IMG/VR virus record: IMGVR_UViG_3300025162_000016
Location: 1 to 64,000 of that record
Length of the DNA stretch: 64,000 bases
Reading direction: 5' to 3' (one strand)
Shown here: one piece after another, positions 1-64,000 of the stretch
How the letters are laid out: every line of letters begins with the position of its first letter
How positions within the stretch are numbered: position 1 is the stretch's first letter
Notes under the pieces: model-generated
What the model was told of the DNA's origin: nothing
What the model saw: only the letters and a program-made list of their open reading frames with translations
The model's database searches: none
Translations under genes and position numbers: made by a program

Positions 1-166
1 ATTCTTCACCGGAAAAATATATTAAAACAAGCGATTTATTGACAGAATTTCACTTCGGTTGCAGTTTTAATGTTGACGCAGTGGACACCACCTACTCGTC
101 AACCCACAACTGTTTATTTTATTAGAACTGAAGTTACTATAGCAGAATTTCTATAAATGTCAACAT
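1..166 (-). repeat. Inverted repeat copy 1 (may extend beyond window start); carries a leftward promoter and hairpin ncRNA candidate
   Basis: Reverse complement of 6806..6971 apart from about 3 substitutions (GATTTATT vs GATTTTTT; ACTGAAGTT vs ACTGGAATT). Confidence 0.95.
136..163 (-). promoter_or_regulatory. sigma70-type promoter pointing out of the window
   Basis: Minus strand TTGACA-N16-TATAGT with TG extended -10. Confidence 0.7.
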
Positions 167-206
167 TTTTCAATAAAATGTTTGCTCTTTTCTGATACTT
201 ATAAAC

Positions 207-707
207 ATGAAAACAAAATTTATATTTCTTATAATAAGTTTCTTACTGTTGGTAGGATGTAACACCGTTCCTAGTTTTACTTCTAATAATATTCTTAATT
301 TAAGAGTGGTAGATGCTTCTCAAAACATACTGAGAGGTGGTCAACCAGATGCGAAGGGATTTATATATTTGAAATCACTTGGTATAACTAATATTATTAA
401 ACTTAATTTAGAAGATAATGAGGATGCGGAGGCAACTGCATTAGGAATGACGGTGGTTTATATTCCTATTAACACATATGATCAGGTAATTCATTTGGAA
501 AAGTGGAAGTTCGAGGTTGCGGTAATTGCTATAACTCCGAACACTTTCATTCATTGTGCGCATGGACAAGATCGAACTGGGTTGGTTGTAGCGGGATATA
601 GGATGGCGAATGGAATGTCTAAAGCAGATGCAGAAAAAGAAATGCTGGCGAATGGATTTCACAAAGAATTGATTGGGTTATGGGGATTTTTTAAAAAAAT
701 AAATTAA
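207..707 (+). CDS. Lipoprotein, dual-specificity/tyrosine phosphatase family
   Basis: Lipobox LLVGC; catalytic loop IHCAHGQDRTG (HCxxGxDRTG). Confidence 0.8.
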   Translation: MKTKFIFLIISFLLLVGCNTVPSFTSNNILNLRVVDASQNILRGGQPDAKGFIYLKSLGITNIIKLNLEDNEDAEATALGMTVVYIPINTYDQVIHLEKWKFEVAVIAITPNTFIHCAHGQDRTGLVVAGYRMANGMSKADAEKEMLANGFHKELIGLWGFFKKIN

Positions 708-740
708 TGATTTATCTTTTTCTGTTGATATTTAAGATAT

Positions 741-2459
741 ATGACAGAAAAACAATCACTCCCATCAAGCGTTTATAATTGGAAGAGACAAAAGCCAGAT
801 TCTCGTGATTATAAATTTGCAGAAATACCTTCGGTGAAACGATTAAAAGTAACAACTCCACCACCGGTTGTTAATTTACGAAAATGGTGTTCTGAAGTAG
901 AAAATCAAAAATCTTTAGGTAGTTGTTTTACCGGCGATACTTTAATTCCTCTTTTGAATGGAAAGATAGCTACACTGAAAGAACTTACAGATGGGATGTA
1001 TGGGAAAACTTTTTGGGTATATGGAAATAAAAATGGAAGAATGGTTCCTGCGTTAGCATCCGCATCTCTTACACAGTATATCGCACCCATTTATAATGTC
1101 ACATTAGATAATGGGAGAACAATAAAATGTACTGCTGATCATCAGTTTTTGATGCGAGATGGTAATTACAAAAAAGCAATGGAATTAGTATCTGGGGATA
1201 GTTTAATGTCATTTAGAAGAAAATATAATAAATTGGGATATGAGTATGTTTTTTGCCACAGTGACCACAAATATCATCTTACACATTGGTTAGTCGGAAG
1301 TTATATACATGATTATTCTGTTAATAAAAATGGAGTAGAAGTGATACATCATAAGGATTTTATTAAAAATAATAATACTCCGGAAAATTTGGTAGGAATG
1401 ACAATACAAGAACATTCAATATATCAAAATAAAACGGCGGAATGTAAATTAAAACGTTTTATCGCAGCGAAAAATAGATGGAAAGATATAACGCCGGAAG
1501 CTATGAGTCGTGTTGTAGATTCCGCAGAAATACGTTTGGGGGCAGTGGGAACACGAAGTCAGATAGCAAAAACAGCAAACGAGGTATTTCTTAAATGTGG
1601 AAATATTTCTAAAGAACAATGGGAAACGACGGACGTAACAAAACGATTTAAGTTTGAAACGGCGATGAAATATTTTGGAAACCAAGACGAGTTATTGATT
1701 GCTGCACAAAATTATAATCATAAAGTCGTATCGGTCATTAATAGTAATACATCCGAAGATGTTTATTGTCTCACGGTACCAGATACTCAAAATTTTGCAC
1801 TTAATGATGGAGTTTATGTTCATAATTGTACCGGCCAGGCGTGGGTGGGTTTAATGGAGTGGCATGAGAATTTCATGGGAAGAGGAGGAAAGGCATTTCA
1901 AAATCTTAGTCGGTTGTTTGTTTATTATAATGAACGGGAACTTGAAGGAACCATCAATGAGGATGCCGGTGCCGAATTAAGAAGTGGAGCAAAAGCATTG
2001 GCTACGTGGGGGGTTTGTTATGAAAAAAGTTGGCCTTATAACATTGATACTTTCACACAAAAACCAAGTCCAATATGTTATCAGGATGGAGCTATTCATA
2101 AAATTAATAGTTATTATTCTATCAGTACATTTAATCATCTTAAAATGTGTTTGGCAAACAATTTGCCGGTGGTATTTGGATTTATGGTATATTCGAGTTT
2201 TGATTCCGATGTGGTTGCTAAAACCGGTATAGCTTCTATGCCAGATATTAAAAACGAGGAATTGCTGGGGGGACACGCCGCAATGATTGTGGGATATAAT
2301 AATTATGAGAAGCGATTTTTAGTAAGAAATTCGTGGGGGAAAAATTGGGGACTTAAAGGAATTAATGCCGGTTATTTTACGCTTCCCTACGATTATGTGG
2401 CTAATCCCAATCTTGCCAGTGATTTTTGGACGGTGGTTCGTATTGTCGAAGACGCATGA
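741..2459 (+). CDS. Papain-family (C1A) cysteine peptidase interrupted by an intein
   Basis: QKSLGS|CTGQAW after intein removal; GGHA (His) and VRNSWG (Asn) motifs. Confidence 0.9.
   Translation: MTEKQSLPSSVYNWKRQKPDSRDYKFAEIPSVKRLKVTTPPPVVNLRKWCSEVENQKSLGSCFTGDTLIPLLNGKIATLKELTDGMYGKTFWVYGNKNGRMVPALASASLTQYIAPIYNVTLDNGRTIKCTADHQFLMRDGNYKKAMELVSGDSLMSFRRKYNKLGYEYVFCHSDHKYHLTHWLVGSYIHDYSVNKNGVEVIHHKDFIKNNNTPENLVGMTIQEHSIYQNKTAECKLKRFIAAKNRWKDITPEAMSRVVDSAEIRLGAVGTRSQIAKTANEVFLKCGNISKEQWETTDVTKRFKFETAMKYFGNQDELLIAAQNYNHKVVSVINSNTSEDVYCLTVPDTQNFALNDGVYVHNCTGQAWVGLMEWHENFMGRGGKAFQNLSRLFVYYNERELEGTINEDAGAELRSGAKALATWGVCYEKSWPYNIDTFTQKPSPICYQDGAIHKINSYYSISTFNHLKMCLANNLPVVFGFMVYSSFDSDVVAKTGIASMPDIKNEELLGGHAAMIVGYNNYEKRFLVRNSWGKNWGLKGINAGYFTLPYDYVANPNLASDFWTVVRIVEDA
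924..1826 (+). mobile_element. Cis intein (301 aa) with HNH endonuclease
   Basis: Starts CFTGDT; block B CTADHQF; HNH motif VIHHKDFIKNNNTPENL; ends VYVHN followed by C. Confidence 0.9.
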
Positions 2460-2995
2460 AAATAGCGTTTTATAAAGGAACTAGTTGGTTTAGTAAAGCA
2501 ATCATGCGAATTTCCCGTGGGGGTTATTCTCATGCGGCGGTTCAATTAAACGACGGAACCATTGTTGAAGCGGGTGTAAAAAATGGGGTATGTCTGAGAA
2601 AAAGTTTATTGGACGACGTGGATATTAATACTACGGTCGATGTATTTGATGTTCAAACTACGCCGGAAGAAGATGAAATTATTTGTGATTTCTTGATTCG
2701 ACAAATGGGGAAGGGGTATGATTTCTGGAATATAATTGGGTTTGTATTATATTCATCTAAAGAAGGAAGAAAAGGATATGATCGGTGGTTTTGTAGTGAA
2801 TTGGTAGTGGCGGCTTTTCGACAAGCCGGAATCAATCTACTCACACGAGTTGACGCATGGAAAATATCACCCACGATTTTATCTTATAGTCCTCTCCTAA
2901 AAAGCGGACAGAGAATGCAGATTACAAAAAGTAAACGATTCGGTGGCATAAAACACTCAAATTCAATACATACGACAACTGAAAACTTAGGATAA
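2456..2995 (+). CDS. Permuted papain-like amidase (YiiX/YebB-type NlpC/P60)
   Basis: YSHAAV His precedes GYDFW and WFCSELV Cys; ATGA overlap with the upstream gene. Confidence 0.75.
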   Translation: MKIAFYKGTSWFSKAIMRISRGGYSHAAVQLNDGTIVEAGVKNGVCLRKSLLDDVDINTTVDVFDVQTTPEEDEIICDFLIRQMGKGYDFWNIIGFVLYSSKEGRKGYDRWFCSELVVAAFRQAGINLLTRVDAWKISPTILSYSPLLKSGQRMQITKSKRFGGIKHSNSIHTTTENLG

Positions 2996-3078
2996 TAGTT
3001 TATTTGCGGGCACAAGGACATCATTTTAATGGTTTTTGAATAATTTGAACTATTTATAGGATGAACTATAGATAAAAT

Positions 3079-4470
3079 ATGCATATCATTACACCGTATA
3101 ATCCGTGGGCTCCTAAAAAGAAAAAAACTTGGCAGGAAGAGTTGTGGGAACAGCAAACCATTGCGGAGGCTGAAGCAAGAATGTTAGCAGAAGCTAGTAG
3201 CAGGACATTACCCAATAATTCTCCTAATACTTCAATGGCAACGGTTGGACCAATGGCAAATACTATGGCAGGCGGTGGCGGTAAACCCGTTTATGCATTT
3301 TTTAGCGCCGGTTCAGACGTGGTAAATTTCGATCGGAGTCCTGCTAGTGGAGATGGCCCAGTCACGGTCAATTTTATAAATTTAACTACAACTCCTCAGT
3401 TCGATTCATATAAATGGAGATTTAGTGATAATACTACTAGTACGGATGTAAATCCGGTTCATATATTTCAAAGCGGAAGTACTAATTCAACCATTTATAT
3501 CGCATCGTTGGAAGTAAGTAATTCTGTAACCGGTGCGCCGGGTGGAAGAAGTCCAGATGTTTTTATTGTGGTAGGAGTTCCTAGTGTAACTGCCAGTTAT
3601 ACGTATACAACTACATCCAAGGTAGCGCCTTTCTCGGCGTCGTTTACTAATACTTCGATTAATACAAGTCAAACAAAAACGACTTCGTATGTTTGGATAA
3701 TCAAAAACGACAATAATACATACACGTCTACGGCGACCGATTTTGAGGTTAGAATTGATAGTGGAAGTGTTACCGCATCGCTCGGAATGACTGGATCGTA
3801 TGGATTAACTAGTTTGACTAATTCAATGTTTAAGGCGGCAGCACCCACATTATTAGTATCCTACACCGTGGTCACTTCGTCTAAATATGCTCCCGCTAAT
3901 GTAACGTTATCAAGTTCATATAGCTATACCGGAATCGGAACTCTTAGTGGACTCTGGCGTGAAGGAGAGTATCAGGAAAATGGCACGGAATATGTGGTTG
4001 GATATCCCGGTGCAAAAGTTATTGGGCCGGAAGTTTTCAATACGAAATCGATTTCGGGCGGTGATGGAAAATTCACCTCATCATTAGCAATTACTGAGTC
4101 TATATACGGAATTACCGCTTTCTATACTCAGAGTTTCCAGCTTAAATTGCCAACGTTGGAACTGTCATTCGTCACTCGTTCATTTGGTAACGGTGGAATA
4201 GAGAATTCTTATATGGAGCCGGTTTCAATGTCGTACACTTCGAGTATCGTTACGGAAGGTATGTATGGGGCGAATTACACATTCCTTTGGGATTTCGGTG
4301 CGGCAAGTTTCACAAACTCTCAAGGAGTTTATGCTGGGACTGCAACAACTCAAGGACCGCATTTCCGATCTGATTATGCTCCCGGTTCATACACGGCATC
4401 ACTGGAAGTTACATCGAGCATTTATGGATTGTCGGTGAGATCAACTCAAAGTTTCGTTGTCGGATCTTAA
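3079..4470 (+). CDS. PKD/Ig-like domain Ser/Thr-rich protein
   Basis: WRFSDNTTSTDVNPVHIF and FLWDFG PKD-like motifs. Confidence 0.6.
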   Translation: MHIITPYNPWAPKKKKTWQEELWEQQTIAEAEARMLAEASSRTLPNNSPNTSMATVGPMANTMAGGGGKPVYAFFSAGSDVVNFDRSPASGDGPVTVNFINLTTTPQFDSYKWRFSDNTTSTDVNPVHIFQSGSTNSTIYIASLEVSNSVTGAPGGRSPDVFIVVGVPSVTASYTYTTTSKVAPFSASFTNTSINTSQTKTTSYVWIIKNDNNTYTSTATDFEVRIDSGSVTASLGMTGSYGLTSLTNSMFKAAAPTLLVSYTVVTSSKYAPANVTLSSSYSYTGIGTLSGLWREGEYQENGTEYVVGYPGAKVIGPEVFNTKSISGGDGKFTSSLAITESIYGITAFYTQSFQLKLPTLELSFVTRSFGNGGIENSYMEPVSMSYTSSIVTEGMYGANYTFLWDFGAASFTNSQGVYAGTATTQGPHFRSDYAPGSYTASLEVTSSIYGLSVRSTQSFVVGS

Positions 4471-4499
4471 TTTAAACACTCATTATAAAATCAAAGACA

Positions 4500-4531
4500 A
4501 GGCGTTAGTAAAATAACGCCTTTTCTTTTTT
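4500..4531 (+). terminator. Rho-independent terminator
   Basis: AGGCGTTA/TAACGCCT stem followed by a T tract. Confidence 0.7.
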
Positions 4532-4552
4532 GTAACATAATCGTAACATAGA
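4531..4552 (+). promoter_or_regulatory. Pho-box-like direct repeat
   Basis: GTAACAT at 4532 and 4543 (11-bp period) upstream of the porin-pstS pair. Confidence 0.55.
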
Positions 4553-4601
4553 TTCATCAATTTCGTTTGCGGTTCTTCATAGTTATTTGCAAATTAAAAT
4601 T

Positions 4602-5288
4602 ATGATGAAAAATCTAAAAGTATATGTTTATGTCGCCGCCCTGATCATGGTCGGTGTTTTTAATGTTAATGCTCAAACTAATGTTGTATCAACGGGTTCC
4701 ACAAATAAACCTGTACATAAAACATTTAAAACCTTTGATTTGAGTAATTTCGTCTTTACAGTTGAAAACGAGTTCCGTGCTAAAGACACGGGCACCTCCT
4801 TCTTCTATGAACATAATGATATTCAAGCTAAATATCTTTTGATAGACAAATATTTTGATATCTTCACTGATTATCGACTTATTTTTAAAAACAGTGCCGA
4901 AGGTAATAATTGGAAAAATCAAAGTATGTTTCTTGAAGGCTTTAATATAAAATATCCCGAACAAACGTGGGGTAAAATTAACCTCCGTCAACGACTTGAA
5001 ATTGGACTGAACCATGCTCCTACAAAAGACACTTATCAGTGGAATGTGTTTCCCAAATATAATACCCCATGGAAACTTACTAAATATGAAATCAATCCAT
5101 TCGTAGCCGATGAATCCTTCTTTGACACCCAGCAATCTATGGGCTTTGTAAAAAATCGAGTCTATGCTGGTATAGATTATAAGTTTACTCCCAAAATCAA
5201 AGGTGGTACTTGGTACTACTATGAAACCGCTGCTCATTCATCATCAACCGCAAATGTCCTCGTTACCCAGATTAAATTCGAATTTTAA
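4602..5288 (+). CDS. Outer-membrane beta-barrel protein, DUF2490-like
   Basis: Signal peptide; RQRLE and NRVYAG motifs; C-terminal Phe (QIKFEF). Confidence 0.6.
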   Translation: MMKNLKVYVYVAALIMVGVFNVNAQTNVVSTGSTNKPVHKTFKTFDLSNFVFTVENEFRAKDTGTSFFYEHNDIQAKYLLIDKYFDIFTDYRLIFKNSAEGNNWKNQSMFLEGFNIKYPEQTWGKINLRQRLEIGLNHAPTKDTYQWNVFPKYNTPWKLTKYEINPFVADESFFDTQQSMGFVKNRVYAGIDYKFTPKIKGGTWYYYETAAHSSSTANVLVTQIKFEF

Positions 5289-5294
5289 ATTAAT

Positions 5295-6170
5295 ATGAAA
5301 TATCTTTTTATAAGTGCTATTCTCAGTCTGTTAATGGTAGGTTGTAATAAATCTAATAACATCGTGACAACCCCAACCACTACCATCCAAGTAAAAGGCT
5401 CAGATACAATGGTTAATCTGGCTCAAGCATGGGCAGAAGAATATGTAAAAACAAATCCTGCCATCAATGTGGAGGTTTGTGGCGGCGGGTCTGGTGTTGG
5501 TATTGCTGCCCTCGAAAAGGGAATCATTGATATAGCGAATAGTAGCCGTAATATGAAACCCGACGAAATTGATGCTACTAAAAAAATAACAGGTAAGTTA
5601 CCAGTGGAGTTCGTAGTCGGTTATGACGCTCTTGGTGTATATGTTCATATTGATAATCCCATTAATGAAATTACCATCGAACAACTCGCCCAAATCTATG
5701 TGGCAAATGGTAAAATTAATAAATGGTCGGATATTGGTATCAAAATTCCCAATGGAGAAGATAACATTGTCCTCGTCAATAGACAATCTAGTTCGGGAAC
5801 ATATGAGTTCTTCAGAGAACATGTTCTAAACAAAAAAGACTTCCGCCTCGGTTCGAGGGATATGAATGGTTCAAAAGAAGTGGTTGAATTAGTTTCATTT
5901 ACAAAAGCCGCTATCGGCTATAGTGGTATGGGGTATAATATACCGGGAAAAGTAAAAATGTTGAAAATAGCTAAAGCTGCCGGTATCCCATCCGTCGAAC
6001 CTACAATGATAAATGCATTAAATAAATCATACCCTCTATCTCGTTCACTATTATGTTATACTCTAGGAGAACCCGCTGGTGAACTGAAAAAATATCTTGA
6101 TTGGTGCGTATCTCCTCCCGGTCAAAAAATAGTAGAACAAACGGGATATGTTCCACTCCCAATTAAATGA
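5295..6170 (+). CDS. pstS: Phosphate ABC transporter substrate-binding lipoprotein
   Basis: KGSDTM, GGGSGVG, DIANSSR, RQSSSGTYEFF, YPLSR motifs; lipobox MVGC. Confidence 0.95.
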   Translation: MKYLFISAILSLLMVGCNKSNNIVTTPTTTIQVKGSDTMVNLAQAWAEEYVKTNPAINVEVCGGGSGVGIAALEKGIIDIANSSRNMKPDEIDATKKITGKLPVEFVVGYDALGVYVHIDNPINEITIEQLAQIYVANGKINKWSDIGIKIPNGEDNIVLVNRQSSSGTYEFFREHVLNKKDFRLGSRDMNGSKEVVELVSFTKAAIGYSGMGYNIPGKVKMLKIAKAAGIPSVEPTMINALNKSYPLSRSLLCYTLGEPAGELKKYLDWCVSPPGQKIVEQTGYVPLPIK

Positions 6171-6204
6171 GCGGCAATTATCATTTTGTTTCTATTTATT
6201 TTGA

Positions 6205-6410
6205 AGGAAGCAGAAAACCCATCTGCTTCCAGCGGATGGGATGAATGCGACCCATTGAAAAATAGTTTGATGTTTCTCATTTCTCAAAAATATATATTCT
6301 TGTAGAAAGCAATCTTCGGATTAGCATTCTCAAGGGCTGGAAGAGTCCTATAGAAACTCTAATGTTAGAGACAAGTGGAAACCCACTTGCTTTAGCGGGT
6401 GGGTACTTCA
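6205..6410 (+). mobile_element. Non-autonomous IS200/IS605 mini-element (left-end and right-end hairpins, no ORF)
   Basis: Left-end hairpin CCCATCTGCT/AGCGGATGGG plus ATGAAT (6218-6246); right-end hairpin ACCCACTTGCT/AGCGGGTGGGT plus ACTTCA (6381-6410); same layout as the two tnpB element ends; left boundary approximate. Confidence 0.65.
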
Positions 6411-6415
6411 TAAAT

Positions 6416-6790
6416 ATGATTAAACTAAAAGATATTTTGTTTGAGCTTATTGATAAGAATGCGATATTATATTTAGGATGGGTTAAACGCAATAACCATG
6501 ATGTTATGGGAATGGACATTCAGTCTGGGGAGGATGAGACGCATCATAATTATATGCTCGGATTGCCTCCGGAATGGAGAAATGAATTTGATAGTAATTT
6601 ATTGAGATGGAGATATCGAAAAGATATTAATATTGTCTATTGGTGGGAGTTTGGTAATCCAACCGATGACGAGAAAGAGGCGGTAGAACACTGGATTGAA
6701 AAAAAATTAAATCAAAAAAATCCTTCTCATAAAATTATTCCTACCGATAAAAATAATATGACTTTTTGGAAATCTCATGGAGAAGATTAA
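6416..6790 (+). CDS. Hypothetical protein with MIKLKDILFE N-terminal tag
   Basis: True start reassigned to ATG 6416; the upstream ORF extension lies within the mini-element. Confidence 0.7.
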   Translation: MIKLKDILFELIDKNAILYLGWVKRNNHDVMGMDIQSGEDETHHNYMLGLPPEWRNEFDSNLLRWRYRKDINIVYWWEFGNPTDDEKEAVEHWIEKKLNQKNPSHKIIPTDKNNMTFWKSHGED

Positions 6791-6808
6791 CAATGTCAAA
6801 TTTTGATG

Positions 6809-6836
6809 TTGACATTTATAGAAATTCTGCTATAGT
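6809..6836 (+). promoter_or_regulatory. sigma70-type promoter
   Basis: TTGACA(6809)-N16-TATAGT(6831) with TG extended -10. Confidence 0.7.
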
Positions 6837-6842
6837 AATTCC

Positions 6843-6971
6843 AGTTCTAATAAAATAAACAGTTGTGGGTTGACGAGTAGGTGGTGTCCACTGCGTCAAC
6901 ATTAAAACTGCAACCGAAGTGAAATTCTGTCAAAAAATCGCTTGTTTTAATATATTTTTCCGGTGAAGAAT
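6843..6971 (+). ncRNA. Candidate small structured RNA within the inverted repeat
   Basis: Follows the promoter; stem CAGTT..GTTGACG-AGT-GG[TGGTGT]CC-ACT-CGTCAAC..AACTG; no ORF; present in two copies. Confidence 0.4.
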
Positions 6972-7143
6972 ATTAATAAACATAGGTTAATTGACTAACA
7001 AAAAGATGAGAATAGAAATATTCCAGCACGGAGTTTATAGTCCCGAGTGTTTTAAAAACCTAAATTTAGCGAGAATAAATTTCAATAGAACAGGTAACTA
7101 TCTGTGGGTCAATATAGTGTTGACCATAAACAAAAAAAAATAT

Positions 7144-7422
7144 ATGAAAATTCAATCAATCATTTTAGCAGTTTTATTATCTACTAGCACTTTTGCTTTC
7201 GCACAAGATACACCTCAACCTCGCCGACAGGGACCGCCTCCCACCGTTCAATGTGAGGGAATGAAAAACTTAATGAAAGCAATGCAAGATCATAGAAAAA
7301 CATGTGAAGTCTGCAAGACCAATCCTCCTCCGAGAGGAATGTTTGGTCCACGAATGGGCGGTAAACAGGGTCAGGGTCAAGGTAGAGGTCAGGGTAGAGG
7401 TCCGCAGGGTCCGCCTTCTTGA
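7144..7422 (+). CDS. Small secreted protein, Gly/Gln/Pro-rich tail, CxxC
   Basis: Signal peptide MKIQSIILAVLLSTSTFAFA; the start could lie upstream (7006). Confidence 0.55.
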   Translation: MKIQSIILAVLLSTSTFAFAQDTPQPRRQGPPPTVQCEGMKNLMKAMQDHRKTCEVCKTNPPPRGMFGPRMGGKQGQGQGRGQGRGPQGPPS

Positions 7423-7499
7423 AAATAAGTTTTAATAGATATTTCGGGATCTGCTCAATTGACATGGGAGTATATTTGAATATTTTAACCTTCCTCCGA

Positions 7500-8709
7500 A
7501 AGAAATCCCTTTCCTTTAGGTGAGGGATGAATTTCGGAATATAATTAATAATTTTTTGATGTTTCGTATTTCTCAATCATATGTATAAGTAGAAAATGAA
7601 ATTTACTTATAAATATAGAATGTTTCCGACAAAAACCCAACAATCCATTCTAAATGGACAGTTGGAAACTTGTAGATTTCTTTATAATCATTTACTTGAA
7701 ATTAGGAAAAATGCATGGGAAAAAGAAAAAAAATCAATGTCCTGTTATGATACCCAAAATCTAATTCCTAAATTAAAAGAAGAATTTCCTCAACTCAAAT
7801 CTGTTTATTCACAAGTTCTCCAAAACGTAAATGTAAGAATTGATTTAGCATATCAAGGATTTTTTAGAAGATTGAAAAGTAATGAAAAATCTGGATATCC
7901 ACGCTTTAAAGGAAAAGGTAGATATAAATCCATTTGTTATTCACAATATGGAAATGGTTGTAAATTAGAAAAAAATAAATTATCTATTTCTAAAGTAGGA
8001 GATGTTTTCATTAAATTGCATAGACCAATTGAAGGTACACCGAAAACAGTTACTATAATAAAACAACCGACAGGTAAATGGTTCGTTTGTATTTCTTGTC
8101 AAGATGTTTCCAAAAAAATAAAGAATTTTCCCAAAACAAATAAAGAGTGTGGAATTGATGTTGGAATAACTTCGTTTGCTACTTTTGATAATGGTAATAA
8201 AATTGAAAATCCTCATTTTTTTGAAACCGAGGAAAAACAGTTATCAAAAGCACAAAATAAGGAAAAGTGGAAAGCGGTAAAAAGAATACATGAGAGGATT
8301 GGAAATAAGAGACATGAATTTCTTCATAAAATAACGAATGATATTCTTAAACAATATGATTTCATATCTATCGAAGATATTGATGTAAATTCTATTATAA
8401 GAAAAAGATGGAATAAGAAGCGGGTATATGATGTAGCGTGGAGTAATTTTGCAAACATACTTTCTCATAAAGCTGAAAATGCTGATAAGATTGTAGTAAA
8501 AATAAATCCGGCATATACTAGTCAGACATGTAGTGATTGCGGAACGAGAACAGTTATGGAAGAAAAGGATAGAATTTATAATTGTTCTTGTTGTGGGATG
8601 GTAAAAGATAGGGACGTGAATGCTGCAATAAACATTTTGAGATTGGGAACACAATCTCACGTTATTATATAACGAAGAAGCCCCTGCCTTTAGGCAGGGG
8701 AGTGTTCAC
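7500..8709 (+). mobile_element. IS200/IS605-family tnpB-only element
   Basis: Left-end hairpin ATCCCT..AGGGAT plus GAATT near 7505; right-end hairpin CCCCTGCCT/AGGCAGGGG (8681-8700) ending TTCAC at 8709. Confidence 0.8.
7596..8672 (+). CDS. tnpB: RNA-guided endonuclease TnpB (IS605 OrfB type)
   Basis: YKYRMFPT HTH; RuvC GIDVG, IEDI, DRDVNAA; CSDC/CSCC zinc finger. Confidence 0.92.
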   Translation: MKFTYKYRMFPTKTQQSILNGQLETCRFLYNHLLEIRKNAWEKEKKSMSCYDTQNLIPKLKEEFPQLKSVYSQVLQNVNVRIDLAYQGFFRRLKSNEKSGYPRFKGKGRYKSICYSQYGNGCKLEKNKLSISKVGDVFIKLHRPIEGTPKTVTIIKQPTGKWFVCISCQDVSKKIKNFPKTNKECGIDVGITSFATFDNGNKIENPHFFETEEKQLSKAQNKEKWKAVKRIHERIGNKRHEFLHKITNDILKQYDFISIEDIDVNSIIRKRWNKKRVYDVAWSNFANILSHKAENADKIVVKINPAYTSQTCSDCGTRTVMEEKDRIYNCSCCGMVKDRDVNAAINILRLGTQSHVII

Positions 8710-8724
8710 ATGCTATATATCATT

Positions 8725-9150
8725 ATGAAAAAGATATTCCATATACTTCTAGTCAGTTTAACCGTGTTTATATTAGCCGGTTGCACCACTGCTTTACAGT
8801 CAGATAAAATAATATCAATTAAAACTCGTTGTTTTGGGGTTATAATTGAAACCTCATCGATGTCTGCCAACAGTGTTCCAACAGTAAAGCTTGGATTCAT
8901 AAGTCAAGTAGTTCAATTAATTCCTACATCTACGAATGTTTTATATGCTCCAAATTATATGGACACTTTCGATCTAGGTCAGGGTATGAGTCCATTTAGC
9001 ACTACTATATCCGAAGATACCGGGACCGGTAATGTAATGTTAGATCCAGGTACCGCCACCATAATTACTACTAATAAAATGGGATTAGCTACCACTAATC
9101 ACGCTCCTTATAAATTAGGAGCAAGACTTCGCTCGCCTAAGCTGTTATAG
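8725..9150 (+). CDS. Lipoprotein of unknown function
   Basis: MKKIFHILLVSLTVFILAGC lipobox; stop codon lies inside the terminal CRISPR repeat. Confidence 0.65.
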   Translation: MKKIFHILLVSLTVFILAGCTTALQSDKIISIKTRCFGVIIETSSMSANSVPTVKLGFISQVVQLIPTSTNVLYAPNYMDTFDLGQGMSPFSTTISEDTGTGNVMLDPGTATIITTNKMGLATTNHAPYKLGARLRSPKLL

Positions 9151-9612
9151 TAACTGGTCTGTTCCAGCACTTCACCTACTGGTGCGGCGGTTGGGCATGC
9201 CGACAACAAGCGGAGGTGATATAGTAACTGGTCTGTTCCAGCACTTCACCCAAAGCAAGATTTTTATTCGCTAAAGAACAGTGTGGAGGTGATATAGTAA
9301 CTGGTCTGTTCCAGCACTTCACCCTAATATGGGCGGTCCCGCTGGGGTATCCTATGGGGTGATATAGTAACTGGTCTGTTCCAGCACTTCACCCTAATTG
9401 CATTTCCTTTTTCTCGGTATCGAACCTACGGTGATATAGTAACTGGTCTGTTCCAGCACTTCACCCATCTATGAAAGAACGCATAGTAATGAAGTTAGCG
9501 AAAGGTGATATAGTAACTGGTCTGTTCCAGCACTTCACCACGGCGTGCGCCATTTAAGGAATCCCTTAGTTTCGCCGGTGATATAGTAACTGGTCTGTTC
9601 CAGCACTTCACC
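9141..9612 (-). CRISPR. CRISPR array: 7 repeats of 36 bp, 6 spacers of 34-38 bp; no cas gene in window
   Basis: Repeat (minus strand) GGTGAAGTGCTGGAACAGACCAGTTACTATATCACC at 9141 (2 mismatches), 9215, 9288, 9358, 9430, 9504, 9577; spacers 38, 37, 34, 36, 38, 37 bp; degenerate repeat at left and promoter at right give minus orientation. Confidence 0.97.
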
Positions 9613-9668
9613 TGTGTCCCTCGTAACTATCGTATTATCAAAGAACTATGTATCAATTTGCGAGCGGT

Positions 9669-9697
9669 AGTGTATTCTATCGCCCTCGATTTGTCAA
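9669..9697 (-). promoter_or_regulatory. Array leader promoter
   Basis: Minus strand TTGACA-N17-TACACT; predicted +1 near 9662, about 50 nt before the first repeat. Confidence 0.8.
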
Positions 9698-9858
9698 CAT
9701 CAAATATCATATTTCGTAAGTTCCACATTATCAGCGAGTTACAAGTTGCGAGCGGCTATGGTATATTTGACACCACCTAACCGCTCGCAAATTAACATAA
9801 AAGTCTCATATGAGAAATCCAAAAATTGTAGACGTTTTATTTTAACCGGCATATATAT

Positions 9859-10320
9859 ATGCAGATGATTAAACTAAAAAAACTTATCGAGACCCGAGGT
9901 CTGGAAACGCAGAATGATTATTCTCGGCAAGAAAGCATTGAACTCACTGGACCTGAAGAAACCGATATTGATTATTATGACGATTTAAATAGAATGGAAA
10001 AAGAATCTGGAATTAATATTCTCAGTAACAAAGAATTGAATACTTTAGCGGTTCAAGACGAAAAGCTGGTCGGAGCCCTCTATGTTTCGATGCAGAATGA
10101 CGAATTTTCCTTTGATGTTATTGTCGATAAATTAGCTAGAGGACAAGGAATTGGAGCTAAACTTATTGATACCGCCCTTTCGCAATATCGAGAGATGAAA
10201 AATGATATGAGATTAACGTTGAAATTAGATGTGGTCAATCAATGGGTCGAAAAATATCTTCTAAAAAAAGGACTAAAAATTGTGGGAAAATACGGTACTC
10301 ATACAATAATGACAATTTAA
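9859..10320 (+). CDS. GNAT-family acetyltransferase with MIKLKKLIE tag
   Basis: VDKLARGQGIGAKLI acetyl-CoA binding motif; likely start 9865. Confidence 0.75.
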   Translation: MQMIKLKKLIETRGLETQNDYSRQESIELTGPEETDIDYYDDLNRMEKESGINILSNKELNTLAVQDEKLVGALYVSMQNDEFSFDVIVDKLARGQGIGAKLIDTALSQYREMKNDMRLTLKLDVVNQWVEKYLLKKGLKIVGKYGTHTIMTI

Positions 10321-10435
10321 TTTTTCTTGTTATTTGTAGTTGACAGAAACGACAATGTGTGTTATCAATAAAAAAAGTTTAATTGTTCCTCGTGGAACAT
10401 CTCCACGAGGAATCATATGATATATATTATAACAT

Positions 10436-10981
10436 ATGATTAGATTAAAAAATATAGTAAATGGAATATTAGCCGAGGAGGAAAAAAGTTCGGAGGATAC
10501 GGTTGCGAATAATAAAGGATATAATATAAAAAATATTTATCATGGTACAACCGAGAAATTTAATGTATTCAAGTTTGATACATTAAAAAATGTAAAAGCA
10601 TCCGATACAGATAAGGTTATATATGCTACAGATTCCGAGGAAGAAGCTAAAATCGCCGGTAGTCCTGATAGCAGTCGATCTAAGGTGATGAAATTATATG
10701 GGAAATTAAAAAATCCTATGGTGGTTGATGCTAAAGGTACAGAAAAAAATAAAAGTTTTGGAACAATTGGTTATAAAAAATTAATACAAATGGCTAAAAG
10801 TAGGAATCATGACGGTGCCATTATAAAAAATGTTATCGATTTTGGTAATACTCCACAGACGACATACATATTTTTTGATACAAAGGCAGTTAAACTCGCC
10901 GGAGAAACTAAAGATAATAGCGGCAATTTAATTCCTTTATCACAGCGATTTAATTCAACCGTAGATGATTTGCGGTTTTGA
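10436..10981 (+). CDS. ADP-ribosyltransferase-like protein (ART of polyvalent-protein type)
   Basis: IYHGT..FNVF, Y.T, LKNP and HDGAII motifs; paralogue of 30841..31380. Confidence 0.55.
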   Translation: MIRLKNIVNGILAEEEKSSEDTVANNKGYNIKNIYHGTTEKFNVFKFDTLKNVKASDTDKVIYATDSEEEAKIAGSPDSSRSKVMKLYGKLKNPMVVDAKGTEKNKSFGTIGYKKLIQMAKSRNHDGAIIKNVIDFGNTPQTTYIFFDTKAVKLAGETKDNSGNLIPLSQRFNSTVDDLRF

Positions 10982-10982
10982 A

Positions 10983-11010
10983 TTGACATTTAGGAAGAAT
11001 GTGATAGTCT
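10983..11010 (+). promoter_or_regulatory. sigma70-type promoter at the IS607 left junction
   Basis: TTGACA-N16-TAGTCT with TG extended -10. Confidence 0.6.
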
Positions 11011-11079
11011 ATTAAACATTTTAAGAGAAATATAGAAAAATATTGTAATTTGCGGAAAGTTGGTTATATTTATAACCAT

Positions 11080-11649
11080 ATGAAACTATCGAAATGGGCA
11101 AAATTGCAAGGAATAAGTTACAGAACAGCATGGTCTTGGTTTAAGAATAACACATTGCCTATTAAATCTTATCAAACTCCAACTGGAACTATTATAGTAG
11201 ATGACTCGTTGGATGTCAAAGAAAATAATAATGAAGTTGATATTTACTGTAGAGTTAGTTCCTCTAATAAAAAATTGGACTTAGACAATCAACTTAAATT
11301 ATGTGAAGAATATTGTATTTCTAATGGATACAAAATTAGAAAATCACTAAAAGAAATTGCATCGGGAATGAATGATAATCGACCAAGATTGAATTTAATT
11401 TTGGACAATCCATCAAATAAATTAGTAGTCCTTTATAAAGACAGATTAACAAGATTTGGATTTAATTATATAGAAAAACTATTAAAATCAAAAAAGTGTG
11501 AGTTGATAGTAATAAATCAAAACAAAACTGAGGAAGAGGACTTATTAAAAGACTTCATTGCTATTATTACATCGTTCTGTTGTAGAATGTATGGTGCGAG
11601 AAGAGGACAATCAAAAGCATTACGTATGAAACAGGAATTGAAAACATGA
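11080..11649 (+). CDS. tnpA: IS607 transposase (MerR-like HTH plus serine recombinase)
   Basis: MKLSKWAK..GISYRTAW HTH; YCRVSS; KDRLTRFGF. Confidence 0.93.
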   Translation: MKLSKWAKLQGISYRTAWSWFKNNTLPIKSYQTPTGTIIVDDSLDVKENNNEVDIYCRVSSSNKKLDLDNQLKLCEEYCISNGYKIRKSLKEIASGMNDNRPRLNLILDNPSNKLVVLYKDRLTRFGFNYIEKLLKSKKCELIVINQNKTEEEDLLKDFIAIITSFCCRMYGARRGQSKALRMKQELKT

Positions 11650-12890
11650 TTAGGAGTTCCAAACATTCTACAAAATTTACAAATCTTCGGAAAATGAAGA
11701 CATTGGCGTTGTTTATCTCGGAATATAGAAAAATAGGACAAGAAATTGTTGACATAATATGGAATAATGGATATGAAGAATTTAATATTCAGGAGGATAA
11801 ACTAAATTGTCCGAAATATCTCGATTATAAAAAATTCAACATAAATACATCCTTATCGGCTCGGGCATTAAGTTCTTTGGTTACACAGATATGTTTTAGT
11901 TTATCATCGGCAACAAAAAAACGAAAACAAATATTATATGCAAAGAATAAATTAATATCTGAAGGAAAGCCGCTTGGTAGAATTGATAAGATTCTCGATA
12001 AATATAAATTAATTAAACCAAATTTTTCAAACATCAATCCAGAATTGAGTTCAAAATGTTGCGATATTAAGGATGGAAATTCTTTTAATTATTTTTTAAG
12101 AATAAAATCAATAGGAAAAATATACGGATGTATTAAAATACCTATAAAAAATACAAAAGTATCATTAAAATGGTTAAAAAATGGAAAATTATTAAATTCA
12201 TTTTCTATTGGTCAGCAATATATTTCCCTACGATTTAATATTACAAATAAAAATGTAAATGTTGGAACTAAAATAATTGGAATTGATCAAGGACTGAAAG
12301 ATGTCGCAACATTATCAGACCATCAAATAACACCAAAATATGATATTCACGGGCATTCACTTGAATCAATTATAAATACGATATCAAAGAAGAAACGAGG
12401 TTCAGATGCATTTATTAAATCGCAGGAACATAGAAAAAATTTTATTAATTGGGCAATTAACCAATTAAATTTTAATGACGCCAAAGAAATTCGATTGGAA
12501 AAAATATGGAATATAGGATATAAACGGCGTACATCAAGAAGACTTTCACACTGGACGAATACGTTGATACGAGATAAGATTAAACGGAAATGCGAAGAGC
12601 TGGAGGTTCCAGTTATCGAGCAAGATTCCTCTTATCGCTCTCAACGATGTTCTTGTTGCGGATTAGTACGAAAGGCCAATAGAAATGGTAAAATATATAA
12701 ATGTAAAACTTGTAAATTTGAATCAGATGCTGATTATAATGCAAGTTTAAATCATATTGTAGATTTACCCGAAATCAGTTGGCAGTTTCGCAATCAACGA
12801 AATAATCTAAAATGTGGTTTTTACTGGAAGCCAAGTGGATTATTTAGTATTGATGGAGTGGAGCTTAGAGTCCCACTTTCTACCGATTAA
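11646..12890 (+). CDS. tnpB: IS607-associated TnpB nuclease, RuvC triad intact
   Basis: IGIDQG, IRLEKI, DADYNAS; CSCC/CKTC zinc finger. Confidence 0.88.
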   Translation: MIRSSKHSTKFTNLRKMKTLALFISEYRKIGQEIVDIIWNNGYEEFNIQEDKLNCPKYLDYKKFNINTSLSARALSSLVTQICFSLSSATKKRKQILYAKNKLISEGKPLGRIDKILDKYKLIKPNFSNINPELSSKCCDIKDGNSFNYFLRIKSIGKIYGCIKIPIKNTKVSLKWLKNGKLLNSFSIGQQYISLRFNITNKNVNVGTKIIGIDQGLKDVATLSDHQITPKYDIHGHSLESIINTISKKKRGSDAFIKSQEHRKNFINWAINQLNFNDAKEIRLEKIWNIGYKRRTSRRLSHWTNTLIRDKIKRKCEELEVPVIEQDSSYRSQRCSCCGLVRKANRNGKIYKCKTCKFESDADYNASLNHIVDLPEISWQFRNQRNNLKCGFYWKPSGLFSIDGVELRVPLSTD

Positions 12891-12986
12891 GATAATTTTC
12901 TATATTTTATCTAACTCTATTAAACAATGAATAAACTAACAGAAAAATCATGATATTAACAATAGTTAGACACCAACTATACACAT

Positions 12987-13022
12987 GGTGAAGTGCTGGA
13001 ACAGACCAGTCACTATATCACC
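12987..13022 (+). CRISPR. Solitary CRISPR repeat, inverted relative to the array
   Basis: GGTGAAGTGCTGGAACAGACCAGTCACTATATCACC; 35/36 identical to the array repeat. Confidence 0.95.
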
Positions 13023-13092
13023 AACGCATCCAGATTGTAAAAAAATGAGAGAATCGTTAGTAAACAAATAAACAAATAAAAAAATATAAATT

Positions 13093-13251
13093 ATGGGAAA
13101 TTCAAGAACAATAAAAAGAAGTATCGCCCGAAACCCAGAACGAGTATGGGTGGCTAAACAAACAGCAGCTAAACAAGAAGAAGATCGTCTTAATTCATTG
13201 AAGTCGAAGAATAACGTGGAATCTAAAGAAATATCCAAAGATTCTCTTTGA
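13093..13251 (+). CDS. Small basic hypothetical protein (52 aa)
   Basis: Open frame MGNSRTIKR..KDSL with AT-rich upstream region. Confidence 0.45.
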   Translation: MGNSRTIKRSIARNPERVWVAKQTAAKQEEDRLNSLKSKNNVESKEISKDSL

Positions 13252-13291
13252 TTTTTCAGAAAAATCAATATAGTTATACATGGTTAAAAGT

Positions 13292-13370
13292 GCGAACGTG
13301 GTACAGTGGCCGACTACGCCTTCTCTACACGGAGGAATCATCGCAGGTTCGAATCCTGCCGTTCGCACCA
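13292..13370 (+). tRNA. tRNA-Val(UAC) with atypical C33 and 7-nt variable region
   Basis: Acceptor GCGAACG/CGTTCGC-A-CCA; anticodon stem CCTTC/GGAGG, loop TCTACAC; T arm GCAGG-TTCGAAT-CCTGC. Confidence 0.8.
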
Positions 13371-13380
13371 GCTTAGTTGT

Positions 13381-13454
13381 CGGTTATAGGTGTTGCGGAA
13401 GCATACAAGTTTTGGGAACTTGTGGGGAGCGTTCAACTCGCTCATAGCCGACCA
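13381..13454 (+). tRNA. tRNA-Pro(UGG)
   Basis: CGGTTAT/ATAGCCG-A-CCA; CAAGT-TTTGGGA-ACTTG; GAGCG-TTCAACT-CGCTC. Confidence 0.9.
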
Positions 13455-13464
13455 AATTTTTGAT

Positions 13465-13535
13465 ATAGTTATCTTATAACGGTAATACGCTAGTTTTGCA
13501 GACTAGAAATCGGGGTTCGGCTCCACGGAATTTAA
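13465..13535 (+). pseudogene. Degenerate tRNA (anticodon TGC, Ala-like)
   Basis: Intact anticodon arm CTAGT-TTTGCAG-ACTAG and GGTTCG T loop, but no acceptor stem or CCA. Confidence 0.5.
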
Positions 13536-13537
13536 AT

Positions 13538-13609
13538 TGCAGTAAGGTGTAAGAGTGCATGTGACTCTCATAAGGTCACGGGCCGGTGCGAATCCGGAAT
13601 CTGCATCCA
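13538..13609 (+). tRNA. tRNA with CAU anticodon (Met or Ile2), partly mismatched stems
   Basis: TGACT-CTCATAA-GGTCA arm; TGCAG/CTGCA acceptor with 2 inner mismatches; T loop TGCGAAT; CCA end. Confidence 0.6.
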
Positions 13610-13655
13610 ATTTTGCTAAACAGCAAATATAAATAAAAAAATAGAAGTTAAAAAT

Positions 13656-14198
13656 ATGAAAAAAATGTTAAATTTGGTAGCGGTTATTGGACTTATTACA
13701 ATGTTGGGCACGGGTTGTTCTACTATTAAAACGTTGACACCGGCACAAGTGTCAATTGGAATTCAACAGACGGCTCAAATTGGTGCAACATATGCTATTC
13801 GACAAAATACCAACAATGTTAAATATTTTGTTTTAGCAGACGCAGCATTGAGTACATTTGTTTTAGGAACGGATCTGTCTCCCGCCTCATTTCAATCGGC
13901 ATTGGCAAATGTCGGATTACAGGATCAGTGGGCACAACTTGCGGTTAGTGCAGTCATTATTGCATATACCGCAACTTATAATCAATATGTCATAAATCAG
14001 GTCAATTCTAATGCGATGGCTAAAGAGTTTTTATTGGCGGTTGATAATGGATTTAAAGTAGCATTGGGAAAACCAGTTGTTCCGATGGTTCCCATTGCGC
14101 TAAAAGGCGAAAGAACGGGAGCAGTTCCTTACTTCCTTAAAGATGGGAAGATAGATAAGAATGCGATTTACACAAAAGTTTTAGTTACTAAAAGATAA
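13656..14198 (+). CDS. Lipoprotein of unknown function
   Basis: Lipobox LGTGC. Confidence 0.7.
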   Translation: MKKMLNLVAVIGLITMLGTGCSTIKTLTPAQVSIGIQQTAQIGATYAIRQNTNNVKYFVLADAALSTFVLGTDLSPASFQSALANVGLQDQWAQLAVSAVIIAYTATYNQYVINQVNSNAMAKEFLLAVDNGFKVALGKPVVPMVPIALKGERTGAVPYFLKDGKIDKNAIYTKVLVTKR

Positions 14199-14215
14199 TC
14201 TTTTCTTAATCTCAG

Positions 14216-14250
14216 ACCCCCGATCCGTCAAAAAGATCGGGGAGTTTTCA
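14216..14250 (+). terminator. Terminator-like hairpin
   Basis: CCCCGATC/GATCGGGG stem followed by T-rich sequence; boundaries approximate. Confidence 0.55.
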
Positions 14251-14292
14251 CTTCTTCGTTCTATTTATAAAGGAATACGGCGGTTTCATTTT

Positions 14293-14430
14293 ATGAAAAA
14301 ATTATTGAATATATTCTTTTTATTTCTATTTATAATTTTATTTGTTGGGTGTTTATCGGCGGGAAAAGGATTATCAAACACGGAGGTTGAATTGATGCGA
14401 GTCAATCCACATATACCAATCAATAATTAA
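14293..14430 (+). CDS. Small lipoprotein (45 aa)
   Basis: MKKLLNIFFLFLFIILFVGC lipobox. Confidence 0.5.
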   Translation: MKKLLNIFFLFLFIILFVGCLSAGKGLSNTEVELMRVNPHIPINN

Positions 14431-14443
14431 AATATAATATCAT

Positions 14444-14731
14444 ATGAACGCCGATTCCGTAATTGTTTATGCGAAATTATTTTGTATATTTGGTGGTACA
14501 AGTTTGTTATGTCTTCAAACTGGGCTTTCGCAATGGTCAAACGAGGCGGCAACGCCGTCTAAGGTTCAGTGGATAATGATTTTAGGAGGAAGTTTAGGAG
14601 CTGGATTAATGGCAACTGGCGGATTTTTATCTAATGATTATGGGAACTATAGAAAATCGCAGAATGACATTAATAGCAATAGAAGAATGTCTTTAGTTAT
14701 TCGGAAAAAAAGAGATATGGAAAAATCATAA
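14444..14731 (+). CDS. Small membrane protein (holin-like, two hydrophobic segments)
   Basis: Two hydrophobic stretches and a basic C-terminus; the holin role is inference. Confidence 0.45.
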   Translation: MNADSVIVYAKLFCIFGGTSLLCLQTGLSQWSNEAATPSKVQWIMILGGSLGAGLMATGGFLSNDYGNYRKSQNDINSNRRMSLVIRKKRDMEKS

Positions 14732-14772
14732 TAAGTTCATTGACTTTTCATTGGACATATGATATATATGTT

Positions 14773-14932
14773 AGAGTTAAGTGCGGACAGGTGATCCCCG
14801 CAATGATACGGGGCAGTCATAGATAATAATGTAAGTTGTTAAGTTCAACCGAAGACTATGATAGGAGTCGTCACCGTAATAATAATGGCGGCTTTGATGA
14901 TGAGACAAGATTTTCATCTTACACTTAACTTT
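14773..14932 (+). ncRNA. Unclassified structured RNA of about 160 nt
   Basis: Closing stem AGTTAAGTG(14775)/CACTTAACT(14922); internal CCCCG/CGGGG, GTCATAG/CTATGAT, GTTG/CAAC and GATGA/TCATC stems; TTGACT promoter at 14740. Confidence 0.55.
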
Positions 14933-14936
14933 TTGT

Positions 14937-15022
14937 GGATAGTAAACTGTGACGGCTCACAGGATAGTCTTGAAAACTATAATGCCGAGAGGCATCTGGA
15001 TCGACACCAGTACTATCCTCCA
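14937..15022 (+). tRNA. tRNA-Ser(UGA) with non-canonical 8/4 acceptor/T-stem architecture
   Basis: 8-bp GGATAGTA/TACTATCC; 6-bp D stem CTGTGA/TCACAG; ATAGT-CTTGAAA-ACTAT; long V arm ATGCC-GAGA-GGCAT; 4-bp T stem CTGG/CCAG; T-CCA end. Confidence 0.85.
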
Positions 15023-15062
15023 ATTTCATTTCGGTGATAGTAAATTAAAAAAAAAACTATAA

Positions 15063-15182
15063 ATGAAATATAACCGCATTGTAATTTGGTGTGATGAATG
15101 TGATACACATCTCATCGAACCGGGTAAGAAATGTCCTAAATGTGGTCATAAGAAGGGTGATCCTAAGCGATTTAAAAAATGA
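15063..15182 (+). CDS. Small zinc-ribbon protein (39 aa)
   Basis: CDEC..CPKC. Confidence 0.55.
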   Translation: MKYNRIVIWCDECDTHLIEPGKKCPKCGHKKGDPKRFKK

Positions 15183-15856
15183 GTCATATTAAATTAAAAC
15201 ATCTTATTGAAGAGGGGTGGAGAAATAAACTCGGTGCATTGGGATTAGCGGGATCGCTATTAACTTCACCTGCATCTGCATCGCCGACCACAGGAGCACA
15301 GCATACCCATAATAAACCTGCAATAAAAAAACAAATTACAAAAGCAGTTCCTAATAAATCCGGTAAACCACCTATTGGAAAATCTAAACAGAACGTTGCT
15401 ACAAAAAAGGTTTCTAACAAAACGTCTGGTAATCCGCTTGCAGGTAAGCCGAAGCACGGTTTGGGTACAAAAGGTATCCGTAATAATAATCCCGGCAATA
15501 TTAAAAAGACAACCATTCCTTGGAAAGGAGTAGTAGGAACAGATGAAGAATTTCTTAAATTCGCAACACCGGAAGATGGTATTCGGGCAATTTCACGAAT
15601 TTTAAAAGTATATGTTACTAAATATAATTTAAATACTCCCTCACAAATTATGTCTCGCTGGGCTCCTCCAATTGAAAATCCTACTAAAAATTACATTGGG
15701 TTTGTTGCAGATAAGCTCGGAAAAAAACCAAATGATAAAATTGATATAACTAATGAAAATGAGTTTTCTAAATTAATTTCGGCTATTATTTCATTTGAAT
15801 GTGGTAGTATGCCATATGATAATGATACTATTAAACGAGGAATCAAAAAAGCATAA
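15179..15856 (+). CDS. Virion protein with lysozyme-like C-terminal domain (RNNNPGN family)
   Basis: GIRNNNPGNI, F.TPEDGIRA, RWAPP.EN motifs; N-terminal IKLKHLIEE tag. Confidence 0.55.
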   Translation: MSHIKLKHLIEEGWRNKLGALGLAGSLLTSPASASPTTGAQHTHNKPAIKKQITKAVPNKSGKPPIGKSKQNVATKKVSNKTSGNPLAGKPKHGLGTKGIRNNNPGNIKKTTIPWKGVVGTDEEFLKFATPEDGIRAISRILKVYVTKYNLNTPSQIMSRWAPPIENPTKNYIGFVADKLGKKPNDKIDITNENEFSKLISAIISFECGSMPYDNDTIKRGIKKA

Positions 15857-15913
15857 TCGGCTCTTGACATTTCACCCGACATCTGATATGTTATAAACAC
15901 AATAGAAAACATT

Positions 15914-16225
15914 ATGTCACGAAAAACAAATGATACAGAAATGGCCGCACCTGTTGCTCCACAGGTGGTTACGGATAATCGTGAGCAAAGTGATACAAAA
16001 GCAATCAAGTATGTAGTTCTTCGAGATGGATATAGGGTTTCCGCAAATGAATATAATAAACCCAAAGATCCGAAAGCAATATCGGAATTGAAGTTTTGGA
16101 GTAGTGTTGAAAAGAATCATTCGTGGGGAGCCCCCGTGAAGATCGTTCAATATGATAACAAACTCCACCGAGTGTGGGGGGCTAAACCTATTGATGATAA
16201 TGTAGTAGAAACTATTAATAATTAA
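15914..16225 (+). CDS. Hypothetical protein
   Basis: ORF downstream of a TTGACA promoter-like site. Confidence 0.6.
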   Translation: MSRKTNDTEMAAPVAPQVVTDNREQSDTKAIKYVVLRDGYRVSANEYNKPKDPKAISELKFWSSVEKNHSWGAPVKIVQYDNKLHRVWGAKPIDDNVVETINN

Positions 16226-16227
16226 TT

Positions 16228-16434
16228 ATGGGATTAATTGATAATATCAGAGTGGCTTCTAAAGTGGCAGAAGTAGAAAAGCTGTTTGTAGAAGGTAAAG
16301 CATATACCAACGCCTCATTGAAGACTCAACGTCGTTGGAAATATGTAGCAGTTAAACGTCTTAAGGAACTTGACGCAGTTAAAGTGGCTCCAACGAAAGC
16401 GCCGGTCGCTGAGAAACGGAAACCGAAAACATAA
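16228..16434 (+). CDS. Hypothetical basic protein
   Basis: Coupled ORF followed by a terminator. Confidence 0.55.
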   Translation: MGLIDNIRVASKVAEVEKLFVEGKAYTNASLKTQRRWKYVAVKRLKELDAVKVAPTKAPVAEKRKPKT

Positions 16435-16450
16435 TAGTTTAGTATTCATC

Positions 16451-16485
16451 AAAAACGCAGTCCTCAAAAGGGATTGCGTTTTTTT
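16451..16485 (+). terminator. Rho-independent terminator
   Basis: AAAAACGCAGTCC/GGGATTGCGTTTTT stem plus T tract. Confidence 0.7.
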
Positions 16486-16552
16486 GTTTTTACATTTCTG
16501 TTTGAGATAGTTATTACTGTAGTATGGTAGTGCTTAGTAAAATCTAAGACAG

Positions 16553-16933
16553 ATGCCACATATGAAAAATATCGACCAAGAAAATGAAAGTTATGTTCTT
16601 CCTTCAAATAATGAAGAGTTAAAATCTTTTATCTTCAAATATAAAGTAGACATGACAGAGCAGGTAATTTCCTCAATCGAATTTGCAATAAAACATAAAC
16701 TACCCATTGCGGAAATATTTCAATTTAAGGGGTCTAAATTTGTGGTTACGGTATCCCCGAAAGAATTCGATTGTAATTTAGAAAATATTTATAAATATTA
16801 TATTAAATCTGAGCAATATGAATTGTGCGAAAGAGTAATAAAATTGCGTGAAAAACTCCGTAAAAAACCAAATGAAAAAACGAAAAATTCTGCCACTGGA
16901 ACCCATTGTACAACCACAACTCCCAATTCTTGA
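16553..16933 (+). CDS. Hypothetical protein (UVR-like C-terminal helix)
   Basis: QYELCERVIKLRE motif. Confidence 0.5.
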   Translation: MPHMKNIDQENESYVLPSNNEELKSFIFKYKVDMTEQVISSIEFAIKHKLPIAEIFQFKGSKFVVTVSPKEFDCNLENIYKYYIKSEQYELCERVIKLREKLRKKPNEKTKNSATGTHCTTTTPNS

Positions 16934-17636
16934 TACCAGTCCAATCATTCCTCAAAGAAATAAAATAAAGAATCTTTTAAATATTTATCAACGCCCCGAC
17001 TTTACCGAAAAACAAAAAGAGTTTATAGAATTGGCACTTGATAAAAAAACAAAACTACTATTTGTTAGCGGACCTGCCGGAAGCACAAAAAGTTATTTAT
17101 CGGTTTATTGTGCGTTGAAATTACTTAATGATCGACGGGTTAGCGACTTAATATATGTTAGAAGTATTGTAGAATCTGCTGAATATAAGATTGGGTATCT
17201 CCCAGGGGAAATTGATTCGAAAGTTCTTCCATATATGGAGCCCTTGTATGACAAACTATCAGAGTTATTACCCAAAAATGAAGTGGATTATTTAAAAAAA
17301 GACCACCGAATAACTACTATTCCAGTTTCTTTTCTTAGGGGTCTCAATTTCAATGCGAAATGTGTTATAGCAGATGAGATCCAAAACATGACGATGAAAG
17401 AGTTAATAACTTTAACGACTCGTGTTGGGGAACATTCAAAAATAATACTTGCGGGAGATCCAGAACAATCCGATTTAAAAAATGGCAACAGGGGTGGATT
17501 TGAGAAAATAATGGGTATATTCGATGATGATGAATCCAGACAAAATGGAATTTTTACTTTTAGATTTACTGAAGAACATGTACTGCGAAGTAAATTAGTA
17601 AAATTTATTGTAAAAAAACTTAGAGGTCATAGTTAA
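16872..17636 (+). CDS. phoH: PhoH-family ATPase
   Basis: GPAGSTKS, GYLPG, FLRG, IADEIQN, GDPEQSD motifs. Confidence 0.93.
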   Translation: MKKRKILPLEPIVQPQLPILDTSPIIPQRNKIKNLLNIYQRPDFTEKQKEFIELALDKKTKLLFVSGPAGSTKSYLSVYCALKLLNDRRVSDLIYVRSIVESAEYKIGYLPGEIDSKVLPYMEPLYDKLSELLPKNEVDYLKKDHRITTIPVSFLRGLNFNAKCVIADEIQNMTMKELITLTTRVGEHSKIILAGDPEQSDLKNGNRGGFEKIMGIFDDDESRQNGIFTFRFTEEHVLRSKLVKFIVKKLRGHS

Positions 17637-18544
17637 AATGTTAAAATTTTTGGAGATTTATCGATTCCTTTTTTAAAACTTTTCCAATCAGATTCCCAAA
17701 TATATTTTATATTATATCCCATAGATTTTAATTTTTTAAATCTATCAAATGTATGATTATACAATTCTCCAAATGTCTTTTTAGATAAATCATTTTTATT
17801 TTCCAAATTATATTTTTTAGGATTTCCATGCCAATAATCACCTAGAAATTCATATATTGTATTATCTTCAATTCCATCCACTATAAACGATTTTATAAAA
17901 ATATTTCTATTAGTGATATTTATATAATTTAAAAATTCGGTTTCTGGTTTAGAAATTCGATGACCCGTGATTTTTTTAACTCCACAATGTTTACATCCTT
18001 TTCCAGATAAATGATTTCCTGGAGTTTGCCAGAACTCCTCATGAATTGGACAAATTATTTTTAATTTAGTTATAGAATTTATATAATTTATTTTGGAATA
18101 ATTATAAAAATTATTGTGAATTTTATTTGACGAATTGACAAATTCATCTTTTGTTAATTTAAGCGTTTTTCCACATTTTTGGCATCCTCTACCCATGAGA
18201 TGTTTATGTGGAGTTTGTAAAAATTCATCGTGATTGGGACAAATTATTTTCACTCTTGTATTAATATTTTTATAATTTACTTTGGAATAATTATAAAAAT
18301 TATTGTGAATTTTATTTGACGAATTGATAAATTCATTTTTTGTTAATTTAAGCGTTTTTCCACATTGTTGACATCCTCTATTATTTAAATGACCATTTGG
18401 TCTTTGTAAAAATTCGCCATGTTTTTTACATATTATTATAACTTTTTTATTAGATTTTTCATAAATTGTTTTTGAATAGTCATATTTATCACCATGAACT
18501 TTTCTTGCTTTTTCGATGAAATCAGTTGTTGTTAATTTTTCCAT
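17633..18544 (-). CDS. Free-standing homing endonuclease-like protein (three Zn-ribbon repeats plus PD-(D/E)XK/Vsr-like domain)
   Basis: Repeated IICPxHxEFxQxPxxHLxGxGCxxC; EFLGDYWHG; YIWESDW. Confidence 0.75.
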   Translation of the reverse strand: MEKLTTTDFIEKARKVHGDKYDYSKTIYEKSNKKVIIICKKHGEFLQRPNGHLNNRGCQQCGKTLKLTKNEFINSSNKIHNNFYNYSKVNYKNINTRVKIICPNHDEFLQTPHKHLMGRGCQKCGKTLKLTKDEFVNSSNKIHNNFYNYSKINYINSITKLKIICPIHEEFWQTPGNHLSGKGCKHCGVKKITGHRISKPETEFLNYINITNRNIFIKSFIVDGIEDNTIYEFLGDYWHGNPKKYNLENKNDLSKKTFGELYNHTFDRFKKLKSMGYNIKYIWESDWKSFKKGIDKSPKILTF

Positions 18545-18665
18545 GATATCTTTCTAGGTTTTTCTTTTTAATTTTTTCGGAATTTTTCCAATAATAACGC
18601 ATTGACTTTTTTCTATTGGCGTTTTGTTTTTCGTCATCAGTAAAATATTTTGTTTTTCTTCCCAT
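18522..18665 (-). CDS. Small basic protein upstream of the endonuclease
   Basis: MGRKTKYF..; overlaps the endonuclease start. Confidence 0.45.
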   Translation of the reverse strand: MGRKTKYFTDDEKQNANRKKSMRYYWKNSEKIKKKNLERYHGKINNN

Positions 18666-18909
18666 AATTGTATATCCACAAATAGAGTTTGAAGTAAGAA
18701 AGACGTCAGAAAAATGTAAATATTCAATCATTTATTAAATGGCGTGTATGTTTTTAGATTCACCGAGGAGGATATTGTAAGAAGTCCATTAACTCGGTTT
18801 ATTGTCAATAGATTAAATAAAGTAAATTGAGTTGCCGTCATTGATCGGTTATTAAGAGATTTAACTGATAAAAACTATTCTTGAGTAATATGTATAAGGA
18901 TAGAACCAT

Positions 18910-20091
18910 ATGGCAAATAAAAGAATAGATGAGCTTAACGAACTACTACGAAATCAAGTAGACGCTAATGATTTGTTTTTGATATCCGATCTGAGTGCAT
19001 TAGAATCAAAGAAAATTCGGGCAGATGAATTACAAGCATATATCATAAATGGCGGGTCAATCACCGGATCATTTAATGGTACCGCTAGTTATGCGATACA
19101 GGCAAAAACAGCGTCGTGGGCTCCTCCTTGTATTTCTGCATCTTATGCTCTTTCAGCATCTTATGCAGATTTAGCAAATACAACATCCTACGTAGTTTCT
19201 TCATCTTATGGTCTAAGTTCTTCTTGGGCGGATAAATCTTATTATTCGGTTACTTCTTCTTATGCGTTGACATCTTCGGTTCAATTAGTTATTTCCAGTG
19301 GAATGTCCAATTTTGCCGATACTGCTTCTTTCATGTGGTATGATACCGGACGTTATAACGGAAGAATCTCCTATGCAGATGCATCAACCGCATCCACATC
19401 TTCATTTACTAGTTCTTATTTGTTATATACCGGAAGACATAATGGGAGTGCATCTTATGCTTTAACTGCATCCAGTGTTAATACATCGAGTTTTTCTAGA
19501 ACCGCTTCTTTTGCTAAAACCGCTTCTTTTGCTGAAACCGCATCTTATGCGACAACTTCTTCCTATGCCGAAACCGCATCTTATGCGGTAACATCTAGTT
19601 ATGTGATAACCTCTAGTTATTCGGAAATTTCTAATTATTCTAATTATTCTTCATTTATTAGTAGACCAATGGGGTGGACTATCATTTCTCCACAGTATTT
19701 AACTCAAACGATGGCTCGTATTAATACTATGAGTTTATTTAAGTCAAATGGAGCAATTCCGACTACTTACATAACGGTTACCGGCACGGTGGATTATAAA
19801 TATATTAATTTTATATCTGAATCTGTAGCATTGTTTGCGGTTAATCAAACAACAACTACTTCTAGTTTTTATGATATGATTCCGATATCATCGAGAATGG
19901 AAAGTACAATGGGCGATACCTTTACGGGGTCAGTTAGTCATTCATTTACCTTGCAAGGAGAGGTAGATTTACCATCTGGAAGTTATAGCGTTTATCTCAC
20001 GGCATCGTCTACTAATTTAACATTCGACGCAACCAGACGAATTAATTTTCGCATTGATAGTAATGCCGACAACTTTTTATATTCAGTATAA
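18910..20091 (+). CDS. Tail fibre-like structural protein with SASYA repeats
   Basis: Repeated TASYA/TASFA units; KRIDEL N-terminus. Confidence 0.55.
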   Translation: MANKRIDELNELLRNQVDANDLFLISDLSALESKKIRADELQAYIINGGSITGSFNGTASYAIQAKTASWAPPCISASYALSASYADLANTTSYVVSSSYGLSSSWADKSYYSVTSSYALTSSVQLVISSGMSNFADTASFMWYDTGRYNGRISYADASTASTSSFTSSYLLYTGRHNGSASYALTASSVNTSSFSRTASFAKTASFAETASYATTSSYAETASYAVTSSYVITSSYSEISNYSNYSSFISRPMGWTIISPQYLTQTMARINTMSLFKSNGAIPTTYITVTGTVDYKYINFISESVALFAVNQTTTTSSFYDMIPISSRMESTMGDTFTGSVSHSFTLQGEVDLPSGSYSVYLTASSTNLTFDATRRINFRIDSNADNFLYSV

Positions 20092-20094
20092 TAT

Positions 20095-21999
20095 ATGGCA
20101 AGCATACCCATTACTCAACTTAGCTTTATTCCGCTACCGGTAACAGGATCGGATTTATTGGCAATTGTACAAACCAGTTCGATGACAACTTATAAAGTCA
20201 ATGTGTTTGATGTCATAAGTTCTTATCCGTTTCCACAGCTTGTATCTGCTTCTTTATTTTCATCGAGGTCATTATTTGCATCGCAATCCATTTGGGCAGT
20301 ATCAGCTAGTTGGGCATCCCGCTCATTATTTTCTGAAATCTCTTCTCAATCATTATTTTCAGTATCCGCTAGTTGGGCATCTCGTTCTTTAGTTGCGAAT
20401 AGTGCCTTTTATTCTTCTGCTTCAAAAGAATCGATGTATTCAACGTATTCTTTATATGCGAATTTAACCGGCAGTGAAAATTATTTTCCATATTGGTATA
20501 CCGACAAAACATTGGATGGTGGAAATTTTCAAGTAAATGGAGGGTTACAGAAAAATTCTCTTTTATATAATTATCCTGCCGGTGCGGGTGCGGGGACCGT
20601 AATTTTTGCTCCAGATCCCACTCTTAATCCCGCATCCACGATACCGGGATTTCCCGGCTATTCACAAGCGGGATGGTGGAATCCTTCGGCGGTAGCATGG
20701 GATGGAGAAATTTGGTTTGGCGGAGCGGGGATTTTTACGGCCTTGCCAATCGTTAGTACAGTATTCAATGGGACAGATCAAAAAAAGTGGCCATTCGCCA
20801 CTGCAAGTAATGCAGTTTTCTCCAATCAATATTGGCAAGGGAATTATAATGGAGGGCCTCAAACTATAGGTAGTGCTAGCGATAGTATAGCAACTGCATT
20901 CAATGGCAAATGGGTGCGTATAGCTACTCTTGGGGTGAGAGAAGGTCCAGTAGTAGTAGCAAATGCTTCTAAAGGGGAAGTGAAGATGTTGGATACTGGA
21001 TTAAAAGGGAGAGTTCGGATTAAAATAGCAGATGGCGGGAATAAAAATTACGGAGTTGTTGGATTTTATCAAGATATTGATATGCATCTTGATGCGTCTG
21101 GAAATATTCCACTTGCAACTAATGCAACTATATTTGCGGTAGTTCAAGATGGATGGGATGTAATTCGAAAATTAAGAATATCGGTAGATGGATCTGGTAA
21201 TAATGATCCCATGTTCGCATTGGATATATTTATTAACGATATACCGGATGGAGTATATGGGTTTTATATTGAATGTCAATCATGGGGAGGAGTAAGGTTT
21301 TTGGAAACTCCAAATATTTCCCCGATTGCTTTAGTAGATGCAGATACCGACCCACTTTTTCCGAAATATTTAATTTTCCCACCGGCTCCTGGACATTATT
21401 CAAATAGACCTTTTGATACAGGACAGCCATATGTTATTGGGGGACAAAATGTCATTATTAACCCTAAAGTCAATGAAATTACTGAAAGTGCCGGTTATGG
21501 ACATACCAATTTAATAAATCCTTATTCATTAGATGTAAGTGGGTCAATCAATACTCAACAGTATTATGCCAAAGGGCAGGCAGGATTAAATGCAAATTAT
21601 GTAGCTTATCATCCTAGTGATTCGAAATGGTATAATTTAGAAATAACAGGCGGTATTCCTGTTAAAGCAACGGAGACTACTTCTCCGGTAGCTGGACCTA
21701 CAGGCCCTACTATTATTGCAGCCGGAAATGCGACCTGTCAAAGAGATATTGCTCCTACCGAAAATTATAAGTATGGGTGTAGCATAACAAGAATAGACAA
21801 TCAAAATATCGGGGTAACCGGGGGATTTCCTAGTTCATATGCGGTCACTGCTTTAGCTAGAAATTCCGCTGGAACGGCAGCTACAGGTTGTAGAATTAAT
21901 GATCAAGGGCCAACTGGGTTTACAATTAGTCTGGGAAATTCAATTGAAGACGGATTCAATCCAACGGTTATTCAATTTATTGCGGTGGGCGGCGGATAA
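20095..21999 (+). CDS. Tail fibre/receptor-binding-like protein
   Basis: SASWA repeats; Gly-rich beta-type C-terminal region. Confidence 0.5.
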   Translation: MASIPITQLSFIPLPVTGSDLLAIVQTSSMTTYKVNVFDVISSYPFPQLVSASLFSSRSLFASQSIWAVSASWASRSLFSEISSQSLFSVSASWASRSLVANSAFYSSASKESMYSTYSLYANLTGSENYFPYWYTDKTLDGGNFQVNGGLQKNSLLYNYPAGAGAGTVIFAPDPTLNPASTIPGFPGYSQAGWWNPSAVAWDGEIWFGGAGIFTALPIVSTVFNGTDQKKWPFATASNAVFSNQYWQGNYNGGPQTIGSASDSIATAFNGKWVRIATLGVREGPVVVANASKGEVKMLDTGLKGRVRIKIADGGNKNYGVVGFYQDIDMHLDASGNIPLATNATIFAVVQDGWDVIRKLRISVDGSGNNDPMFALDIFINDIPDGVYGFYIECQSWGGVRFLETPNISPIALVDADTDPLFPKYLIFPPAPGHYSNRPFDTGQPYVIGGQNVIINPKVNEITESAGYGHTNLINPYSLDVSGSINTQQYYAKGQAGLNANYVAYHPSDSKWYNLEITGGIPVKATETTSPVAGPTGPTIIAAGNATCQRDIAPTENYKYGCSITRIDNQNIGVTGGFPSSYAVTALARNSAGTAATGCRINDQGPTGFTISLGNSIEDGFNPTVIQFIAVGGG

Positions 22000-22127
22000 A
22001 AAATCACGTTTTTTCTTTTTTTCTGATATATATTCATTGGTAATATAGATATATTATCATAATAGTGCCTTTTGTTAGGGCTATTAAAATTAACAGACAA
22101 TAATTGTTGTTAAAGAAAGAAAATAAT

Positions 22128-22634
22128 ATGAATATAAATAATCTAGTACGTTATAATTCAACTTACACTCCAACATTCTTCACCGATTTTTTCGATGACG
22201 AATTTTTTGCTCCACATGATGTTTTGATGGATAGAGTTTTTACTAAACTTTTCCCGAATACATCTAAAGAATTAGGTGGACCTTTATTTGAATCCCGAGC
22301 GTATCCTAAAGTAGATATTCGAGAAACGGATAAGGAATTTATCCTTGAAGCCGAGGTATCAGGACTTACTAAAAATCAAGTTAAAGTTGAAATTAAAGAA
22401 GATTCACTTGTTATTCGTGGTGAAAAACGAGATGAAGAAAAGAAAGAAGGCAAGTATAATGTAAAAGAAATTAAACGTTCTTCTTTTATTCGGTCATTTT
22501 CACTTCCATCGGATATCGTAGATAAAAATTCTATTAAAGCAAAGTTTCAAGATGGAATTTTAGAAGTTACAATAGCAAAAACGAAACCTATTCCTCCACC
22601 AAAACCGGATGTTAAAGTGATTGACATTCAATAA
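22128..22634 (+). CDS. Small heat-shock protein (Hsp20/alpha-crystallin)
   Basis: PKVDIRETDKE, SFIRSFSLP, AKFQDGILEVTI. Confidence 0.93.
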   Translation: MNINNLVRYNSTYTPTFFTDFFDDEFFAPHDVLMDRVFTKLFPNTSKELGGPLFESRAYPKVDIRETDKEFILEAEVSGLTKNQVKVEIKEDSLVIRGEKRDEEKKEGKYNVKEIKRSSFIRSFSLPSDIVDKNSIKAKFQDGILEVTIAKTKPIPPPKPDVKVIDIQ

Positions 22635-22654
22635 AGTTATACGTAAACACGTTC

Positions 22655-22679
22655 AGCCCCCGAACATCGGGGGCTTTTT
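22655..22679 (+). terminator. Rho-independent terminator
   Basis: AGCCCCCG/CGGGGGCT plus TTTT. Confidence 0.8.
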
Positions 22680-22723
22680 CATTGCAATGATACAATAGGC
22701 GTTATTTGTTATATTTATATGGT

Positions 22724-23566
22724 ATGAAATTTGAACATCTTTTATTAATTGCCGCTCTTTTAATGGCGGTCTGTGGCGGAGCATTTTCCATTATTGGGAT
22801 ATCCACTTTATTTGGAGGAACTCCTATATTAAGCGGGACAATGGCGGGCATTATAGAATTCGCTAAAATAATAGGGACCACGTTTTTATATAGGTATTGG
22901 ACAAAAACGATGGGGTATTTGAAAACGTATTTAATTATATCAGTTTTTATATTAATGGTAATTACATCAGCCGGGATATATGGATTTTTAGGAAGTTCGT
23001 ATCAGGGATCGTCTTTAAAATATAAAGCTCAACAGGAACAAATAGTTTTAACAGAAAAGACTAAAGTATATACTCAAACTAAAATTGATCAGTCTCAAAA
23101 TAGAATGCTTATATTGAATAAAATGCGGGAATCTCAAGAATCTCGTATGTCGGAAGCAATGACAAATTCTTATATTTCAAGAAATCCTATTCAGTTGAAG
23201 CAACTACAAGATCAAACTGCTGAAATGATAAAAACAACTGAAGCGGATACTAAGATAGAACAAAATAAAATAGATACCGCCATTACGGAAATTGCGGGTA
23301 TAGATCAAAAGGTAAATCAAATGAAATATTCGGATACTAGTAAAGATATTAGGACATTTGAATTTATAGCAAAACTTTTTAATACAACTCTTGATAACGT
23401 AGCTAAATGGTTTATTTTTCTGCTTATCATCGTATTCGATCCACTTGCGGTTGCACTTATTCTTGCTTATAATGTAATGATATATAAGGAATCGCAGGAA
23501 TTAGTTCATTTGGACGAAACTCCGTCGAAAGAAATTTCGGTTATCGAACCGTTAAAAAAAGTTTAG
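22724..23566 (+). CDS. Membrane protein with coiled coil
   Basis: Three N-terminal and one C-terminal hydrophobic segments; FDPLAV motif. Confidence 0.65.
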   Translation: MKFEHLLLIAALLMAVCGGAFSIIGISTLFGGTPILSGTMAGIIEFAKIIGTTFLYRYWTKTMGYLKTYLIISVFILMVITSAGIYGFLGSSYQGSSLKYKAQQEQIVLTEKTKVYTQTKIDQSQNRMLILNKMRESQESRMSEAMTNSYISRNPIQLKQLQDQTAEMIKTTEADTKIEQNKIDTAITEIAGIDQKVNQMKYSDTSKDIRTFEFIAKLFNTTLDNVAKWFIFLLIIVFDPLAVALILAYNVMIYKESQELVHLDETPSKEISVIEPLKKV

Positions 23567-23804
23567 GAAGGAGAGGAATCACCCCCTTCTCTTTCCAAAA
23601 AATTCCCAAGGTGGAGTCAAAACCGGAACCTATTGTTCCGGTTATAGTCCCCTCTCAAGTAATATCACCGCCCATAGATGACGCCTTTTTTCGAGGATAT
23701 TTTAAATCATATTAAAATTAGTTGACATTTTTATGAATAAATGATAATATTAATTTGTATTAAAAAATGAAGAATATATCTTTTGGAAAAATTTATAACT
23801 ATAT

Positions 23805-23978
23805 ATGAGCAATTTAGTTAAATTAAAAGCAACTATGGATCAATCTGATATTTCATATGTAATTGAATTGCTCACTAATGCAATACGAGACGAGGACTGG
23901 GACAGCGCAATTGAAGCCAGAGAATTTTTAAAAGAATATATCGGCGATGATGGCGGGCCTATCGAATTAGAAGAGTAA
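23805..23978 (+). CDS. Small acidic hypothetical protein (57 aa)
   Basis: Open frame MSNLVKLK..IELEE coupled to the next gene. Confidence 0.55.
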   Translation: MSNLVKLKATMDQSDISYVIELLTNAIRDEDWDSAIEAREFLKEYIGDDGGPIELEE

Positions 23979-23980
23979 TT

Positions 23981-24250
23981 ATGTGGCCAATTTATTTGTT
24001 GATTTTCTTTATCATTTTTTTATTGATAATGGTAGGATTTTTGTCTAAAGCTCTCATCATTCAAATTAAAAAAAATGAAATTCACGAACAGTGGATCATT
24101 GGACTTCAGAACAAGGTTGAAAAAACATATCAAACCATCACCATGTTAGATGATAGGCAAATGTTTGCCAAAGATGATGAGGTGGGAACTGTATTTCAAC
24201 AAATAGTGGAGATTGTAAAATCTCTTAACGAAATCACAACCAAAGAATAA
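23981..24250 (+). CDS. Single-pass membrane protein
   Basis: N-terminal hydrophobic helix. Confidence 0.6.
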   Translation: MWPIYLLIFFIIFLLIMVGFLSKALIIQIKKNEIHEQWIIGLQNKVEKTYQTITMLDDRQMFAKDDEVGTVFQQIVEIVKSLNEITTKE

Positions 24251-24253
24251 GTT

Positions 24254-25132
24254 ATGTCTAAAAAAAAGCGTATAACGCATAAGCACTCTGTACAAAAACG
24301 GAAGAAATTAAAAAAACATATAGGCAAGTCTCGACCCAAAAAAGAATTACCGGCTCCACCGCCGATAGTGCCCGTTCCTAAAAAGAAAAGGGAAAAGAAA
24401 AGGGAAAAGAAAAAAAGCAATATTTATTTTTCACAAGAGACAGAATCTGCCATTGTATTATATAATAATACAGAAAACATGTTAGAACGAAATAAGATTT
24501 ATCATGAAAAGATAGAATATCCTCTTCAGAAATTAGTTGAAAATGTATTTAATCGGTTTGGGTTTACGTATTTTAAAACCAGTCCACATGATGTACAAAA
24601 GGAAGCATTGGCTCATTTAGTTTCTAATATGGGGAAATATGATCCTAACCGTGAAAGTAAAGCGTTTGGAAAGAAAATGAAAAGTAAAGCATTTTCTTAT
24701 TTTTCAGTCATTGCTAAAAATTGGTTTATTTTACTTAACAATAATAATTACAAAGAGTTTCGAACAAATGTAGAGATAAGCGAGGAGCGGGGAGAAAATA
24801 CGGTTCAACTTCAGCATGTGGATAAACATCACACTCAAGTTGAAATGGACGAATTCATGACGTTAACCATAGAGTTTTGGGAGACTAATGTTAGGAAAAT
24901 TTTCATGAAACAACGGGATTTAGATATTGCCAATGCCGTTATTGAACTTTTAAGAAATTCTGGTCGAATTGAGGCTTTTAATAAAAAAGCTCTTTATTTG
25001 TATATACGAGAGATTTCTGAATGTAAGACTCAACAGATCACAAAGATTATAAACAAGATGAAGCAATATCATAGAGCTAATTATAAAACATATCTTAACA
25101 CCGGGAATATAGAGCCATACTCAAAAGTGTGA
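24254..25132 (+). CDS. Phage sigma-factor-like protein (T4 gp55-like late sigma)
   Basis: KYDPN..KAFSYFSVIAKN resembles sigma region 2 of gp55-type factors. Confidence 0.5.
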   Translation: MSKKKRITHKHSVQKRKKLKKHIGKSRPKKELPAPPPIVPVPKKKREKKREKKKSNIYFSQETESAIVLYNNTENMLERNKIYHEKIEYPLQKLVENVFNRFGFTYFKTSPHDVQKEALAHLVSNMGKYDPNRESKAFGKKMKSKAFSYFSVIAKNWFILLNNNNYKEFRTNVEISEERGENTVQLQHVDKHHTQVEMDEFMTLTIEFWETNVRKIFMKQRDLDIANAVIELLRNSGRIEAFNKKALYLYIREISECKTQQITKIINKMKQYHRANYKTYLNTGNIEPYSKV

Positions 25133-25219
25133 TCCATTAGATTTTTAGTTATTATAACCGATTTTCGGTTAACCTTCGAGAAACCCTCTCAATTCCTTGG
25201 GAGGTTTCTATTTATAAAT

Positions 25220-25603
25220 ATGCCAGATAACGATTTCGAAATTTTTGAAAATAAATCCTTTACGGGGTTGTGTAAAGATATTTACGATCGGTCAGAAAAT
25301 AAAAAAGATCAATTGGATTTATTGATAAGTGAATTACGACCATATATTCGTAGTTTAGACGACGCCAGAGAAATGGTACCACTTATTCAAGGATATTTAG
25401 AAGTATCGGTTAGAAACGATGAACAGCTTGTTAAATTGGCACAAGTATCTCAAAGACTTCAAACGGCTAAAATGGATAGAGGAGGCGGCGAAGCACTATT
25501 AACGGATGCGGAAAAAGAGGCATTGTGGCAAGAAGTGAAAGAAGTCATTGAAGTAGTAAAAACCCCCGTTTCGATTATAACTAGTTCGATTACTCCAAAA
25601 TAA
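25220..25603 (+). CDS. Hypothetical protein
   Basis: ORF after the TATTTATA motif. Confidence 0.65.
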   Translation: MPDNDFEIFENKSFTGLCKDIYDRSENKKDQLDLLISELRPYIRSLDDAREMVPLIQGYLEVSVRNDEQLVKLAQVSQRLQTAKMDRGGGEALLTDAEKEALWQEVKEVIEVVKTPVSIITSSITPK

Positions 25604-25604
25604 T

Positions 25605-27098
25605 ATGTCATACTGGAATGCGCAAGGAAACAATGGTAGGTCCACTGAAAGCTTTGGACTGGGTGGTTCTACTTCAACGGGTGGCAGTGGGGAGTTTTAT
25701 GAGTTGGAACCTGCGGTAGTTTTAGATATTGTTCTAGATAAGGATCATCCGATTTTTAAAAAAGATTCTAATGTAAAAACCACCATTGATATAGAACATT
25801 GGCCTTCTGATTATACCGGGAAAGCAAAACCAGTCAAAGGAGATATTAACTATACGTGGGTAGGAAGAGCATTGGTTCGGCTTCAATATTCAACCCCATC
25901 TGCTAAAAAAGATGATTTGGTTTGGGCATTTCCTTTGGAAGCAGGAATATCTGAATATCCTCTTATTAACGAAATAGTGATGATACTCAAATATCGCAAT
26001 AAATATTTTTATAGCCGCCGAGTCAATATTGATAATTTTCCAAACGAAGCAGTGGATTTTGGAATTAATCCCATTGTTAGTGGTCAACCTAATACCGAGT
26101 TATATTCCAATGCAGATTATGCAGGGAGAAGCTCAAAAACAAATCACGATGGAACGGCAGGGTATAAGGGAGTTGCCGGAAAATATTATAAAATAAATAA
26201 TCGTATACGTGCGATTAAACGATACGAAGGAGATACTGTTTTAGAAAGCAGATTTGGTCAATCGATTAGATTTTCGGCATATGACGCTATCCGAGCGAAT
26301 GATATAGGAGATAAGAAAAACACGGATTATGACGATTACGGGGGGAATCCAATGATTCTCATTAGAAACCGACAACGGAAATTACTTAAAAAGGGAGAAA
26401 CCCTAAAACTTAAAGATAGCCCTAATCCTGCTATAATTACCGGAACGGAAGAAGAAAAAAATGCGGGGGGATTTATTAAAGAGGATATTAATCATGATGG
26501 GTCTTCAATTCATATTACCACCGGACAAACTGAATCCAATTGGAAACCTACTTGTTACAAAAAGATGTGGGGGAACGGAGAAGAACAACCTCTTTACAAT
26601 GGGATAAGTGATTTTAAATATCCCGCTCCTTTAAATGGCGATCAAATTATCATTCAATCGGATAGATTAATTTTCTCATCTAGATATGGCGAAACGTTTC
26701 ATTATTCCAAAAAAAGATATGCAGTAGTAACCGACAATGAATATACGGTAGATGCTCATCAACAAATTGTTTTAACTACTAATTCAAAAACAGTGCTTAA
26801 TGCCCCGGTTATTTATCTTGGAGCGTATGATGAAACTGCCGAACCAGTATTACTTGGGCAATCAACTGTGACTTTATTAACAAGTCTATGTGATTGGTTA
26901 TTGCGGCATATTCATAAACATGAACATAGCCATGTTAATGCCGGTGCGCCGTCTCCTAAAACCACGCAGGAACCTACAAATCCCATGCTTGAAGATCTAA
27001 AGACTATTAAATCAAATCTTCAAGCATGTTTAAGTCGCAGAGTATTTGTTGTAGGAGGAGGATTGTCTCCCGGTGCCGACGGAGGAAAATTAGGATAA
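25605..27098 (+). CDS. Baseplate hub/spike protein (gp5-like)
   Basis: OB-fold-like PLINEIV; GDT..ESRFGQSIRF; C-terminal HIHKHEHSH. Confidence 0.65.
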   Translation: MSYWNAQGNNGRSTESFGLGGSTSTGGSGEFYELEPAVVLDIVLDKDHPIFKKDSNVKTTIDIEHWPSDYTGKAKPVKGDINYTWVGRALVRLQYSTPSAKKDDLVWAFPLEAGISEYPLINEIVMILKYRNKYFYSRRVNIDNFPNEAVDFGINPIVSGQPNTELYSNADYAGRSSKTNHDGTAGYKGVAGKYYKINNRIRAIKRYEGDTVLESRFGQSIRFSAYDAIRANDIGDKKNTDYDDYGGNPMILIRNRQRKLLKKGETLKLKDSPNPAIITGTEEEKNAGGFIKEDINHDGSSIHITTGQTESNWKPTCYKKMWGNGEEQPLYNGISDFKYPAPLNGDQIIIQSDRLIFSSRYGETFHYSKKRYAVVTDNEYTVDAHQQIVLTTNSKTVLNAPVIYLGAYDETAEPVLLGQSTVTLLTSLCDWLLRHIHKHEHSHVNAGAPSPKTTQEPTNPMLEDLKTIKSNLQACLSRRVFVVGGGLSPGADGGKLG

Positions 27099-27102
27099 AA
27101 CT

Positions 27103-27606
27103 ATGGCATTTACATTACCATCGCCATCATTACCCGTGCCACAAGCGCCACCGCTACCTGCTGTTCCTAAAATATCGCTTCCAAAAGGACCGGCACCTTT
27201 AAAAATAAATACTATAACAGGAAAGGGAGTTCCTGGTGGATTTACGGGCACCAATAAATTAATACCGAAGGTAGCAGCCGCAGGAGTTGCATCTAATATA
27301 GCCGCAATTGCAGCTAAGGTATCTTCTATAAAAGCATCAATACCCGGTGCAACAGCGGCTCAAGCTAAGTTAGCGGGATTAAAAGCAAAGGCGTTATCTA
27401 AAATAAAATCATTAGCTAAAGCTCCGGATTTAAGCAGTAAATTGAAATTACCGGCTCCCCCTAAAATACCGTCGCCACCTGATTTTTCTAGTTTGAATCT
27501 TCCTTCGGTTCCTGCTTTGCCGTCAGTGCCGTCAGTGCCGTCAGTGCCTTCGGTTCCTGCTTTGCCGTCATTACCGTCAGTGCCGAAATTACCAACTATT
27601 GGGTAA
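27103..27606 (+). CDS. Pro/Ala/Lys-rich low-complexity protein
   Basis: PSV/PAL repeats. Confidence 0.55.
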   Translation: MAFTLPSPSLPVPQAPPLPAVPKISLPKGPAPLKINTITGKGVPGGFTGTNKLIPKVAAAGVASNIAAIAAKVSSIKASIPGATAAQAKLAGLKAKALSKIKSLAKAPDLSSKLKLPAPPKIPSPPDFSSLNLPSVPALPSVPSVPSVPSVPALPSLPSVPKLPTIG

Positions 27607-27633
27607 AAAAACTATATTTATAGATACACACAT

Positions 27634-28365
27634 ATGAAAAAAGACGATTTAGTAAAAATAATTCGAGCGATTGTTCAACAGGAACTCAAAAGAGAACTGC
27701 CCAAGGCGCTTGCAAATGTATTTTCCAATTTAATGGGAACTCCACCGTCAGAAGTTCGTAATATGAAGACGGCAACTCCTATTTATAAGGGACAATCATT
27801 ACCACATAAACCATCGGCGGAAGAAATGCCGGACGAAATTGATGAAACCATTCAATTAAAACAGCAACTTCGAGAAATGTTTACAGATGGGGAACCGGCG
27901 AGACGAACTGCTCCTTTGCAAACAGTTCAACCACCGAAGGTTTATACAAAAAATCCAATTTTTAATGAAATTCTAAACCAAACTCGTCCGTTTAATGGAC
28001 AAGAGAGAATGGCGATGGGAGTTGGTGGCTCGGGAATGTCGCCATCAGTTATGATGGCAGCAGAGGGATTTCAATCGTCTACCGCAGCTATGACCGGGGT
28101 CGGAGAACTCATGGATGGTAATGAATTGGGATTTTTAAATAAAGTTCCGACAATGCCAGGAGCTGGTGGTCCGGTTTTAACGGAACTTCCGATGAATGTT
28201 AATACTATACGAGAAGGACAAGTAGGCGGAGCGGCTCCACTGGACGGAGTGTTTGTTGATTCGGCATTGGATTTGAAAAATCATCCTGCGCTTCCCGATA
28301 GCATTAAAGGAATTTTAAATCGTGATTATAGATCGTTAGTTAAAGCAATGAATAAGAAGAAATAA
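27634..28365 (+). CDS. Hypothetical protein
   Basis: ORF within the baseplate cluster. Confidence 0.65.
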   Translation: MKKDDLVKIIRAIVQQELKRELPKALANVFSNLMGTPPSEVRNMKTATPIYKGQSLPHKPSAEEMPDEIDETIQLKQQLREMFTDGEPARRTAPLQTVQPPKVYTKNPIFNEILNQTRPFNGQERMAMGVGGSGMSPSVMMAAEGFQSSTAAMTGVGELMDGNELGFLNKVPTMPGAGGPVLTELPMNVNTIREGQVGGAAPLDGVFVDSALDLKNHPALPDSIKGILNRDYRSLVKAMNKKK

Positions 28366-28366
28366 T

Positions 28367-28783
28367 ATGGCAACTAGAAAAATACCACTTGGATTGATGC
28401 TCCCGATTCGAGATGGGAACAGCGGGTATTTTGATCAGGCATACGATACTTTTACACAAAAACGTATGAATATTATCAATTTACTTCGCACAAAAACGGG
28501 TGAAAGAAGATTTCAACCTACATTTGGTTCAAGGTTGTGGACTGTATTATTTGAACAGAACATGGATATCTTACCAGATATTATAACAAATATCGTGAAA
28601 GAGGATATATCTAGATGGATAGATGGAGTAATTGTAAGAAAAGTAGATATTCAAGTGCCACAAATTAGCGAAACAACTGACTATCGAGATATTTATAGTT
28701 TGTTAGTTTCAGTAATTTTTGAGGATACCGCCACTCAACAACAAGGAACCGTTGAAATTTACATTAATAGCGGCAAAATATAA
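28367..28783 (+). CDS. Baseplate wedge protein, gp25-like
   Basis: NLLRTKTGER.FQPTFGSRL..LFE. Confidence 0.85.
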   Translation: MATRKIPLGLMLPIRDGNSGYFDQAYDTFTQKRMNIINLLRTKTGERRFQPTFGSRLWTVLFEQNMDILPDIITNIVKEDISRWIDGVIVRKVDIQVPQISETTDYRDIYSLLVSVIFEDTATQQQGTVEIYINSGKI

Positions 28784-28864
28784 CTTATGGAAAAACATAC
28801 AAAAAATCGTGTCGAGTTCGGGGGTGCGGTCGAACTGATAAACAATGTATTAGGAGATTAAATT

Positions 28865-30844
28865 GTGCCGACTACCACTTCTAAAAATTTCACTCCAAAT
28901 TCTAAAGATATTCGATATCTTAATCGGGACTTTACTCAGTTAAGACAATCTCTTATGGATTTCGCCAAAACGTATTTTCCAAATACGTATAACGATTTTT
29001 CCACGGCATCTCCCGGCACGATGTTTATTGAAATGGCAGCATATGTCGGAGATGTACTTAGCTATTATACGGATTATGCATTTAAAGAAAGCATGATCCA
29101 AAACTCGACTGAGCGTAGAAATATTATATCTCTTGCGAACTATCTGGGATATAAAGTGAAACCAATTCAAGGCGCTATCGGAACCATTGAGCTTTTTCAA
29201 TTATGTCCAGCCAAAGAAAATGCGGTGGGAGTTTATGTTCCGGATACCGATTATGCACTTAGAATAAAAGAAGACATGCAAGTGTCGAATAATGCGGGGT
29301 CGTATTATGTTCTTAATGATTCGGTAGATTTTGCCGTAAGCACTTCATTATCTCCTCGAACGGATGCAGTATATTCCAGAAATCAAGATGGCACCCCACA
29401 ATTCTTTTTGCTTCAGAAAACCGGCAAGATAGCTGCGGGAAAAGTATCTACAAAAACAATTACAGTGAATTCTCCTACCCCGTTTTTTCAAATATATTTA
29501 AATGAAACTAATGTATTGGGAATAATTGATGTGGTAGACTCTAACAACAATGAATGGCATGAAGTCGATTTTCTAGCACAAGAATTAGTTCCGATTGCGA
29601 TTCCTAATGATTCGGAACATGAAGGCACATTGTCTACCTATAAAGATTCGGTTCCATATATTTTGAAGTTTTTGAGAACCCCTAATCGGTTCACTGTAAA
29701 CGTAGATTCAAATAACTTTACTTATTTAGAATTTGGAGCAGGAACAGAAGGATTTTCTGAAGAATTCGTGACATTTGATTCCAAATTAATTGGTATCGGA
29801 TTAAGAAATATTAGTAATTATAATATTCCATTTGATCCTGCTAATTTTCTTAAAAATAAAACCTATGGGGTTGCTCCATCTAACACAACATTGACGATTC
29901 GTTATTTAACGGGCGGCGGAATTAACTCAAATTCCCCCTCAAACGCAATTAGAAATGTAGTGTCAGTAGAGTTTGATAATCCAACAGATGGACTTCCTCC
30001 GGAAAAAAATAATTTATTAAATACCGTAAAAAATTCGTTGCAAGTTAATAATTCAATTGCTACAGTAGGGGGGAAAGAAGGAGAAACTGATAATGAAGTG
30101 AAAATGAATGCAACTGCTAATTTTGCCACTCAAAATCGAGCCGTAACCAAAGATGATTATTTGGTACGTATTTATTCTCTTCCTCCGAAATTCGGTTCTA
30201 TAGCAAAAGCTCAAGTAATTACTGATACCAGTTTAAACGTGGGAGTAAATAGGGTATTATCGGGAACTATAAATTCAGAAAATATTGCAACAGTAACCGA
30301 TAATGCAACTGCTAATTATTTCCGAAAAATATCATATGATTCCTCAAATCCATTTTCCATCAACATTTATTTGTTGGGATATGACGAAAATAAAAACTTA
30401 ACTCCCGTGAATTCGGCTTTGTTAACTAATCTGATTACGTATATGAAACGTTATCGGATTATGACGGATGGAGTAAATCTTATCGATGGTTATATTATTA
30501 ATATTGGAGTGAATTTTGCAATCACCGTATATAAAGGATATACGAAAAAAGATGTTTTATCGGAATGCATTCAAACTATTCAAAACTTTTTTAATATTGA
30601 TAATTGGAATTTTTCTCAACCAATCAATCTTAGTCAATTAGAATTAGAAATCGCCAAAGTCGAAGGGGTTCAATCTATAGTTAATTTAGAGATTATTAAT
30701 AAAACAACGTTAGATGGAAACTATTCTGCGGTGGAATACGATATTTCATCGGCCACCAAAAATAATATTATATATCCATCAACAGATCCTAGTTGCTGGG
30801 AAATAAAATATCCTAATAGTGATATTATAGGGAGATGTTCATGA
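28865..30844 (+). CDS. Baseplate wedge subunit (gp6/baseplate J-like)
   Basis: RDFTQLRQSL..YFP..YNDF; GGKEGET; QNRAVTKDDY. Confidence 0.85.
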   Translation: MPTTTSKNFTPNSKDIRYLNRDFTQLRQSLMDFAKTYFPNTYNDFSTASPGTMFIEMAAYVGDVLSYYTDYAFKESMIQNSTERRNIISLANYLGYKVKPIQGAIGTIELFQLCPAKENAVGVYVPDTDYALRIKEDMQVSNNAGSYYVLNDSVDFAVSTSLSPRTDAVYSRNQDGTPQFFLLQKTGKIAAGKVSTKTITVNSPTPFFQIYLNETNVLGIIDVVDSNNNEWHEVDFLAQELVPIAIPNDSEHEGTLSTYKDSVPYILKFLRTPNRFTVNVDSNNFTYLEFGAGTEGFSEEFVTFDSKLIGIGLRNISNYNIPFDPANFLKNKTYGVAPSNTTLTIRYLTGGGINSNSPSNAIRNVVSVEFDNPTDGLPPEKNNLLNTVKNSLQVNNSIATVGGKEGETDNEVKMNATANFATQNRAVTKDDYLVRIYSLPPKFGSIAKAQVITDTSLNVGVNRVLSGTINSENIATVTDNATANYFRKISYDSSNPFSINIYLLGYDENKNLTPVNSALLTNLITYMKRYRIMTDGVNLIDGYIINIGVNFAITVYKGYTKKDVLSECIQTIQNFFNIDNWNFSQPINLSQLELEIAKVEGVQSIVNLEIINKTTLDGNYSAVEYDISSATKNNIIYPSTDPSCWEIKYPNSDIIGRCS

Positions 30845-31380
30845 TTAAATTGAAAGTATTATTATTTGAAGGTATGACTGATACTCCTGAATTCAAGCAA
30901 TGGTTTGGACAGAGTAAAGTTGTGGATGAACATGGACAACCAAAAGTAGTGTATCACGGAACATCAAAAAGTAGAGATTTTTCAAAATTCAATAAAAAAG
31001 GAGGGGGCTCTTGGTTTACTTCTAGCAAAGAAGAAGCTTCTAAGTATGCAGAACGTAACGATTTTAGCGATATCAGGGGGCACGATGAACATGGAGTTCC
31101 ATATGGGAGTAATGTAAGCAGTAGAATATATCCGGTTTACCTTAAAATAGAAAATCCCAAATTACTTACATCAAAGGAAATTGAATGGTGGAGACATCAA
31201 AAGGATTATCGTAGCGCCAACAAAGAACTTTTAGCTAGAGCATTTGCCGCAGGACACGATGGTATTGATATGGGTAATGGTAATTACGTTGTTCACAAGC
31301 CGGAACAAATCAAATCAGCAATAGGCAATAAAGGAATGTTTGATCCTAAACATCCAGATATAACCAAAGAAACTATTTAA
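30841..31380 (+). CDS. ADP-ribosyltransferase-like protein with MIKLKVLLFE tag
   Basis: VVYHGT..FSKF, WFTS, YLKIENP, GHDGI motifs. Confidence 0.6.
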   Translation: MIKLKVLLFEGMTDTPEFKQWFGQSKVVDEHGQPKVVYHGTSKSRDFSKFNKKGGGSWFTSSKEEASKYAERNDFSDIRGHDEHGVPYGSNVSSRIYPVYLKIENPKLLTSKEIEWWRHQKDYRSANKELLARAFAAGHDGIDMGNGNYVVHKPEQIKSAIGNKGMFDPKHPDITKETI

Positions 31381-31381
31381 A

Positions 31382-34051
31382 ATGCATCACCACCTATTTC
31401 CAGAATCGGATACATATGTAACGAATGAATCCGGATTCGAAGATAAAAATTTCGGTATAAATGAAATTCTTCGAATTGGAACTTCTACTTCTCCCATGCG
31501 AGTTTTAGAAGACACGAAAGATTATCCTTATTCAAATGTGATATGGACGAATCATTGTATCACAAATTTTACGGGAATCTTAACTGGTTCTTTTTCCGGT
31601 GCAGCGGAGTCTGTATACGGAACAATTATAGCCTCCGCTTCATTTAGTTCTTCTTATTTCAATGGATATTTCGATGGGGTTTTAGTAGAATCCAGCGGAG
31701 GGTTTTCGGGAAGTGTGGATGGAATTGTTTCCGGTTCTTTAACTGCATCCGTGTTTCCAAATTTCGATGGACAATTAACAAGTTCTTATGGAAAAATTAC
31801 AGGAACGGTAACCGGAATAGATACTAGAAATGAAAATCATTGGGTAACTACTGCAACTAAATTAGTTGATAGAACTATAATTAAATTCGATTTAAATACT
31901 ATTTCCGCTTCGGTTGCCAATGGAGAAATTACAAATCCGGAATTTAAATTAAATTTAAAAGTGTGTAATGAATATGAATTACCGATTTCATATGCTATTT
32001 ATGCGTTTCCAGTAAGTCAAAGTTGGGTGATGGGAAATGGTTATTTTTCTGATGGAGGATCTTATACCGGAGCCAGTTGGTATTATCGAGATTACGTTGC
32101 AGGGACGGCATGGTATGCTCCTATTACTACTAGTTTAAGACCAGTCGTTGATTTTTTTAACACCGAAAGTAACGCAACTGCATCTTTTGCATATGGCGGA
32201 GGAACTTGGTATTACGATTCAGCGTCAAAACAAGATTTCTCATATGAATCCGCCGATATTTCGATGGATGTTACAGATATTGTAATGACATGGATAAACG
32301 GAACACTTCCAAATAATGGATTCATTTTGATGTCATCGGATGAAATAGTGGCCAGTGGTTCCGGATTCGCTTTAACGTTTTATAGTAAAGACACCAATTC
32401 CATAAATTCACCATACCTCGATGTAATGTGGAGTGATTGGATAGGAGAATCTGGAAGTGTTGATATATCTAGCGCAAATATAATAACGCCCTATCTCGGC
32501 CTTTCGGGAGAGGTGCAAAATGGGTCGTCGTTATCCGGAAATTCGATTTTATCAGGAGGTTCAACAAATGCAAGTCAACTTAGTGGGAGTTTTTCCGGCA
32601 GTTCATTGGTTAATTTTACTTTGAATTATATTACGGCTAGTAATGCACCGGTAAATAACTTATGTGTATTTCAATTTACGGGAAGTTTAACGGGGTCTTT
32701 TTTAGGAACAGCTTCTTATGCTTTAGGAATAATTTCCGGAGGTATCGTGGATTTTTATACAGATTATTTTACCGGAAATATTGATGGCACTCCTTCCACA
32801 ATAACAAGCGGAAAAGTATTAAGTAATTCTTCTGTTTTAGGATCAATTACGGGCTCGGTAATTACTAGCACATATCTCGGGGATTTTTCCGGATCAATAA
32901 CGAGTTCAAATCTGTATATATCGGGGGGTGTATCTGGCACATACTTAGATACTATATTCCATAATTTCAATGGATTTTTTGCATGTAACGGGTTTACCGG
33001 AAATATAAGCGGAGTTCCAGTTATAGGCAACGTTCAGGGATTGATTACTATAGATCCAGCTTCGGTATATACCCCAACGGACATGACAACGCTGTATCCG
33101 AGCATGCCGTATAATCAATCTCCCTACTCCACGGGATATCAAAATCTTTATTCGGATTCACCTTATAATGGACTTATAAATGTCTGGTATACATGGATGG
33201 GAGACACTTGGACGTCGAATGTGCCGGCATATCCAACCTATCCAATAACCACTTCCTGTGGGAATATTCCTCATCAAGCGCAAACTATGATGGGCACTCT
33301 TACTAGTGGCGTTTTTAGTGGAAGTCATTTTGTAGCATATTATTCAAACTATTCAATTCTTATTGGATCTTTACAAGGATTTTATACAACAGAGGCATTA
33401 CTTAATTCAACCGTAACTATTCCTCTCCCATCCGGTATAGATCCATATGCATATGCATACTTCACCGGAACATATGTCAATGGGACGGCAATGGGACTTT
33501 ATAATTTATATCCCAACAGTCATGATAGCTCTAGTTTTACTGGTCAATTTATAAATGGAGAACTTTTGGGTAGCTATGTTACTATACAATTAAGCGGAAG
33601 TATGTATACTTCAAGTTATTCTTATACGGGAAGTGTAAATTATACCTCCAACACATTTAAGCAACTTGATACTAATAGTCCATTTACGGTGATTGTAAAG
33701 AATCTCAAACCTACTATTAAAAGCGGAGATTTAATTCAAGTAAATGTATTTGGAAGACAAGAATTTCCTCTTAAAACATTTGAAAAGACATCACAACAAT
33801 CAGAATATGTTATTCCTAAATTGTTGCCATCGGCATCATATTATGCAATTAAAGATAATATGAGTGAGGAAATGATTATTGATTTCGATCGGTTTACGCA
33901 AATTAGTTCAAAGTATCCAAACGGAAACTTTTTCGTATTAGATACCACTGGATTAGCGCAAGAAAGATCGTATCGGGTGTTAATACGAATACATAACAGT
34001 TCCTCTATTTATACATTTGATGATAACAATGTATTTAAAATAACAAGATAA
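31382..34051 (+). CDS. Large structural protein (Ser/Gly-rich insert)
   Basis: Located in the structural module; YSKDT..SPYL motif. Confidence 0.55.
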   Translation: MHHHLFPESDTYVTNESGFEDKNFGINEILRIGTSTSPMRVLEDTKDYPYSNVIWTNHCITNFTGILTGSFSGAAESVYGTIIASASFSSSYFNGYFDGVLVESSGGFSGSVDGIVSGSLTASVFPNFDGQLTSSYGKITGTVTGIDTRNENHWVTTATKLVDRTIIKFDLNTISASVANGEITNPEFKLNLKVCNEYELPISYAIYAFPVSQSWVMGNGYFSDGGSYTGASWYYRDYVAGTAWYAPITTSLRPVVDFFNTESNATASFAYGGGTWYYDSASKQDFSYESADISMDVTDIVMTWINGTLPNNGFILMSSDEIVASGSGFALTFYSKDTNSINSPYLDVMWSDWIGESGSVDISSANIITPYLGLSGEVQNGSSLSGNSILSGGSTNASQLSGSFSGSSLVNFTLNYITASNAPVNNLCVFQFTGSLTGSFLGTASYALGIISGGIVDFYTDYFTGNIDGTPSTITSGKVLSNSSVLGSITGSVITSTYLGDFSGSITSSNLYISGGVSGTYLDTIFHNFNGFFACNGFTGNISGVPVIGNVQGLITIDPASVYTPTDMTTLYPSMPYNQSPYSTGYQNLYSDSPYNGLINVWYTWMGDTWTSNVPAYPTYPITTSCGNIPHQAQTMMGTLTSGVFSGSHFVAYYSNYSILIGSLQGFYTTEALLNSTVTIPLPSGIDPYAYAYFTGTYVNGTAMGLYNLYPNSHDSSSFTGQFINGELLGSYVTIQLSGSMYTSSYSYTGSVNYTSNTFKQLDTNSPFTVIVKNLKPTIKSGDLIQVNVFGRQEFPLKTFEKTSQQSEYVIPKLLPSASYYAIKDNMSEEMIIDFDRFTQISSKYPNGNFFVLDTTGLAQERSYRVLIRIHNSSSIYTFDDNNVFKITR

Positions 34052-34054
34052 CCT

Positions 34055-34360
34055 ATGATTTATTTAAAAAATTTAATTTCGAAAGTTCTAAATGAAGGAG
34101 TGTTATCTAAATTGGTAAGTATACCAGACCCTCTTAAACAAAAACTAGGAACTGTTATTGCCAAATGGTATTCTGATAAACGTTCACAAGAACAATCGGG
34201 AAAATTGTTGCCGAGTCTGGGAGTTCGGCTGGAAAAAATAAAAGTCACTGTCGAGAAACTTGGATTTACTAAACATCGAGACATGACTGGCGCAACTGAA
34301 ATTGAATTAGCTATAGATATGTTATATCGTTTTCATATGAGGCAATCAAAAAATGTATGA
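34055..34360 (+). CDS. Hypothetical protein with MIYLKNL..NE tag
   Basis: ORF track; N-terminal motif. Confidence 0.55.
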   Translation: MIYLKNLISKVLNEGVLSKLVSIPDPLKQKLGTVIAKWYSDKRSQEQSGKLLPSLGVRLEKIKVTVEKLGFTKHRDMTGATEIELAIDMLYRFHMRQSKNV

Positions 34361-34836
34361 CAGATTTTAATAAACAAATTCTGGAATTCGAGCAGTATGG
34401 GACGTTTACGTATAAATATGACGAAGTTGGTAATGTCGTCATGAACTCATCTTCGGTGGACTTTGCCCAGAATTATTTAGCATTTCCGTTGGATAATTTT
34501 GTTTATAATAATTCTAAAATACTGGGATTTTATGATCCGGTTTTTTCTGAATTTATTCCAACATCGCAAACGGAGGAACAGCAGGTGACTATTGATGTTA
34601 CCGCATTGCAAGACGAATTGGATGTTGAAAAAGCTAAAAATGCAGCATTAACAGACCAATTGAATTCGATTATAGCCGAGTCTGGTAATACATCTGGTCC
34701 CGATCCATCAGCTACACAACAAGTGGTGTTGGAATTGCGCAAACAGCTTGGACAGGGACGAGTCGATTCGGACTTTTCCGTTGATTTTCCGTATTCTCCG
34801 GTGATAAAACAAACAAATCTGGCAACCGGTACATAA
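34357..34836 (+). CDS. Hypothetical structural protein
   Basis: Coupled ORF. Confidence 0.6.
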   Translation: MTDFNKQILEFEQYGTFTYKYDEVGNVVMNSSSVDFAQNYLAFPLDNFVYNNSKILGFYDPVFSEFIPTSQTEEQQVTIDVTALQDELDVEKAKNAALTDQLNSIIAESGNTSGPDPSATQQVVLELRKQLGQGRVDSDFSVDFPYSPVIKQTNLATGT

Positions 34837-34839
34837 TTT

Positions 34840-37800
34840 ATGGCAATTCCATTTCCATTCGTCACATCTAATCCTGAAAATATTAACACTGGTTCGTATT
34901 TGAACCAGAAGGAAACAACTAATTTTGTTTCTAATTTCTTACCGGACTTATGGTATGGTTTTTCAGAGGAGGATGTAATTGAGGTTTCTGTGTTTGATCT
35001 TGATCAGAATCCAATTGGATGGAAGACCATAAACACGGATAAGAATTATCGAACAGTTACGTTATCTTATCTTAATACGCTAGATCAAACCATTACTTAT
35101 TCCTATAAAGAACTTTTAACAGATTTTACTTTATATAAAACCGAGGAAATTCTTGTTAATCCAATCGAACAATTTTCTTCGTCTTTTGGTATTATATCTG
35201 GTAGTTATTTGGCAACTTATAATTTTGTTCGGGAAATGGCGGGGAATTCCTTAACGCCGCTTGTCGTAAAAGACATTTCTCCATCAAGAAAAGAAGTTAA
35301 ACTGGTTCCTCTTTTTAATAATACGGCGAGATACCAAGCATTTTGCACCAAAAAACTTCAAGTTAAAGAGGTTGCACCTTTATTATTAAGATTAACTAAT
35401 CAATGTCCATATGATCAGATATATTCGAGAATTAAAGATAAATATACCAGCCAGATAATATTTCTAAAAAATTTATTATATCTTCAGACCGACGGAGAGT
35501 TCGTGTCGTTTTTAAAAACAATATATGAAGATGTGATAATTTATACATCACCTTCTGATATAACTCAACCACAAGAACGACTCAAAAGAACACAAGGAAT
35601 TCGAAATTACTATCAGAATTATCTTCTATCTAATTATGAAACTATTACGGATTTTATTGAAATAGACAATTCTTATGATTCTTTTGCAACTCATAGAATA
35701 GAGCAACAATTTAAACCTTATGGTTTACAACTTGGTAAAGATTTTATAGATGCAAAACAATTTTTGATCGATTTCTTTACTACCGAATTTTATCATCCTA
35801 TTACGGTAAGCACCAAAGCATCATTTGATGACAAGTACTATTCGCTTTTCAAAAATGCTTTAAATCTAGGTAATAATACCACGTTCATTATTCTTGATCA
35901 TGCATACATGGATGAACGAATTACGCTTTCCGATCCACTTACACTTTTAGTTAAACTCAAAGAAGAACTGCCCGATGATGTTAAAATTCAAAGCCAGTGC
36001 TGGGTTAGTAATATTAGTCTTGCTCCTTTTGTTGTCAATATCATCTTCAAGCAGATGGGGTCTACAAAAACGATTAAAATATCGTCACCTAATTTTACAT
36101 TGGAGTCGGATACAATAAGTTTATACAACGTCAATACTTCATATACGGCGAATGAACTTGTTACTCAACCGGCAGGACAACAAAATATCGATATTAGTAA
36201 AAAAATAAACGAACTTTCCGTTGATTATTCAGATTTCTCAAATTTCGTGATATTTTCATCTGCCAATCAACGGACAGCCAATTTCAAAACAAAAGTAATA
36301 TCGTGGTATCAGTTAAGTTCTTCTTTGATGAGTCTCAACACAATTGCGGCTCAATCAACGCTATCAGGGTCGGCATATCCATATTATTCTACAGAGCGAG
36401 ATACCGTTGAAGGTCAAATGAATGAAATTGTTAATTCATTTGATGGATATGAATCCTATTTGTTTAGAAGTGGTTCATATGAATACAATCCAATTACACG
36501 CAAATTTGTAAATGCCTCTTATGTTTCCGATAAAGATACAGATGCGGCATATTATGATAAATCGAATCGAGATAGTCTGATAAGTAATACTCCGGACCAT
36601 ATTGTTTTAGATAGTGATAATGATGAATATTTAATTTTCTTAAATATGATAGGTCATTTCTTTGATAATATCTATTTGTATATTACCAATCTTCCATCTG
36701 AAAAATTTGTCGTTAATGATCCTACCAAAACATTTTCTAAAAAAGTTATAGATTATATGTTGGATTCGTTCGGATGGAAATTGGGATCTACTTATGAAGA
36801 TTTATCGACGATAGATACTTATACAACGTCAGCGATATCATTGATATCCGCCGAAGATAGAACCAAAGCAATTCGGACCCGAATTCTTACTACCCTTCCT
36901 CAAATATATAAAACGACGGGAACAGAAGAAGCCATAAAATTGTTATTAGCATGTCATGGTATTCCTTCAGATTTATTACAGATTCGAGAATATGGGGGAT
37001 ATGATTATTATACGGGATCAATGGTCACCTACACCAAACGGGAACGGGCATGTATGTTTGGGATTTCGGGGTCCGGCGCAACCATAAATCAGGTATATGA
37101 GCCAAGACCAAATGTTCGAACGGCAGAATTTAAACTAACAATTAATTCTCCGGAGATTTATCCCGAAACAAAAAGATATAGAATTGTTGATTCTAAAGTT
37201 ATTTATTCGGTTAATTGGGGTGGATATCCTGATTCGTTTTTCCCAAATTGGGAAATAGGATTTTGGCGGGAATATGGAAAAATGGGGCGTATTTATGCTT
37301 CTCTTCCAACTCGTTTAAGTTCTTATTCCGGAAAAGATGTTATAGGGTATGGCAATCCAAGGATTTTTTTAACTAGTAGTTTGTTTCCGCTCTTCGATGG
37401 CGACATTTTTAATATCCGACTTCGAAGAAATAATCCAGATCCATATTTTCAATATACGGCAGATGAAGAACTGGTAACAACTCAATATGATTTAACCGTT
37501 CAAAGAAATGAATCGGGAAGAGTTGTTTTCAGAAGTATTGATTCCAAATTGGGATTATTCGAAGATAATATGATTTGGGATGGTATTTCTACTTTTGATC
37601 CTCCATCAACCGTCGGAAGTTTAGGAACTACTAATACGGCTTCAATCAATTGGGGAATACAAGGTAGCAAGGTTGATTTCGCATTCGGAAATGCAATGAT
37701 ATGGGATGTTCCTATCTCCGATACCGATTTTGACATTCATTGTAATGATTATAGCTCGTTTGCATATAGTGGATCAGAGGGAATGATACATCTAATTGCC

Positions 37801-39657
37801 CGAATGGATGCCGATGAAGCAACAAATTTTCTTACTATTTCTTCATCTTATCTTTATCAGACTCCTACGGGAAGTTCAACTTATGGATTTGGTATTGGAA
37901 CTATTTCAAACAAATCAGAATATTATCCCACTTTTATAGATAAGTACGGGGCGTATGTGTTATCATCAAGTTATATGGGGAGTAACATGTCTCTTTATAA
38001 TAAACCCATTATCCCAATTGGATTTTATTATAGTTCTCAAAACTATTTTCCTTTAAATCCAAATATAGTACAGACAACATATTGCCCTAACTTAACGACA
38101 TCGCTCGTTGCTCCTAAATATCCATACGAATACGTGGTAAAAGATATTGAGAAAATATATACAACTCCTTTCTATGGTCCTAATCGGTTTAAAAATGAAA
38201 AAGTAAACAAAAAAGAGCAAGAAATATCTGCCCGGCTGGATGATAAAGATCGTTCAACCTTTGACTCGGGAATGGGAAGTCAAACGGATTCTAATTTACT
38301 CGGATTATATCTCGATCCTCAAGATGCTAAAAATCGAGATATAATTAAATATCTCGGAAATCAAAACCTAATGGAATTGATTGCGGACCCTTCGGATATG
38401 TATTCGTCCTCCTATTCTAACTTAACTGCTCTAAATCGGGAGTATAATTCATTCGGGGATAGGCGGGTATTATATAATGAACTTATTACGCTTTATAAAA
38501 TCTATTTTAATCGATCGATATTCGATACCGTAAAAAATATTGTTCCCGCCCGATCTGCGGTTAGAACGGGTATTTTAATTGAGCCAACCGTATTAGAACG
38601 TTCAAAATATCAATATCAACCTATTTTTTCTGAATCCAATACAGGGTCGGTTGCTTATTTTGATGTTACCGCCAGCCATTATTGGAGAGATCCTATTACT
38701 AAACTATTAAAATTTTCGGGGTCGGTTGGAAATACCAGTAACGGAAAATTAGAAATTCTATATGGGGAATTTAATATTGCGGGCGTTAGTTCTTCAAGTT
38801 TAGATATGTCCACTCTCCCGGTTAATCCGCATTTCGATGTTGATATATCATATATTAACGAAGCTAATTTTAATTATCCTATTAATTATGGCGGAGGATA
38901 TATTACCGATTTAGCGGACGAATTTCAAATGGGAAATTATGGAAGTCTTGGGAATGAATGGGGATATTCCGATGCTATAGGAGTCACTCCTCAAGGAAAA
39001 TTAGAAACACATACACATCCATCTGGCAGTGAAAGAACGTTCATAGTAAAAAAATGGGATAAATACACCATTTATGCTAAAACGGGTCCATATGTCAAAA
39101 CTTCCAACAAATTTGCAGATTTATATACGTCTAGCTCTATTTGGCTGTATTCGCTAGTAGGTATGACTCCCACCGGATATAATAATTTATTCTATACTTC
39201 TAGTAAGAATGAATTATCAGGGTCAGTGTGGGATTTAACTCCTACCAGAAATTGTGATGACGATGGATACTGTTATTATCAACACTATGCAAATACGGCA
39301 AAAAAGACCCCAAATCAACGAATAAATACCATCAAAGCCACGGATATGCATATAGGACCAATAGTATATGCGATAACACCGTATTATGATATAGCGCAAG
39401 ATACATATTTTGAAGTTTTTGGAGGATATCCTAGAAATCACTATACTCATAAGAGAATGCAATTCTCCCCATTGAAAATGCAAACAATTAGCGGCAAAGC
39501 AACCGACCAAACTTATCAGATTTATGTTCGGTCGAGACAGACGGTAGAAACAACAATAGACGATAAATCAGGAATTGGGGATGCTTCGCTCCCAGTTCAG
39601 ACAATTCAAACCAGCAATATTAATTTGATTAAGAGTAACAACGTCATTAATATGTGA
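34840..39657 (+). CDS. Very large baseplate/tail structural protein (1605 aa)
   Basis: FLNMIGHFFDNI, KTTGT..AIK.LL.C.GIP, IREYGG motifs typical of large-phage baseplate proteins. Confidence 0.6.
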   Translation: MAIPFPFVTSNPENINTGSYLNQKETTNFVSNFLPDLWYGFSEEDVIEVSVFDLDQNPIGWKTINTDKNYRTVTLSYLNTLDQTITYSYKELLTDFTLYKTEEILVNPIEQFSSSFGIISGSYLATYNFVREMAGNSLTPLVVKDISPSRKEVKLVPLFNNTARYQAFCTKKLQVKEVAPLLLRLTNQCPYDQIYSRIKDKYTSQIIFLKNLLYLQTDGEFVSFLKTIYEDVIIYTSPSDITQPQERLKRTQGIRNYYQNYLLSNYETITDFIEIDNSYDSFATHRIEQQFKPYGLQLGKDFIDAKQFLIDFFTTEFYHPITVSTKASFDDKYYSLFKNALNLGNNTTFIILDHAYMDERITLSDPLTLLVKLKEELPDDVKIQSQCWVSNISLAPFVVNIIFKQMGSTKTIKISSPNFTLESDTISLYNVNTSYTANELVTQPAGQQNIDISKKINELSVDYSDFSNFVIFSSANQRTANFKTKVISWYQLSSSLMSLNTIAAQSTLSGSAYPYYSTERDTVEGQMNEIVNSFDGYESYLFRSGSYEYNPITRKFVNASYVSDKDTDAAYYDKSNRDSLISNTPDHIVLDSDNDEYLIFLNMIGHFFDNIYLYITNLPSEKFVVNDPTKTFSKKVIDYMLDSFGWKLGSTYEDLSTIDTYTTSAISLISAEDRTKAIRTRILTTLPQIYKTTGTEEAIKLLLACHGIPSDLLQIREYGGYDYYTGSMVTYTKRERACMFGISGSGATINQVYEPRPNVRTAEFKLTINSPEIYPETKRYRIVDSKVIYSVNWGGYPDSFFPNWEIGFWREYGKMGRIYASLPTRLSSYSGKDVIGYGNPRIFLTSSLFPLFDGDIFNIRLRRNNPDPYFQYTADEELVTTQYDLTVQRNESGRVVFRSIDSKLGLFEDNMIWDGISTFDPPSTVGSLGTTNTASINWGIQGSKVDFAFGNAMIWDVPISDTDFDIHCNDYSSFAYSGSEGMIHLIARMDADEATNFLTISSSYLYQTPTGSSTYGFGIGTISNKSEYYPTFIDKYGAYVLSSSYMGSNMSLYNKPIIPIGFYYSSQNYFPLNPNIVQTTYCPNLTTSLVAPKYPYEYVVKDIEKIYTTPFYGPNRFKNEKVNKKEQEISARLDDKDRSTFDSGMGSQTDSNLLGLYLDPQDAKNRDIIKYLGNQNLMELIADPSDMYSSSYSNLTALNREYNSFGDRRVLYNELITLYKIYFNRSIFDTVKNIVPARSAVRTGILIEPTVLERSKYQYQPIFSESNTGSVAYFDVTASHYWRDPITKLLKFSGSVGNTSNGKLEILYGEFNIAGVSSSSLDMSTLPVNPHFDVDISYINEANFNYPINYGGGYITDLADEFQMGNYGSLGNEWGYSDAIGVTPQGKLETHTHPSGSERTFIVKKWDKYTIYAKTGPYVKTSNKFADLYTSSSIWLYSLVGMTPTGYNNLFYTSSKNELSGSVWDLTPTRNCDDDGYCYYQHYANTAKKTPNQRINTIKATDMHIGPIVYAITPYYDIAQDTYFEVFGGYPRNHYTHKRMQFSPLKMQTISGKATDQTYQIYVRSRQTVETTIDDKSGIGDASLPVQTIQTSNINLIKSNNVINM

Positions 39658-39717
39658 AAAAAGAGGTTCCGAGTAATACTTATAACAAGAGACTAATAAA
39701 GAATAGGAATATAATAT

Positions 39718-40359
39718 ATGGGATATAACGATAATCAAACGGTGACAATAGATGCAATTCTAACTAAAAAAGGGAGAGAATTATTGGCAAAAAATGGAAA
39801 CCTTAACATAACTAGTTTTGCGTTGGCAGATGATGAAATTGATTACTCCCTTTATCAGCCAAATCATCCAAATGGGAGTGCATTTTATGATATTGCACTG
39901 AGAAATATTCCAATATTTGAGCCGTTTACGGATGAAACACAAGTTATGAAATACAAATTAGTTACATTAAATCAAGGAGTGACGTCTATTCCTGTTATTA
40001 CGATTGCCCAAGACAAAATTAGTGTCAATCGAGATTTTACTGGTCAGATTCTTATTTCTCCTTCTACTAATCCCGCCTATAATTTAACCGCCGGATATAC
40101 CGCTATTTTGGGAAATAAAAACGTAGGAATTATTGTAGTTCAAACAAATAATTCTCTTAATTCGGTCTCAAATACAGTGCCAACATTTGCAGGCGATATT
40201 AATACCGCAAGTTCTCAGGTGGTTGTGGGAATGACATTTTTATTCGTTCCTAATTCTCAATTAGGAAGAACAACCACAACGGATTTAACGATTGTTGGAA
40301 ATGAATCGGGGGGAAGCACAAGCATCGAAGTAACTGTTATTGTTCCTACTACAAGTTAA
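39718..40359 (+). CDS. Virion structural protein
   Basis: DAILTKKGRELLA..FALADDEIDY motif. Confidence 0.6.
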   Translation: MGYNDNQTVTIDAILTKKGRELLAKNGNLNITSFALADDEIDYSLYQPNHPNGSAFYDIALRNIPIFEPFTDETQVMKYKLVTLNQGVTSIPVITIAQDKISVNRDFTGQILISPSTNPAYNLTAGYTAILGNKNVGIIVVQTNNSLNSVSNTVPTFAGDINTASSQVVVGMTFLFVPNSQLGRTTTTDLTIVGNESGGSTSIEVTVIVPTTS

Positions 40360-40368
40360 AATTGATTT

Positions 40369-41508
40369 ATGATATTCAACACTTTTCAAGATACGGATAT
40401 TGTCACCGGACGAACAACTCGGGTAGCCAGCGGATTTTGGCCAGGCGGCGTGACTAATTGGAGCCAAAGTTTATTTGTGGACGATTTATGGGACTTAACC
40501 GGATCAATTGCTACACCCTCGCCTGCGTACGGGACGTCTCTTTATGATGTTCGGCGAACCATGTATTATGTGAATGTGTTTCCAAATGCGACATATCATG
40601 AACAACACGATCCTTATTTTTCTGCTACATATGGACATATTGCTGGGAGCGGTTCATTTAATATTGAAACTTCGAGTATTTTAGTAAATCCGACTAAAGC
40701 AATTTATACACAATATAAAAATCTGCTTTTGGGAACCGGAGACGTAGATGGAAAATTTAGTTTTAAAATCGGAAGTGCGGGAGGAACTACTAATGCAAAT
40801 GATATATTTGTTTTAACTTTTTCAACCTATAAAATGAAAGATCGGTTAGACGAAGGGATTTTTCAAATTTCATTTTCCGGCTCATATGGATGTAAAACTT
40901 ATATAGATGATTCTATAACTGACACTCAAGTAAAAACGGTATATAATTTAATCTCAGGATCATTAGAATCAGGTGTTGCTCCAAATGCAACATATGATGG
41001 AGTTGGATTATTTTATCCGAATAATGGTATGTTAGTTATTAATGCTCAAAAGTTAGATGATATAATTGGAATGCAGGCGTCAACTACTGTAAATTATAAT
41101 TCCGATGGTGGTGGAAAATATTATTATTCCAGTGCGTCTTTTTCAACCGATTATAGTCAAAATTCTAAAGTTATCGTGGAGGCGATTAAAGCGGCAGGAT
41201 CGAATACCTCGATTCAAATGAAAATACGAAAATCCGAATATGTTCCGGCAAGACATTATTTTATTCGCATTAAAAATAGAGACTTTAATTATAGCAACAA
41301 TCCGACATATGTTTACGATGGGACCGATGGAAACCATGCCAATGGAACTATTCGTAATAGCGATTTTGTAGACAATCCAAGAACTTATCTGACGACAATC
41401 GGATTATATAATAGTGATAATGAATTAGTAGCTGTTGCAAAATTAAGTCGCCCCGCCGTAAAAACTTTCGATAATGAAATCTTGTGCAAAGTTCGAATTG
41501 ATACGTGA
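40369..41508 (+). CDS. Virion structural protein (paralogue family with 41593 and 47854)
   Basis: GLFYPNNG, FNYSNNPT, TTIGLYN..ELVAVAKLSRP. Confidence 0.6.
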   Translation: MIFNTFQDTDIVTGRTTRVASGFWPGGVTNWSQSLFVDDLWDLTGSIATPSPAYGTSLYDVRRTMYYVNVFPNATYHEQHDPYFSATYGHIAGSGSFNIETSSILVNPTKAIYTQYKNLLLGTGDVDGKFSFKIGSAGGTTNANDIFVLTFSTYKMKDRLDEGIFQISFSGSYGCKTYIDDSITDTQVKTVYNLISGSLESGVAPNATYDGVGLFYPNNGMLVINAQKLDDIIGMQASTTVNYNSDGGGKYYYSSASFSTDYSQNSKVIVEAIKAAGSNTSIQMKIRKSEYVPARHYFIRIKNRDFNYSNNPTYVYDGTDGNHANGTIRNSDFVDNPRTYLTTIGLYNSDNELVAVAKLSRPAVKTFDNEILCKVRIDT

Positions 41509-41592
41509 CAATGAGCCATTAATTAAACTGAGAGCCGATAGTGTTTTGGAAAATGTCATTGATCAATTTTAGATTGATACTTATATTTAACA

Positions 41593-42912
41593 ATGTTAAA
41601 GCAAATTCAACGCAATAATTTTCTTACGGTGCCATTTGTTGCTTCTAAAAAATGGAATTTACGTAATATTGATAATGAGGCTTTAGCTGTTATTGATGAT
41701 GAATACATTGCATTAGAATATGTAGATTATTATGGCAATCCTCTTCTTAATCGTGATTGTAACATAACGCTTGAACAGCAACGTAATAATAATGTTATTT
41801 TTGAAATAGGTAGAAAATCTACCGGAATTTTTTATCCAGATCAGGAAGAAAAAAATGATACTGGAACTTATATTCGACTGGTATATGATCAGACAAAATT
41901 AGCTTTTTATAATGAATATAAGAATCCTTTGAAAATTTTTGGGGTGGAGAATATTGATTTTGGTAATAGTAGAATGTTTCGATATATTGCAGATGAGTTT
42001 CGAATGTTTACTCTTCCAAAAGCATTTTTTGGAGATTCTATTAAAAAGAAAAGCGTATCCTTTATGGATAATGCATTGGATGATTATGTTCAAATAAATG
42101 ATGATGGATATGGAAATTTGATAGCTACAAAAAATCTTTTTTCTAAAATTCAAGAGGTTAGAAAGTTTTCAAATGCTTATAAAGAAGGAGATGCCGCAAA
42201 TGAATGTCCCCCAGTTGTGATTCCTACAACCACTACGACTACATCTACCACGTCTACTACATCTACGACTACTGCACCGACAACAACTACTACGACTACT
42301 ACAACTACTGAAGCTCCTCCACCAACAACTACTACAACAACCAGCACAACTAGCACTACCAGTACTACAAGCACAACATCAACAACCAGTACAACTACTG
42401 AAGCTCCTCCTCCACCAACAACAACAACTACTACGACTACTACAACTACTGAAGCTCCTCCTCCTCCAACAACAACAACTACTACGACTACTACAACTAC
42501 TGAAGCTCCTCCACCAACAACTACTACTACGACTACTACAACTACCGAAGCTCCTCCACCAACAACTACCACTACCACTACGACAACTAGTACCACATCA
42601 ACGACAACAGCGCCTCCTACATGTCCTGAATGTTCCACTTACTCCGCTACAACAGTATATTGTCCGAATACTGTTTTGTTATTCTCAACACAGGCTCAGT
42701 TCTGTCAAGATTTAAAAGATGCTTGGGGATTCGGAAGCGGTCATTCTGTTTTTATTTGGAAACCAATATATGATGGTATTAATGGAGCAACGGTTATTTC
42801 TAATCTTGCTACATTATGTGGAATGACGTTTACCCAAACATCCACTACATTGGGGAATACAACTTGTGAAATAACTCCTCCCGAAACAGAGTTTCGGTTT
42901 ACTGTGCCGTAA
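41593..42912 (+). CDS. Structural protein N-half fused to a mucin-like Thr/Pro repeat
   Basis: FGDSIKK..DDGYGNL then T-rich repeats and a Cys-containing tail. Confidence 0.65.
   Translation: MLKQIQRNNFLTVPFVASKKWNLRNIDNEALAVIDDEYIALEYVDYYGNPLLNRDCNITLEQQRNNNVIFEIGRKSTGIFYPDQEEKNDTGTYIRLVYDQTKLAFYNEYKNPLKIFGVENIDFGNSRMFRYIADEFRMFTLPKAFFGDSIKKKSVSFMDNALDDYVQINDDGYGNLIATKNLFSKIQEVRKFSNAYKEGDAANECPPVVIPTTTTTTSTTSTTSTTTAPTTTTTTTTTTEAPPPTTTTTTSTTSTTSTTSTTSTTSTTTEAPPPPTTTTTTTTTTTEAPPPPTTTTTTTTTTTEAPPPTTTTTTTTTTEAPPPTTTTTTTTTSTTSTTTAPPTCPECSTYSATTVYCPNTVLLFSTQAQFCQDLKDAWGFGSGHSVFIWKPIYDGINGATVISNLATLCGMTFTQTSTTLGNTTCEITPPETEFRFTVP
42226..42621 (+). repeat. Coding tandem repeat, (T)n-EAPPP x5 plus STT runs
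   Basis: ACN codon runs with five GAAGCTCCTCC units. Confidence 0.95.
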
Positions 42913-42921
42913 TAAAATAAT

Positions 42922-45165
42922 ATGTTATCTGTTATAATTCCCTGTTGGAGAGATAATTCCAATTTAATTAATACTTTACAATCGATGTATTCAACTTCCA
43001 CATCGGAATTTGAATGTATTATTGTGGACGATGCCTCTCCTATTCCTGTCATTATTCCAAATGAGTATAAAAATAAATTACGACTGATAAGAAATAATAA
43101 ACAACTTGGTTGTGGTAGATCCAGAACATTAGCCGCTAAATTAGCTACTCAGAAATATTTATTTACCATTGACAGTCATACAGACTTCGAACAGGGGTGG
43201 GATGATGTTATAAAAAAGAACTTAAAATTTGTAGATAATAATACTATTATTTATTTTCCTCTTAAAATTAGTAATACTTGGGATCGTAATTTATACGATT
43301 TTTGCGATATACGTTATGGAAGTTTAGCTTATCTATATAATCCCCGAAATAAAAACTTTTTAGGCGTAGAACAAATAGTCAATACAAAAATTGAACCTAA
43401 TTGTTTACATGCATCATATGTTATTAAACGAGATTATTTTTTATATTTAAAGGGTTTACTTGATGTAAAATATTGGGGTTCCGATGAATTAATATTAACT
43501 ATTAAAATATTAATGACAGGAGGAAACATAAAACTAATTCAAGATGTTATATTAACACACGTTGATTTACGGAGTGGAATGCACATTAGAAACTTGTATT
43601 ATATCTATTATAATATTCTACGAATTGCAAAAACACTAATGAGCGTAGAAGAGTATAATGAGTTTTTGAGTTTCATAGATAAAACTCAAATACCCGTTCA
43701 ATCATTTAAATTCTTAGATGATGATGTAGAAGAAATAGAAGAATTTAAAAAGTATTATAAAGAGATTTTTATTCACGATTTTTCTTGGTTAAAAGAAAAA
43801 TTAAATTTTGATTTATCCGACAAAAATAATCCTTTACATTACAATGCATTATTAAATCGAGATACTATAAATAAACGATTAGAAAATCAAAAATTAATAC
43901 ACAAAGAATGGCCTGTAGTCAAAAATACATGGGAAAAGGCAGACGCATTTATAAACTCGGTAGCAAGCCGAGGAATTTTATCGACAACGATGAATTTAAT
44001 TGGGATAGATAATAATTCCGGAGAAAAAGTATCGGAAGAAATTTATACTATAAGGCATAATTCTTGTTTTGGAATAACCGGTTCTAACCAATGTTCTCAA
44101 CTTAAATATGCGGAGAACTTTGGTCATTATTGCGGAGCGTGTGGATGTGGGCAAACAAAATTAGCTAAATTGGATGGAGATGGATATAGATATACAAAAC
44201 TTCATTATCCGTATCTTGAATGTCCATTAAAAAAACATGGATTTTCTAATTATATTGAAAAAAAATCAATTCTTTCAATTATTATAACTTGTTGTAATGA
44301 AAAAAAAGAGTATCTTAATAGAACAATTGATTCTATAAGAAAAACCGCTGGGAATGAACCAGAAATAATTATCATTGACGATGCTTCTATTATTCCTATT
44401 GAAAGCAATGAAAGAGTAATACGAAACGATGTTAGAATTGGGGTAGGAAGATCGAGACATAAAGGGGCTATAGCGGCTTCCAATCAATATTTACTCATTA
44501 CAGATGGTCATATGATTTTCGATAATGGGTGGTATGAAAATTTCATTGAACGGGCAAAGACAGCCAAACTAAATGACATGTTCTGTGGAACCTGTTTGGG
44601 ATTAGACGAAAAAGACAAAGATTTATCCGCCCATAAAGGAGCATACCACGGAGCAAGAATAGAGCTTTACAACGAAAAAGAAAATCAAATATTAGAAGGA
44701 AAATGGATACCCGAAAAAAGTGAAATGGAATATGAAATATCTTGCTTAATGGGAGCGTTATATTTTGTCAGGAAAGACTGGTTTTTAAAGATTCGTGGAT
44801 TATCCGATATTAAAATGTGGGGATCGGATGAGCCGTTTCTAAGTCTGAAAACACTATTATGCGGCGGACATATTTTTTTGCTAAAAAATGTGAGAGCGGG
44901 ACATGTTTTTAGAGATAGTGCGCCATACACTACAGGAGTAGAATATTTGGTCTATAATAAAATTAGAATGGCAAAAACATTATTACCGGATGAATTGGCT
45001 AATAAACTTATAGATAAATTACCGAAGGATGGTAATTTTAATGCAGCAATGAAAATGTGCGAATTGGAGAAAACTGAAATTGAAGAATATAAAACATATT
45101 ATAAATCTATTTTTATAAAAGATTTTTATGAATTTTGTAAAGAATACGATATAAAATTATTATGA
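42922..45165 (+). CDS. Tandem GT2 glycosyltransferase (two domains) with central Cys-rich module
   Basis: Two S.II...IIVDDAS..G.GRSR..D.H..F..WGSDE units; CGACGC..CP linker. Confidence 0.85.
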   Translation: MLSVIIPCWRDNSNLINTLQSMYSTSTSEFECIIVDDASPIPVIIPNEYKNKLRLIRNNKQLGCGRSRTLAAKLATQKYLFTIDSHTDFEQGWDDVIKKNLKFVDNNTIIYFPLKISNTWDRNLYDFCDIRYGSLAYLYNPRNKNFLGVEQIVNTKIEPNCLHASYVIKRDYFLYLKGLLDVKYWGSDELILTIKILMTGGNIKLIQDVILTHVDLRSGMHIRNLYYIYYNILRIAKTLMSVEEYNEFLSFIDKTQIPVQSFKFLDDDVEEIEEFKKYYKEIFIHDFSWLKEKLNFDLSDKNNPLHYNALLNRDTINKRLENQKLIHKEWPVVKNTWEKADAFINSVASRGILSTTMNLIGIDNNSGEKVSEEIYTIRHNSCFGITGSNQCSQLKYAENFGHYCGACGCGQTKLAKLDGDGYRYTKLHYPYLECPLKKHGFSNYIEKKSILSIIITCCNEKKEYLNRTIDSIRKTAGNEPEIIIIDDASIIPIESNERVIRNDVRIGVGRSRHKGAIAASNQYLLITDGHMIFDNGWYENFIERAKTAKLNDMFCGTCLGLDEKDKDLSAHKGAYHGARIELYNEKENQILEGKWIPEKSEMEYEISCLMGALYFVRKDWFLKIRGLSDIKMWGSDEPFLSLKTLLCGGHIFLLKNVRAGHVFRDSAPYTTGVEYLVYNKIRMAKTLLPDELANKLIDKLPKDGNFNAAMKMCELEKTEIEEYKTYYKSIFIKDFYEFCKEYDIKLL

Positions 45166-45752
45166 ATGATATAGTAGAAAATATAATTAAAGAAAAACCA
45201 GAATCAATTCACAAATTAATACCATCTGAATTTTTTACGAAGTATGATTCGTATGACTATGTGTGGAGTGGAAATTGTTTTGAATGGTATTATGCCATTA
45301 GCAAAGTGATACAACCAAAAACATTTATGGAAATCGGGGTCAGATTCGCATTTAGTTTTTTACCATCTATGATTGGCGGAGATAAACTTGAATATGCTCT
45401 TGGTTGGGATTTAGAAACGTATGGAAACAATACAATAGCAATTGACAATCTTACAAAATATTATCACGGATCATCTAAATGGGAAATATTACATGTAGAT
45501 TCACAACTACAATCGGAACTTCCTCAATTTTTTGATTTAGTAAGTATTGATGGTTGTCATGAATATGATGGAAAAATTCACGATTTAAAAATGGCAATGA
45601 ATAATTCTAGATATGTTATATTAGATGATTATGATTATCATTCCGATGTTCGTAGAGCAACAGACTTCTTCTTAAAAGAATATAGAGATAGAATTGAATG
45701 GAATGAATATATAAAAACATTTAGAGGAAGTCAACTTATAAAATTTAAATGA
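45162..45752 (+). CDS. Class I SAM-dependent methyltransferase (Methyltransf_24-like)
   Basis: FMEIGV, IDGCHEY, ILDDY. Confidence 0.75.
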   Translation: MNDIVENIIKEKPESIHKLIPSEFFTKYDSYDYVWSGNCFEWYYAISKVIQPKTFMEIGVRFAFSFLPSMIGGDKLEYALGWDLETYGNNTIAIDNLTKYYHGSSKWEILHVDSQLQSELPQFFDLVSIDGCHEYDGKIHDLKMAMNNSRYVILDDYDYHSDVRRATDFFLKEYRDRIEWNEYIKTFRGSQLIKFK

Positions 45753-46417
45753 AATATTTAGACTTTTTTGAAGATGTATATTATATCAATTTAGATTATA
45801 GAATTGATAGGAAAATACTATTTGAAAAAAGAGCATCTGATGTAGGAATTATTCCTAATAGATTTTCAGCAATACAACCAACTGAAATAGAATGTCAATC
45901 GATTACTCCTTTTAAAGAAATAAGAAGATTTAAAGTTGGATGTACAATGTCTCATCAGGCAGTAGTTAAAATAGCTAAAGAAAAAAATTTTTCAAATGTT
46001 TTAATATTTGAAGATGATTGTCTATTTTTGGAAGGATTTCAATCAAAAGCTCAATTATGTGTTAATGAATTAAAAAATTTACATTGGGATATTATATATT
46101 TTGGTGGAGAACCTAATAATCAATGTGTAGATATATCAGATAATTTGGTAAAAATAGAAAATGGCGGAGTTTATTGTTGTCATGCTTATGCTGTTAATAA
46201 TACATTTTATGATAAAATACTAAATGTAAATCCTCATCAGATAGATGTTATAGATATATTTATTTTAAACTATGAATGTTCACGAAGAATATATCTTTTA
46301 AGTAGAGATTTACTAGCTGTTCAAGATGGAATTTTTTCAGATTTAAAACAAGGATTAAATGAAGCTGCAGCTTCTTATATGAAAAAAGGGTGGGATAAAT
46401 ACGTTAATAAAAAATAA
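45749..46417 (+). CDS. Glycosyltransferase family 25
   Basis: YYINLDYRIDRK, GCTMSH, LIFEDD, CHAY. Confidence 0.85.
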   Translation: MKYLDFFEDVYYINLDYRIDRKILFEKRASDVGIIPNRFSAIQPTEIECQSITPFKEIRRFKVGCTMSHQAVVKIAKEKNFSNVLIFEDDCLFLEGFQSKAQLCVNELKNLHWDIIYFGGEPNNQCVDISDNLVKIENGGVYCCHAYAVNNTFYDKILNVNPHQIDVIDIFILNYECSRRIYLLSRDLLAVQDGIFSDLKQGLNEAAASYMKKGWDKYVNKK

Positions 46418-47070
46418 TGGAAAAAATTATACATCAAATTTGGGTTGGTAAATATAAAATGCCAAAAAGAGAAAAATCATTTGTTGAATTAATGAAACAA
46501 AAAAATTCCACATGGGAACATATGTTGTGGACAGATTTAGAAGTATTACAATTAAATATGCCCCCAAATATAAAAAATGCTTATAATTATTTCTTAAAAG
46601 ACGATGATTATGTTGCTCAAGCAGATATTTTAAGATTATTTTTAGTTTATGAATTTGGAGGTATATATCTAGATGTAGATTTTGAAACCAGAAAGGGATT
46701 TGATGAATTAAATCTTTTATCATATGATGGATTCATATGTTATCATGATACAGATATTAGAGTTGATACCATTCCTAATGGTATATTTGGTAGTAAAAAA
46801 GGTAATAAATTATTTGAATTTTTAAATAAAAATATATCATCTAATTATCATACTCCTTATGTTGTAGGAAAATTTATTAAACAATATTACAATTTAAATC
46901 TAGAAAAAACAGAACATCTTGGTGAAAATGGATTGTTAAATTATTTTAAAAGAGATAATATATTTTATATGCCATTTAATGACTTTCATAACAATTATTA
47001 TTTTCATCATGCGTTATATTCTCATTCACCAGAAATGAAACGAAAATTTAAAGAAGGAAAAATAGAATGA
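46417..47070 (+). CDS. Glycosyltransferase family 32 (DXD sugar-binding)
   Basis: KIIHQIWVG, ADILRL, GGIYLDVD. Confidence 0.85.
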   Translation: MEKIIHQIWVGKYKMPKREKSFVELMKQKNSTWEHMLWTDLEVLQLNMPPNIKNAYNYFLKDDDYVAQADILRLFLVYEFGGIYLDVDFETRKGFDELNLLSYDGFICYHDTDIRVDTIPNGIFGSKKGNKLFEFLNKNISSNYHTPYVVGKFIKQYYNLNLEKTEHLGENGLLNYFKRDNIFYMPFNDFHNNYYFHHALYSHSPEMKRKFKEGKIE

Positions 47071-47798
47071 CAAATCCAAAAATTACATGCCTCACGTCTA
47101 CTTATGGTAGATTATCAAAATTAAATGAAGCAGTTTCCTGCTTTTTAGATCAAGATTATGAAAATAAAAAATTAATAATTCTCAACAATCATCCAACACC
47201 TTTAATTTGTGATTTACCACAAATTATTGTATATAATGAACCAATATATCCTACTCTAGGAGATTGTAGAAATAGATTAATAGAATTAGCAGACGGTGAT
47301 TTTATCAGGACGTGGGATGACGATGATCTTTATATGCCTTGGACACTTTCTCAAGGAATAAAATATATAAAAGATAGTCCTGCATGGAAACCAAAAAAAT
47401 CTTGGTTTTGGTTAAAAGAAAAAAATCCTGAATTGGCTGAAAACGTATTTGAAGCTGCAATATTAATTAGAATTGACATTGCTAAAAAATATGGATATTT
47501 AAAATCTTCTGGAGGAAATGAACATGAAACTTTATGTAAAGGCATAGAAAAGGAGGGCGGTTGTAGTAACGACGACCTTGGTGATTTAGCATCTTATGTA
47601 TATCGGTGGGGATGGGGAAGTTGGCATATTTCAGGAAGTTTAGGTAGCAATACCATTGAAAATAGAACAAAAACGTGGTGTGAACATAATAATGATGTAC
47701 AAAACGGAATTATAAGAAAAGTAGATTTATCCGAATATTGGAGTCATTTCCCAACGTGGAATCCAAATTTACGAGCTTTCAACAAACAACTAGTTTAA
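47067..47798 (+). CDS. Glycosyltransferase family 2
   Basis: ITCLTSTYGR, FLDQDYEN, RTWDDDD. Confidence 0.8.
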   Translation: MTNPKITCLTSTYGRLSKLNEAVSCFLDQDYENKKLIILNNHPTPLICDLPQIIVYNEPIYPTLGDCRNRLIELADGDFIRTWDDDDLYMPWTLSQGIKYIKDSPAWKPKKSWFWLKEKNPELAENVFEAAILIRIDIAKKYGYLKSSGGNEHETLCKGIEKEGGCSNDDLGDLASYVYRWGWGSWHISGSLGSNTIENRTKTWCEHNNDVQNGIIRKVDLSEYWSHFPTWNPNLRAFNKQLV

Positions 47799-47853
47799 TT
47801 GGCTCGGTTCTTTTCAAATTAAATAAGCGTCAAGCTGATATGTATTAAGTAGA

Positions 47854-50214
47854 ATGTATATTGAAGTCCACAATGCAAATTACGGATATGCCACTGCCAC
47901 GTATGGGGATTACGTTGCCATCGGTAATCCAGTTTTCCTACGATATACCGGGAGCACTCCTGATGTATACTATACCGGATCGGTAGATGTTTTCCGATAT
48001 AATAAAACAACCGATCAACACGATTTAATTAACACTCTTTTTGTTCACGGGGCGGGATTAGAAACCCTATTAGCCACCGAACTAATTGATCCGTTATTAC
48101 ATACAGAATATGGATCTTACTGGTCGGCAGACTTGGACATCTGGATCGACAGAGAGAAATATTATTCTTCTATAGAAGATGGGACAGGTGTTTCTCTGGA
48201 TATGTATGCCAAAACACTGGTAGCGGGAGTTCCATATTATAGAGTAAGATTTAAGACCGATTATGTTGAATTATTTGCTTCGGGATCCGCCGTCGATATT
48301 TATGATTTCACACGAAAAGAGACAATTCCCGGCACAGACCCTTATGTTGGTTCTTTGATGAATCCACATAGTTATATAACTGAATCATTTGGAATAGGAG
48401 TGGGAATAAATAGCGAATGGATAGCAGTAGGATCTCCACTAGTAAGTTCTTCCTGCGGAATGGTATATGTTTATCAAAATATCTCAACTGGAAGTAATAA
48501 TTTTAGTTGGTCTCTTTTTCAAACAATAACTTCTCCAAATCCCATGCCAGAGCAGCAGTTTGGACGAAGTGTAAAATTAAATAAACAAAGTGGATATTAC
48601 AGTTCTAGTATGGTGGTTGGATGTGGACTATCTTCTTCAAATGAAGCTTATTATTTTGAGTTTATTAGCGGAAGTTGGATTTCCAGTTATACTTTTAAAC
48701 CAACCACCGATATTTACCCTTTAACATTCGGCAATTATCCTCCGTATGCTCCGACGATGAGTCTAAATAGTGGGTTTGGATACGATGTCTCTTTATTTAA
48801 TAATTCGGTTATTATTGGGGCGTATGCAGATAGATTGGTATACGAGTATACCGGCTCCTCTCAATTTCAACAGGGTGCCGTGTATATATTTGAAAAATGT
48901 CATGACGTGCCGTTATCCAAGTTTCGATTGGCGTTAAAAACATATGGAACCCCCCTCACATTAAGAAACAATAGAATGGGATTTTCGGTTGATATGTTTG
49001 ATAAATATGCCGTTGCCGGTATACCCAAAATAGATTCATTAGATATGACGCCTTGTTTCGTTCAAGGTACATTAGGGCAACTTCACTATTGCGATCAAGC
49101 ATTGGAAGACATGTTGCAAGGTCAAGCTATGTTACTTGAAAAGAACACTTCTTCTTTAGATTGGGAAATTATAAATGTTTATCAAAAGAAAAAACGCTTT
49201 TTAAGTCCGCATCGACACTTCGGATGGGATGTTTCCGTTGACGGAAGGTCTATGGTCGTGGGTGCCCCCATGTATTATAGCGGTTCCAGATTTATTAATA
49301 TTGAGACAACTGCCAGCAGTGGAGTTACCATTGATGATATCGCAGGTAAAGCATATATTTATAATTTTCCTAATCTCCGACCCGAATTTCATGTTGGAAA
49401 CGTATTTTACCGAAATGGAAAAATTGTTATAATGACGTCCGGATCGGCATTCAATGGACTGTTTTTAAATCCCGTAAGCAATATAAATTATGAATATGAT
49501 TTAACTTACAACAGTCAAAGAACAATTCATGAACAACAGATTTTATGTAATGTGGAACCGGGAGAATTTAATGTTAGTACAAATCCATCCGCAATAATGT
49601 TACCTTCTTCGACATTAGATCTAAATAAAAATGGGAAATTTGATTTTCAAGATGTAGACGTTCTTTTAAGATATTTACAATATAAACAAGATTCAACCAC
49701 CGACTGGAGTTCTTCTATCTTGTCCGCCGATGATGAAATAAGTTTTTATAACTATAACGCATCACAGTGGAATAACACCGATTCAGTATGGAGTTCGAGT
49801 TTTTATAGATTTGAAAACGTCGATACCACTTTTATAGATTCTTTGGATATCAATTTCGATAATAAAATTAATGGCTCAGATATGATCGTATTGTGGAAAT
49901 ATTTTTCAAATAGATTGGAAGAAAAGAATTACAATACCTGTGTTAATATTAACTGTAAAAGAAAATTGGTAAGTGAAGCGATTAGTTATCTAAATTCAAT
50001 TTCAAAAAGACATTATCTTCCACAAATTTCTCCGGAGTTTTTTAACTATGATACTTTAAGCGCAGGGGATAAAACCGGATCATTTCTTGCACCGATGGTA
50101 TCTACAATTGGGCTATTTGACGGGCTAGATCTAGTTGCAGTGGCCAAATTAGGATCGCCGGTCAAACTCCCTAAAACATTATCAACAAATTTTTGCATCA
50201 AAATGGATTATTGA
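47854..50214 (+). CDS. Structural protein: FG-GAP-like repeats, EF-hand/dockerin-like loops, conserved C-half
   Basis: FGIGV..IAVGSP repeats; DLNKNGKFDFQD; HVGNVFYRNG..EFNVSTNPS..TIGLFD..LVAVAKL. Confidence 0.6.
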   Translation: MYIEVHNANYGYATATYGDYVAIGNPVFLRYTGSTPDVYYTGSVDVFRYNKTTDQHDLINTLFVHGAGLETLLATELIDPLLHTEYGSYWSADLDIWIDREKYYSSIEDGTGVSLDMYAKTLVAGVPYYRVRFKTDYVELFASGSAVDIYDFTRKETIPGTDPYVGSLMNPHSYITESFGIGVGINSEWIAVGSPLVSSSCGMVYVYQNISTGSNNFSWSLFQTITSPNPMPEQQFGRSVKLNKQSGYYSSSMVVGCGLSSSNEAYYFEFISGSWISSYTFKPTTDIYPLTFGNYPPYAPTMSLNSGFGYDVSLFNNSVIIGAYADRLVYEYTGSSQFQQGAVYIFEKCHDVPLSKFRLALKTYGTPLTLRNNRMGFSVDMFDKYAVAGIPKIDSLDMTPCFVQGTLGQLHYCDQALEDMLQGQAMLLEKNTSSLDWEIINVYQKKKRFLSPHRHFGWDVSVDGRSMVVGAPMYYSGSRFINIETTASSGVTIDDIAGKAYIYNFPNLRPEFHVGNVFYRNGKIVIMTSGSAFNGLFLNPVSNINYEYDLTYNSQRTIHEQQILCNVEPGEFNVSTNPSAIMLPSSTLDLNKNGKFDFQDVDVLLRYLQYKQDSTTDWSSSILSADDEISFYNYNASQWNNTDSVWSSSFYRFENVDTTFIDSLDINFDNKINGSDMIVLWKYFSNRLEEKNYNTCVNINCKRKLVSEAISYLNSISKRHYLPQISPEFFNYDTLSAGDKTGSFLAPMVSTIGLFDGLDLVAVAKLGSPVKLPKTLSTNFCIKMDY

Positions 50215-50243
50215 TGATATTTATAGTTAGGAAATAACAACAT

Positions 50244-50576
50244 ATGCCAACACTTAATATTAAAACGGAAAATGCGAGACCCGCATTGACTCAAAATCTT
50301 AAAGACTTATATGCCGCAATGCATGTAGGGGGGACGTATGATGCTAAAGCTCAAGTCATTACAGATGGGACTCATAATGAATTGTTAGATGTGTTTGGAA
50401 CGGGAGAAGCCAGTAAAACCGTTAAAGGATTCAAAACTAAAATGCAAGAATGGGCAACTGAATTCATAATGGCAAAAGACGCACCGAATGAAGGGAAAGA
50501 AACAACTGGATTGTTAACTAGCGTGTTTGGACACCATTCCACTACTCGTTATAGTAATGGCCGAATTCAAGATTAA
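50244..50576 (+). CDS. Hypothetical protein
   Basis: ORF after the ATATTTATA motif. Confidence 0.6.
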   Translation: MPTLNIKTENARPALTQNLKDLYAAMHVGGTYDAKAQVITDGTHNELLDVFGTGEASKTVKGFKTKMQEWATEFIMAKDAPNEGKETTGLLTSVFGHHSTTRYSNGRIQD

Positions 50577-50590
50577 AAAACTAAAAAGTT

Positions 50591-51004
50591 ATGTCGGATT
50601 TAGGACATTGGATGCTTCCTGCTGATGCATTACAGGATATTCCTGTAGATTCCATTGGATTTGTTTATTGTATTACTAATAAAACTACTAATAAAAAATA
50701 CATTGGCAAAAAACTATTAGAAAATAAAAAGAAAAGAAAGCCATTGAAAGGTAGGGTTAATTCTAGAAGATATAAAGTAGAATCTAATTGGAAAGAATAT
50801 ACCGGATCATCTCCTATATTAAATGCAGATATAGAAAAATGCGGCAAAGAAAACTTTATATTTGATATTTTATCTTTTCAACCATCTAAACTTCTGTTAG
50901 CATATTGGGAAACTAAAACTATTATAGATCGAAATGCTATTTTTAGTAATGAATACTATAATGAAGTTTGTAACTTACGAATACGCAATAGAAAATCACA
51001 ATGA
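50591..51004 (+). CDS. GIY-YIG nuclease family protein
   Basis: GFVYCITN..KKYIGKK; YTGSS; YYNE. Confidence 0.75.
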   Translation: MSDLGHWMLPADALQDIPVDSIGFVYCITNKTTNKKYIGKKLLENKKKRKPLKGRVNSRRYKVESNWKEYTGSSPILNADIEKCGKENFIFDILSFQPSKLLLAYWETKTIIDRNAIFSNEYYNEVCNLRIRNRKSQ

Positions 51005-51303
51005 AATCCGGTTATTTATATATTGTTATAAATCCTGCCTTTCCGTTATGGTGCAAAATAGGCATCACTACCAATCTTAAAGAACGAATTTATTTGTACC
51101 AAACTTGTGATCCCCACCGAGGATACAAACTGGTGTATTCCCTTTATCATCCGGATTACAAAGAAGCTGAGAAAAAAATAAAAAAAGCTATAAAACCATT
51201 CGCAAAATCAATTAAAAACGAATGGGCCGAAATTGATTTGGAAATGTGTAAAAGTCGCCTTCAAGAGTCGCTCGAATCCTATCAATCTGGCGAGTGGATG
51301 TGA
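51001..51303 (+). CDS. T5orf172-like (GIY-YIG superfamily) protein; stop codon supplied by the IS end
   Basis: GYLYIV..KIGITTNLKER..Q..DP; AE..I; NEW. Confidence 0.65.
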   Translation: MKSGYLYIVINPAFPLWCKIGITTNLKERIYLYQTCDPHRGYKLVYSLYHPDYKEAEKKIKKAIKPFAKSIKNEWAEIDLEMCKSRLQESLESYQSGEWM

Positions 51304-52525
51304 AAACTCCCCTACCCTAAAGGGATAGGGGCTTCTATGCTGTTCACAGCAAGAGATTGTCTTCCCAATCTCAAAATGTTTCTTGCCGCATTTATGTCTC
51401 TATCCATAGATAGACCACACGAACAATTGAAAACTCGATCTTTCAACTCCATTATCGTTCTCGTTCCACATTGGCTGCAAGTTTGACTAGTATAGGCAGG
51501 GTTGATTTTTATCAATATCTTATCAGCATATGCTGCTTTATAAGATATTATGTTTCCAAACATACTCCACGCTACATCATTTATCTGTTTACTACACCAT
51601 CTTTTCTTTAACAATTTATTTGTTTCAATATCTTCTATAAATATAAAATCATATCTGTTTAATATACCATTTGTTGTTTTGTGAAGAAAATCATTTCTCT
51701 TATTTACAATTCTCTCATGAATTCTTCTAGCAACTTTCCATTTTTTCTGTCTCTGTTTTTTTGCTAATTGCTTTTGCTCTTTCTCAAAAAATCGTGGATT
51801 GTTTATTTTAGTTCCATCATCAAAAGTGGCAAAAGATAGAATCCCAACATCTATTCCAGTTTCTTTACCTGTTCTTCTAAATTGTTTTTTATTATTTGGA
51901 ATATCGCAACAAGATATAGAAACGAACCATTTATTTGTTGGGGTTTTGGCTATGGTTATAGTTTTTGGAGTTCCAAATAATTTTCTATGTAATACAATAT
52001 CAACTTCTCCTACTTTTGATAATAATAATTTATTTTCTTTTATTTCGCACCCATTATTATATTGCGGGTAACAAATAGAAAAATATCTACCTTTTCCACG
52101 AAATCTAGGATATCCCGGAGTATCTCCATTTTTCAATCTTCTAAAAAATCCTTGGTATGCTAAATCAACTCTTATTGCTACATTTTGTAAACATTGAGAA
52201 TATACAGAAGTTAGTTGGGGATATGTTTCTTTTAAAATTGGTATTTGTTTGATTGAATCATAACAAGACACAGACTTCTTTTCTTTTTCCCAACTATTCT
52301 TTCTAATTTCAAGTAAATGATTATAGAGAAACCTACAAGTTTCCAACTGGTTATTCAGGATTGTCTCCTGTTTCTTTGTTGGATATATTCTGTATTTATA
52401 TGTAAGTTTCATTTTCTACATATATGTATATCAAAGAATGTGAAAACGTTGATTTATTTTGAATTATTTTTCTCTTGGTCGAATTCATCCCCAAGGCTAA
52501 AGCCGTTGGGGTTTTCTTCTCCCAA
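51300..52525 (-). mobile_element. IS200/IS605-family tnpB-only element
   Basis: Left-end hairpin 52489-52511 plus ATGAATT; right-end hairpin CCCCTATCCCT/AGGGTAGGGG ending TTCAC at 51300. Confidence 0.8.
51312..52412 (-). CDS. tnpB: RNA-guided endonuclease TnpB, close paralogue of 7596..8672
   Basis: GIDVG, FIEDI, DRDINAA; CSQC/CSC zinc finger. Confidence 0.92.
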   Translation of the reverse strand: MKLTYKYRIYPTKKQETILNNQLETCRFLYNHLLEIRKNSWEKEKKSVSCYDSIKQIPILKETYPQLTSVYSQCLQNVAIRVDLAYQGFFRRLKNGDTPGYPRFRGKGRYFSICYPQYNNGCEIKENKLLLSKVGEVDIVLHRKLFGTPKTITIAKTPTNKWFVSISCCDIPNNKKQFRRTGKETGIDVGILSFATFDDGTKINNPRFFEKEQKQLAKKQRQKKWKVARRIHERIVNKRNDFLHKTTNGILNRYDFIFIEDIETNKLLKKRWCSKQINDVAWSMFGNIISYKAAYADKILIKINPAYTSQTCSQCGTRTIMELKDRVFNCSCGLSMDRDINAARNILRLGRQSLAVNSIEAPIPLG

Positions 52526-52572
52526 GATTATAAAAAGTTGTGTTTTCTTGAGTTTCTGATAGTGTTTACCTC

Positions 52573-53538
52573 ATGATTTTACAGTCGAATCTCCTTTCTC
52601 TTCTTAATGAATTGATTGGTCAGAATGCCAAACTTCGAAAAGGAGGCACTCAGGCAGTTTATTTTTGTAAATGTGGGCATTACAAGCGAAAACTTGAAGT
52701 TTTATTAGACCCGCCGTTTTATTTTAATTGTTGGGTGTGTCATTTTTCCGGAAATATTTACACGCTGTTCAGAGAATACAATGCCCAACCATCTCATTAT
52801 AATCGGCTACAAGATATCGTCGGAGATTCGGGCGGTTTCCATTTAAAAGGAGACGAAAATAAAAAAACAGACTTGTCTTTACCCGAGGATTTTATATCTT
52901 TGGCCACTCCCCCAAAGCCCGATGCGCTTTATTCAGAACACATGCAGGAGTATCGTAGAGCAATGGCATATTTGAAAGGCCGTGACATAACGATAGAGGA
53001 TATTTGTCGGTATAATATGGGTTACTGTGAAGCCGGAATTTATAGGGATTGTATTATTGTCCCATCTTACGACGATGAAGGAAAACTTAACTATTTCTCG
53101 TCTCGTTATTATTATCCGCATCCGTGGCTGAAATACAAGAATGCCCCGTTTTCAAAGAACATTGTCGGGTTCGAATGCTTCATCAATTATGATGCCGACA
53201 TTGGAGTTACAATAACGGAAGGAGTATTTGACGCAATATCCGTTCGAAACAATGCCATCCCAATGTTTGGAACATTCCCATCAAGAAAACTATTGGATTG
53301 TCTTGGATTACATAGAGTTAAACGTGTTAATATATGTCTAGATTCAGATGCTATTAAAGAAGCATTAAAAATATATGAAAAACTTGTTCTAGACGGGACT
53401 GCATCCGAAAATATTCACCTTCTGGTTCTACCTGAAAAAGATCCATCCGAAATGGGATTTGATTGGATTCATCGTATTATAACTCAATCCAAACCAATTT
53501 CTATGAAAGAGGTTGTGGAATTAAAATCAAAATATTGA
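52573..53538 (+). CDS. DNA primase (zinc finger plus TOPRIM)
   Basis: CKC..H..NCWVC; ITEGVFDA; CLDSDA. Confidence 0.85.
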   Translation: MILQSNLLSLLNELIGQNAKLRKGGTQAVYFCKCGHYKRKLEVLLDPPFYFNCWVCHFSGNIYTLFREYNAQPSHYNRLQDIVGDSGGFHLKGDENKKTDLSLPEDFISLATPPKPDALYSEHMQEYRRAMAYLKGRDITIEDICRYNMGYCEAGIYRDCIIVPSYDDEGKLNYFSSRYYYPHPWLKYKNAPFSKNIVGFECFINYDADIGVTITEGVFDAISVRNNAIPMFGTFPSRKLLDCLGLHRVKRVNICLDSDAIKEALKIYEKLVLDGTASENIHLLVLPEKDPSEMGFDWIHRIITQSKPISMKEVVELKSKY

Positions 53539-53698
53539 TGTAAACGGAAATCTAAGACCCAAAGATGCATTAAGAGAAAAAGAAATAAGAGATCATTTGA
53601 AATGTACATTTGTAAGAATAAAAGAAACCAATTTCAATGAAGAAGACGCAATAAAAATTATTTATGAAAGTATTACAAGTTCGGAATCAAAACTTTAA
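53525..53698 (+). pseudogene. Start-less C-terminal remnant of a homing-endonuclease-like gene
   Basis: Frame IDVNGNLRPKDALREKEIRDHLKCTFVRIKE; no start codon; overlaps both neighbours. Confidence 0.45.
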
Positions 53699-56600
53699 AA
53701 GAATAATCCATCTGGCAGATGTTCATATTCGTCTTTTAAAACGACATATAGAATATAAAGAAGTATTCGATAAATTTTTTGAAGAGATATCCATATTATC
53801 GAAAGAAGAAACTTGTATCTGTATTCTCGGAGATGTTTTTCATTCAAAAACCGATCTTCAACCGGAATCTATAGAACTATGTAATTATTTTCTGTCGGGG
53901 TGTGCTAATAGGTTTCCAACTATTTTAATAGCGGGAAATCACGACGCTATTTTATCTAATAAAACAAGATTGGATTCGTTATCTCCAATCGTCAAGGCGT
54001 TAAATAATCCTAATTTGTATTATCTTAACAAAACCGATTTATATGGATTTGGAAATATCCTATTTAACAACATGTGTATTTTCGATGATCCAGAGAAATA
54101 CATGAAGGGATATGATATTCCAGAGGTATATCGAAATCAATATTCTCATATTATAGCACTTTTCCATGGAGCAGTGGATGGGTCAGTTACAGATACCGGA
54201 TTTCGAATGAATAATCCCGCTATCATGCCCCCGTTATTTGATTGGCATCATATCGCATTATTAGGAGATATACACAAAAGACAGAATATACAGGAAGCAA
54301 TACCAGAAGAACATAAACCGTGCATTCATTTTTGCGGCTCATTATTGCAACAAAATCATGGAGAATCTTTACACGGTCATGGATATACATTATGGGATTT
54401 AAAAGATTATTCTTATAAACACGTTGAAGTTCTCAATGATTATGGACATTTTACATTAGAATTAAATGGCGGGCAAATATTAACTAATTTAGACGATTTG
54501 CCGAAAAAAACATATCTTCGAATAAAATGTTTAGATACTATACCTTCAGAGGTCAAAGCTACCGAAGCAAAACTTTCATTGCTTACAGAAATAGTTGAAA
54601 CTGCCAGAATTCGTATTGAGTCTGAAACAGATAAACAGGCAAAAAAAGAACGAGTTTGTAAAGATGTGAAATTGGCAGAAATTGCAGATGTCGATTATCA
54701 AAATAAACTTATTACTGAATTTCTAGAAGTTAAAGAGAATCTTCGAGACAAATCTAAGGTTGATAAAATTCTTCTTATTAATAGAGAAGTTAATACCGAA
54801 ATTAAAAAAGATGAGTTTGCTCGTAATATTAAATGGATTCCTATTAAATTCGAATGGTCGAATATGTTTGTTTATGGAGAAAATAACGTTATAGATTTCA
54901 CTCAAATGCGTGGAACCTATGGCGTATTTGGACCAAATACATGTGGCAAATCCAGTATATTTTCCGCATTGTGTTTCTGTATGTTTGATAAATGGGATAG
55001 AGGATATAAATCTATCGTGGCTCGTAATGTTTCTACACAGGGATTTCACTGTAAGTTTGAATTTGAAATTAGTGGTATACGTTACTTTATAGAAAAAACC
55101 GGAGAAACCACTAAGGGTGGGAACGTTCGTGTCGAAGTTAATTTTTGGAGAATAGTGGACAGGGTTGTGCAAGATCTGACAGATGTGATGCGCCGTAAAA
55201 CCAATGATGTTATTCGTGATTATGTTGGAACATTTGAGGATTTTATTGTTACCACGTTGTCAGTTCAAACTGTAACTAAAAACACGATTTCATTTATTGA
55301 TTTAGGAAATACTGAACGAAAAGATCTTTTAGTTCAGTTTATGGGGCTTAATGTTTTTGATAAATTGTATGATGCGGCTTATGCTAAAGGAAAAGAGTTA
55401 ACTATTGAACTTAAACCACATAAAGATAAAAATTATATAAAGGACTTGGATGATACCGAGGCAACATTAAAATACACGCAGTTAGCGATTGGGGAATGTC
55501 AACATGTTGCGGAGGACGTATCTCGACAGGTCAAAGAAGTCAATGATAATATTGTGATTGAAACCACAAAATTAATAAAATTGGATAACGAAGTGCCTAC
55601 TGATATTCTTTTTCTGGAAAAGAAACGTTTATCTTCCATCGCAGAGACGGAAAAACTAATAAAACAGATTGGCATTGATAAACCGAAATTAGAAATTTAT
55701 CGCAAAAAAATGCTGGAGTTGAACGAACAACTTTCAGAAATCATTGCGGCAGATTTGGTTAAAGAACATAAAAAATATAATGAAATTTGTAAGCAATTGA
55801 ATGATGAAACTCGTAAATATGAACTTAAAAAAGTTGAGATTAAAAATAAACTAGATAAATTAAAAAAACTGGAGGAATATAAATACGATCCGAACTGTGT
55901 TTTTTGTGTCGAAAATGTGTTCGTAAAAGATGCCCGACAAACGAAATCCGTTCTAAAAACGGATCAGGAAGAGATGAACATAGCATTTGCCTCTATCACA
56001 AAACTCAAAGAACAACAGAAGGAATGTGATTGGGTAGATGCCGCATATCAGCATTATACTAAATTATTAAATGATCATAGTAAAGCTAAAGATGATTTTA
56101 CTACATTAAATACCAAAATCCTTTTAACCGAGAAAGATGTCGAAAAGGGAACCCAATCACTGTTAGAAACCGAACGTAAAATCGAACTTTATCATCGAAA
56201 TCAAATTGCATTGGAAAATAACCAAAAGATCAACCTAATCATTTTAACATATAAAAATACTCTAAATAAACTTGAATCTACATTTAATTCTAATAATAAA
56301 AAACTACTTGAATTGGTAGGGAAAGAACAAGTTCTAAAGGGAACGGTTCAAACTGTAACGGAAACCATTCAAAAAATGATTGATACTGAGGAAAAAAGGG
56401 AATTATATGAGTATTATTGTAGGGCGGTCGGACGCAATGGCATTCCTTACGTGGTTATTTGTAATACTATACCAGAGATTACTCGGGAAATTAATGCTAT
56501 TTTAACACAAACTACTGATTTTACGGTGGATATAGAATACGATGAGAAAAATATTACCCCTTATGTTAATTATGAAACAAAAGGACGCTGGGTAGTTGAG

Positions 56601-56876
56601 TCTTTAAGTGGGTTTGAACGGGTTATAACTTCAATTGCAATCCGAGTTGCTTTATGTAATATATCTAATCTACCCAGAAATAACTTCCTAATCGTGGATG
56701 AAGGCTGGGGGGCTCTTGATGCTCATAATTTATCATCTGTCCCGGTTTTACTATCGGTGTTAAAAAGTCATTTTGATTTTATAATAATCATTTCACACTT
56801 AAATGTATTGAGAGATTATACGGATAATCAAATAGAAATAAAACAAATAGGAAATTTTAGTAAAGTTACATTTTAG
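53664..56876 (+). CDS. Fused SbcD/Mre11 phosphoesterase and SbcC/Rad50 ATPase (gp47-gp46-like)
   Basis: HLADVH, GDVFH, AGNHD, GDIH; Walker A GPNTCGKS; CVFC hook; LSGFE; LIVDEG. Confidence 0.9.
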   Translation: MKVLQVRNQNFKRIIHLADVHIRLLKRHIEYKEVFDKFFEEISILSKEETCICILGDVFHSKTDLQPESIELCNYFLSGCANRFPTILIAGNHDAILSNKTRLDSLSPIVKALNNPNLYYLNKTDLYGFGNILFNNMCIFDDPEKYMKGYDIPEVYRNQYSHIIALFHGAVDGSVTDTGFRMNNPAIMPPLFDWHHIALLGDIHKRQNIQEAIPEEHKPCIHFCGSLLQQNHGESLHGHGYTLWDLKDYSYKHVEVLNDYGHFTLELNGGQILTNLDDLPKKTYLRIKCLDTIPSEVKATEAKLSLLTEIVETARIRIESETDKQAKKERVCKDVKLAEIADVDYQNKLITEFLEVKENLRDKSKVDKILLINREVNTEIKKDEFARNIKWIPIKFEWSNMFVYGENNVIDFTQMRGTYGVFGPNTCGKSSIFSALCFCMFDKWDRGYKSIVARNVSTQGFHCKFEFEISGIRYFIEKTGETTKGGNVRVEVNFWRIVDRVVQDLTDVMRRKTNDVIRDYVGTFEDFIVTTLSVQTVTKNTISFIDLGNTERKDLLVQFMGLNVFDKLYDAAYAKGKELTIELKPHKDKNYIKDLDDTEATLKYTQLAIGECQHVAEDVSRQVKEVNDNIVIETTKLIKLDNEVPTDILFLEKKRLSSIAETEKLIKQIGIDKPKLEIYRKKMLELNEQLSEIIAADLVKEHKKYNEICKQLNDETRKYELKKVEIKNKLDKLKKLEEYKYDPNCVFCVENVFVKDARQTKSVLKTDQEEMNIAFASITKLKEQQKECDWVDAAYQHYTKLLNDHSKAKDDFTTLNTKILLTEKDVEKGTQSLLETERKIELYHRNQIALENNQKINLIILTYKNTLNKLESTFNSNNKKLLELVGKEQVLKGTVQTVTETIQKMIDTEEKRELYEYYCRAVGRNGIPYVVICNTIPEITREINAILTQTTDFTVDIEYDEKNITPYVNYETKGRWVVESLSGFERVITSIAIRVALCNISNLPRNNFLIVDEGWGALDAHNLSSVPVLLSVLKSHFDFIIIISHLNVLRDYTDNQIEIKQIGNFSKVTF

Positions 56877-56908
56877 CGAAAACGTCGGTTGGAGATATAT
56901 GTATATGA

Positions 56909-59650
56909 ATGAGTTTGTTATCATCATTTGGGAAGCAAGGCGAGACGCTCGGGTTGCTTACCCTTAAAGCGGACATCGAAGATACAGCACAGCTATCTAA
57001 ATATTTCGCATTGACGGAGTTTGACCCTGTTTTTACCGCAGGGAAAAACTCCGTTGCTTTTAATGGATCTAATCTGTTAAAGGATAAATCCGAGGTTAAA
57101 GTCGAATGTATAGATTCTCATGGCAATTCCTTATATATGGAAAATGCCAGAGCAATCAATTCACAGTTCACGGATGCGTCCAAATTTGTTTTAGCGGTTC
57201 ATATCTATGAGGAAGTTTATAATGGACCAGGAAAATTAATCCTTGTAGGAACTACCGTTCGAGGAGAAATCGTCAGATGGATAGGAAACATCACTATAGA
57301 TAAAACCCTCGATAATAGTTCTAAAGTCAGATTTTATTATAAACCCACACTGGAAATCCGTCCTTTATTATATCCACTTATAGATACAGGAGTGGCTCAA
57401 ACAATTTATCCTCCCCTTCCGGCCACAAGAGGCGCAACTGCAATTGCAACTATAACAGGCAAAATCGAGCATATAGAAATTACTATCGGAGGAAGGGACT
57501 ATACATATGCGCAGGTTGGACTTAAGCGTGGTCCATTCTATACACAGTGGGTCAGTGCAGATGTGGTGGTAGATATACATGGAAGTATTATATCCCTTGT
57601 TATAACCGGACAGATGCCACCATGGGAAGGTGTGGTGGAAAGAATAGAAATAAAAGGAGATGGATATGGTGCATTTGGAACTCCAGTCAAGTTAAATCAA
57701 GTTGCGTCTATTATTTTGCAAGATGGCGGAATAGGATATACGTATAACCCTGTAGTTACAATTACCGGAGTTGCTGGAACTGGAGCAACAGCAACCGCAA
57801 CTGTATTTAACAGCGTCGTAACTTCTGTTGAACTCACAAATTCAGGGTCTGGATATACCGCCATTCCTACTGTTAATTTTGAGGTTCCTCCTTATGTTCC
57901 CCCGGCGATATTAAATGTTCCAGTATCTTTTACTGGAAGTTTTTATACGTATGCAACTAATCCGCTTAGAGATGCGGATAAGTTCACACTTAATGCTAAA
58001 CAAACGGAGGTTGATTATCGTCTAATATTATCTGGATCAACCGATGATTTTAAATTAGATTCGCCGACATTTCCTTCTAATTCATTTAATAGTCAAATGG
58101 AAGGACAGACTATTAATTTAAATATAAGTGAAATTTTACTTCCCTTTTCTTATCAAACAGTATCCTCAAGTATAACCCAATCTTTTACAATTAAAAAAGT
58201 AAAGGACAATAAAACCATTCAATTATCGGAACCCTTTTATTATGCGGATGGAAAAAATGAATTTGTTGCTCATATTACTAAAGGAACATTCAATTGTTTA
58301 TATGACTATGTTTTATATAACACAAACCCAGATTCTGTAAAAAAAATAAAAACATCTCCAACTGAAACAGTAAATGTTGAAGAATCTCACGCCGAAATTA
58401 CGTATAGAAATCTCCGAACTTATTCGGGATTTGTAGCTCGACATAAATTATATCGAAAAAGCGCATTTGCTCCGGGCGATTTTCAATTAATTTCAGATGA
58501 ATTATTAGGATCATTAGAGTTATTACAAGACACGGTGACTTTTAATAAATTTTATGATAGAATGGGAGTATTTTATAATCAACTTCATGTTGACAAATAT
58601 TGGTTTACCAGTTCAAACGCTATAAGTGTTCAAGCACAATCTTCTCCTCTTAATTCAATGAAGATTTCGGGAAGTACTCCAACCACGTTTGATGGTCATC
58701 AATATGTTATCATAAAAAATGATTCTACCGGTGGTATTAATGATAATATATATTATCCTTACAACGAAATAGAATTTAATCGACAATCGGGATCATCCTA
58801 CAATGCTAATTTTGTACCTCTTAAGAAAGACGCACTATATGCACTTTCTTTTAATGTGACAATGGAAAAAGAGGCATTGGATACAACTGCCAATGTTGCA
58901 TTCTATTTTACTAGTTCCATTCCCAGTATAAAGTTAGAAAAATCATATGAATCCCCACACGGATTGAAATTAGGAGCGGTATCTACAACAGATAAAACTG
59001 CCATAAAATATTTTACGGATAAACAAGTATTATATTTTACTCCAACTAATGATTATTATGGAACTTTAGTAGTAATACCATATCATTGCAATGTTATATT
59101 ATCGGATATTTCTTTAAAATTGTATGGAGATCATGGGTTTTCTCCGGATATTCTTTTTATTAGAATACCGTTTCCGTTAAAAGTCGCAAATGAAGCATTT
59201 AACTTGAAAGCGGAGTTATTAGATATTAATTCTAATGTGGTTTTTTCTAACATTACATCAACCCAAACGTTTGATACAATTGGCGCTAGTTTGAATGGGG
59301 CTGGAGTTAGTAATTTAAACGCCGTCATTTCAGTTGTACCAACGGACGGCACAACGCCCCCCACGGTTGTAGTTACAGGAACCCCATATCTCCCAGATTT
59401 AGCCGCTGCTACGGATCTTATTAGATTTGTTGGATGGCACATTCCAACCGATGTAGGAGAAAAAGGAAAACTGTGCTATACCAATGTATCTCAATTATTT
59501 ATTGATTCAGACGAATATATTGTATTAAATTCGTATGAAAGTGGAATAGAACATATTGCGAAATCCGTGGCAGTTAGATATGACTTTTCTGTCGGCCAAG
59601 GTCGCAAAATCGTGGTTAATACTCTTGGAGTTAAAGAATCGTTCCCGTAA
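56909..59650 (+). CDS. Structural/tail-associated protein with Gly-rich repeats
   Basis: GGIGYTYNP.V.I and GSGYT..PTV.F repeats. Confidence 0.55.
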   Translation: MSLLSSFGKQGETLGLLTLKADIEDTAQLSKYFALTEFDPVFTAGKNSVAFNGSNLLKDKSEVKVECIDSHGNSLYMENARAINSQFTDASKFVLAVHIYEEVYNGPGKLILVGTTVRGEIVRWIGNITIDKTLDNSSKVRFYYKPTLEIRPLLYPLIDTGVAQTIYPPLPATRGATAIATITGKIEHIEITIGGRDYTYAQVGLKRGPFYTQWVSADVVVDIHGSIISLVITGQMPPWEGVVERIEIKGDGYGAFGTPVKLNQVASIILQDGGIGYTYNPVVTITGVAGTGATATATVFNSVVTSVELTNSGSGYTAIPTVNFEVPPYVPPAILNVPVSFTGSFYTYATNPLRDADKFTLNAKQTEVDYRLILSGSTDDFKLDSPTFPSNSFNSQMEGQTINLNISEILLPFSYQTVSSSITQSFTIKKVKDNKTIQLSEPFYYADGKNEFVAHITKGTFNCLYDYVLYNTNPDSVKKIKTSPTETVNVEESHAEITYRNLRTYSGFVARHKLYRKSAFAPGDFQLISDELLGSLELLQDTVTFNKFYDRMGVFYNQLHVDKYWFTSSNAISVQAQSSPLNSMKISGSTPTTFDGHQYVIIKNDSTGGINDNIYYPYNEIEFNRQSGSSYNANFVPLKKDALYALSFNVTMEKEALDTTANVAFYFTSSIPSIKLEKSYESPHGLKLGAVSTTDKTAIKYFTDKQVLYFTPTNDYYGTLVVIPYHCNVILSDISLKLYGDHGFSPDILFIRIPFPLKVANEAFNLKAELLDINSNVVFSNITSTQTFDTIGASLNGAGVSNLNAVISVVPTDGTTPPTVVVTGTPYLPDLAAATDLIRFVGWHIPTDVGEKGKLCYTNVSQLFIDSDEYIVLNSYESGIEHIAKSVAVRYDFSVGQGRKIVVNTLGVKESFP

Positions 59651-59711
59651 ATATTTATAGAAAAATATAGAAAAATATACTTTTTGAATAAGAATGTTCA
59701 TATATACTAAT

Positions 59712-59876
59712 ATGAAACTATCTCATTGGGCAAAAACTCAAGGCATTACTTACCGGACCGCATGGAATTGGTTTAAAGCAGGGAAAATGCCGGTGAAGAC
59801 TATTCAAACTAAAACCGGAACAATATTGGTTGAAATCTCATCTCCAATTAATTGTATAAAAAAGTCAAAGCCATGA
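59712..59876 (+). pseudogene. tnpA: IS607 TnpA HTH-only derivative (54 aa)
   Basis: MKLSHWAKTQGITYRTAWNWFK closely matches the N-terminus of 11080; TATAGAAAAA repeats upstream (59656-59679). Confidence 0.75.
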
Positions 59877-59921
59877 AATCTGAGTTTTGATGATGTAAAA
59901 TAAGCATATTAAAAAGTAATT

Positions 59922-60569
59922 ATGTATAAGAATAAATCGAATATTTCCATAGTAAAATCTTATTTGGCAGGGGAACGTCCATTTGTGAAGGTAGGATATT
60001 CCGTACCCGAAATTAAACGAGAAATCGGTTCTACCTGGGTTGATAATCAGGATGTAAAATGGGAACAAAAAGATGGATATAAAACCCGAATCAATGAACA
60101 AGCTAATATGATTAAAGCGGCAATGAAACGAAAATGCAAATGTGGACAGGAAATTCAATATGGAAGTAGATTGGATGAAGTATTCTTTTCTAAAACAGGT
60201 AAATGCTTTGATTGTATTATTAAAGAAGAAACCGAATACCGAGTTTTAGGAGTCTATCCTCAATACGAAGCTTTCAAACTTCTATCGAATTATTTAGGAT
60301 TTTTAGAAGATATGAAACAGAAAATTGAAGATAGTATAAAATATTTTCAAACAGAAGATGGAACTTTGCAAATCTTATGTAATAGTGAAGGATTTTTGGA
60401 AAAATTCAAAGGAATAAATACCGAAGAATTATTGGTTTCTGCTAAAAATGATTTGTCCGAAATTACAAAGTTAATTTCAAAAACGTCCAAAGATAAAAAG
60501 AAAGCCAAAAAGACATTTAATGAGGATTTAAAAAAGACCCGAAAGAATTTAACTTCTAGCATAAAATGA
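59922..60569 (+). CDS. Hypothetical protein with Zn-binding CxC..CxxC
   Basis: CKCG..KCFDC. Confidence 0.65.
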   Translation: MYKNKSNISIVKSYLAGERPFVKVGYSVPEIKREIGSTWVDNQDVKWEQKDGYKTRINEQANMIKAAMKRKCKCGQEIQYGSRLDEVFFSKTGKCFDCIIKEETEYRVLGVYPQYEAFKLLSNYLGFLEDMKQKIEDSIKYFQTEDGTLQILCNSEGFLEKFKGINTEELLVSAKNDLSEITKLISKTSKDKKKAKKTFNEDLKKTRKNLTSSIK

Positions 60570-61159
60570 GCGATAATACAGTAAAAAGATCTCTTCAAGA
60601 GATCATTAAAGAAGAATATAAAAAATGCTTAATAGATCCGGTATATTTCATGCGGAAATATGTCAAAATTCAGCATCCTATTCGTGGAACTATAGCGTTC
60701 GATCTTTATCCGTTTCAAGCATCTACGCTGAAAGATTTTGCCGATAATGATTTCAGCATCGTATTGAAATCTCGCCAAATGGGAATATCCACACTAGTAG
60801 CGGCATATTCTCTGTGGCTTATGATTTTTCATAAAGATAAAAATGTACTTATCATTTCTATTAAACAAGACGTATCTAAAGAAATTGTATCAAAAATTCG
60901 ATTTGCAAATGATAATCTTCCGTCTTGGATGAGGGTAGAATGCAAAGAAGATAATCGACTATCACTTAAATTAGCCAATGGATCACAAGTATCAGCGGTC
61001 TCATCTGCTACAACCGCAGGGAGATCCGCAGCACTTAGTCTTTTAGTTTTAGATGAATGTTGCGAAAAATCTACAGTGGTGTATATTCGAAACAAGAAAA
61101 CCGGCGAAACAAAACCGGTAAAAATTGGTGAATTATATGAATCAAATATATACGTGTAA
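60566..61159 (+). CDS. terL: Terminase large subunit N-fragment plus split-intein IntN (33 aa, 61058-61156)
   Basis: LYPFQ, KSRQMGIST, GRS, Walker B LLVLDE then CCEKSTVV..IGELY. Confidence 0.9.
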   Translation: MSDNTVKRSLQEIIKEEYKKCLIDPVYFMRKYVKIQHPIRGTIAFDLYPFQASTLKDFADNDFSIVLKSRQMGISTLVAAYSLWLMIFHKDKNVLIISIKQDVSKEIVSKIRFANDNLPSWMRVECKEDNRLSLKLANGSQVSAVSSATTAGRSAALSLLVLDECCEKSTVVYIRNKKTGETKPVKIGELYESNIYV

Positions 61160-62573
61160 ACTGGATAATAAAGAATGCAAATCGCAGTCAGAATTTGTGG
61201 TTCATTTGAAAAAATGTCATGGATTTAATACGAAAAGTTATTATGATTCGGTGATTAAACCCGGATTAAATGGGAAATGTTTAAATTGTACAAAAGATAC
61301 GATTTTTTTAGGATTGCGGGAGGGATATCAAAAATTTTGTTCTAATAAATGCCGCAGTGAATATTTTAAAAATCACAAGGAGTTGCAAGAGTTACGAACA
61401 CAAAAAATAAAAAAAACTAAGTTAGAAAAATATGGAGACGAAAATTATAATAATGTAGATAAAATGCAGAAAACATGTTTGAAAAAATATGGGAAAATAA
61501 CAGCTACTGGCACCGAAGAATATAATAAAAAACATCGTGAAACTTGTTTAAAGAGATATGGAGTGGAACATCATGCTCAATCCGACGAAGTAAAAAATAA
61601 GTCTAAACAGACATGTTTAAATCATTATGGAGTGGAATATACGTTACAATCAAAGGAAATAAGAGATAGGATAGATAATACTGTTAATGAAAAATATGGC
61701 GGATATACATTGGCATCGAAGACATTATCGGAGAAAATGAAAAATACAATGATAGAGAAGTATGGCGTGGAAAATGCGCTACAAAGTGATGTCATAAAAG
61801 AAAAGCAACGGGCAACCAATCGGGAGAGATATGGAGCATCTGTGCCAACTCAAAATAAAGATGTTATTTTAAAAATGAAGAAAAGTAACATAAAAAAATA
61901 TGGAATTGAGAATACTTTTAATCTTATACAGACAAAAAACACTTTTCTGGAAAAATATAACGTTATAAACCCATCTCAAATACCGGCAGTTCAAGAAAAA
62001 ATTAAGGAAACGTGTCTGGAGAAATATGGTAGTAATACTTTTTTTGCCTCGGATTATGCAAAGGAAAAAATTAAAAATACATGCATGGAACGATATGGAG
62101 TGTCCTGTGTTTTATTGCTCCCCGAAATAAAAGAAAAATCGAAGCAAACCAACATTTTAAAGTATGGAGTTGCACACCCAATGCAAAATTCAATAATTAG
62201 AAACAAAGTAATGTCGGCTATAAATAGAAAGTCGTATAAATTACAACAATATATGACCATTTTTAACGATAATATTGTATATCAATCTCTTCCGGAACTT
62301 GCATTTATTAAGCTGTGCGAATCGAGGGGACTTCGAATTTTAAATGGACCGGTTTTACCGTATATTTTAGATGAAAAAAACAGAATGTATTATTCAGACT
62401 TTTTAATTTCCGACACGAAAAGTCAGCGAATAGTAGAAATTAAAAGAAAGCATGAATGGTGGTTTTCCGGATTAAAATCGGGAGAAATTAAAGCAAAAAC
62501 GAAATGCGCAATAAAATTCAGTAAAGAAAATGGATATTTGCCGTATAAAATCATTTTCGAAAATAAGATATGA
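61137..62573 (+). CDS. Free-standing endonuclease (KTCLEKYG repeats plus PD-(D/E)XK domain) between the intein halves
   Basis: Many xTCLxKYG repeats; YQS..E, Y.SDF, IVEIK. Confidence 0.75.
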   Translation: MNQIYTCKLDNKECKSQSEFVVHLKKCHGFNTKSYYDSVIKPGLNGKCLNCTKDTIFLGLREGYQKFCSNKCRSEYFKNHKELQELRTQKIKKTKLEKYGDENYNNVDKMQKTCLKKYGKITATGTEEYNKKHRETCLKRYGVEHHAQSDEVKNKSKQTCLNHYGVEYTLQSKEIRDRIDNTVNEKYGGYTLASKTLSEKMKNTMIEKYGVENALQSDVIKEKQRATNRERYGASVPTQNKDVILKMKKSNIKKYGIENTFNLIQTKNTFLEKYNVINPSQIPAVQEKIKETCLEKYGSNTFFASDYAKEKIKNTCMERYGVSCVLLLPEIKEKSKQTNILKYGVAHPMQNSIIRNKVMSAINRKSYKLQQYMTIFNDNIVYQSLPELAFIKLCESRGLRILNGPVLPYILDEKNRMYYSDFLISDTKSQRIVEIKRKHEWWFSGLKSGEIKAKTKCAIKFSKENGYLPYKIIFENKI

Positions 62574-64000
62574 GCAATTTTAAAAAAATATCGGATTGGG
62601 AAGTATTAACTCCAAATGGGTGGAGCGAGTTTAAAGGGGTTCAGGTTCGTCAAAAAGATTGTTATATTAAAATGGTATTTGATGATGGAACAATTTTAGA
62701 ATGTTCGGAAAATCATAAAATTAAATTATTAAATGGTAAATTTGAATATGTTAAAAACATTGAACTTGGCACTTCGATTTTAGCATTAAATGGAAATAAA
62801 ATTTTAGTATCTAAAGAGAAGATTGATGGGGAAATTGATTTATATGATTTGATAGAAGTGAAGAAAAACCGGGAATTTTATTCCAACGATATTTTATCAA
62901 GTAATTGTGCATTTATTGAAAAGGCGGAAGAGATTTGGGCGGCAGCCCAGCCCACACTATCTTGTTTAGATAAAAATACACTTATTTTATCCGACATGGG
63001 TTTAATTCGTTTGGAAACTTTTATTAATAGCTCAACTAAACTGGAATTTAATCCTGTAAATATAAAAACACATGATGGCGATAATATGGTTGATGTTTCT
63101 TCTTTTTATAAATCCGAAAAATCGGATTTATATGAAGTGGAATTTGAAAGTGGTGGCAAGATTGTTGGAACCGAGAATCATCCATTAATGACAAAAAGCG
63201 GGTGGAAAACTATTGGGGATTTAAACGAAAATGAGGATGCTGTTTTATGTAAATATTCTCAAAATGTTTTTGGTTCATCTATAGATTATACTAAATTCAA
63301 TCCCAATATTAGGAAGGATGCTATTGTTTATAAATTCTCCAATGAAGAAATTGCTTATTTGTGCGGGATTTGGACCGCTGAAGGTCACATTTGTAAAAAA
63401 ACAGTTGGGATTACTAACACAGATAAAGAAATAACCGATTGGTTAAAAGAAAAAGGATTTAAATGTTATGATGATAGACATTATTATTTAAGTTCGGGTT
63501 GGGTGGTTAATCTTTTAAAATGGATAGGATGTGAAGGAACGGCTCATACAAAACGAATTCCGGAACGAATTCTTGCGGCATCCCAAGAAGAACAAATTGC
63601 GTTTCTTCAAGGATTGTTTGATGGAGATGGTTGTTCATTAGGTTCCAAAGGAATTAAACTTACATCGGGTTCATATGAACTGCTTTCTAATGTGAGAGTT
63701 GTTCTATTGAATATGGGAATAAATTCTTATATACGAAATGCAGTATGGAAATCAACAAAATCCACGGTTATTAAAGATAAAACTAGAATTTTCAGTGGGT
63801 ATGAATTACATATTGGAGGTTTTGACGCCCATTCATTTTATTCTACAATTGGGTTTAGAATTAAAAGAAAACAACTTGGCTGGCAAAAGTTATCAAGAAA
63901 ATCTATTAAACGGATTTTTCCAGATAAGACAATCGTTAAAAACTTAATTCTTGAAAGTGGGATGTCGGTTAGAAAATTTTCAAAAAAACACAAGTGTTAT
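62570..64000 (+). CDS. terL: Split-intein IntC (112 aa) plus 19-aa TerL extein plus second LAGLIDADG intein; runs off the window
   Basis: Open frame to the window end (absent from the ORF track); VLTPNGW, CSENH, ILSSN|CAFIEKAEEIWAAAQPTLS|CLDKNT; YLCGIWTAEG and FLQGLFDGDG. Confidence 0.9.
   Translation, partial: MSNFKKISDWEVLTPNGWSEFKGVQVRQKDCYIKMVFDDGTILECSENHKIKLLNGKFEYVKNIELGTSILALNGNKILVSKEKIDGEIDLYDLIEVKKNREFYSNDILSSNCAFIEKAEEIWAAAQPTLSCLDKNTLILSDMGLIRLETFINSSTKLEFNPVNIKTHDGDNMVDVSSFYKSEKSDLYEVEFESGGKIVGTENHPLMTKSGWKTIGDLNENEDAVLCKYSQNVFGSSIDYTKFNPNIRKDAIVYKFSNEEIAYLCGIWTAEGHICKKTVGITNTDKEITDWLKEKGFKCYDDRHYYLSSGWVVNLLKWIGCEGTAHTKRIPERILAASQEEQIAFLQGLFDGDGCSLGSKGIKLTSGSYELLSNVRVVLLNMGINSYIRNAVWKSTKSTVIKDKTRIFSGYELHIGGFDAHSFYSTIGFRIKRKQLGWQKLSRKSIKRIFPDKTIVKNLILESGMSVRKFSKKHKCY

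What the first reader, a model, noticed from the sequence alone, without database searches (positions are those of the whole stretch)
10983..13022. IS607 TnpB inserted between a promoter and a solitary CRISPR repeat: possible nascent TnpB-CRISPR system or RNA anti-CRISPR
Seen: a promoter (10983-11010) abuts the left junction. Removing the element via the 11-bp direct repeat (11008/12916) leaves promoter, about 65-nt leader and repeat, the same layout as the main array. The leader-proximal sequence resembles the array leader (ATAGTTA...ACACA before GGTGAAG). The single mismatch converts a G-U pair to G-C, preserving the hairpin in crRNA sense. An intact tnpB now lies on the same strand 96 nt upstream of the repeat. 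Established: Cas12 effectors arose repeatedly from TnpB associating with arrays, and phage solitary repeats can act as RNA anti-CRISPRs. Inference: a snapshot of TnpB-CRISPR coupling in a phage, or a promoter-driven decoy repeat.
Basis: partly seen in the sequence, partly recalled or inferred. Interest (0 to 1): 0.8.

Follow-up and report, generated by a model that had tools for sequence, protein, structure and literature searches.

The report
IS607 transposon beside a lone CRISPR repeat
An intact jumping gene (IS607, with its TnpB nuclease) sits 67 bases upstream of one of many lone CRISPR repeats in a 360-kb phage that has its own Cas12-like system; the two look like independent neighbours, not a new TnpB-CRISPR hybrid, although this kind of transposon end turns up next to such repeats oddly often in this phage lineage.

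Summary
The sequence facts are largely confirmed. An intact IS607-family element (tnpA 11080-11649, tnpB 11646-12890) is bounded by an 11-bp direct repeat and 36-nt terminal inverted repeats. It lies between a plausible promoter (10983-11010) and a solitary CRISPR repeat (12987-13022). That repeat differs from the array repeat by one hairpin-preserving change (G·U to G-C). The claimed leader resemblance is not significant.

The functional reading is mostly not supported:
- The TnpB guide-RNA scaffold ends at the IS right end (~12919), 67 nt before the repeat.
- There is no anti-repeat.
- None of 13 homologous TnpB loci has this repeat or any array.
- The element is a mobile IS.
- The repeat belongs to the phage's own Cas12-like/Cas3 system (four arrays, at least 10 solitary repeats on the 369-kb contig).
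- No genome in the 185,579-species genome collection carries the repeat, so a decoy against a host system is unlikely.
- No IS-free allele exists in any sampled population; all are 100% identical.

One oddity remains. IS607-type right ends, including a promoter-bearing gene-less ωRNA-like element, lie directly upstream of three canonical solitary repeats. In a related phage an IS607 follows a single repeat where a sister contig has an array.

The parts
10983..11010 (+). Promoter-like site TTGACA-N16-(TG)aTAGTCT just after the stop of the ART-PolyVal gene. Its last 3 nt overlap the left direct repeat.
   Evidence: Sequence. Not listed by the consensus scan. Shares the TTGACATTT form with other promoter-like sites in this phage. 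Function is inferred.
11008..12926 (+). IS607-family insertion sequence. It spans 1919 bp including both 11-bp direct repeats (1908 bp counting one). The crossover point is ambiguous within the repeat.
   Evidence: 11-bp direct repeat. Terminal inverted repeats at 11028-11063 / 12872-12907, 28/36, p~0.0005. Homology to the paralogue ends at 12919.
11080..11649 (+). tnpA, serine-recombinase transposase, 189 aa. The catalytic Ser lies in the YCRVSS motif. Overlaps tnpB by ATGA.
   Evidence: NCBIfam transpos_IS607 equivalog 178.9 bits against a cutoff of 110. Pfam Resolvase 1.6e-17. Start and motif verified.
11646..12890 (+). tnpB, RNA-guided nuclease family, 414 aa, apparently intact (GIDQG, RLEK, DADYNAS, two CxxC).
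   Evidence: Pfam Cas12f1-like_TNB 4.8e-15. guided_TnpB 2e-22. PDB TnpB/Cas12f-type chains E 5e-16 with catalytic positions aligned. Motifs located.
12780..12919 (+). Predicted omega-RNA (right-end RNA) scaffold. It has the conserved box GGAGCTTAGAGTCCC (12860-12874), a terminal hairpin, and the end motif CTAACTCTA.
   Evidence: Box, variable hairpin and AACTST terminus are shared by homologues, whose flanks are unrelated beyond the terminus. Consensus fold has 6 of 21 pairs with compensatory changes. Covariance model R1. No Rfam family hit.
12920..12939 (+). Predicted TnpB guide (TTAAACAATGAATAAACTAA): the first 20 nt outside the right end. It is part of the 67-nt segment 12920-12986 separating the IS from the repeat.
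   Evidence: Inferred from the position of the scaffold end and from established TnpB/IS607 biology (PMC8612924, PMC11061315).
12987..13022 (+). Solitary CRISPR repeat (C25 variant), full hairpin retained, no partial repeat within 100 nt.
13023..13058 (+). Sequence in the spacer position after the solitary repeat ('pseudo-spacer', AACGCATCCAGATTGTAAAAAAATG...). No target found and no terminator predicted.
   Evidence: No match at <=5 mismatches in ~110 kb of the same genome. No other exact 20-22-mer hit in the viral or genome collections. Terminator scan.
9141..9732 (-). Nearby CRISPR array: 7 repeats, spacers of 34-38 nt, terminal degenerate repeat at 9141-9176. Its conserved leader carries the promoter TTGACA-N17-TACACT (9669-9697).
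6806..7101 (+). Copy of a ~297-333-nt gene-less repeated element. It has its own promoter (TTGACA-N16-TATAGT), an omega-RNA-like box (CGGAGTTTATAGTCCCG) and the terminus GGTAACTAT. Elsewhere on the contig, two rearranged copies abut solitary CRISPR repeats.
   Evidence: All five copies are the best non-training hits of model R1 (26.7 to 18.7 bits, E 0.015-0.9).

Best explanation
Two separate things sit side by side.

(1) An intact, probably active IS607-family insertion sequence.
- Its serine recombinase TnpA moves it.
- Its TnpB nuclease is loaded with an RNA made from the 3' end of tnpB plus the right end of the element. That scaffold stops at about 12919.
- The roughly 20 nt just outside the element (12920-12939) serve as the guide. 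TnpB would then cut copies of the phage genome that lack the insertion and so favour retention of the IS. This is the usual selfish TnpB mechanism.

(2) A solitary CRISPR repeat 67 nt further on.
- It is one of at least ten single repeats, plus four arrays, that belong to the phage's own CRISPR system. That system is a 1003-aa Cas12j-like effector paired with Cas3, about 70 kb away on the circular map.
- Before the IS arrived, the repeat most likely formed a small promoter-driven unit: promoter, about 68 nt, then the repeat.
- Because Cas12j-type effectors need only an upstream repeat, such a unit can yield one crRNA-like RNA with a fixed 'spacer'.

The IS landed between promoter and repeat. 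The repeat is now probably transcribed as the tail of the tnpA-tnpB transcript.

Basis of each step:
- Shown: the anatomy, the boundaries, the scaffold conservation, the repeat's membership in the phage's system, and the lack of linkage in TnpB relatives.
- Inferred: transcription, TnpB activity, processing of the solitary repeat by the Cas12-like protein, and any role of the resulting RNA.
For: IS anatomy:
- tnpA passes the IS607 equivalog cutoff.
- tnpB has intact RuvC and zinc-ribbon motifs.
- The 36-nt terminal inverted repeats have their symmetry axis in the middle of the 11-bp direct repeat.

Right end and guide:
- Homology to the 67% paralogue stops at 12919.
- Eight homologues share box, hairpin and AACTST terminus, then have unrelated flanks.
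- The consensus fold shows covariation.
- Guide placement follows from established TnpB/IS607 work (PMC8612924; PMC11061315).

Independence of the repeat from the IS:
- No repeat lies downstream of any of 13 homologous loci, and none has any array.
- There is no anti-repeat.

The repeat belongs to the phage's own system:
- Identical repeats form arrays next to Cas3 and the Cas12-like gene.
- Relatives of that effector carry homologous repeats with compensatory stem changes.
- Hairpin pairing is kept across array, terminal and solitary variants.
- Other solitary repeats have their own sigma-70-like promoters at 6-49 nt.
Against: - No RNA data, so transcription and processing are unproven.
- No IS-free allele was found: all alleles from several samples are 100% identical. 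The pre-insertion state is a reconstruction.
- The pseudo-spacer has no identifiable target.
- 'Independent neighbours' does not explain why IS607-type right ends lie directly upstream of, and co-oriented with, three canonical solitary repeats. A rough estimate gives P about 4e-6 for 3 of 7 right ends, or about 4e-4 for 2 of 6 if the two MITE cases count as one event. These estimates were made after the pattern was seen and rest on an approximate repeat census.
- It also does not explain why an IS607 follows a single repeat in relative L042.
Confidence: 0.55

Rival explanations
1. Non-random targeting. IS607-type elements of this lineage, and their gene-less derivatives, preferentially integrate or home next to CRISPR repeats. 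The cause could be TnpA target preference or a TnpB guide that matches the repeat. On this view the adjacency reflects transposon biology with no shared function.
For: - Two rearranged copies of the omega-RNA-like element end 2 nt before a complete repeat, so the guide position is the repeat itself.
- The window IS ends 67 nt before a repeat on the same strand.
- In relative L042 an IS607 follows repeat 1.
- Rough association estimates are 4e-6 to 4e-4.
- The L042 right end and the element share the terminus GTAACTAT.
Against: - Three other copies of the element, the TnpB-416 paralogue and TnpB-366 are not next to repeats.
- The two exact adjacencies are sister copies sharing diagnostic bases, so they may be a single event.
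- IS elements also accumulate in non-essential regions, and arrays are such regions.
- The geometry differs among cases: 2 nt upstream, 67 nt upstream, and downstream of the repeat.
Confidence: 0.17
2. Scar of array breakage. The solitary repeat is the surviving (terminal) repeat of an array that was truncated by an IS-associated rearrangement, and it has no function of its own.
For: - L042 and L043 are 99.98% identical up to the exact end of repeat 1. L043 then continues as an array, while L042 continues into an IS607 with no further repeat.
- The C25 variant of the window repeat is also the variant found in the terminal repeats of two arrays.
Against: - No degenerate repeat or leader traces flank the window repeat or lie left of the IS.
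- The clean 11-bp direct repeat suggests a simple insertion without adjacent deletion.
- The hairpin is fully intact, and even strengthened.
- Solitary variants elsewhere show compensatory changes and have their own promoters.
Confidence: 0.12
3. Nascent TnpB-CRISPR coupling. TnpB-414, or TnpB together with the Cas12-like effector, uses a chimeric transcript in which the omega-RNA is followed by a CRISPR repeat. This would be a snapshot of a transposon nuclease acquiring CRISPR-type guides.
For: - Same strand, intact tnpB 96 nt upstream, and probable co-transcription.
- The literature allows array capture by insertion of a transposon near an existing array (PMC10691335).
- Right ends recur upstream of repeats.
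Against: - The scaffold ends at the right end, 67 nt before the repeat.
- No anti-repeat.
- No conserved association in relatives.
- The element is still mobile.
- The repeat is already served by another effector in the genome.
- The repeat shows no significant similarity to the omega-RNA 3' end.
Confidence: 0.08
4. RNA anti-CRISPR (Racr-like decoy). The solitary repeat RNA soaks up a Cas protein of the host or of a competing phage.
For: It meets the formal solitary-repeat-unit features: intergenic, truly solitary, hairpin intact, and a promoter nearby (definition in PMC10651486).
Against: - The phage itself encodes the cognate effector and four arrays, so a decoy would titrate its own system.
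- The repeat core has 0 hits in 185,579 species genomes.
- At least 10 solitary copies with varied flanks look more like guide-type units than a single decoy gene.
Confidence: 0.08

Closest known systems
IS607-family insertion sequences with TnpB and right-end guide RNA (omega-RNA/reRNA); PMC8612924, PMC11061315
   Same: - Serine-recombinase TnpA immediately upstream of, and overlapping, tnpB.
- TnpB with a RuvC triad and zinc ribbon.
- Structured RNA spanning the tnpB 3' end and the right end, with the guide just outside the element.
- Terminal inverted repeats.
   Different: - TnpB is divergent: it falls below the NCBIfam IS607_TnpB and guided_TnpB cutoffs.
- The RNA is not the RAGATH-18 type, with no Rfam hit.
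- The element resides in a huge phage.
- It has 11 bp of identity at both junctions.
- The TAM is unknown.
Viral solitary repeat units / RNA anti-CRISPRs (Racr), PMC10651486
   Same: A single CRISPR repeat in an intergenic region of a phage, close to a promoter, with the hairpin preserved and no partial repeat nearby.
   Different: - The phage encodes the matching cas genes and arrays itself.
- No host genome with this repeat was found.
- There are many copies per genome.
- An IS now separates it from the promoter.
crRNA-like regulatory RNAs (CreA, crlRNA; bioRxiv 10.1101/2024.12.27.630466)
   Same: A lone repeat followed by a fixed spacer-like sequence, which could load the resident effector.
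   Different: - No partially matching target was found for the pseudo-spacer.
- The described cases are mainly type I systems in bacteria, not a phage type V system.
TnpB lineages that acquired CRISPR arrays (type V-U candidates; PMC10691335)
   Same: A TnpB-family gene with a CRISPR repeat downstream on the same strand. That paper considers insertion near an existing array as one possible route.
   Different: - The association is not conserved in the clade.
- The repeat belongs to another type V system.
- The gene is still part of a mobile IS with TnpA.
Cas12j (CasPhi)-type systems of huge phages (PMC7162821; PDB 8xcc/8wru/8zqb)
   Same: - A phage-encoded single effector whose RuvC region matches Cas12j19/Cas12X (E 3e-7).
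- 36-nt repeats, spacers of about 36 nt, and no adaptation genes seen nearby.
   Different: - The effector is about 1000 aa and only its C-terminal part is recognisably similar.
- It is always paired divergently with a Cas3-like HD-helicase in this phage and in all three relative effector loci fetched (four contigs).
- Many solitary repeats accompany the arrays.

Membership tests
IS607-family insertion sequence | Serine-recombinase transposase TnpA of the IS607 type | tested here: met
   NF033518 transpos_IS607 equivalog, 178.9 bits against a cutoff of 110. Pfam Resolvase. YCRVSS motif.
IS607-family insertion sequence | Accessory tnpB directly downstream, with RuvC D/E/D and a zinc ribbon | tested here: met
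   Pfam TNB domain 55.9 bits against a cutoff of 26.3. PDB alignment. Motifs located. Family-specific NCBIfam models fall below cutoff.
IS607-family insertion sequence | Defined ends shared between copies, and evidence of mobility | tested here: met
   Terminal inverted repeats, p~0.0005. A paralogue shares the right end up to 12919 and then diverges. The 11-bp junction identity has p~0.005. The occupied state is fixed in all samples, so current activity is unknown.
TnpB omega-RNA (right-end guide RNA) | Conserved structured RNA overlapping the tnpB 3' end and stopping at the element boundary, followed by a variable guide | tested here: met
   Expression and binding cannot be tested here.
RAGATH-18-derived reRNA of IS607 TnpB | Match to the RAGATH-18 RNA family | tested here: not met
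   The Rfam scan of 8000-15000 at E<=1 found only tRNAs.
CRISPR-associated TnpB / nascent type V effector | Association with CRISPR conserved across at least two clusters of the clade (PMC10691335) | tested here: not met
   None of the homologous loci in other contigs, nor the 67% paralogue, has this repeat or any array within 4 kb.
CRISPR-associated TnpB / nascent type V effector | The array is not attributable to another CRISPR-Cas system | tested here: not met
   The same repeat forms arrays beside Cas3 and a 1003-aa Cas12-like gene on the same contig. The source criterion excludes arrays linked to non-type-V systems; I extended it here to another type V effector.
CRISPR-associated TnpB / nascent type V effector | Guide RNA that incorporates or pairs with the repeat (repeat at the scaffold end, or an anti-repeat) | tested here: not met
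   The scaffold ends 67 nt upstream. Duplex energy is no better than for shuffles, and the longest complement is 7 nt. The repeat versus the omega-RNA end is not significant.
Solitary repeat unit (SRU) | Full-length repeat match, intergenic, no partial repeat within 100 bp | tested here: met
   35/36 identity. Best flanking identity is 17/36, within the null range.
RNA anti-CRISPR (Racr) | Not associated with cas genes, and mimics the repeat of a host CRISPR-Cas system | tested here: not met
   The phage encodes the cognate cas genes and arrays. There are 0 hits to the repeat core in 185,579 species genomes. An unsampled host cannot be excluded.
RNA anti-CRISPR (Racr) | Expressed small RNA that binds Cas proteins and inhibits interference | not testable with these tools
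   Needs RNA-seq and interference assays.
Single-spacer mini-array / crRNA-like guide for the phage's Cas12-like effector | Repeat with conserved crRNA hairpin, upstream promoter, and a downstream sequence with an identifiable target | tested here: inconclusive
   The hairpin is conserved, with covariation. The promoter is plausible. No target was found.

The most novel reading that the evidence does not exclude
In this lineage of huge phages, IS607-type right ends and their omega-RNA-like, promoter-bearing derivatives have become functionally joined to the repeats of a Cas12-like/Cas3 system. Two versions are possible:
- A TnpB guide RNA whose guide position is the CRISPR repeat itself (as in the two copies that end 2 nt before a repeat) directs TnpB to CRISPR repeats. 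That would mean array-directed homing or array sabotage.
- Chimeric omega-RNA-repeat transcripts feed both nucleases, a living intermediate between transposon guides and CRISPR guides.
Probability: 0.1. Interest if true: 0.8.

Novelty: new member of a known kind. Interest (0 to 1): 0.45.

Why it matters
On the best-supported reading this is an ordinary transposon insertion next to a phage solitary repeat. It is useful mainly as a well-delimited IS607/TnpB element, with a predicted guide and scaffold, in a huge phage.

The context is more interesting than the locus:
- The phage has its own Cas12-like/Cas3 pair, four arrays and at least ten promoter-equipped solitary repeats. For a type V effector that needs only an upstream repeat, such single repeats could be minimal fixed-guide genes. 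That role differs from the decoy role shown for Racrs.
- If the recurrent placement of IS607-type ends beside these repeats proves to be targeted, it would bear directly on how TnpB elements and CRISPR arrays come together. The literature leaves open whether that happens by omega-RNA duplication or by insertion near existing arrays.

Tried and rejected
Searches for relatives and an empty site:
- Megablast of 7000-15000 against GenBank phages gave no match.
- A gapped exact pattern for the empty site in metagenomes gave 0 hits.
- Relatives of the flanking ART gene in viral and metagenome collections returned only the same phage.
- An exact-protein look-up found 24 contigs. All 8 shown carry the IS, and all are 100% identical. 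No natural variation is available.

Sequence resemblances I suspected by eye and rejected after shuffling tests:
- solitary-repeat upstream vs array leader (p 0.04-0.11);
- solitary-repeat upstream vs the MITE end (0.45);
- leader vs MITE (0.40);
- repeat vs MITE end (0.16);
- repeat vs IS607 omega-RNA (0.33).

Other ideas tested and dropped:
- That the CRISPR repeat is the 3' end of the TnpB-414 omega-RNA. Rejected because the paralogue and homologues end at AACTST and lack the repeat.
- That the 94-nt module upstream of two solitary repeats belongs to the neighbouring TnpB-391 element. Rejected because that element ends about 14 nt after its stop codon.
- That the array-adjacent TnpB-358 is fused to the array. 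Rejected because its element ends at 8711, 430 nt away, with an ORF between.
- Degenerate array remnants around the solitary repeat: none found.
- Targets for the pseudo-spacer: none found.
- Rfam families in the region: only tRNAs.
Full report
**What is in the sequence.**
The window is the first 64 kb of a 368,758-bp viral contig (IMGVR_UViG_3300025162_000016), and window and contig coordinates coincide. The contig's last 3 kb or more are identical to window 4027-7102, so the genome is circular or terminally redundant.

At 9141-9612 there is a CRISPR array of seven 36-bp repeats, with spacers of 34-38 nt. It reads on the minus strand from a conserved leader with a TTGACA-N17-TACACT promoter. 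A single further copy of the repeat lies at 12987-13022 on the plus strand. It is therefore inverted relative to the array and has one mismatch, T25 to C.

Between the array and the single repeat lie:
- a GNAT acetyltransferase gene;
- an ART-PolyVal gene;
- the element in question, made of a serine-recombinase gene (11080-11649) and a 414-aa TnpB gene (11646-12890).

- The 11-bp direct repeat TCTATTAAACA is present at 11008-11018 and 12916-12926. A match this long between the two junction windows has a chance of about 0.005.
- I also found a 36-nt imperfect terminal inverted repeat (11028-11063 versus 12872-12907, 28/36, p about 0.0005). Its symmetry axis falls at 11013/11014, the centre of the direct repeat. 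This is what a serine-recombinase crossover site flanked by transposase-binding arms should look like, so the element is well delimited.
- TnpA passes the curated IS607 equivalog cutoff.
- TnpB aligns to solved TnpB/Cas12f-type proteins with the three RuvC acidic residues and both CxxC pairs in place.
- The single mismatch in the solitary repeat changes G9.U25 to G9-C25 in the same predicted hairpin, -13 to -15 kcal/mol.
- The promoter is only a consensus match. It has a perfect -35 box, a TG, and a 3/6 -10 box, and the scan tool did not list it. It does share the extended TTGACATTT form with several other promoter-like sites of this phage.
- The claimed resemblance to the array leader does not survive a shuffling test (p 0.04-0.11), and the best match is a different segment from the one cited. 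The four real arrays share a near-identical 100-nt leader that the solitary repeat lacks.

**Where the TnpB guide RNA ends.**
A 67%-identical paralogue of the TnpB gene lies elsewhere on the contig, and eleven more distant homologues lie on other viral contigs. The paralogue stays homologous through ...TTATCTAACTCTA and diverges right after window 12919.

Across eight homologues the same architecture recurs:
- a conserved box GGAGYTTASAGTCCC near the end of the ORF;
- a hairpin of variable sequence;
- a terminal AACTST motif, after which the flanks are unrelated.

A consensus fold of six of them has 6 of 21 pairs with compensatory changes. By the established logic of TnpB and IS607 elements, the guide is the variable sequence just 3' of the conserved scaffold (PMC8612924; PMC11061315). 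The predicted guide here is therefore 12920-12939. The CRISPR repeat starts 67 nt beyond the scaffold. Rfam recognises no family here, so this is not the RAGATH-18 type of IS607 RNA.

**Is the repeat linked to this TnpB?**
- None of the 13 homologous loci has this repeat within 4 kb, and none outside this phage has any CRISPR-like array.
- The IS, its RNA region and the 67-nt segment contain nothing that pairs with the repeat better than shuffled controls. The longest exact complement is 7 nt.
- The element keeps its transposase and ends, so it is a mobile IS and not a domesticated gene.

These are the criteria used in the literature to call a TnpB lineage CRISPR-associated (PMC10691335), and they are not met.

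**Whose repeat is it?**
The same 36-bp repeat forms three more arrays on the contig (14, 7 and 12 repeats) and occurs as single copies at ten or more further places. The 14-repeat array follows a Cas3 gene with HD and helicase domains (cas3_core, 9e-30). Divergent from Cas3 is a 1003-aa gene whose C-terminal RuvC region matches Cas12j19/Cas12X structures at E = 3e-7.

Homologues of this protein at 45-58% identity exist. In all three relative effector loci fetched (four contigs) the gene is again paired divergently with a Cas3-like helicase. Their repeats are homologous 36-mers with compensatory stem changes, CTGG/CCAG to CTTAG/CTAAG to GCCTG/CAGGC.

So the repeat belongs to a phage-borne type V-like system with a conserved crRNA hairpin. 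The variants within this phage also keep the hairpin: G1-C36 to A1-U36, U3-A34 to C3-G34, and G9.U25 to G9-C25, with 92% of cells paired.

The C25 form of the window's solitary repeat is the form also seen in the terminal repeats of two arrays and in several solitary copies. It therefore looks like an old variant and not a recent copy of the neighbouring array.

**What the solitary repeat probably does.**
It is truly solitary: no partial repeat lies within 100 nt. Other solitary copies on the contig have good sigma-70-type promoters 6 to 49 nt upstream. From my own knowledge of Cas12j/CasPhi, which was not tested here, such effectors process their own pre-crRNA and need only the repeat upstream of the guide. 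A promoter plus one repeat is then a sufficient gene for one fixed guide.

I looked for a target of the sequence after the repeat. None turned up in the ~110 kb of this genome I could read (up to 5 mismatches in 22). Apart from this locus itself on the two contigs of the same phage, no exact 20-22-mer match turned up in the viral or genome collections.

The decoy (Racr) reading fits the formal definition of a solitary repeat unit (PMC10651486). It is weakened in two ways: the phage encodes the cognate effector, and the repeat core is absent from 185,579 species genomes.

**No empty site.**
- An exact gapped pattern for the unoccupied site found nothing in metagenomes.
- Relatives of the flanking ART gene were only the same phage.
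- The exact ART protein occurs on 24 contigs from JGI, ENA and Logan samples. All eight shown have TnpA and TnpB after it, and all are 100% identical in DNA.

The insertion is fixed in a clonal population, and the pre-insertion state remains a reconstruction.

**What remains odd.**
The phage carries at least six TnpB genes. It also carries a gene-less repeated element of about 297-333 nt with these features:
- its own TTGACA-N16-TATAGT promoter;
- a box CGGAGYTTATAGTCCCG;
- the terminus GGTAACTAT;
- flanks that differ between copies.

A covariance model built from the TnpB-414-family 3' regions finds all five copies as its best non-training hits. They align end to end, but the scores are weak (26.7 to 18.7 bits, E 0.015 to 0.9). 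The IS607 of relative L042 ends in the same GTAACTAT. I therefore regard the element as a probable omega-RNA-like derivative of this IS607 lineage.

Two rearranged copies end 2 nt before a complete CRISPR repeat, so the position where a guide would sit is the repeat itself. These two copies share diagnostic bases and may represent one event.

Together with the window's IS, that makes three canonical solitary repeats with an IS607-type right end directly upstream on the same strand. A rough estimate gives 4e-6 for three of seven right ends, or 4e-4 for two of six. I made these estimates after seeing the pattern, and the repeat census is incomplete.

In the relative, contigs L042 and L043 are 99.98% identical through Cas3, the leader and repeat 1. 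They part exactly at the end of repeat 1. L043 goes on as an array. L042 goes into an IS607 (TnpA 43% identical to ours, TnpB in fragments) with no more repeats. This suggests either that these elements favour repeat-adjacent sites or that they break arrays down to single repeats. In the window itself I found no remnants of a former array.

**Verdict.**
The most likely explanation is an ordinary, intact IS607 insertion between a promoter and one of many solitary repeats of the phage's own Cas12-like/Cas3 system. Each nuclease would have its own RNA (confidence about 0.55). Targeted insertion near repeats, array breakage, true coupling and a decoy role are ranked below it. They are not all mutually exclusive with it. 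The locus itself is a new example of known kinds. The wider pattern deserves a whole-genome census and RNA data.

Noticed in passing
window 6806-7101 (+). Also L033 (minus strand, contig ~237.1 kb), L035 (minus strand, contig ~361.6 kb), L016:1397-1539 and L022:5426-5588.: A ~297-333-nt gene-less repeated element. It has its own TTGACA-N16-TATAGT promoter, an omega-RNA-like box and the terminus GGTAACTAT, and each copy has different flanks. The two rearranged copies end 2 nt before a complete solitary CRISPR repeat. It is probably a non-autonomous derivative of an IS607/TnpB element that could supply guide RNAs in trans.
   Followed up: partly
L004:189-3200 (+) and L006:2038-4206 (-) (contig ~298.5-303.9 kb). 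Relatives: L042, L043, L044, L045.: A 1003-aa Cas12j-like protein is divergently paired with a Cas3-like HD-helicase in this phage and in all three relative effector loci fetched (four contigs; effector 49-58% identical). The 36-nt repeats are homologous and their stems covary. A conserved Cas12-like plus Cas3 pair is not a standard type V layout, and I found no description of it.
   Followed up: partly
L004:3426-14077 (contig ~304.1-314.8 kb): Seven or more single repeats on one strand are dispersed over 11 kb of small genes downstream of the Cas12-like gene. Most have the compensated variant AGTGA...TCACT. Several have strong sigma-70-type promoters 6-49 nt upstream, and some are followed by a duplicated CTATATCAC motif.
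   Followed up: no
L042 (reverse complement 5834-7800) versus L043 (reverse complement 6633-6926): Two contigs encoding the identical effector are 99.98% identical up to the exact 3' end of repeat 1. One continues as an array. The other continues into an IS607-type element (TnpA intact, TnpB in fragments) with no further repeat.
   Followed up: partly
window 7584-8711 (+) and 51298-52424 (-): Two copies (74% DNA identity) of an IS200/IS605-type TnpB-only element, with TnpB of 358 and 366 aa. The first ends 430 nt from the array's terminal repeat. More TnpB genes flank other arrays: TnpB-398 at L031:13706-14902 right after the 14-repeat array, and TnpB-391 at L008:1613-2788 before two arrays.
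   Followed up: partly
contig end (L035:8725-11800) = window 4027-7102: The end of the contig repeats the start of the window exactly over at least 3 kb (probably ~7.1 kb). This indicates a circular or terminally redundant genome of about 361.6 kb.
   Followed up: partly
window 9613-9860 (minus-strand leader); also the L042/L043 leader: The array leader carries three copies of a CCGCTCGCAA / TTGCGAGCGG motif around the promoter. The same motif recurs in the leader of the relative's array, so it may be a conserved protein-binding site.
   Followed up: no
window 13012-13041 (-): Read on the opposite strand, the repeat contains TGATATAGT, an extended -10-like box. At the solitary repeat it sits 18 nt from a TTTACA, giving a promoter-like site that points back toward the IS right end, antisense to the omega-RNA.
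   Followed up: no
window 13093-13609 (+): The solitary repeat is followed by a 52-aa ORF and a cluster of tRNA-Val(TAC), tRNA-Pro(TGG) and tRNA-Met(CAT). The promoter at 10983 may originally have served this whole unit.
   Followed up: no

What the first reader, a model, noticed from the sequence alone, without database searches (positions are those of the whole stretch)
14937..15022. tRNA-Ser(UGA) with 8/4 acceptor branch and Sec-like D arm
Seen: a perfect 8-bp acceptor stem, 4-bp T stem, 6-bp D stem with 4-nt loop, long variable arm, A54-type T loop (ATCGACA), U discriminator and encoded CCA. Established: rare 8/4 serine tRNAs have been described in some bacteria and their phages, and standard tRNA finders tend to miss them. 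It can hint at the host lineage and at specialised translation during infection.
Basis: partly seen in the sequence, partly recalled or inferred. Interest (0 to 1): 0.65.

Follow-up and report, generated by a model that had tools for sequence, protein, structure and literature searches.

The report
Phage 8/4-type serine tRNA gene
A 369-kb freshwater phage carries a serine tRNA gene whose cloverleaf has an 8-bp acceptor stem and a 4-bp T stem instead of the usual 7 and 5; this rare shape has been described before, is widespread in phage tRNA clusters, and is missed by standard tRNA finders.

Summary
Window 14937-15022 (+) folds as its minimum-free-energy structure into the cloverleaf described: 8-bp acceptor stem, AA linker, 6-bp D stem with CGGC loop, 5-bp anticodon stem with anticodon UGA, 5-bp variable arm, 4-bp T stem with AUCGACA loop, U73 and an encoded CCA.

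Default ARAGORN and the Rfam tRNA and tRNA-Sec models miss it. A pattern built from its loops retrieved 80 other distinct sequences with the same geometry, from phage tRNA clusters and bacterial genomes. Across them 97% of cells pair, and 25 of 28 pairs show changes on both sides. The eighth acceptor pair always forms, with four Watson-Crick types; the pair that a 7/5 fold would need fails in 35% of sequences. A covariance model built without the window scores it 75 bits (E 2.5e-18). Two 80%-identical relatives differ from it by six double compensatory changes and break no pair.

This is the (8/4) tRNA-Ser class of Mukai et al. 2017, so it is a new member of a known kind. It most likely supplies serine at UCN codons alongside the phage's seven other tRNAs. 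Expression and serylation could not be tested. The family occurs in at least five bacterial phyla, so it gives no host hint.

The parts
14937..15022 (+). Complete (8/4) tRNA-Ser(UGA) gene, 86 nt including the encoded CCA
   Evidence: The MFE fold equals the cloverleaf. ARAGORN -ps80 calls it tRNA-Ser(tga). Family model R2, built without it, scores it 75.3 bits, E 2.5e-18. It is the only copy in the 369-kb phage.
14937..14944 (+). Acceptor stem, 5' strand (GGATAGTA), 8 nt; pairs with 15011-15018
   Evidence: Sequence. Across the family all 8 pairs are 98.6% paired and 7 of 8 show changes on both sides. The 8th pair is UA 43, GC 19, AU 9, CG 9, UG 1, and is never unpaired.
14945..14946 (+). Two-nucleotide linker AA between the acceptor and D stems
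   Evidence: Sequence. The linker is AA in 57 of 81 family members, and its first base is A in 79 of 81.
14947..14962 (+). D arm: 6-bp stem CTGTGA/TCACAG with 4-nt loop CGGC (14953-14956)
   Evidence: The CGGC loop is present in 81 of 81 members, although the viral search pattern did not require it. All 6 stem pairs show changes on both sides and are 99.4% paired.
14964..14980 (+). Anticodon arm: 5-bp stem ATAGT/ACTAT, loop CTTGAAA, anticodon TGA at 14971-14973 (reads UCA and probably other UCN codons)
   Evidence: The stem pairs covary in the family.
14981..14995 (+). Long variable arm: A, then 5-bp stem ATGCC/GGCAT with loop GAGA
   Evidence: The family variable-arm stem is 97.3% paired, with 4 of 5 pairs changed on both sides. 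The two nearest relatives have unrelated variable-arm sequences that still fold into a stem-loop.
14996..15010 (+). T arm: 4-bp stem CTGG/CCAG with 7-nt loop ATCGACA (A at the first loop position, where canonical tRNAs have T54)
   Evidence: The family T stem is 100% paired. The fifth pair that a 7/5 fold would need is U-U here and is unpaired in 28 of 81 members.
15011..15018 (+). Acceptor stem, 3' strand (TACTATCC)
15019..15022 (+). Discriminator U73 and genome-encoded CCA end
   Evidence: The family discriminator is G in 66, U in 14 and A in 1. All seven other tRNAs of this phage are also drawn with an encoded CCA.

Best explanation
Window 14937-15022 is a functional phage gene for a serine tRNA with anticodon UGA. 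Its acceptor/T-arm helix is split 8 + 4 base pairs instead of 7 + 5.

Proposed mechanism (inferred, not shown here):
- It is transcribed on the + strand with its neighbours. The 12-bp coaxial acceptor/T helix has the canonical total length, so RNase P should cut at G1. The 3' end is trimmed back to the encoded CCA.
- The host seryl-tRNA synthetase should charge it, recognising the long variable arm and the G1-C72/G2-C71/A3-U70 acceptor end with U73. It does not read the anticodon. The phage has no class-II synthetase core of its own.
- Because the helix is 12 bp and not the 13 bp of selenocysteine tRNA, EF-Tu rather than SelB should deliver it.
- It then reads UCA, and probably other UCN codons, as serine.

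It completes a set of eight phage tRNAs. Seven read A-ending codons (GUA, CCA, AAA, UUA, AGA, AUA, UCA) and the eighth reads AUG. The A-ending codons are common in this 34%-GC genome. The likely role is therefore to keep serine decoding going late in infection.
For: Shown:
- The exact cloverleaf is the MFE fold, z = -3.84. Relaxed ARAGORN calls it tRNA-Ser(tga) 8/4.
- 80 other distinct sequences share the geometry: 97.3% of cells paired, 25 of 28 pairs changed on both sides, covariation score 0.848 against 0.21 for shuffles and 0.07-0.15 for slid controls.
- The 8th acceptor pair always forms, with four Watson-Crick types. The alternative 7/5 pair fails in 28 of 81 members and never covaries.
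- The leave-one-out model scores the window 75.3 bits, E 2.5e-18.
- Two 80%-identical relatives on otherwise unrelated contigs show 6 double compensatory changes and 100% pairing.
- Family members lie in phage tRNA clusters, with a median of 8.5 ARAGORN tRNAs per locus.
- In all 16 clusters with 14 or more tRNAs, no other Ser(UGA) tRNA is called, so the 8/4 gene fills that slot.
- 8/4 genes with the anticodons CGA, GGA and GCU sit beside them.
- The phage uses the standard code. TCA is 21% of its serine codons and TCN 70%. The phage tRNA set has anticodons UAC, UGG, CAU, UUU, UAA, UCU, UAU and UGA.
- No PF00587 synthetase core and no CCA-adding enzyme were found in the phage.

From the literature: 8/4 and 9/3 allo-tRNAs are folded, processed, serylated and delivered by EF-Tu in E. 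coli, and (8/4) tRNA-Ser occurs in phages (PMC5389517).
Against: - There is no expression, processing or aminoacylation evidence for this gene. All five runs that hold the DNA are DNA runs.
- The discriminator is U73, whereas 66 of 81 family members and both nearest relatives have G73. G73 is the usual bacterial serine determinant, so charging could be weaker.
- The gene stands 1.3 kb away from the phage's nearest tRNA cluster, not inside it.
- That cluster contains at least one degenerate tRNA-like sequence, so tRNA decay does occur in this genome.
- The family was retrieved with this tRNA's own loop motifs and filtered for pairing. Percent-paired values are therefore inflated by selection. 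The covariation and the slid controls are not affected.
- The host is unknown, so no codon-usage mismatch between phage and host can be shown.
Confidence: 0.85

Rival explanations
1. It is a serine tRNA whose odd shape is the point. On this reading it is a structurally divergent replacement that escapes host defences or toxins that disable canonical tRNA-Ser (for example AbiEii/MenT-type nucleotidyltransferases, or tRNA nucleases), so phage translation survives the attack. This adds a selective reason to the best explanation rather than contradicting it.
For: - The 8/4 Ser type is recurrent in phage tRNA clusters and in many unrelated phages.
- The ~80%-identical copies sit on contigs with no detectable protein similarity to this phage, which suggests the gene itself is exchanged or selected.
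- The toxin MenT3, an AbiEii relative, shows a tRNA preference in vitro that its paralogues lack. Its authors propose that MenT toxins could target phage-encoded tRNAs (PMC10435456).
- This reading is inference only.
Against: - No defence or counter-defence gene was linked to the tRNA here.
- The acceptor end and CCA, where MenT enzymes act, are ordinary.
- The same 8/4 type also occurs in bacterial genomes inside tRNA arrays.
- No experiment bears on it.
Confidence: 0.1
2. It is an inactive relic or a tRNA-like RNA that no longer works in translation, such as a pseudogene, a regulatory or processing signal, or a remnant of an integration site.
For: - It has the less common U73.
- It is isolated from the tRNA clusters.
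- A degenerate tRNA-like Met(CAU) sequence and a weak tRNA remnant lie 1.4 kb upstream.
- Mukai et al. describe inactive allo-tRNA-like sequences associated with mobile elements.
- Two TnpB-like genes lie within 8 kb.
Against: - All 28 pairs are intact, and the CM alignment shows no non-standard pair.
- All loop positions conserved in the family are kept.
- The nearest relatives differ only by compensatory changes.
- The phage has no tyrosine integrase.
- The record has direct terminal repeats and is rated complete.
Confidence: 0.04
3. It is a selenocysteine, cysteine or other non-serine tRNA, or a chance set of hairpins.
For: - The D arm (6 bp plus tetraloop) and the 8-bp acceptor stem resemble bacterial tRNA-Sec.
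- U73 is also the cysteine discriminator.
Against: - The anticodon is UGA (serine), not UCA or GCA.
- The acceptor/T helix is 12 bp, not the 13 bp that SelB requires.
- No Rfam tRNA-Sec hit appears at E <= 10.
- Chance is excluded by z = -3.84 and E 2.5e-18.
Confidence: 0.01

Closest known systems
(8/4) tRNA-Ser of bacteriophages, proteobacteria and rumen Clostridia (Mukai et al. 2017, NAR 45:2776, PMC5389517); those with Y20 are counted there as (8/4) allo-tRNA
   Same: 8-bp acceptor stem plus 4-bp T stem; long D stem with a tetraloop; long variable arm; G73 or U73; a serine anticodon; location in phages and phage tRNA clusters. The bacterial hits found here include rumen Clostridia and a Rhodobacteraceae genome, matching the sources named in the paper.
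   Different: This copy is an outlying member. Its mean identity to the other 80 is 52%, against 62% among them. Its T stem is CUGG/CCAG instead of the near-universal GGGG/CCUC, it is AU-rich (46% GC), it has U73, and it comes from a 369-kb freshwater phage.
Recoding allo-tRNAs (8/4 and 9/3) of Acidobacteria, Clostridia and Proteobacteria
   Same: The same cloverleaf class and the same presumed SerRS recognition. These were shown to be processed, charged and used by EF-Tu and the ribosome in E. coli.
   Different: Those carry non-serine or stop anticodons and act, or may act, as missense or nonsense suppressors, or are inactive. This one has a cognate serine anticodon, and the phage uses the standard code with all three stop codons.
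Bacterial selenocysteine tRNA (selC; 8/5, 13 bp)
   Same: 8-bp acceptor stem, 6-bp D stem with a 4-nt loop, long variable arm, and charging by SerRS.
   Different: The T stem is 4 bp rather than 5 (12-bp rather than 13-bp helix). The anticodon is UGA rather than UCA, the anticodon stem is 5 bp, and the discriminator is U73 rather than G73. The Rfam tRNA-Sec model does not match.
Canonical bacterial type-II tRNA-Ser (7/5)
   Same: Anticodon loop CUUGAAA, long variable arm, GGA... acceptor start, and the presumed decoding role.
   Different: The canonical form has a 7/5 helix, a short D stem (3-4 bp) with a large loop, and a UUCGAAU-type T loop. The Rfam tRNA model (RF00005) gives no hit on the window's gene. 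Lower-scoring R1 matches (29-41 bits) were also found in the five bacterial genomes searched, but were not inspected.

Membership tests
(8/4) tRNA-Ser / (8/4) allo-tRNA group (Mukai et al. 2017) | 12-bp acceptor branch split into an 8-bp acceptor stem and a 4-bp T stem | tested here: met
   The MFE fold and relaxed ARAGORN both give 8/4. The 8th pair covaries and always forms in the family, while the pair needed for 7/5 fails in 35% of members and is U-U in the window.
(8/4) tRNA-Ser / (8/4) allo-tRNA group (Mukai et al. 2017) | tRNA-Sec-like D arm: long stem with a tetraloop | tested here: met
   6-bp stem and CGGC loop. All six pairs covary, and the loop is invariant in 81 of 81 members.
(8/4) tRNA-Ser / (8/4) allo-tRNA group (Mukai et al. 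2017) | Long variable arm | tested here: met
   15 nt with a 5-bp stem and a 4-nt loop. The family variable-arm stem is 97% paired.
(8/4) tRNA-Ser / (8/4) allo-tRNA group (Mukai et al. 2017) | Discriminator G73 or U73 | tested here: met
   U at 15019. Family: G 66, U 14, A 1.
(8/4) tRNA-Ser / (8/4) allo-tRNA group (Mukai et al. 2017) | Pyrimidine at position 20 (Y20), used by the paper to count an (8/4) tRNA-Ser as allo-tRNA | tested here: inconclusive
   The last base of the CGGC D loop is C. Equating it with position 20 is my own numbering; the paper's figure was not available.
(8/4) tRNA-Ser / (8/4) allo-tRNA group (Mukai et al. 2017) | Serine anticodon (separates tRNA-Ser from recoding allo-tRNAs) | tested here: met
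   UGA lies in a 7-nt loop CUUGAAA, flanked by U33 and A37.
(8/4) tRNA-Ser / (8/4) allo-tRNA group (Mukai et al. 2017) | Fits a sequence-plus-structure profile of the other members | tested here: met
   The leave-one-out covariance model R2 gives 75.3 bits, E 2.5e-18, full length, with no non-standard pair. Caveat: the members were collected with this tRNA's own loop motifs.
(8/4) tRNA-Ser / (8/4) allo-tRNA group (Mukai et al. 2017) | Serylation by SerRS and use in translation | not testable with these tools
   No RNA runs hold the sequence. Biochemistry is needed.
Bacterial tRNA-Sec (selC) | 13-bp acceptor branch (8/5), anticodon UCA, match to Rfam tRNA-Sec | tested here: not met
   The T stem is 4 bp and the anticodon is UGA. 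No clan CL00001 hit over 14937-15022 at E <= 10.
Canonical tRNA (Rfam RF00005, 7/5 cloverleaf) | 7-bp acceptor stem plus 5-bp T stem, and a score above the Rfam gathering threshold | tested here: not met
   No RF00005 hit even at E <= 10. A 7/5 fold would need a U-U pair. Default ARAGORN is silent.
Recoding allo-tRNA (missense or nonsense suppressor) | Anticodon that does not match the serine (or alanine) identity of the tRNA body | tested here: not met
   The anticodon UGA is cognate for serine. The phage ORFs are open under the standard code, with TAA, TGA and TAG all used as stops.

The most novel reading that the evidence does not exclude
The 8/4 shape is not a neutral quirk. It would be a phage device that keeps a serine tRNA out of reach of host tRNA-directed defences (AbiEii/MenT-type nucleotidyltransferases or tRNA nucleases). 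That would explain why near-identical copies of this tRNA sit in otherwise unrelated phages. In this phage it may also be made as one transcript with the unique ~160-nt structured RNA that abuts its 5' end (14773-14934), much as stable small RNAs are co-transcribed with tRNAs in the phage T4 tRNA cluster (from my own knowledge; not checked here).
Probability: 0.1. Interest if true: 0.65.

Novelty: new member of a known kind. Interest (0 to 1): 0.35.

Why it matters
- Annotation. Default ARAGORN and Rfam leave this gene out, and ARAGORN misses 76 of the 81 family members. Phage tRNA inventories, codon-supply analyses and tRNA-based host predictions therefore undercount serine tRNAs in a systematic way. 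In every large cluster examined, the 8/4 gene was the only Ser(UGA) tRNA.
- Biology. The result extends the (8/4) tRNA-Ser class to a 369-kb freshwater phage. It also shows with covariation statistics that the 8/4 fold, not 7/5, is the conserved form.
- A tool. The covariance model built here could be used to find more members.
- Limits. It does not change what is known about the genetic code or about this phage's host.

Tried and rejected
- GenBank phages. blastn (distant mode) of window 12900-15400 found no match.
- Relatives through neighbouring proteins. The downstream transglycosylase-like gene gave 80 loci that share only the domain. The 634-aa protein at 20095-21999 gave only the same phage. 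A second contig, IMGVR_UViG_3300009502_000024, carries an identical copy of the tRNA locus.
- Supplementary sequences of Mukai et al. are not held, so no direct alignment to the published (8/4) tRNA-Ser was possible.
- Expression. The five runs that hold the DNA are freshwater or lake DNA runs. Read laying was not used, because contigs of DNA runs cannot show RNA ends.
- Phage-encoded partners. No class-II synthetase core (PF00587), no CCA-adding enzyme (PF01743) and no tyrosine integrase (PF00589) were found in the 369-kb genome.
- Second copy or other 8/4 tRNA in this phage: none.
- Exact T-arm pattern in viral contigs: only the same phage.
- Upstream 160-nt structure. There is no Rfam hit and no similar sequence in the genome or in about 300 fetched loci. 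It is not conserved next to the two nearest relatives.
- Promoter and terminator scan. It was uninformative; its hits inside the tRNA are the tRNA's own hairpins.
- Host inference from the tRNA. Rejected, because the family spans at least five phyla.
- Protein structure prediction, complex prediction and the large protein searches were not used, because the finding is an RNA gene.

Full report
**Setting.** The window is the first 64 kb of a 368,758-bp viral record with direct terminal repeats, rated complete. The same contig turned up in the metagenome collection. The DNA is held by five freshwater or lake DNA runs from two studies, and by no RNA run. The genome is about 34% GC. Most genes lie on the + strand, and the genome uses the standard code: ORFs of at least 120 aa cover 78% of it, with stops TAA 149, TGA 82 and TAG 34. 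Genes near the finding include two TnpB-like ORFs, an ADP-ribosyltransferase-domain ORF, a transglycosylase-like ORF and PhoH.

**The observation.** Window 14937-15022 (+) reads as follows:
- GGAUAGUA, the 5' strand of the acceptor stem
- AA, the linker
- CUGUGA-CGGC-UCACAG, the D arm
- G
- AUAGU-CUUGAAA-ACUAU, the anticodon arm
- A, then AUGCC-GAGA-GGCAU, the variable arm
- CUGG-AUCGACA-CCAG, the T arm
- UACUAUCC, the 3' strand of the acceptor stem
- U, then CCA

The unconstrained MFE fold is exactly this 8/4 cloverleaf: -29.1 kcal/mol, z = -3.84, with none of 200 shuffles folding as well. A 7/5 reading would need a U-U pair.

**Standard tools.** Default ARAGORN reports three tRNAs in the window and seven in the genome, but not this one. 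With the threshold lowered to 80% it calls tRNA-Ser(tga), 86 nt, and draws it 8/4. Rfam gives no tRNA or tRNA-Sec hit here, either at gathering score or at E <= 10 on a 2.6-kb slice.

**Relatives.** GenBank phages hold nothing similar. Neighbouring proteins led only to a second contig with an identical tRNA locus. I then searched IMG/VR for the tRNA's loops only: CTTGAAA, a gap, ATCGACA, 12 free bases, then K-CCA. About 80 of them have an 8-nt 5' strand complementary to the 8 nt before the discriminator, at exactly the same distance. They also have the 6-bp D stem and, although it was not required, the CGGC D loop.

A related pattern over one genome per prokaryotic species gave 89 stretches. 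About 30 have the full architecture. Their records are labelled Nocardia (seven species), Clostridia and rumen MAGs, Erysipelotrichaceae, Bacilli, Prevotella/Bacteroidales, Elusimicrobiales and Rhodobacteraceae. After filtering and removing duplicates there are 81 distinct sequences including the window's.

**Covariation (alignment A1).**
- 97.3% of 2267 cells form standard pairs.
- 25 of 28 pairs show changes on both sides.
- The covariation score is 0.848, against 0.21 for shuffles and 0.07-0.15 when the partners are slid by one to three columns.
- The eighth acceptor pair is UA 43, GC 19, AU 9, CG 9 and UG 1, and is never unpaired.
- The alternative fifth T-stem pair that a 7/5 fold would need is UA 43, UG 10 and unpaired 28, with no double change. 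The conserved form is therefore 8/4.
- The filter required most pairs to form, so the paired percentage is inflated. The double changes and the slid controls are not affected by that.

**Membership.** A covariance model built from the 80 other sequences scores the window's gene 75.3 bits, E 2.5e-18, over its full length with no non-standard pair, and finds nothing else in the window. The model that includes it finds one copy in the whole phage. The gene is an outlier: mean identity to the others is 52%, against 62% among them, and its T stem is CUGG/CCAG rather than GGGG/CCUC.

**Nearest relatives.** A metagenome scan that demanded its T arm found two closer relatives, about 80% identical, on 7-kb contigs. 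These contigs show no tblastx similarity to the phage. Against them the window's gene shows six pairs changed on both sides, four in the acceptor stem and two in the D stem. There is one G-U change, 100% pairing, and an unrelated but still hairpin-forming variable arm.

**Context of the family.**
- Members lie in phage tRNA clusters. The median is 8.5 ARAGORN tRNAs per fetched locus, and 40 of 58 loci have five or more.
- In the 16 clusters with 14 or more tRNAs, no other Ser(UGA) tRNA is called.
- Some clusters hold further 8/4 genes with the anticodons CGA, GGA and GCU. Some variants lack the two-base linker.
- In bacterial genomes the gene also lies in tRNA arrays. One Rhodobacteraceae genome has four tandem copies.
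- Default ARAGORN detects 5 of the 81.

**What it is.** These features are the ones Mukai et al. (2017) give for (8/4) tRNA-Ser: an 8/4 branch, a tRNA-Sec-like D arm, a long variable arm, and G73 or U73. [quoted passage not shown] They also showed that 8/4 and 9/3 allo-tRNAs are folded, processed, serylated and delivered by EF-Tu in E. coli. The window's gene is not tRNA-Sec: its helix is 12 bp rather than 13, its anticodon is UGA rather than UCA, and Rfam gives no hit. It is not a recoding allo-tRNA either, because its anticodon is cognate for serine and the phage uses the standard code.

**How it most likely works.** These steps are inferred.
- The 12-bp acceptor/T helix keeps the canonical length, so RNase P and EF-Tu should treat it as an ordinary elongator tRNA.
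- Host SerRS should charge it through the long variable arm and the acceptor end. The phage has no class-II synthetase core and no CCA-adding enzyme, and the CCA is encoded.
- It would read UCA and probably other UCN codons. TCA is 21% and TCN 70% of the phage's serine codons.
- The phage's other tRNAs have the anticodons UAC, UGG, CAU, UUU, UAA, UCU and UAU. The set thus serves A-ending codons that are frequent in this AT-rich genome: TTA 41%, AGA 36%, CCA 34%, GTA 33%, ATA 31% and AAA 81% of their families.

**What is not shown.**
- There is no evidence of expression, processing or charging.
- U73 is the minority discriminator (14 of 81), and both nearest relatives have G73.
- The host is unknown. 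Because the family spans at least five phyla, the tRNA gives no usable host hint.
- A speculative extra reading is that the odd shape protects a serine tRNA from host tRNA-directed toxins. Its support is indirect: the gene's wide spread among unrelated phages, and literature on MenT/AbiEii toxins.

**Verdict.** The gene is a new and somewhat divergent member of a known, rarely annotated tRNA class.

Noticed in passing
window 14773-14934 (+), with a promoter-like TTGACT-17 nt-TATATA (TG just upstream) at 14740-14768: The ~160 nt that abut the 5' end of the tRNA fold into a multi-branched structure closed by a 10-bp stem (-44.4 kcal/mol, z = -3.0). There is no Rfam match and no similar sequence elsewhere in the genome or in about 300 fetched loci. 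It is not conserved beside the two nearest tRNA relatives. It could be a co-transcribed leader or small RNA, or simply AT-rich spacer. A 59-aa ORF (14858-15037) with a hydrophobic start overlaps it and the tRNA, and is probably spurious.
   Followed up: partly
window 13531-13609 (+): The 'tRNA-Met(CAT)' called by default ARAGORN is irregular. Only 5 acceptor pairs form (UGCAG/CUGCA), with three mismatched positions below them. It has a 6-bp anticodon stem and a 4-bp T stem with loop UGCGAAU. There is no Rfam hit, and the fold is no better than shuffles (z = -0.3). It may be a decaying tRNA or another non-canonical one laid out 8/4.
   Followed up: partly
window 13464-13535 (+): A weak tRNA-like remnant lies between tRNA-Pro and the irregular Met: Rfam tRNA 17 bits, E = 5, and ARAGORN -ps80 'tRNA-Ala(tgc)' with acceptor mismatches. 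It is probably a tRNA pseudogene.
   Followed up: no
window 13292-13454 (+); genome 286137-288184 (outside the window): The phage's other tRNAs are Val(UAC) and Pro(UGG) in the window, and Lys(UUU), Leu(UAA), Arg(UCU) and Ile(UAU) at 286-288 kb. All read A-ending codons and all are drawn with an encoded CCA. The Ile(UAU) anticodon is itself unusual for bacteria.
   Followed up: partly
window 7596-8672 (+) and 11646-12890 (+): Two TnpB-like ORFs (IS605 OrfB / Cas12f-like TNB domain; phrog_506 transposase, E 7e-94 for the first). The second ends 400 nt before the tRNA cluster. Their guide (omega) RNAs were not looked for.
   Followed up: no
window 10436-10981 (+): A 181-aa ORF with an ART-PolyVal ADP-ribosyltransferase domain (Pfam PF18760, E 8e-10).
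   Followed up: no
window 15063-15182 (+), 15179-15856 (+), 16848-17636 (+), 61125-62573 (+): Just downstream of the tRNA lie a 39-aa zinc-ribbon ORF, a transglycosylase/endolysin-like ORF (phrog_873, E 7e-44) and PhoH. Further on is a homing-endonuclease-like ORF (61125-62573).
   Followed up: no
L098:60-145, 1742-1826, 1832-1916; L175:581-757; L107:3881-4059; L125:4178-4265; L163:4365-4545: Other phage tRNA clusters carry whole sets of 8/4 serine isoacceptors (CGA, GGA, GCU beside UGA). They also carry a variant in which the 8-bp acceptor stem runs straight into the D stem with no linker nucleotides.
   Followed up: partly
L304:5663-5750 and L305:3715-3803 (metagenome contigs Ga0315274_10033793, Ga0315284_10028281): The two nearest relatives of the window's tRNA (about 80% identity, same anticodon and T arms) sit on contigs with no detectable protein similarity to this phage. 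One of them lacks an encoded CCA. This suggests the tRNA gene moves, or is conserved, independently of the phage backbone.
   Followed up: partly
L291 (Prevotella MAG, G003:C19:14264-17349) and L306:10024-10433: One bacterial contig with the 8/4 Ser gene holds 12 tRNAs in 3 kb, including an ARAGORN 'tRNA-SeC(tca)' call. A viral or metagenome contig with an 8/4 Ser gene also encodes a tmRNA.
   Followed up: no

Follow-up and report, generated by a model that had tools for sequence, protein, structure and literature searches.

Mucin-type O-glycosylation is initiated by enzymes of family GT27, which transfer GalNAc from UDP-GalNAc to Ser/Thr residues of peptides. In Gram-positive bacteria, serine-rich-repeat adhesin loci combine a long Ser/Thr-repeat acceptor with cytoplasmic glycosyltransferases (GtfA/B as well as accessory and bifunctional GTs) that build a short O-glycan before export or assembly. 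Among viruses, PBCV-1 (Vp54, and the multi-domain A064R protein that includes a methyltransferase) and Mimivirus (fibril glycosylation) have their own systems, and we know of no GT27-like initiator or poly-Thr stalk described for such giant viruses. Few cases of glycosylated phage structural proteins have been documented (PMC5852040, which also cites PBCV-1). In mycobacteriophages (Che8, Corndog, and Myrna), phage-encoded GTs modify the phages' own structural proteins, with virion shielding as the proposed role; in this best-studied case the glycans are reported on the C-termini of both capsid and tail-tube subunits (Freeman et al. 2023, Cell Host Microbe, as cited and summarised in PMC12619734).

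Here we analysed a 64,000-nucleotide window (positions 1 to 64,000 of IMG/VR record IMGVR_UViG_3300025162_000016) from the complete 368,758-bp (~369 kb) genome of a jumbo myovirus-like phage. All ORFs of the region of interest were found at the coordinates given in a preliminary description, and genes are named below by their start positions. Five enzyme genes follow one another on the plus strand, namely 42922 (tandem GT), 45162 (divergent Methyltransf_24-like), 45749 (GT25), 46417 (GT32-type DXD GT), and 47067 (GT2). The four junctions between them all overlap, as ATGA or TAATG, which agrees with the earlier statement that these genes are translationally coupled. Their earlier characterization as visibly AT-richer holds as well: GC content is 28.5% over 42922-47798 compared with 35.8% genome-wide, and none of 3,639 same-size genome segments has a lower value, making the cassette the minimum of the genome. 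It is separated by 9 nt from the upstream gene 41593 and by 55 nt from the downstream gene 47854, within a block of equally oriented genes that follows a gp6-like baseplate wedge gene. This placement between two structural-module genes on one strand recurs in seven related loci, and the insertion site is intergenic. We consider it probable that the locus is a cytoplasmic phage-encoded mucin-type protein O-glycosylation cassette lying between two conserved baseplate/fibre-module genes, and that its product is probably a sugar-coated virion appendage. The preliminary description had likewise proposed a cassette encoding both an acceptor and a glycan assembly line; this part is strengthened by a GT27-like lead enzyme and by the linkage to Thr-rich ORFs, whereas its framing as a split structural gene could not be maintained (see below).

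Like the mycobacteriophage systems, this locus ties phage-encoded GTs to structural genes. It differs in its candidate acceptor, a dedicated poly-Thr stalk of ~130 aa within a fibre-/baseplate-module protein, in its GT27-like lead enzyme, and in having the enzyme genes directly adjacent to the acceptor gene; its host, judging from relatives among aquatic phages, is not an actinobacterium either. It resembles the serine-rich-repeat adhesin loci in that one locus holds a repeat acceptor and GTs including a two-domain enzyme; however, GtfA/B belong to GT4 and the present enzyme is GT27-like, and the accessory Sec export of the adhesin loci is absent here. With the giant viruses it would share ER/Golgi-independent glycosylation of the virion surface, multi-domain GTs, and sugar methylation, although those are eukaryotic viruses with other acceptors (PBCV-1 uses an atypical N-linkage, Mimivirus its fibril proteins). 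Giant viruses also have nucleotide-sugar pathways, and a second glycan island with nucleotide-sugar synthesis enzymes was likewise observed in the present genome at ~192-211 kb. This island, which could supply donor sugars, is not linked to any S/T-rich protein.

The candidate acceptor protein, identified from its ORF, translation, and repeat composition, has 439 aa and is encoded by 41593..42912 on the plus strand. It begins with a conserved putative anchor domain of ~205 aa (41593-42216), continues with a poly-Thr/EAPPP stalk (42217-42612), and ends with a C-terminal knob of ~96 aa containing 6 Cys residues (42625-42912). The ~130 aa of T/EAPPP repeats noted earlier were recovered as a 132-aa tract (residues ~209-340) of T(n)EAPPP units, which is 75% Ser/Thr (88 Thr, 11 Ser, 19 Pro, 7 Ala, and 5 Glu) and whose coding sequence was detected by TRF with a period of 45 bp, 7.6 copies, and 76% matches. 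Among all ORFs of the 369-kb genome it is the sole strong S/T tract. The N-terminal domain belongs to a family with 29 matches (43-63% identity), whose C-terminal extensions vary among Ig, FN3, He_PIG, or an S/T stalk plus Cys knob; its predicted model has a pLDDT of only 46.7. Gene order and the Ig/FN3 extensions of homologues suggest that 41593 is a virion protein.

The lead gene, 42922..45165 (plus strand), encodes a 747-aa predicted initiating polypeptide O-glycosyltransferase, an assignment drawn from PDB sequence matches, fold, and motifs. It consists of GT27-like domain 1 (42922-43881), a Cys-rich domain (FCGxCGCG...KLHYPYLECP; 43882-44262), and GT27-like domain 2 (44263-45165). Pfam identified two PF00535 domains, so that the tandem arrangement earlier described as GT2-GT2 is correct, but both halves are placed nearer to GT27. 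Among phmmer matches in PDB at E <= 0.1, 16 of 17 were polypeptide GalNAc-transferases (ppGalNAc-Ts), with best E-values of 2e-14 for domain 2 and 7.5e-10 for domain 1. An AF2 model of domain 2 (pLDDT around 90) was searched against PDB using Foldseek, and the best 50 matches were all ppGalNAc-Ts (E 4e-19 to 4e-15; ~300-340 aligned columns at ~22% identity). The DxH motifs (DSH at residue 84 and DGH at 528), WGSDE at residues 185 and 633, and a third pair (THVDLR at 212 and GHVFR at 660) were found in the two halves, and the motifs DxH, WGSDE, and GHVFR align with the same motifs in GalNAc-T2. Residues D528, H530, W633, G634, S635, E637, G660, H661, F663, and R664 are invariant in 14 homologues. 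Both sequence and predicted fold thus place the two halves closest to eukaryotic polypeptide GalNAc-transferases, human GalNAc-T2, Drosophila PGANT9, and Toxoplasma GalNAc-T3 being the nearest solved structures, and the activity is predicted to be peptide O-glycosyltransferase-like. The phage enzyme keeps the GT-A fold, DxH, the Gal/GalNAc-T motif, and the His/Arg of GHVFR, and the neighboring protein carries homopolymeric Thr/Ser-Pro tracts like mucin tandem repeats. On the other hand, its identity to GT27 enzymes is only about 22%, and it is a tandem of catalytic domains plus a Cys-rich domain, presumably located in the bacterial cytoplasm, with no ricin-type lectin domain, membrane anchor, or secretory route. 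No match to PF00652 (ricin-type CBM13 lectin domain) was detected in it, the chain ending ~15 aa after the catalytic domain, nor any hydrophobic segment or membrane anchor (maximum KD19 1.20).

The Cys-rich domain could be a protein-docking module, and this would fit an enzyme that modifies another phage or host protein (FG-GAP protein, capsid, or host receptor), with the poly-Thr protein serving as decoy or recruiting scaffold. Such an arrangement seems rather improbable to us: no other ORF of the genome has a dense S/T tract, and adjacency to poly-Thr holds where the FG-GAP neighbor is missing (loci L094, L098, and L099).

The remaining enzymes are predicted to act after the lead enzyme. The product of 45162..45752 (plus strand; 196 aa) is a probable class I SAM methyltransferase of divergent Methyltransf_24-like type, its identity being suggested by language-model similarity and gene position. 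It scores 16.8 bits against PF13578, below the gathering cut-off of 26.3 bits, whereas its positional equivalents in L002 and L088 score 82-84 bits, above the cut-off. In the ESM Atlas its feature score to viral Methyltransf_24 clusters is 0.99, and all ten best family-bearing matches come from one family or clan. BLASTP against the bona fide Methyltransf_24 protein at the same position in L088 gave E 8e-6 over only 51 aa, an alignment that covers the DG(C/A)HEY motif. No PDB match was found for it, and its glycine-rich SAM loop looks degenerate. The GT25 enzyme (45749..46417, plus strand, 222 aa; PF01755 at 48 bits versus a 24-bit cut-off), predicted to function in glycan extension, has weak PDB matches to procollagen galactosyltransferase 1 and mimivirus R655, and orthologues in L002 and L003 at 44-45% identity. 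The GT32-type DXD enzyme (46417..47070, plus strand, 217 aa) matches PF04488 at 43.5 bits (cut-off 23 bits), and in GT-A/DXD features it weakly resembles catalytic domains of the SetA and TcdA types, which indicates a common fold and nothing more; no tblastn match to it was found in the cassettes of relatives, so that among the cassettes examined it is present only in this phage. The GT2 enzyme (47067..47798, plus strand, 243 aa; PF00535 at 33.6 bits versus 23.3 bits) has a PglI-type beta-1,3-glucosyltransferase as its best PDB match (E 1e-4) and, with 68% identity to L002 and L003, is the best conserved accessory enzyme of the cassette. The earlier enzyme list is therefore sound for GT25, GT32, and GT2, all above their Pfam cut-offs, and weaker for the methyltransferase.

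GT25, GT2, and GT32-type families are typical of LOS/LPS and capsule enzymes, and relatives of the cassette enzymes carry the PHROG label 'moron/auxiliary metabolic gene'. The enzymes might accordingly alter glycans of the host envelope during infection, whether LPS/LOS, capsule, or a host glycoprotein, so that superinfection is prevented or progeny are set free, for instance; the poly-Thr tract would then be only a flexible linker without sugars. The low GC content, which suggests foreign origin, and the second large glycan island without an S/T-rich protein would be compatible with this, as would the rarity of S/T-rich neighbors among distant relatives of domain 2. However, the lead enzyme is similar to peptide-modifying GT27 enzymes and not to any solved lipid- or polysaccharide-acting GT2, none of the six proteins (41593 and the five enzymes) has a transmembrane segment, and the cassette is located within a structural block and not among early or host-takeover genes. 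Moreover, strict adjacency to poly-Thr ORFs on several scaffolds, as described below, would be unexpected for host-directed enzymes. We regard a host-directed role as unlikely.

The co-occurrence of enzyme and repeat in relatives was examined using loci that encode a close homologue of domain 2 of 42922, with 44% identity or more (L002, L003, L088, L089, L090, L094, L095, L096, L009, L098, L099, and L100). In all 12, where readable, a Thr-rich ORF lies immediately upstream; 10 are clear poly-Thr ORFs, and two (L089 and L096) are at contig ends with the ORF tail only. The N-termini of these ORFs fall into at least four different scaffold types. One is the 41593-type anchor; in L094 the N-terminus is short and the neighboring gene is T4 gp15-like (L009 has a similar stalk and knob); L098 has an unrelated 648-aa protein, and L099 an FN3 plus lectin-like protein. 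As background, poly-Thr ORFs occur in 1 of 79 control viral loci and once in the 369-kb genome. In four sister loci (L004-L007) the cassette is missing and the 41593-like genes contain no S/T tract, so that the two features, whose joint occurrence the preliminary description had suggested checking, are present together and absent together. This co-occurrence is phylogenetically clustered according to the FG-GAP protein tree, in which window-type loci with the GTs form one clade and loci without them another. Relatives carrying the GTs without the repeat, named earlier as a finding that would speak against the proposal, were not seen among the 12 close loci, but among 27 single-domain proteins related more distantly to domain 2 (26-39% identity), 24 have no nearby S/T-rich ORF. 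Thus, the wider domain 2 family, as far as these gene neighborhoods indicate, need not act on poly-Thr.

The preliminary description had placed the cassette inside a split structural gene, with 41593 and 47854 as halves of a gene like 40369..41508 (plus strand; 379 aa), its 'intact paralogue'. This module-family member, recognized through homologues, ends in a TIGL..AVAKL motif; its homologues are found in Microcystis phage Mel-JY01, as stand-alone proteins or as the C-terminal part of larger ones, and also in RM378 and Flavobacterium phages. The downstream border of the cassette, 47854..50214 (plus strand), encodes an intact structural-module protein of 786 aa (PF14312 and PF00404), in which an FG-GAP beta-propeller region and a dockerin-like segment are accompanied by a C-terminal module of ~70 aa in common with the 40369 family. 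The latter does favor a split, and the motifs GNVFY, EFNVSTNPS, and TIGL..LVAVAKL can indeed be traced in this order in the C-terminal part of 47854, in agreement with the 40369 family (hhalign probability 71%; BLASTP E 0.012 to 40369, and 1e-4 and 3.5e-6 to Mel-JY01 paralogues). The first motif in 41593 is less convincing than was claimed (DDGYGNL versus IDDS in 40369; BLASTP E = 1.0 and hhalign probability 12%), although a weak collinear hhalign match connects residues 73-174 of 41593 with 90-184 of 40369 (E 0.0025, probability 12%). Full-length orthologues of 47854 occur in L002, L004, L005, L007, L088, L090, and L100, end-to-end alignments over residues 1-786 to orthologues of about 800 aa show 48-70% identity, and none of the 29 members of the 41593 N-domain family has a 40369-type C-terminus. 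In Mel-JY01, the 40369 module routinely caps proteins with other N-termini, and three additional genes separate the L002 cassette from the FG-GAP gene. In the cassette-free loci L004-L007, where an unsplit single gene might have been expected, a 41593-like gene (254-379 aa) and an FG-GAP gene (~800-1165 aa) are separate; in L005 and L006 the gap from one to the other is just 6-22 nt. Since the two genes are thus distinct neighbors in cassette-free relatives as well, and 41593 and 47854 each have full-length orthologues, a split 40369-like gene was rejected and seems hardly credible; the genes flanking the cassette should be annotated as intact.

Known routes of DNA glycosylation need a ThyA/hydroxymethylase homologue, and to our knowledge GT27-like, GT25, and GT32 enzymes are not among the families involved. 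No such homologue (thymidylate-synthase family) was detected in the complete genome, and the cassette is located in the structural module, both of which argue against glycosylation of phage DNA (hypermodified bases) for evading restriction. We consider this very improbable, even though DNA glycosylation is a common role of phage GTs (PMC12619734, PMC5852040) and multi-GT arrays are described as building DNA-linked glycans (Pyle et al. 2024, as cited in PMC12619734).

Under the preferred reading of a protein O-glycosylation cassette, 41593 would be a modular virion appendage, anchored by its conserved N-terminal domain and displaying a distal poly-Thr stalk and Cys-containing knob. The 747-aa two-headed enzyme would put the first sugar (HexNAc or hexose) on Thr/Ser residues of the stalk, the co-translated GT25, GT32-type, and GT2 enzymes would lengthen the glycan, and the Methyltransf_24-like protein would O-methylate it. 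With dense O-glycans the stalk might become stiff and reach a length of about 30 nm, resist proteases, and present a sticky or shielding surface. Gene layout, enzyme families, catalytic motifs, insertion site, and the pairing of enzyme with poly-Thr ORF were established by the analysis; in this scheme we infer the stalk as acceptor, the sugar identity, the enzyme order, the presence in the virion, and the biological role; location on the tail is suggested by gene order, and a methyl-capped glycan by the sub-threshold methyltransferase match.

In these uncultured jumbo phages, the dedicated mucin-like stalk and ppGalNAc-T-like enzyme appear to form a compact transferable unit. Confirmation of the glycan would bring bacterial viruses into the range of mucin-type O-glycosylation, and the locus would then offer a soluble two-headed peptide O-glycosyltransferase with its co-encoded natural substrate, useful for glyco-engineering, as well as a system for probing how a glycan coat affects appendages (adhesion, stiffness, and protection from proteases or defence). 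More tentatively, true relatives of the enzymes that initiate mucin glycosylation in eukaryotes might occur in phages, within a self-contained mobile module of poly-Thr stalk (usually with a Cys knob) and GT27-like enzyme that makes mucin-like bottle-brush appendages for phage particles in the bacterial cytoplasm. If so, this would represent a prokaryotic-virus form of mucin-type O-glycosylation whose module has moved between different virion proteins; it could inform ideas about where GT27 came from, about escape from proteases or defences, and about the ways in which aquatic jumbo phages adhere to, or pass through, polysaccharide gels and the capsules of hosts.

The virus record, whose first 64 kb form the window, is a complete genome of 368,758 bp that carries direct terminal repeats and has a GC content of 35.8%; its source is a jumbo phage. 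The region considered here belongs to a run of large structural genes, all on one strand, that lies downstream of a gp6-like baseplate wedge gene at 28865, and the ORFs of the region were recovered as given in the preliminary description. Five overlapping enzyme genes (42922-47798) stand between two structural-module genes, at 41593 and 47854 (the latter encoding an FG-GAP protein). The coupling of these enzyme genes was borne out by ATGA or TAATG overlaps at all four internal junctions, as was their AT-richness: with 28.5% GC, the block is the lowest stretch of its size in the genome (none of 3,639 windows is lower). A promoter and terminator scan gave no signal exceeding shuffled expectation. 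Just downstream of the cassette region, a first-pass reading tentatively places two small GIY-YIG-type ORFs (50591 and 51001) and, adjoining them, a TnpB-like (IS605 OrfB) gene (51312-52412, minus strand); primase-like and SbcC/Rad50-like genes also follow the structural block. Among isolates sharing this gene order, Microcystis phage Mel-JY01 is the nearest; connections to Rhodothermus phage RM378 and to Flavobacterium phages are weaker.

The 439-aa product of ORF 41593 consists of a conserved N-domain of ~205 aa, a 132-aa stalk built of T(n)EAPPP units (88 Thr, 11 Ser, 19 Pro, 7 Ala, and 5 Glu) and, at the C-terminus, 96 aa that include six Cys (the knob). Encoded by a 45-bp repeat (7.6 copies, 76% matches), the stalk is the sole strong S/T tract among the 888 ORFs of the genome. 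A reverse-strand ORF (42177-42638; 153 aa, Val/Gly-rich) was rejected as a gene: it is an artefact that mirrors the ACN-rich Thr repeat. The N-domain forms a family of its own (29 database matches, 43-63% identity), for which AlphaFold2 with a 26-sequence alignment reached a pLDDT of 46.7; its members carry no C-terminal extension, Ig/I-set, He_PIG or FN3-like domains, or an S/T stalk with a Cys knob. Two related phages each encode two paralogues with 41593-type N-domains and different distal parts (L004:10001-11140 and 12462-14867; L007:7415-8614 and 10001-10765), which fits an appendage family with exchangeable tips.

The enzymes had been described as lying inside a split structural gene, a view ruled out by synteny and full-length orthologues, as the flanking genes are separate and intact in relatives. 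The expected unsplit form was not found in the phages without glycosyltransferase (GT) genes at this site (L004-L007), which still have separate 41593-like and FG-GAP genes, directly adjacent in L005 and L006. Orthologues of ORF 47854, about 800 aa long, align with it from end to end (48-70% identity over residues 1-786). The cassette site is intergenic; in the related locus L002, a further three genes separate the cassette from the FG-GAP gene. ORF 40369 (379 aa), taken to be the intact paralogue, does share its C-terminus with 47854 (hhalign 71%), but its claimed N-half correspondence with 41593 does not rise above noise (BLASTP E = 1.0; hhalign probability 12%), and the 40369-type C-terminal motif occurs in none of the 29 matches of the 41593 N-domain family. 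In Mel-JY01, the ~350-aa 40369 module is found both stand-alone and capping the C-terminus of larger proteins, and the last gene of the block retains only the final ~100 aa of the module, as does 47854; this distribution indicates that the common C-terminus is real but reflects an old domain arrangement. A weak collinear profile match with GSGxF and DD motifs was also seen between 41593-42120 and 40369-40920 (hhalign E 0.0025, probability 12%, not significant). If it stood for remote homology, 41593 and 47854 could carry complementary halves of an old module. Separately, the first gene after the cassette in two related loci (L002:15476-17161 and L003:6974-7624) opens with a 34-residue stretch in common with the N-terminus of the FG-GAP protein (76% identity to residues 1-34 of 47854), followed by a poly-Thr linker and unrelated domains, suggesting a shared N-terminal docking peptide and domain shuffling.

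The first and largest enzyme of the cassette (747 aa; 42922-45165) comprises two GT-A domains separated by a Cys-rich domain, consistent with the tandem PF00535 matches in Pfam. When PDB was searched with its sequence, polypeptide GalNAc-transferases (ppGalNAc-Ts, the eukaryotic GT27 family) accounted for 16 of the 17 matches at E <= 0.1, with best E values of 2e-14 for residues 451-730 and of 7.5e-10 and 2e-8 for domain 1, and the alignment covers the DxH, Gal/GalNAc-T and GHVFR motifs. Domain 2 was modelled confidently by AlphaFold2 (pLDDT about 90), and the best 50 Foldseek matches of this model in PDB are all ppGalNAc-Ts (human, mouse, fly, and Toxoplasma). The family to which domain 2 belongs counts 2,464 members. 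DxH and WGSDE are kept in both domains, GHVFR is present in domain 2 and THVDLR in domain 1, and the motif residues are invariant across 14 homologues. Pfam and a hydrophobicity check detected neither a lectin domain nor a membrane segment in the enzyme. Its relatives have a different, SpsA-like GT2 as N-terminal domain, and among the loci examined the double GT27-like arrangement occurs in this phage only. An IMG/VR search with the enzyme alone led to nothing but another entry of the same phage (identity of 100% across 22 kb); a word-based homologue search gave unnamed metagenomic proteins only, and a cluster look-up generic names only. A complex predicted between the tail (stalk and knob) and the enzyme's Cys-rich domain plus GT domain 2 scored 0.00, which counts for neither side. 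The Cys-rich domain (43882-44262, residues ~320-447; FCGxCGCG ... KLHYPYLECP) has no Pfam match, and its Cys pattern suggests a zinc-binding module; it is present in at least 399 IMG/VR stretches (among them loci L009-L087), mainly as a stand-alone ORF of 150-230 aa and once fused to GT9 and Methyltransf_24 (L010). Homologues of the lead enzyme are also fused or adjacent to the eukaryote-typical GT6 (ABO-type, PF03414), to a GT29 sialyltransferase-like domain (PF00777, weak) and to GT9 (P0038, P0041, P0039, P0044, and L089:2223-2795), which may mean that glycan structures differ among phages of this group.

Pfam agreed with the remaining GT assignments, namely GT25, a PF04488 DXD GT and GT2. 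The proposed methyltransferase scored below the Pfam threshold, whereas a language-model search placed it among viral Methyltransf_24 clusters, and its gene sits in the slot held by a clear Methyltransf_24 in relatives. GT25 weakly matches procollagen galactosyltransferase; for the cassette GT2 the match is to PglI-type enzymes. What the DXD protein shares with SetA/TcdA-type catalytic domains is no more than generic GT-A similarity; it is a small intact transferase rather than a toxin. Considering that GT25, GT2 and GT32 are families typical of LPS enzymes and that the block is low in GC, the main alternative is that these enzymes remodel host glycans, a reading that leaves the GT27 likeness unexplained.

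A comparison of relatives for co-occurrence of repeat and GTs had been suggested as a check, and a Thr-rich ORF is located directly upstream at every locus found with a domain 2 homologue of at least 44% identity (a pattern search worked with a 12-sequence domain 2 alignment, a 33-sequence one being too diverse). Window-type loci are L002, L003, L088, L095, and L100, together with the partial L089, L090, and L096 (contig ends leave only a short Thr-rich stretch in L089 and L096). Other loci pair the enzyme with different scaffolds: a short N-terminus adjoining a T4 gp15-like gene (L094), a similar stalk whose knob is homologous to window-type knobs (L009), an unrelated 648-aa protein (L098), and an FN3 domain with a lectin-like C-domain and no Cys knob (L099). 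The tract is absent from the sister phages without the cassette (L004-L007). As a control, 79 viral loci from a first alignment-based search, which had caught the Cys-rich domain instead, include one poly-Thr ORF, that of L009. Fisher tests of the linkage gave 1e-7 and 4e-14, although the loci are not independent, because window-type loci with the cassette form one clade and those without it another in the FG-GAP tree; the occurrence of four or more different scaffolds is the stronger argument. Of 27 loci with distant single-domain relatives (26-39% identity), 3 contain an S/T-rich ORF no more than 6 kb away, and such relatives without a stalk speak for host-glycan remodelling, which however does not account for the strict adjacency to poly-Thr ORFs.

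Under the stalk-glycosylation reading, the 41593 protein would be an appendage of modular build, attached to the particle through its N-domain. Homologues have Ig or FN3 domains in place of the distal part, an exchange typical of exposed decorations; in members of this clade that part would be the poly-Thr stalk with its knob. In the cytoplasm, the soluble GT27-like enzyme would add the first O-linked sugars to the stalk, the glycan would be extended by GT25, GT2 and, in this phage only, the DXD GT, and the Methyltransf_24-type enzyme would methylate it. We infer the sugars used, the order of the enzymes, the location on the virion and the role, perhaps as stiff spacer, protease shield or adhesin. 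Unusual donor sugars could come from a second, larger glycan island at ~192-211 kb (~192,500-211,600 of the complete genome, minus strand; loci L091 and L092). It encodes sugar-precursor enzymes (RmlC-like epimerase, NAD epimerase/dehydratase, DegT aminotransferase, UDP-Glc/GDP-Man dehydrogenase, cytidylyltransferase, and GHMP kinase), GT-related proteins (GT2, GT10-like, a GT2-GT11 fusion, a GT25-DUF268 fusion, and another GT2), one methyltransferase and one Methyltransf_24, as well as a B12-radical-SAM enzyme interrupted by an intein with HNH, a split transketolase pair and an intein/LAGLIDADG-bearing protein, and an IS605 OrfB/TnpB-like gene (~190,441-191,751, minus strand; PF01385 and PF07282) lies at its edge. 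Glycosylation of phage DNA by the cassette enzymes was set aside as unlikely, since a ThyA-family hydroxymethylase is missing from the complete genome.

Glycoproteins have been detected in the jumbo phage XacN1 (PMC5852040), and Moraphage jumbo phages are reported to have core GT genes with no assigned role (PMC12619734). As the latter source summarises, mycobacteriophages glycosylate their own virion proteins with phage-encoded enzymes (PMC12619734), which is the same kind of system as that proposed here. Our literature search found no description in phages of GT27-like initiators or enzymes, of a co-encoded poly-Thr stalk or of poly-Thr virion proteins.
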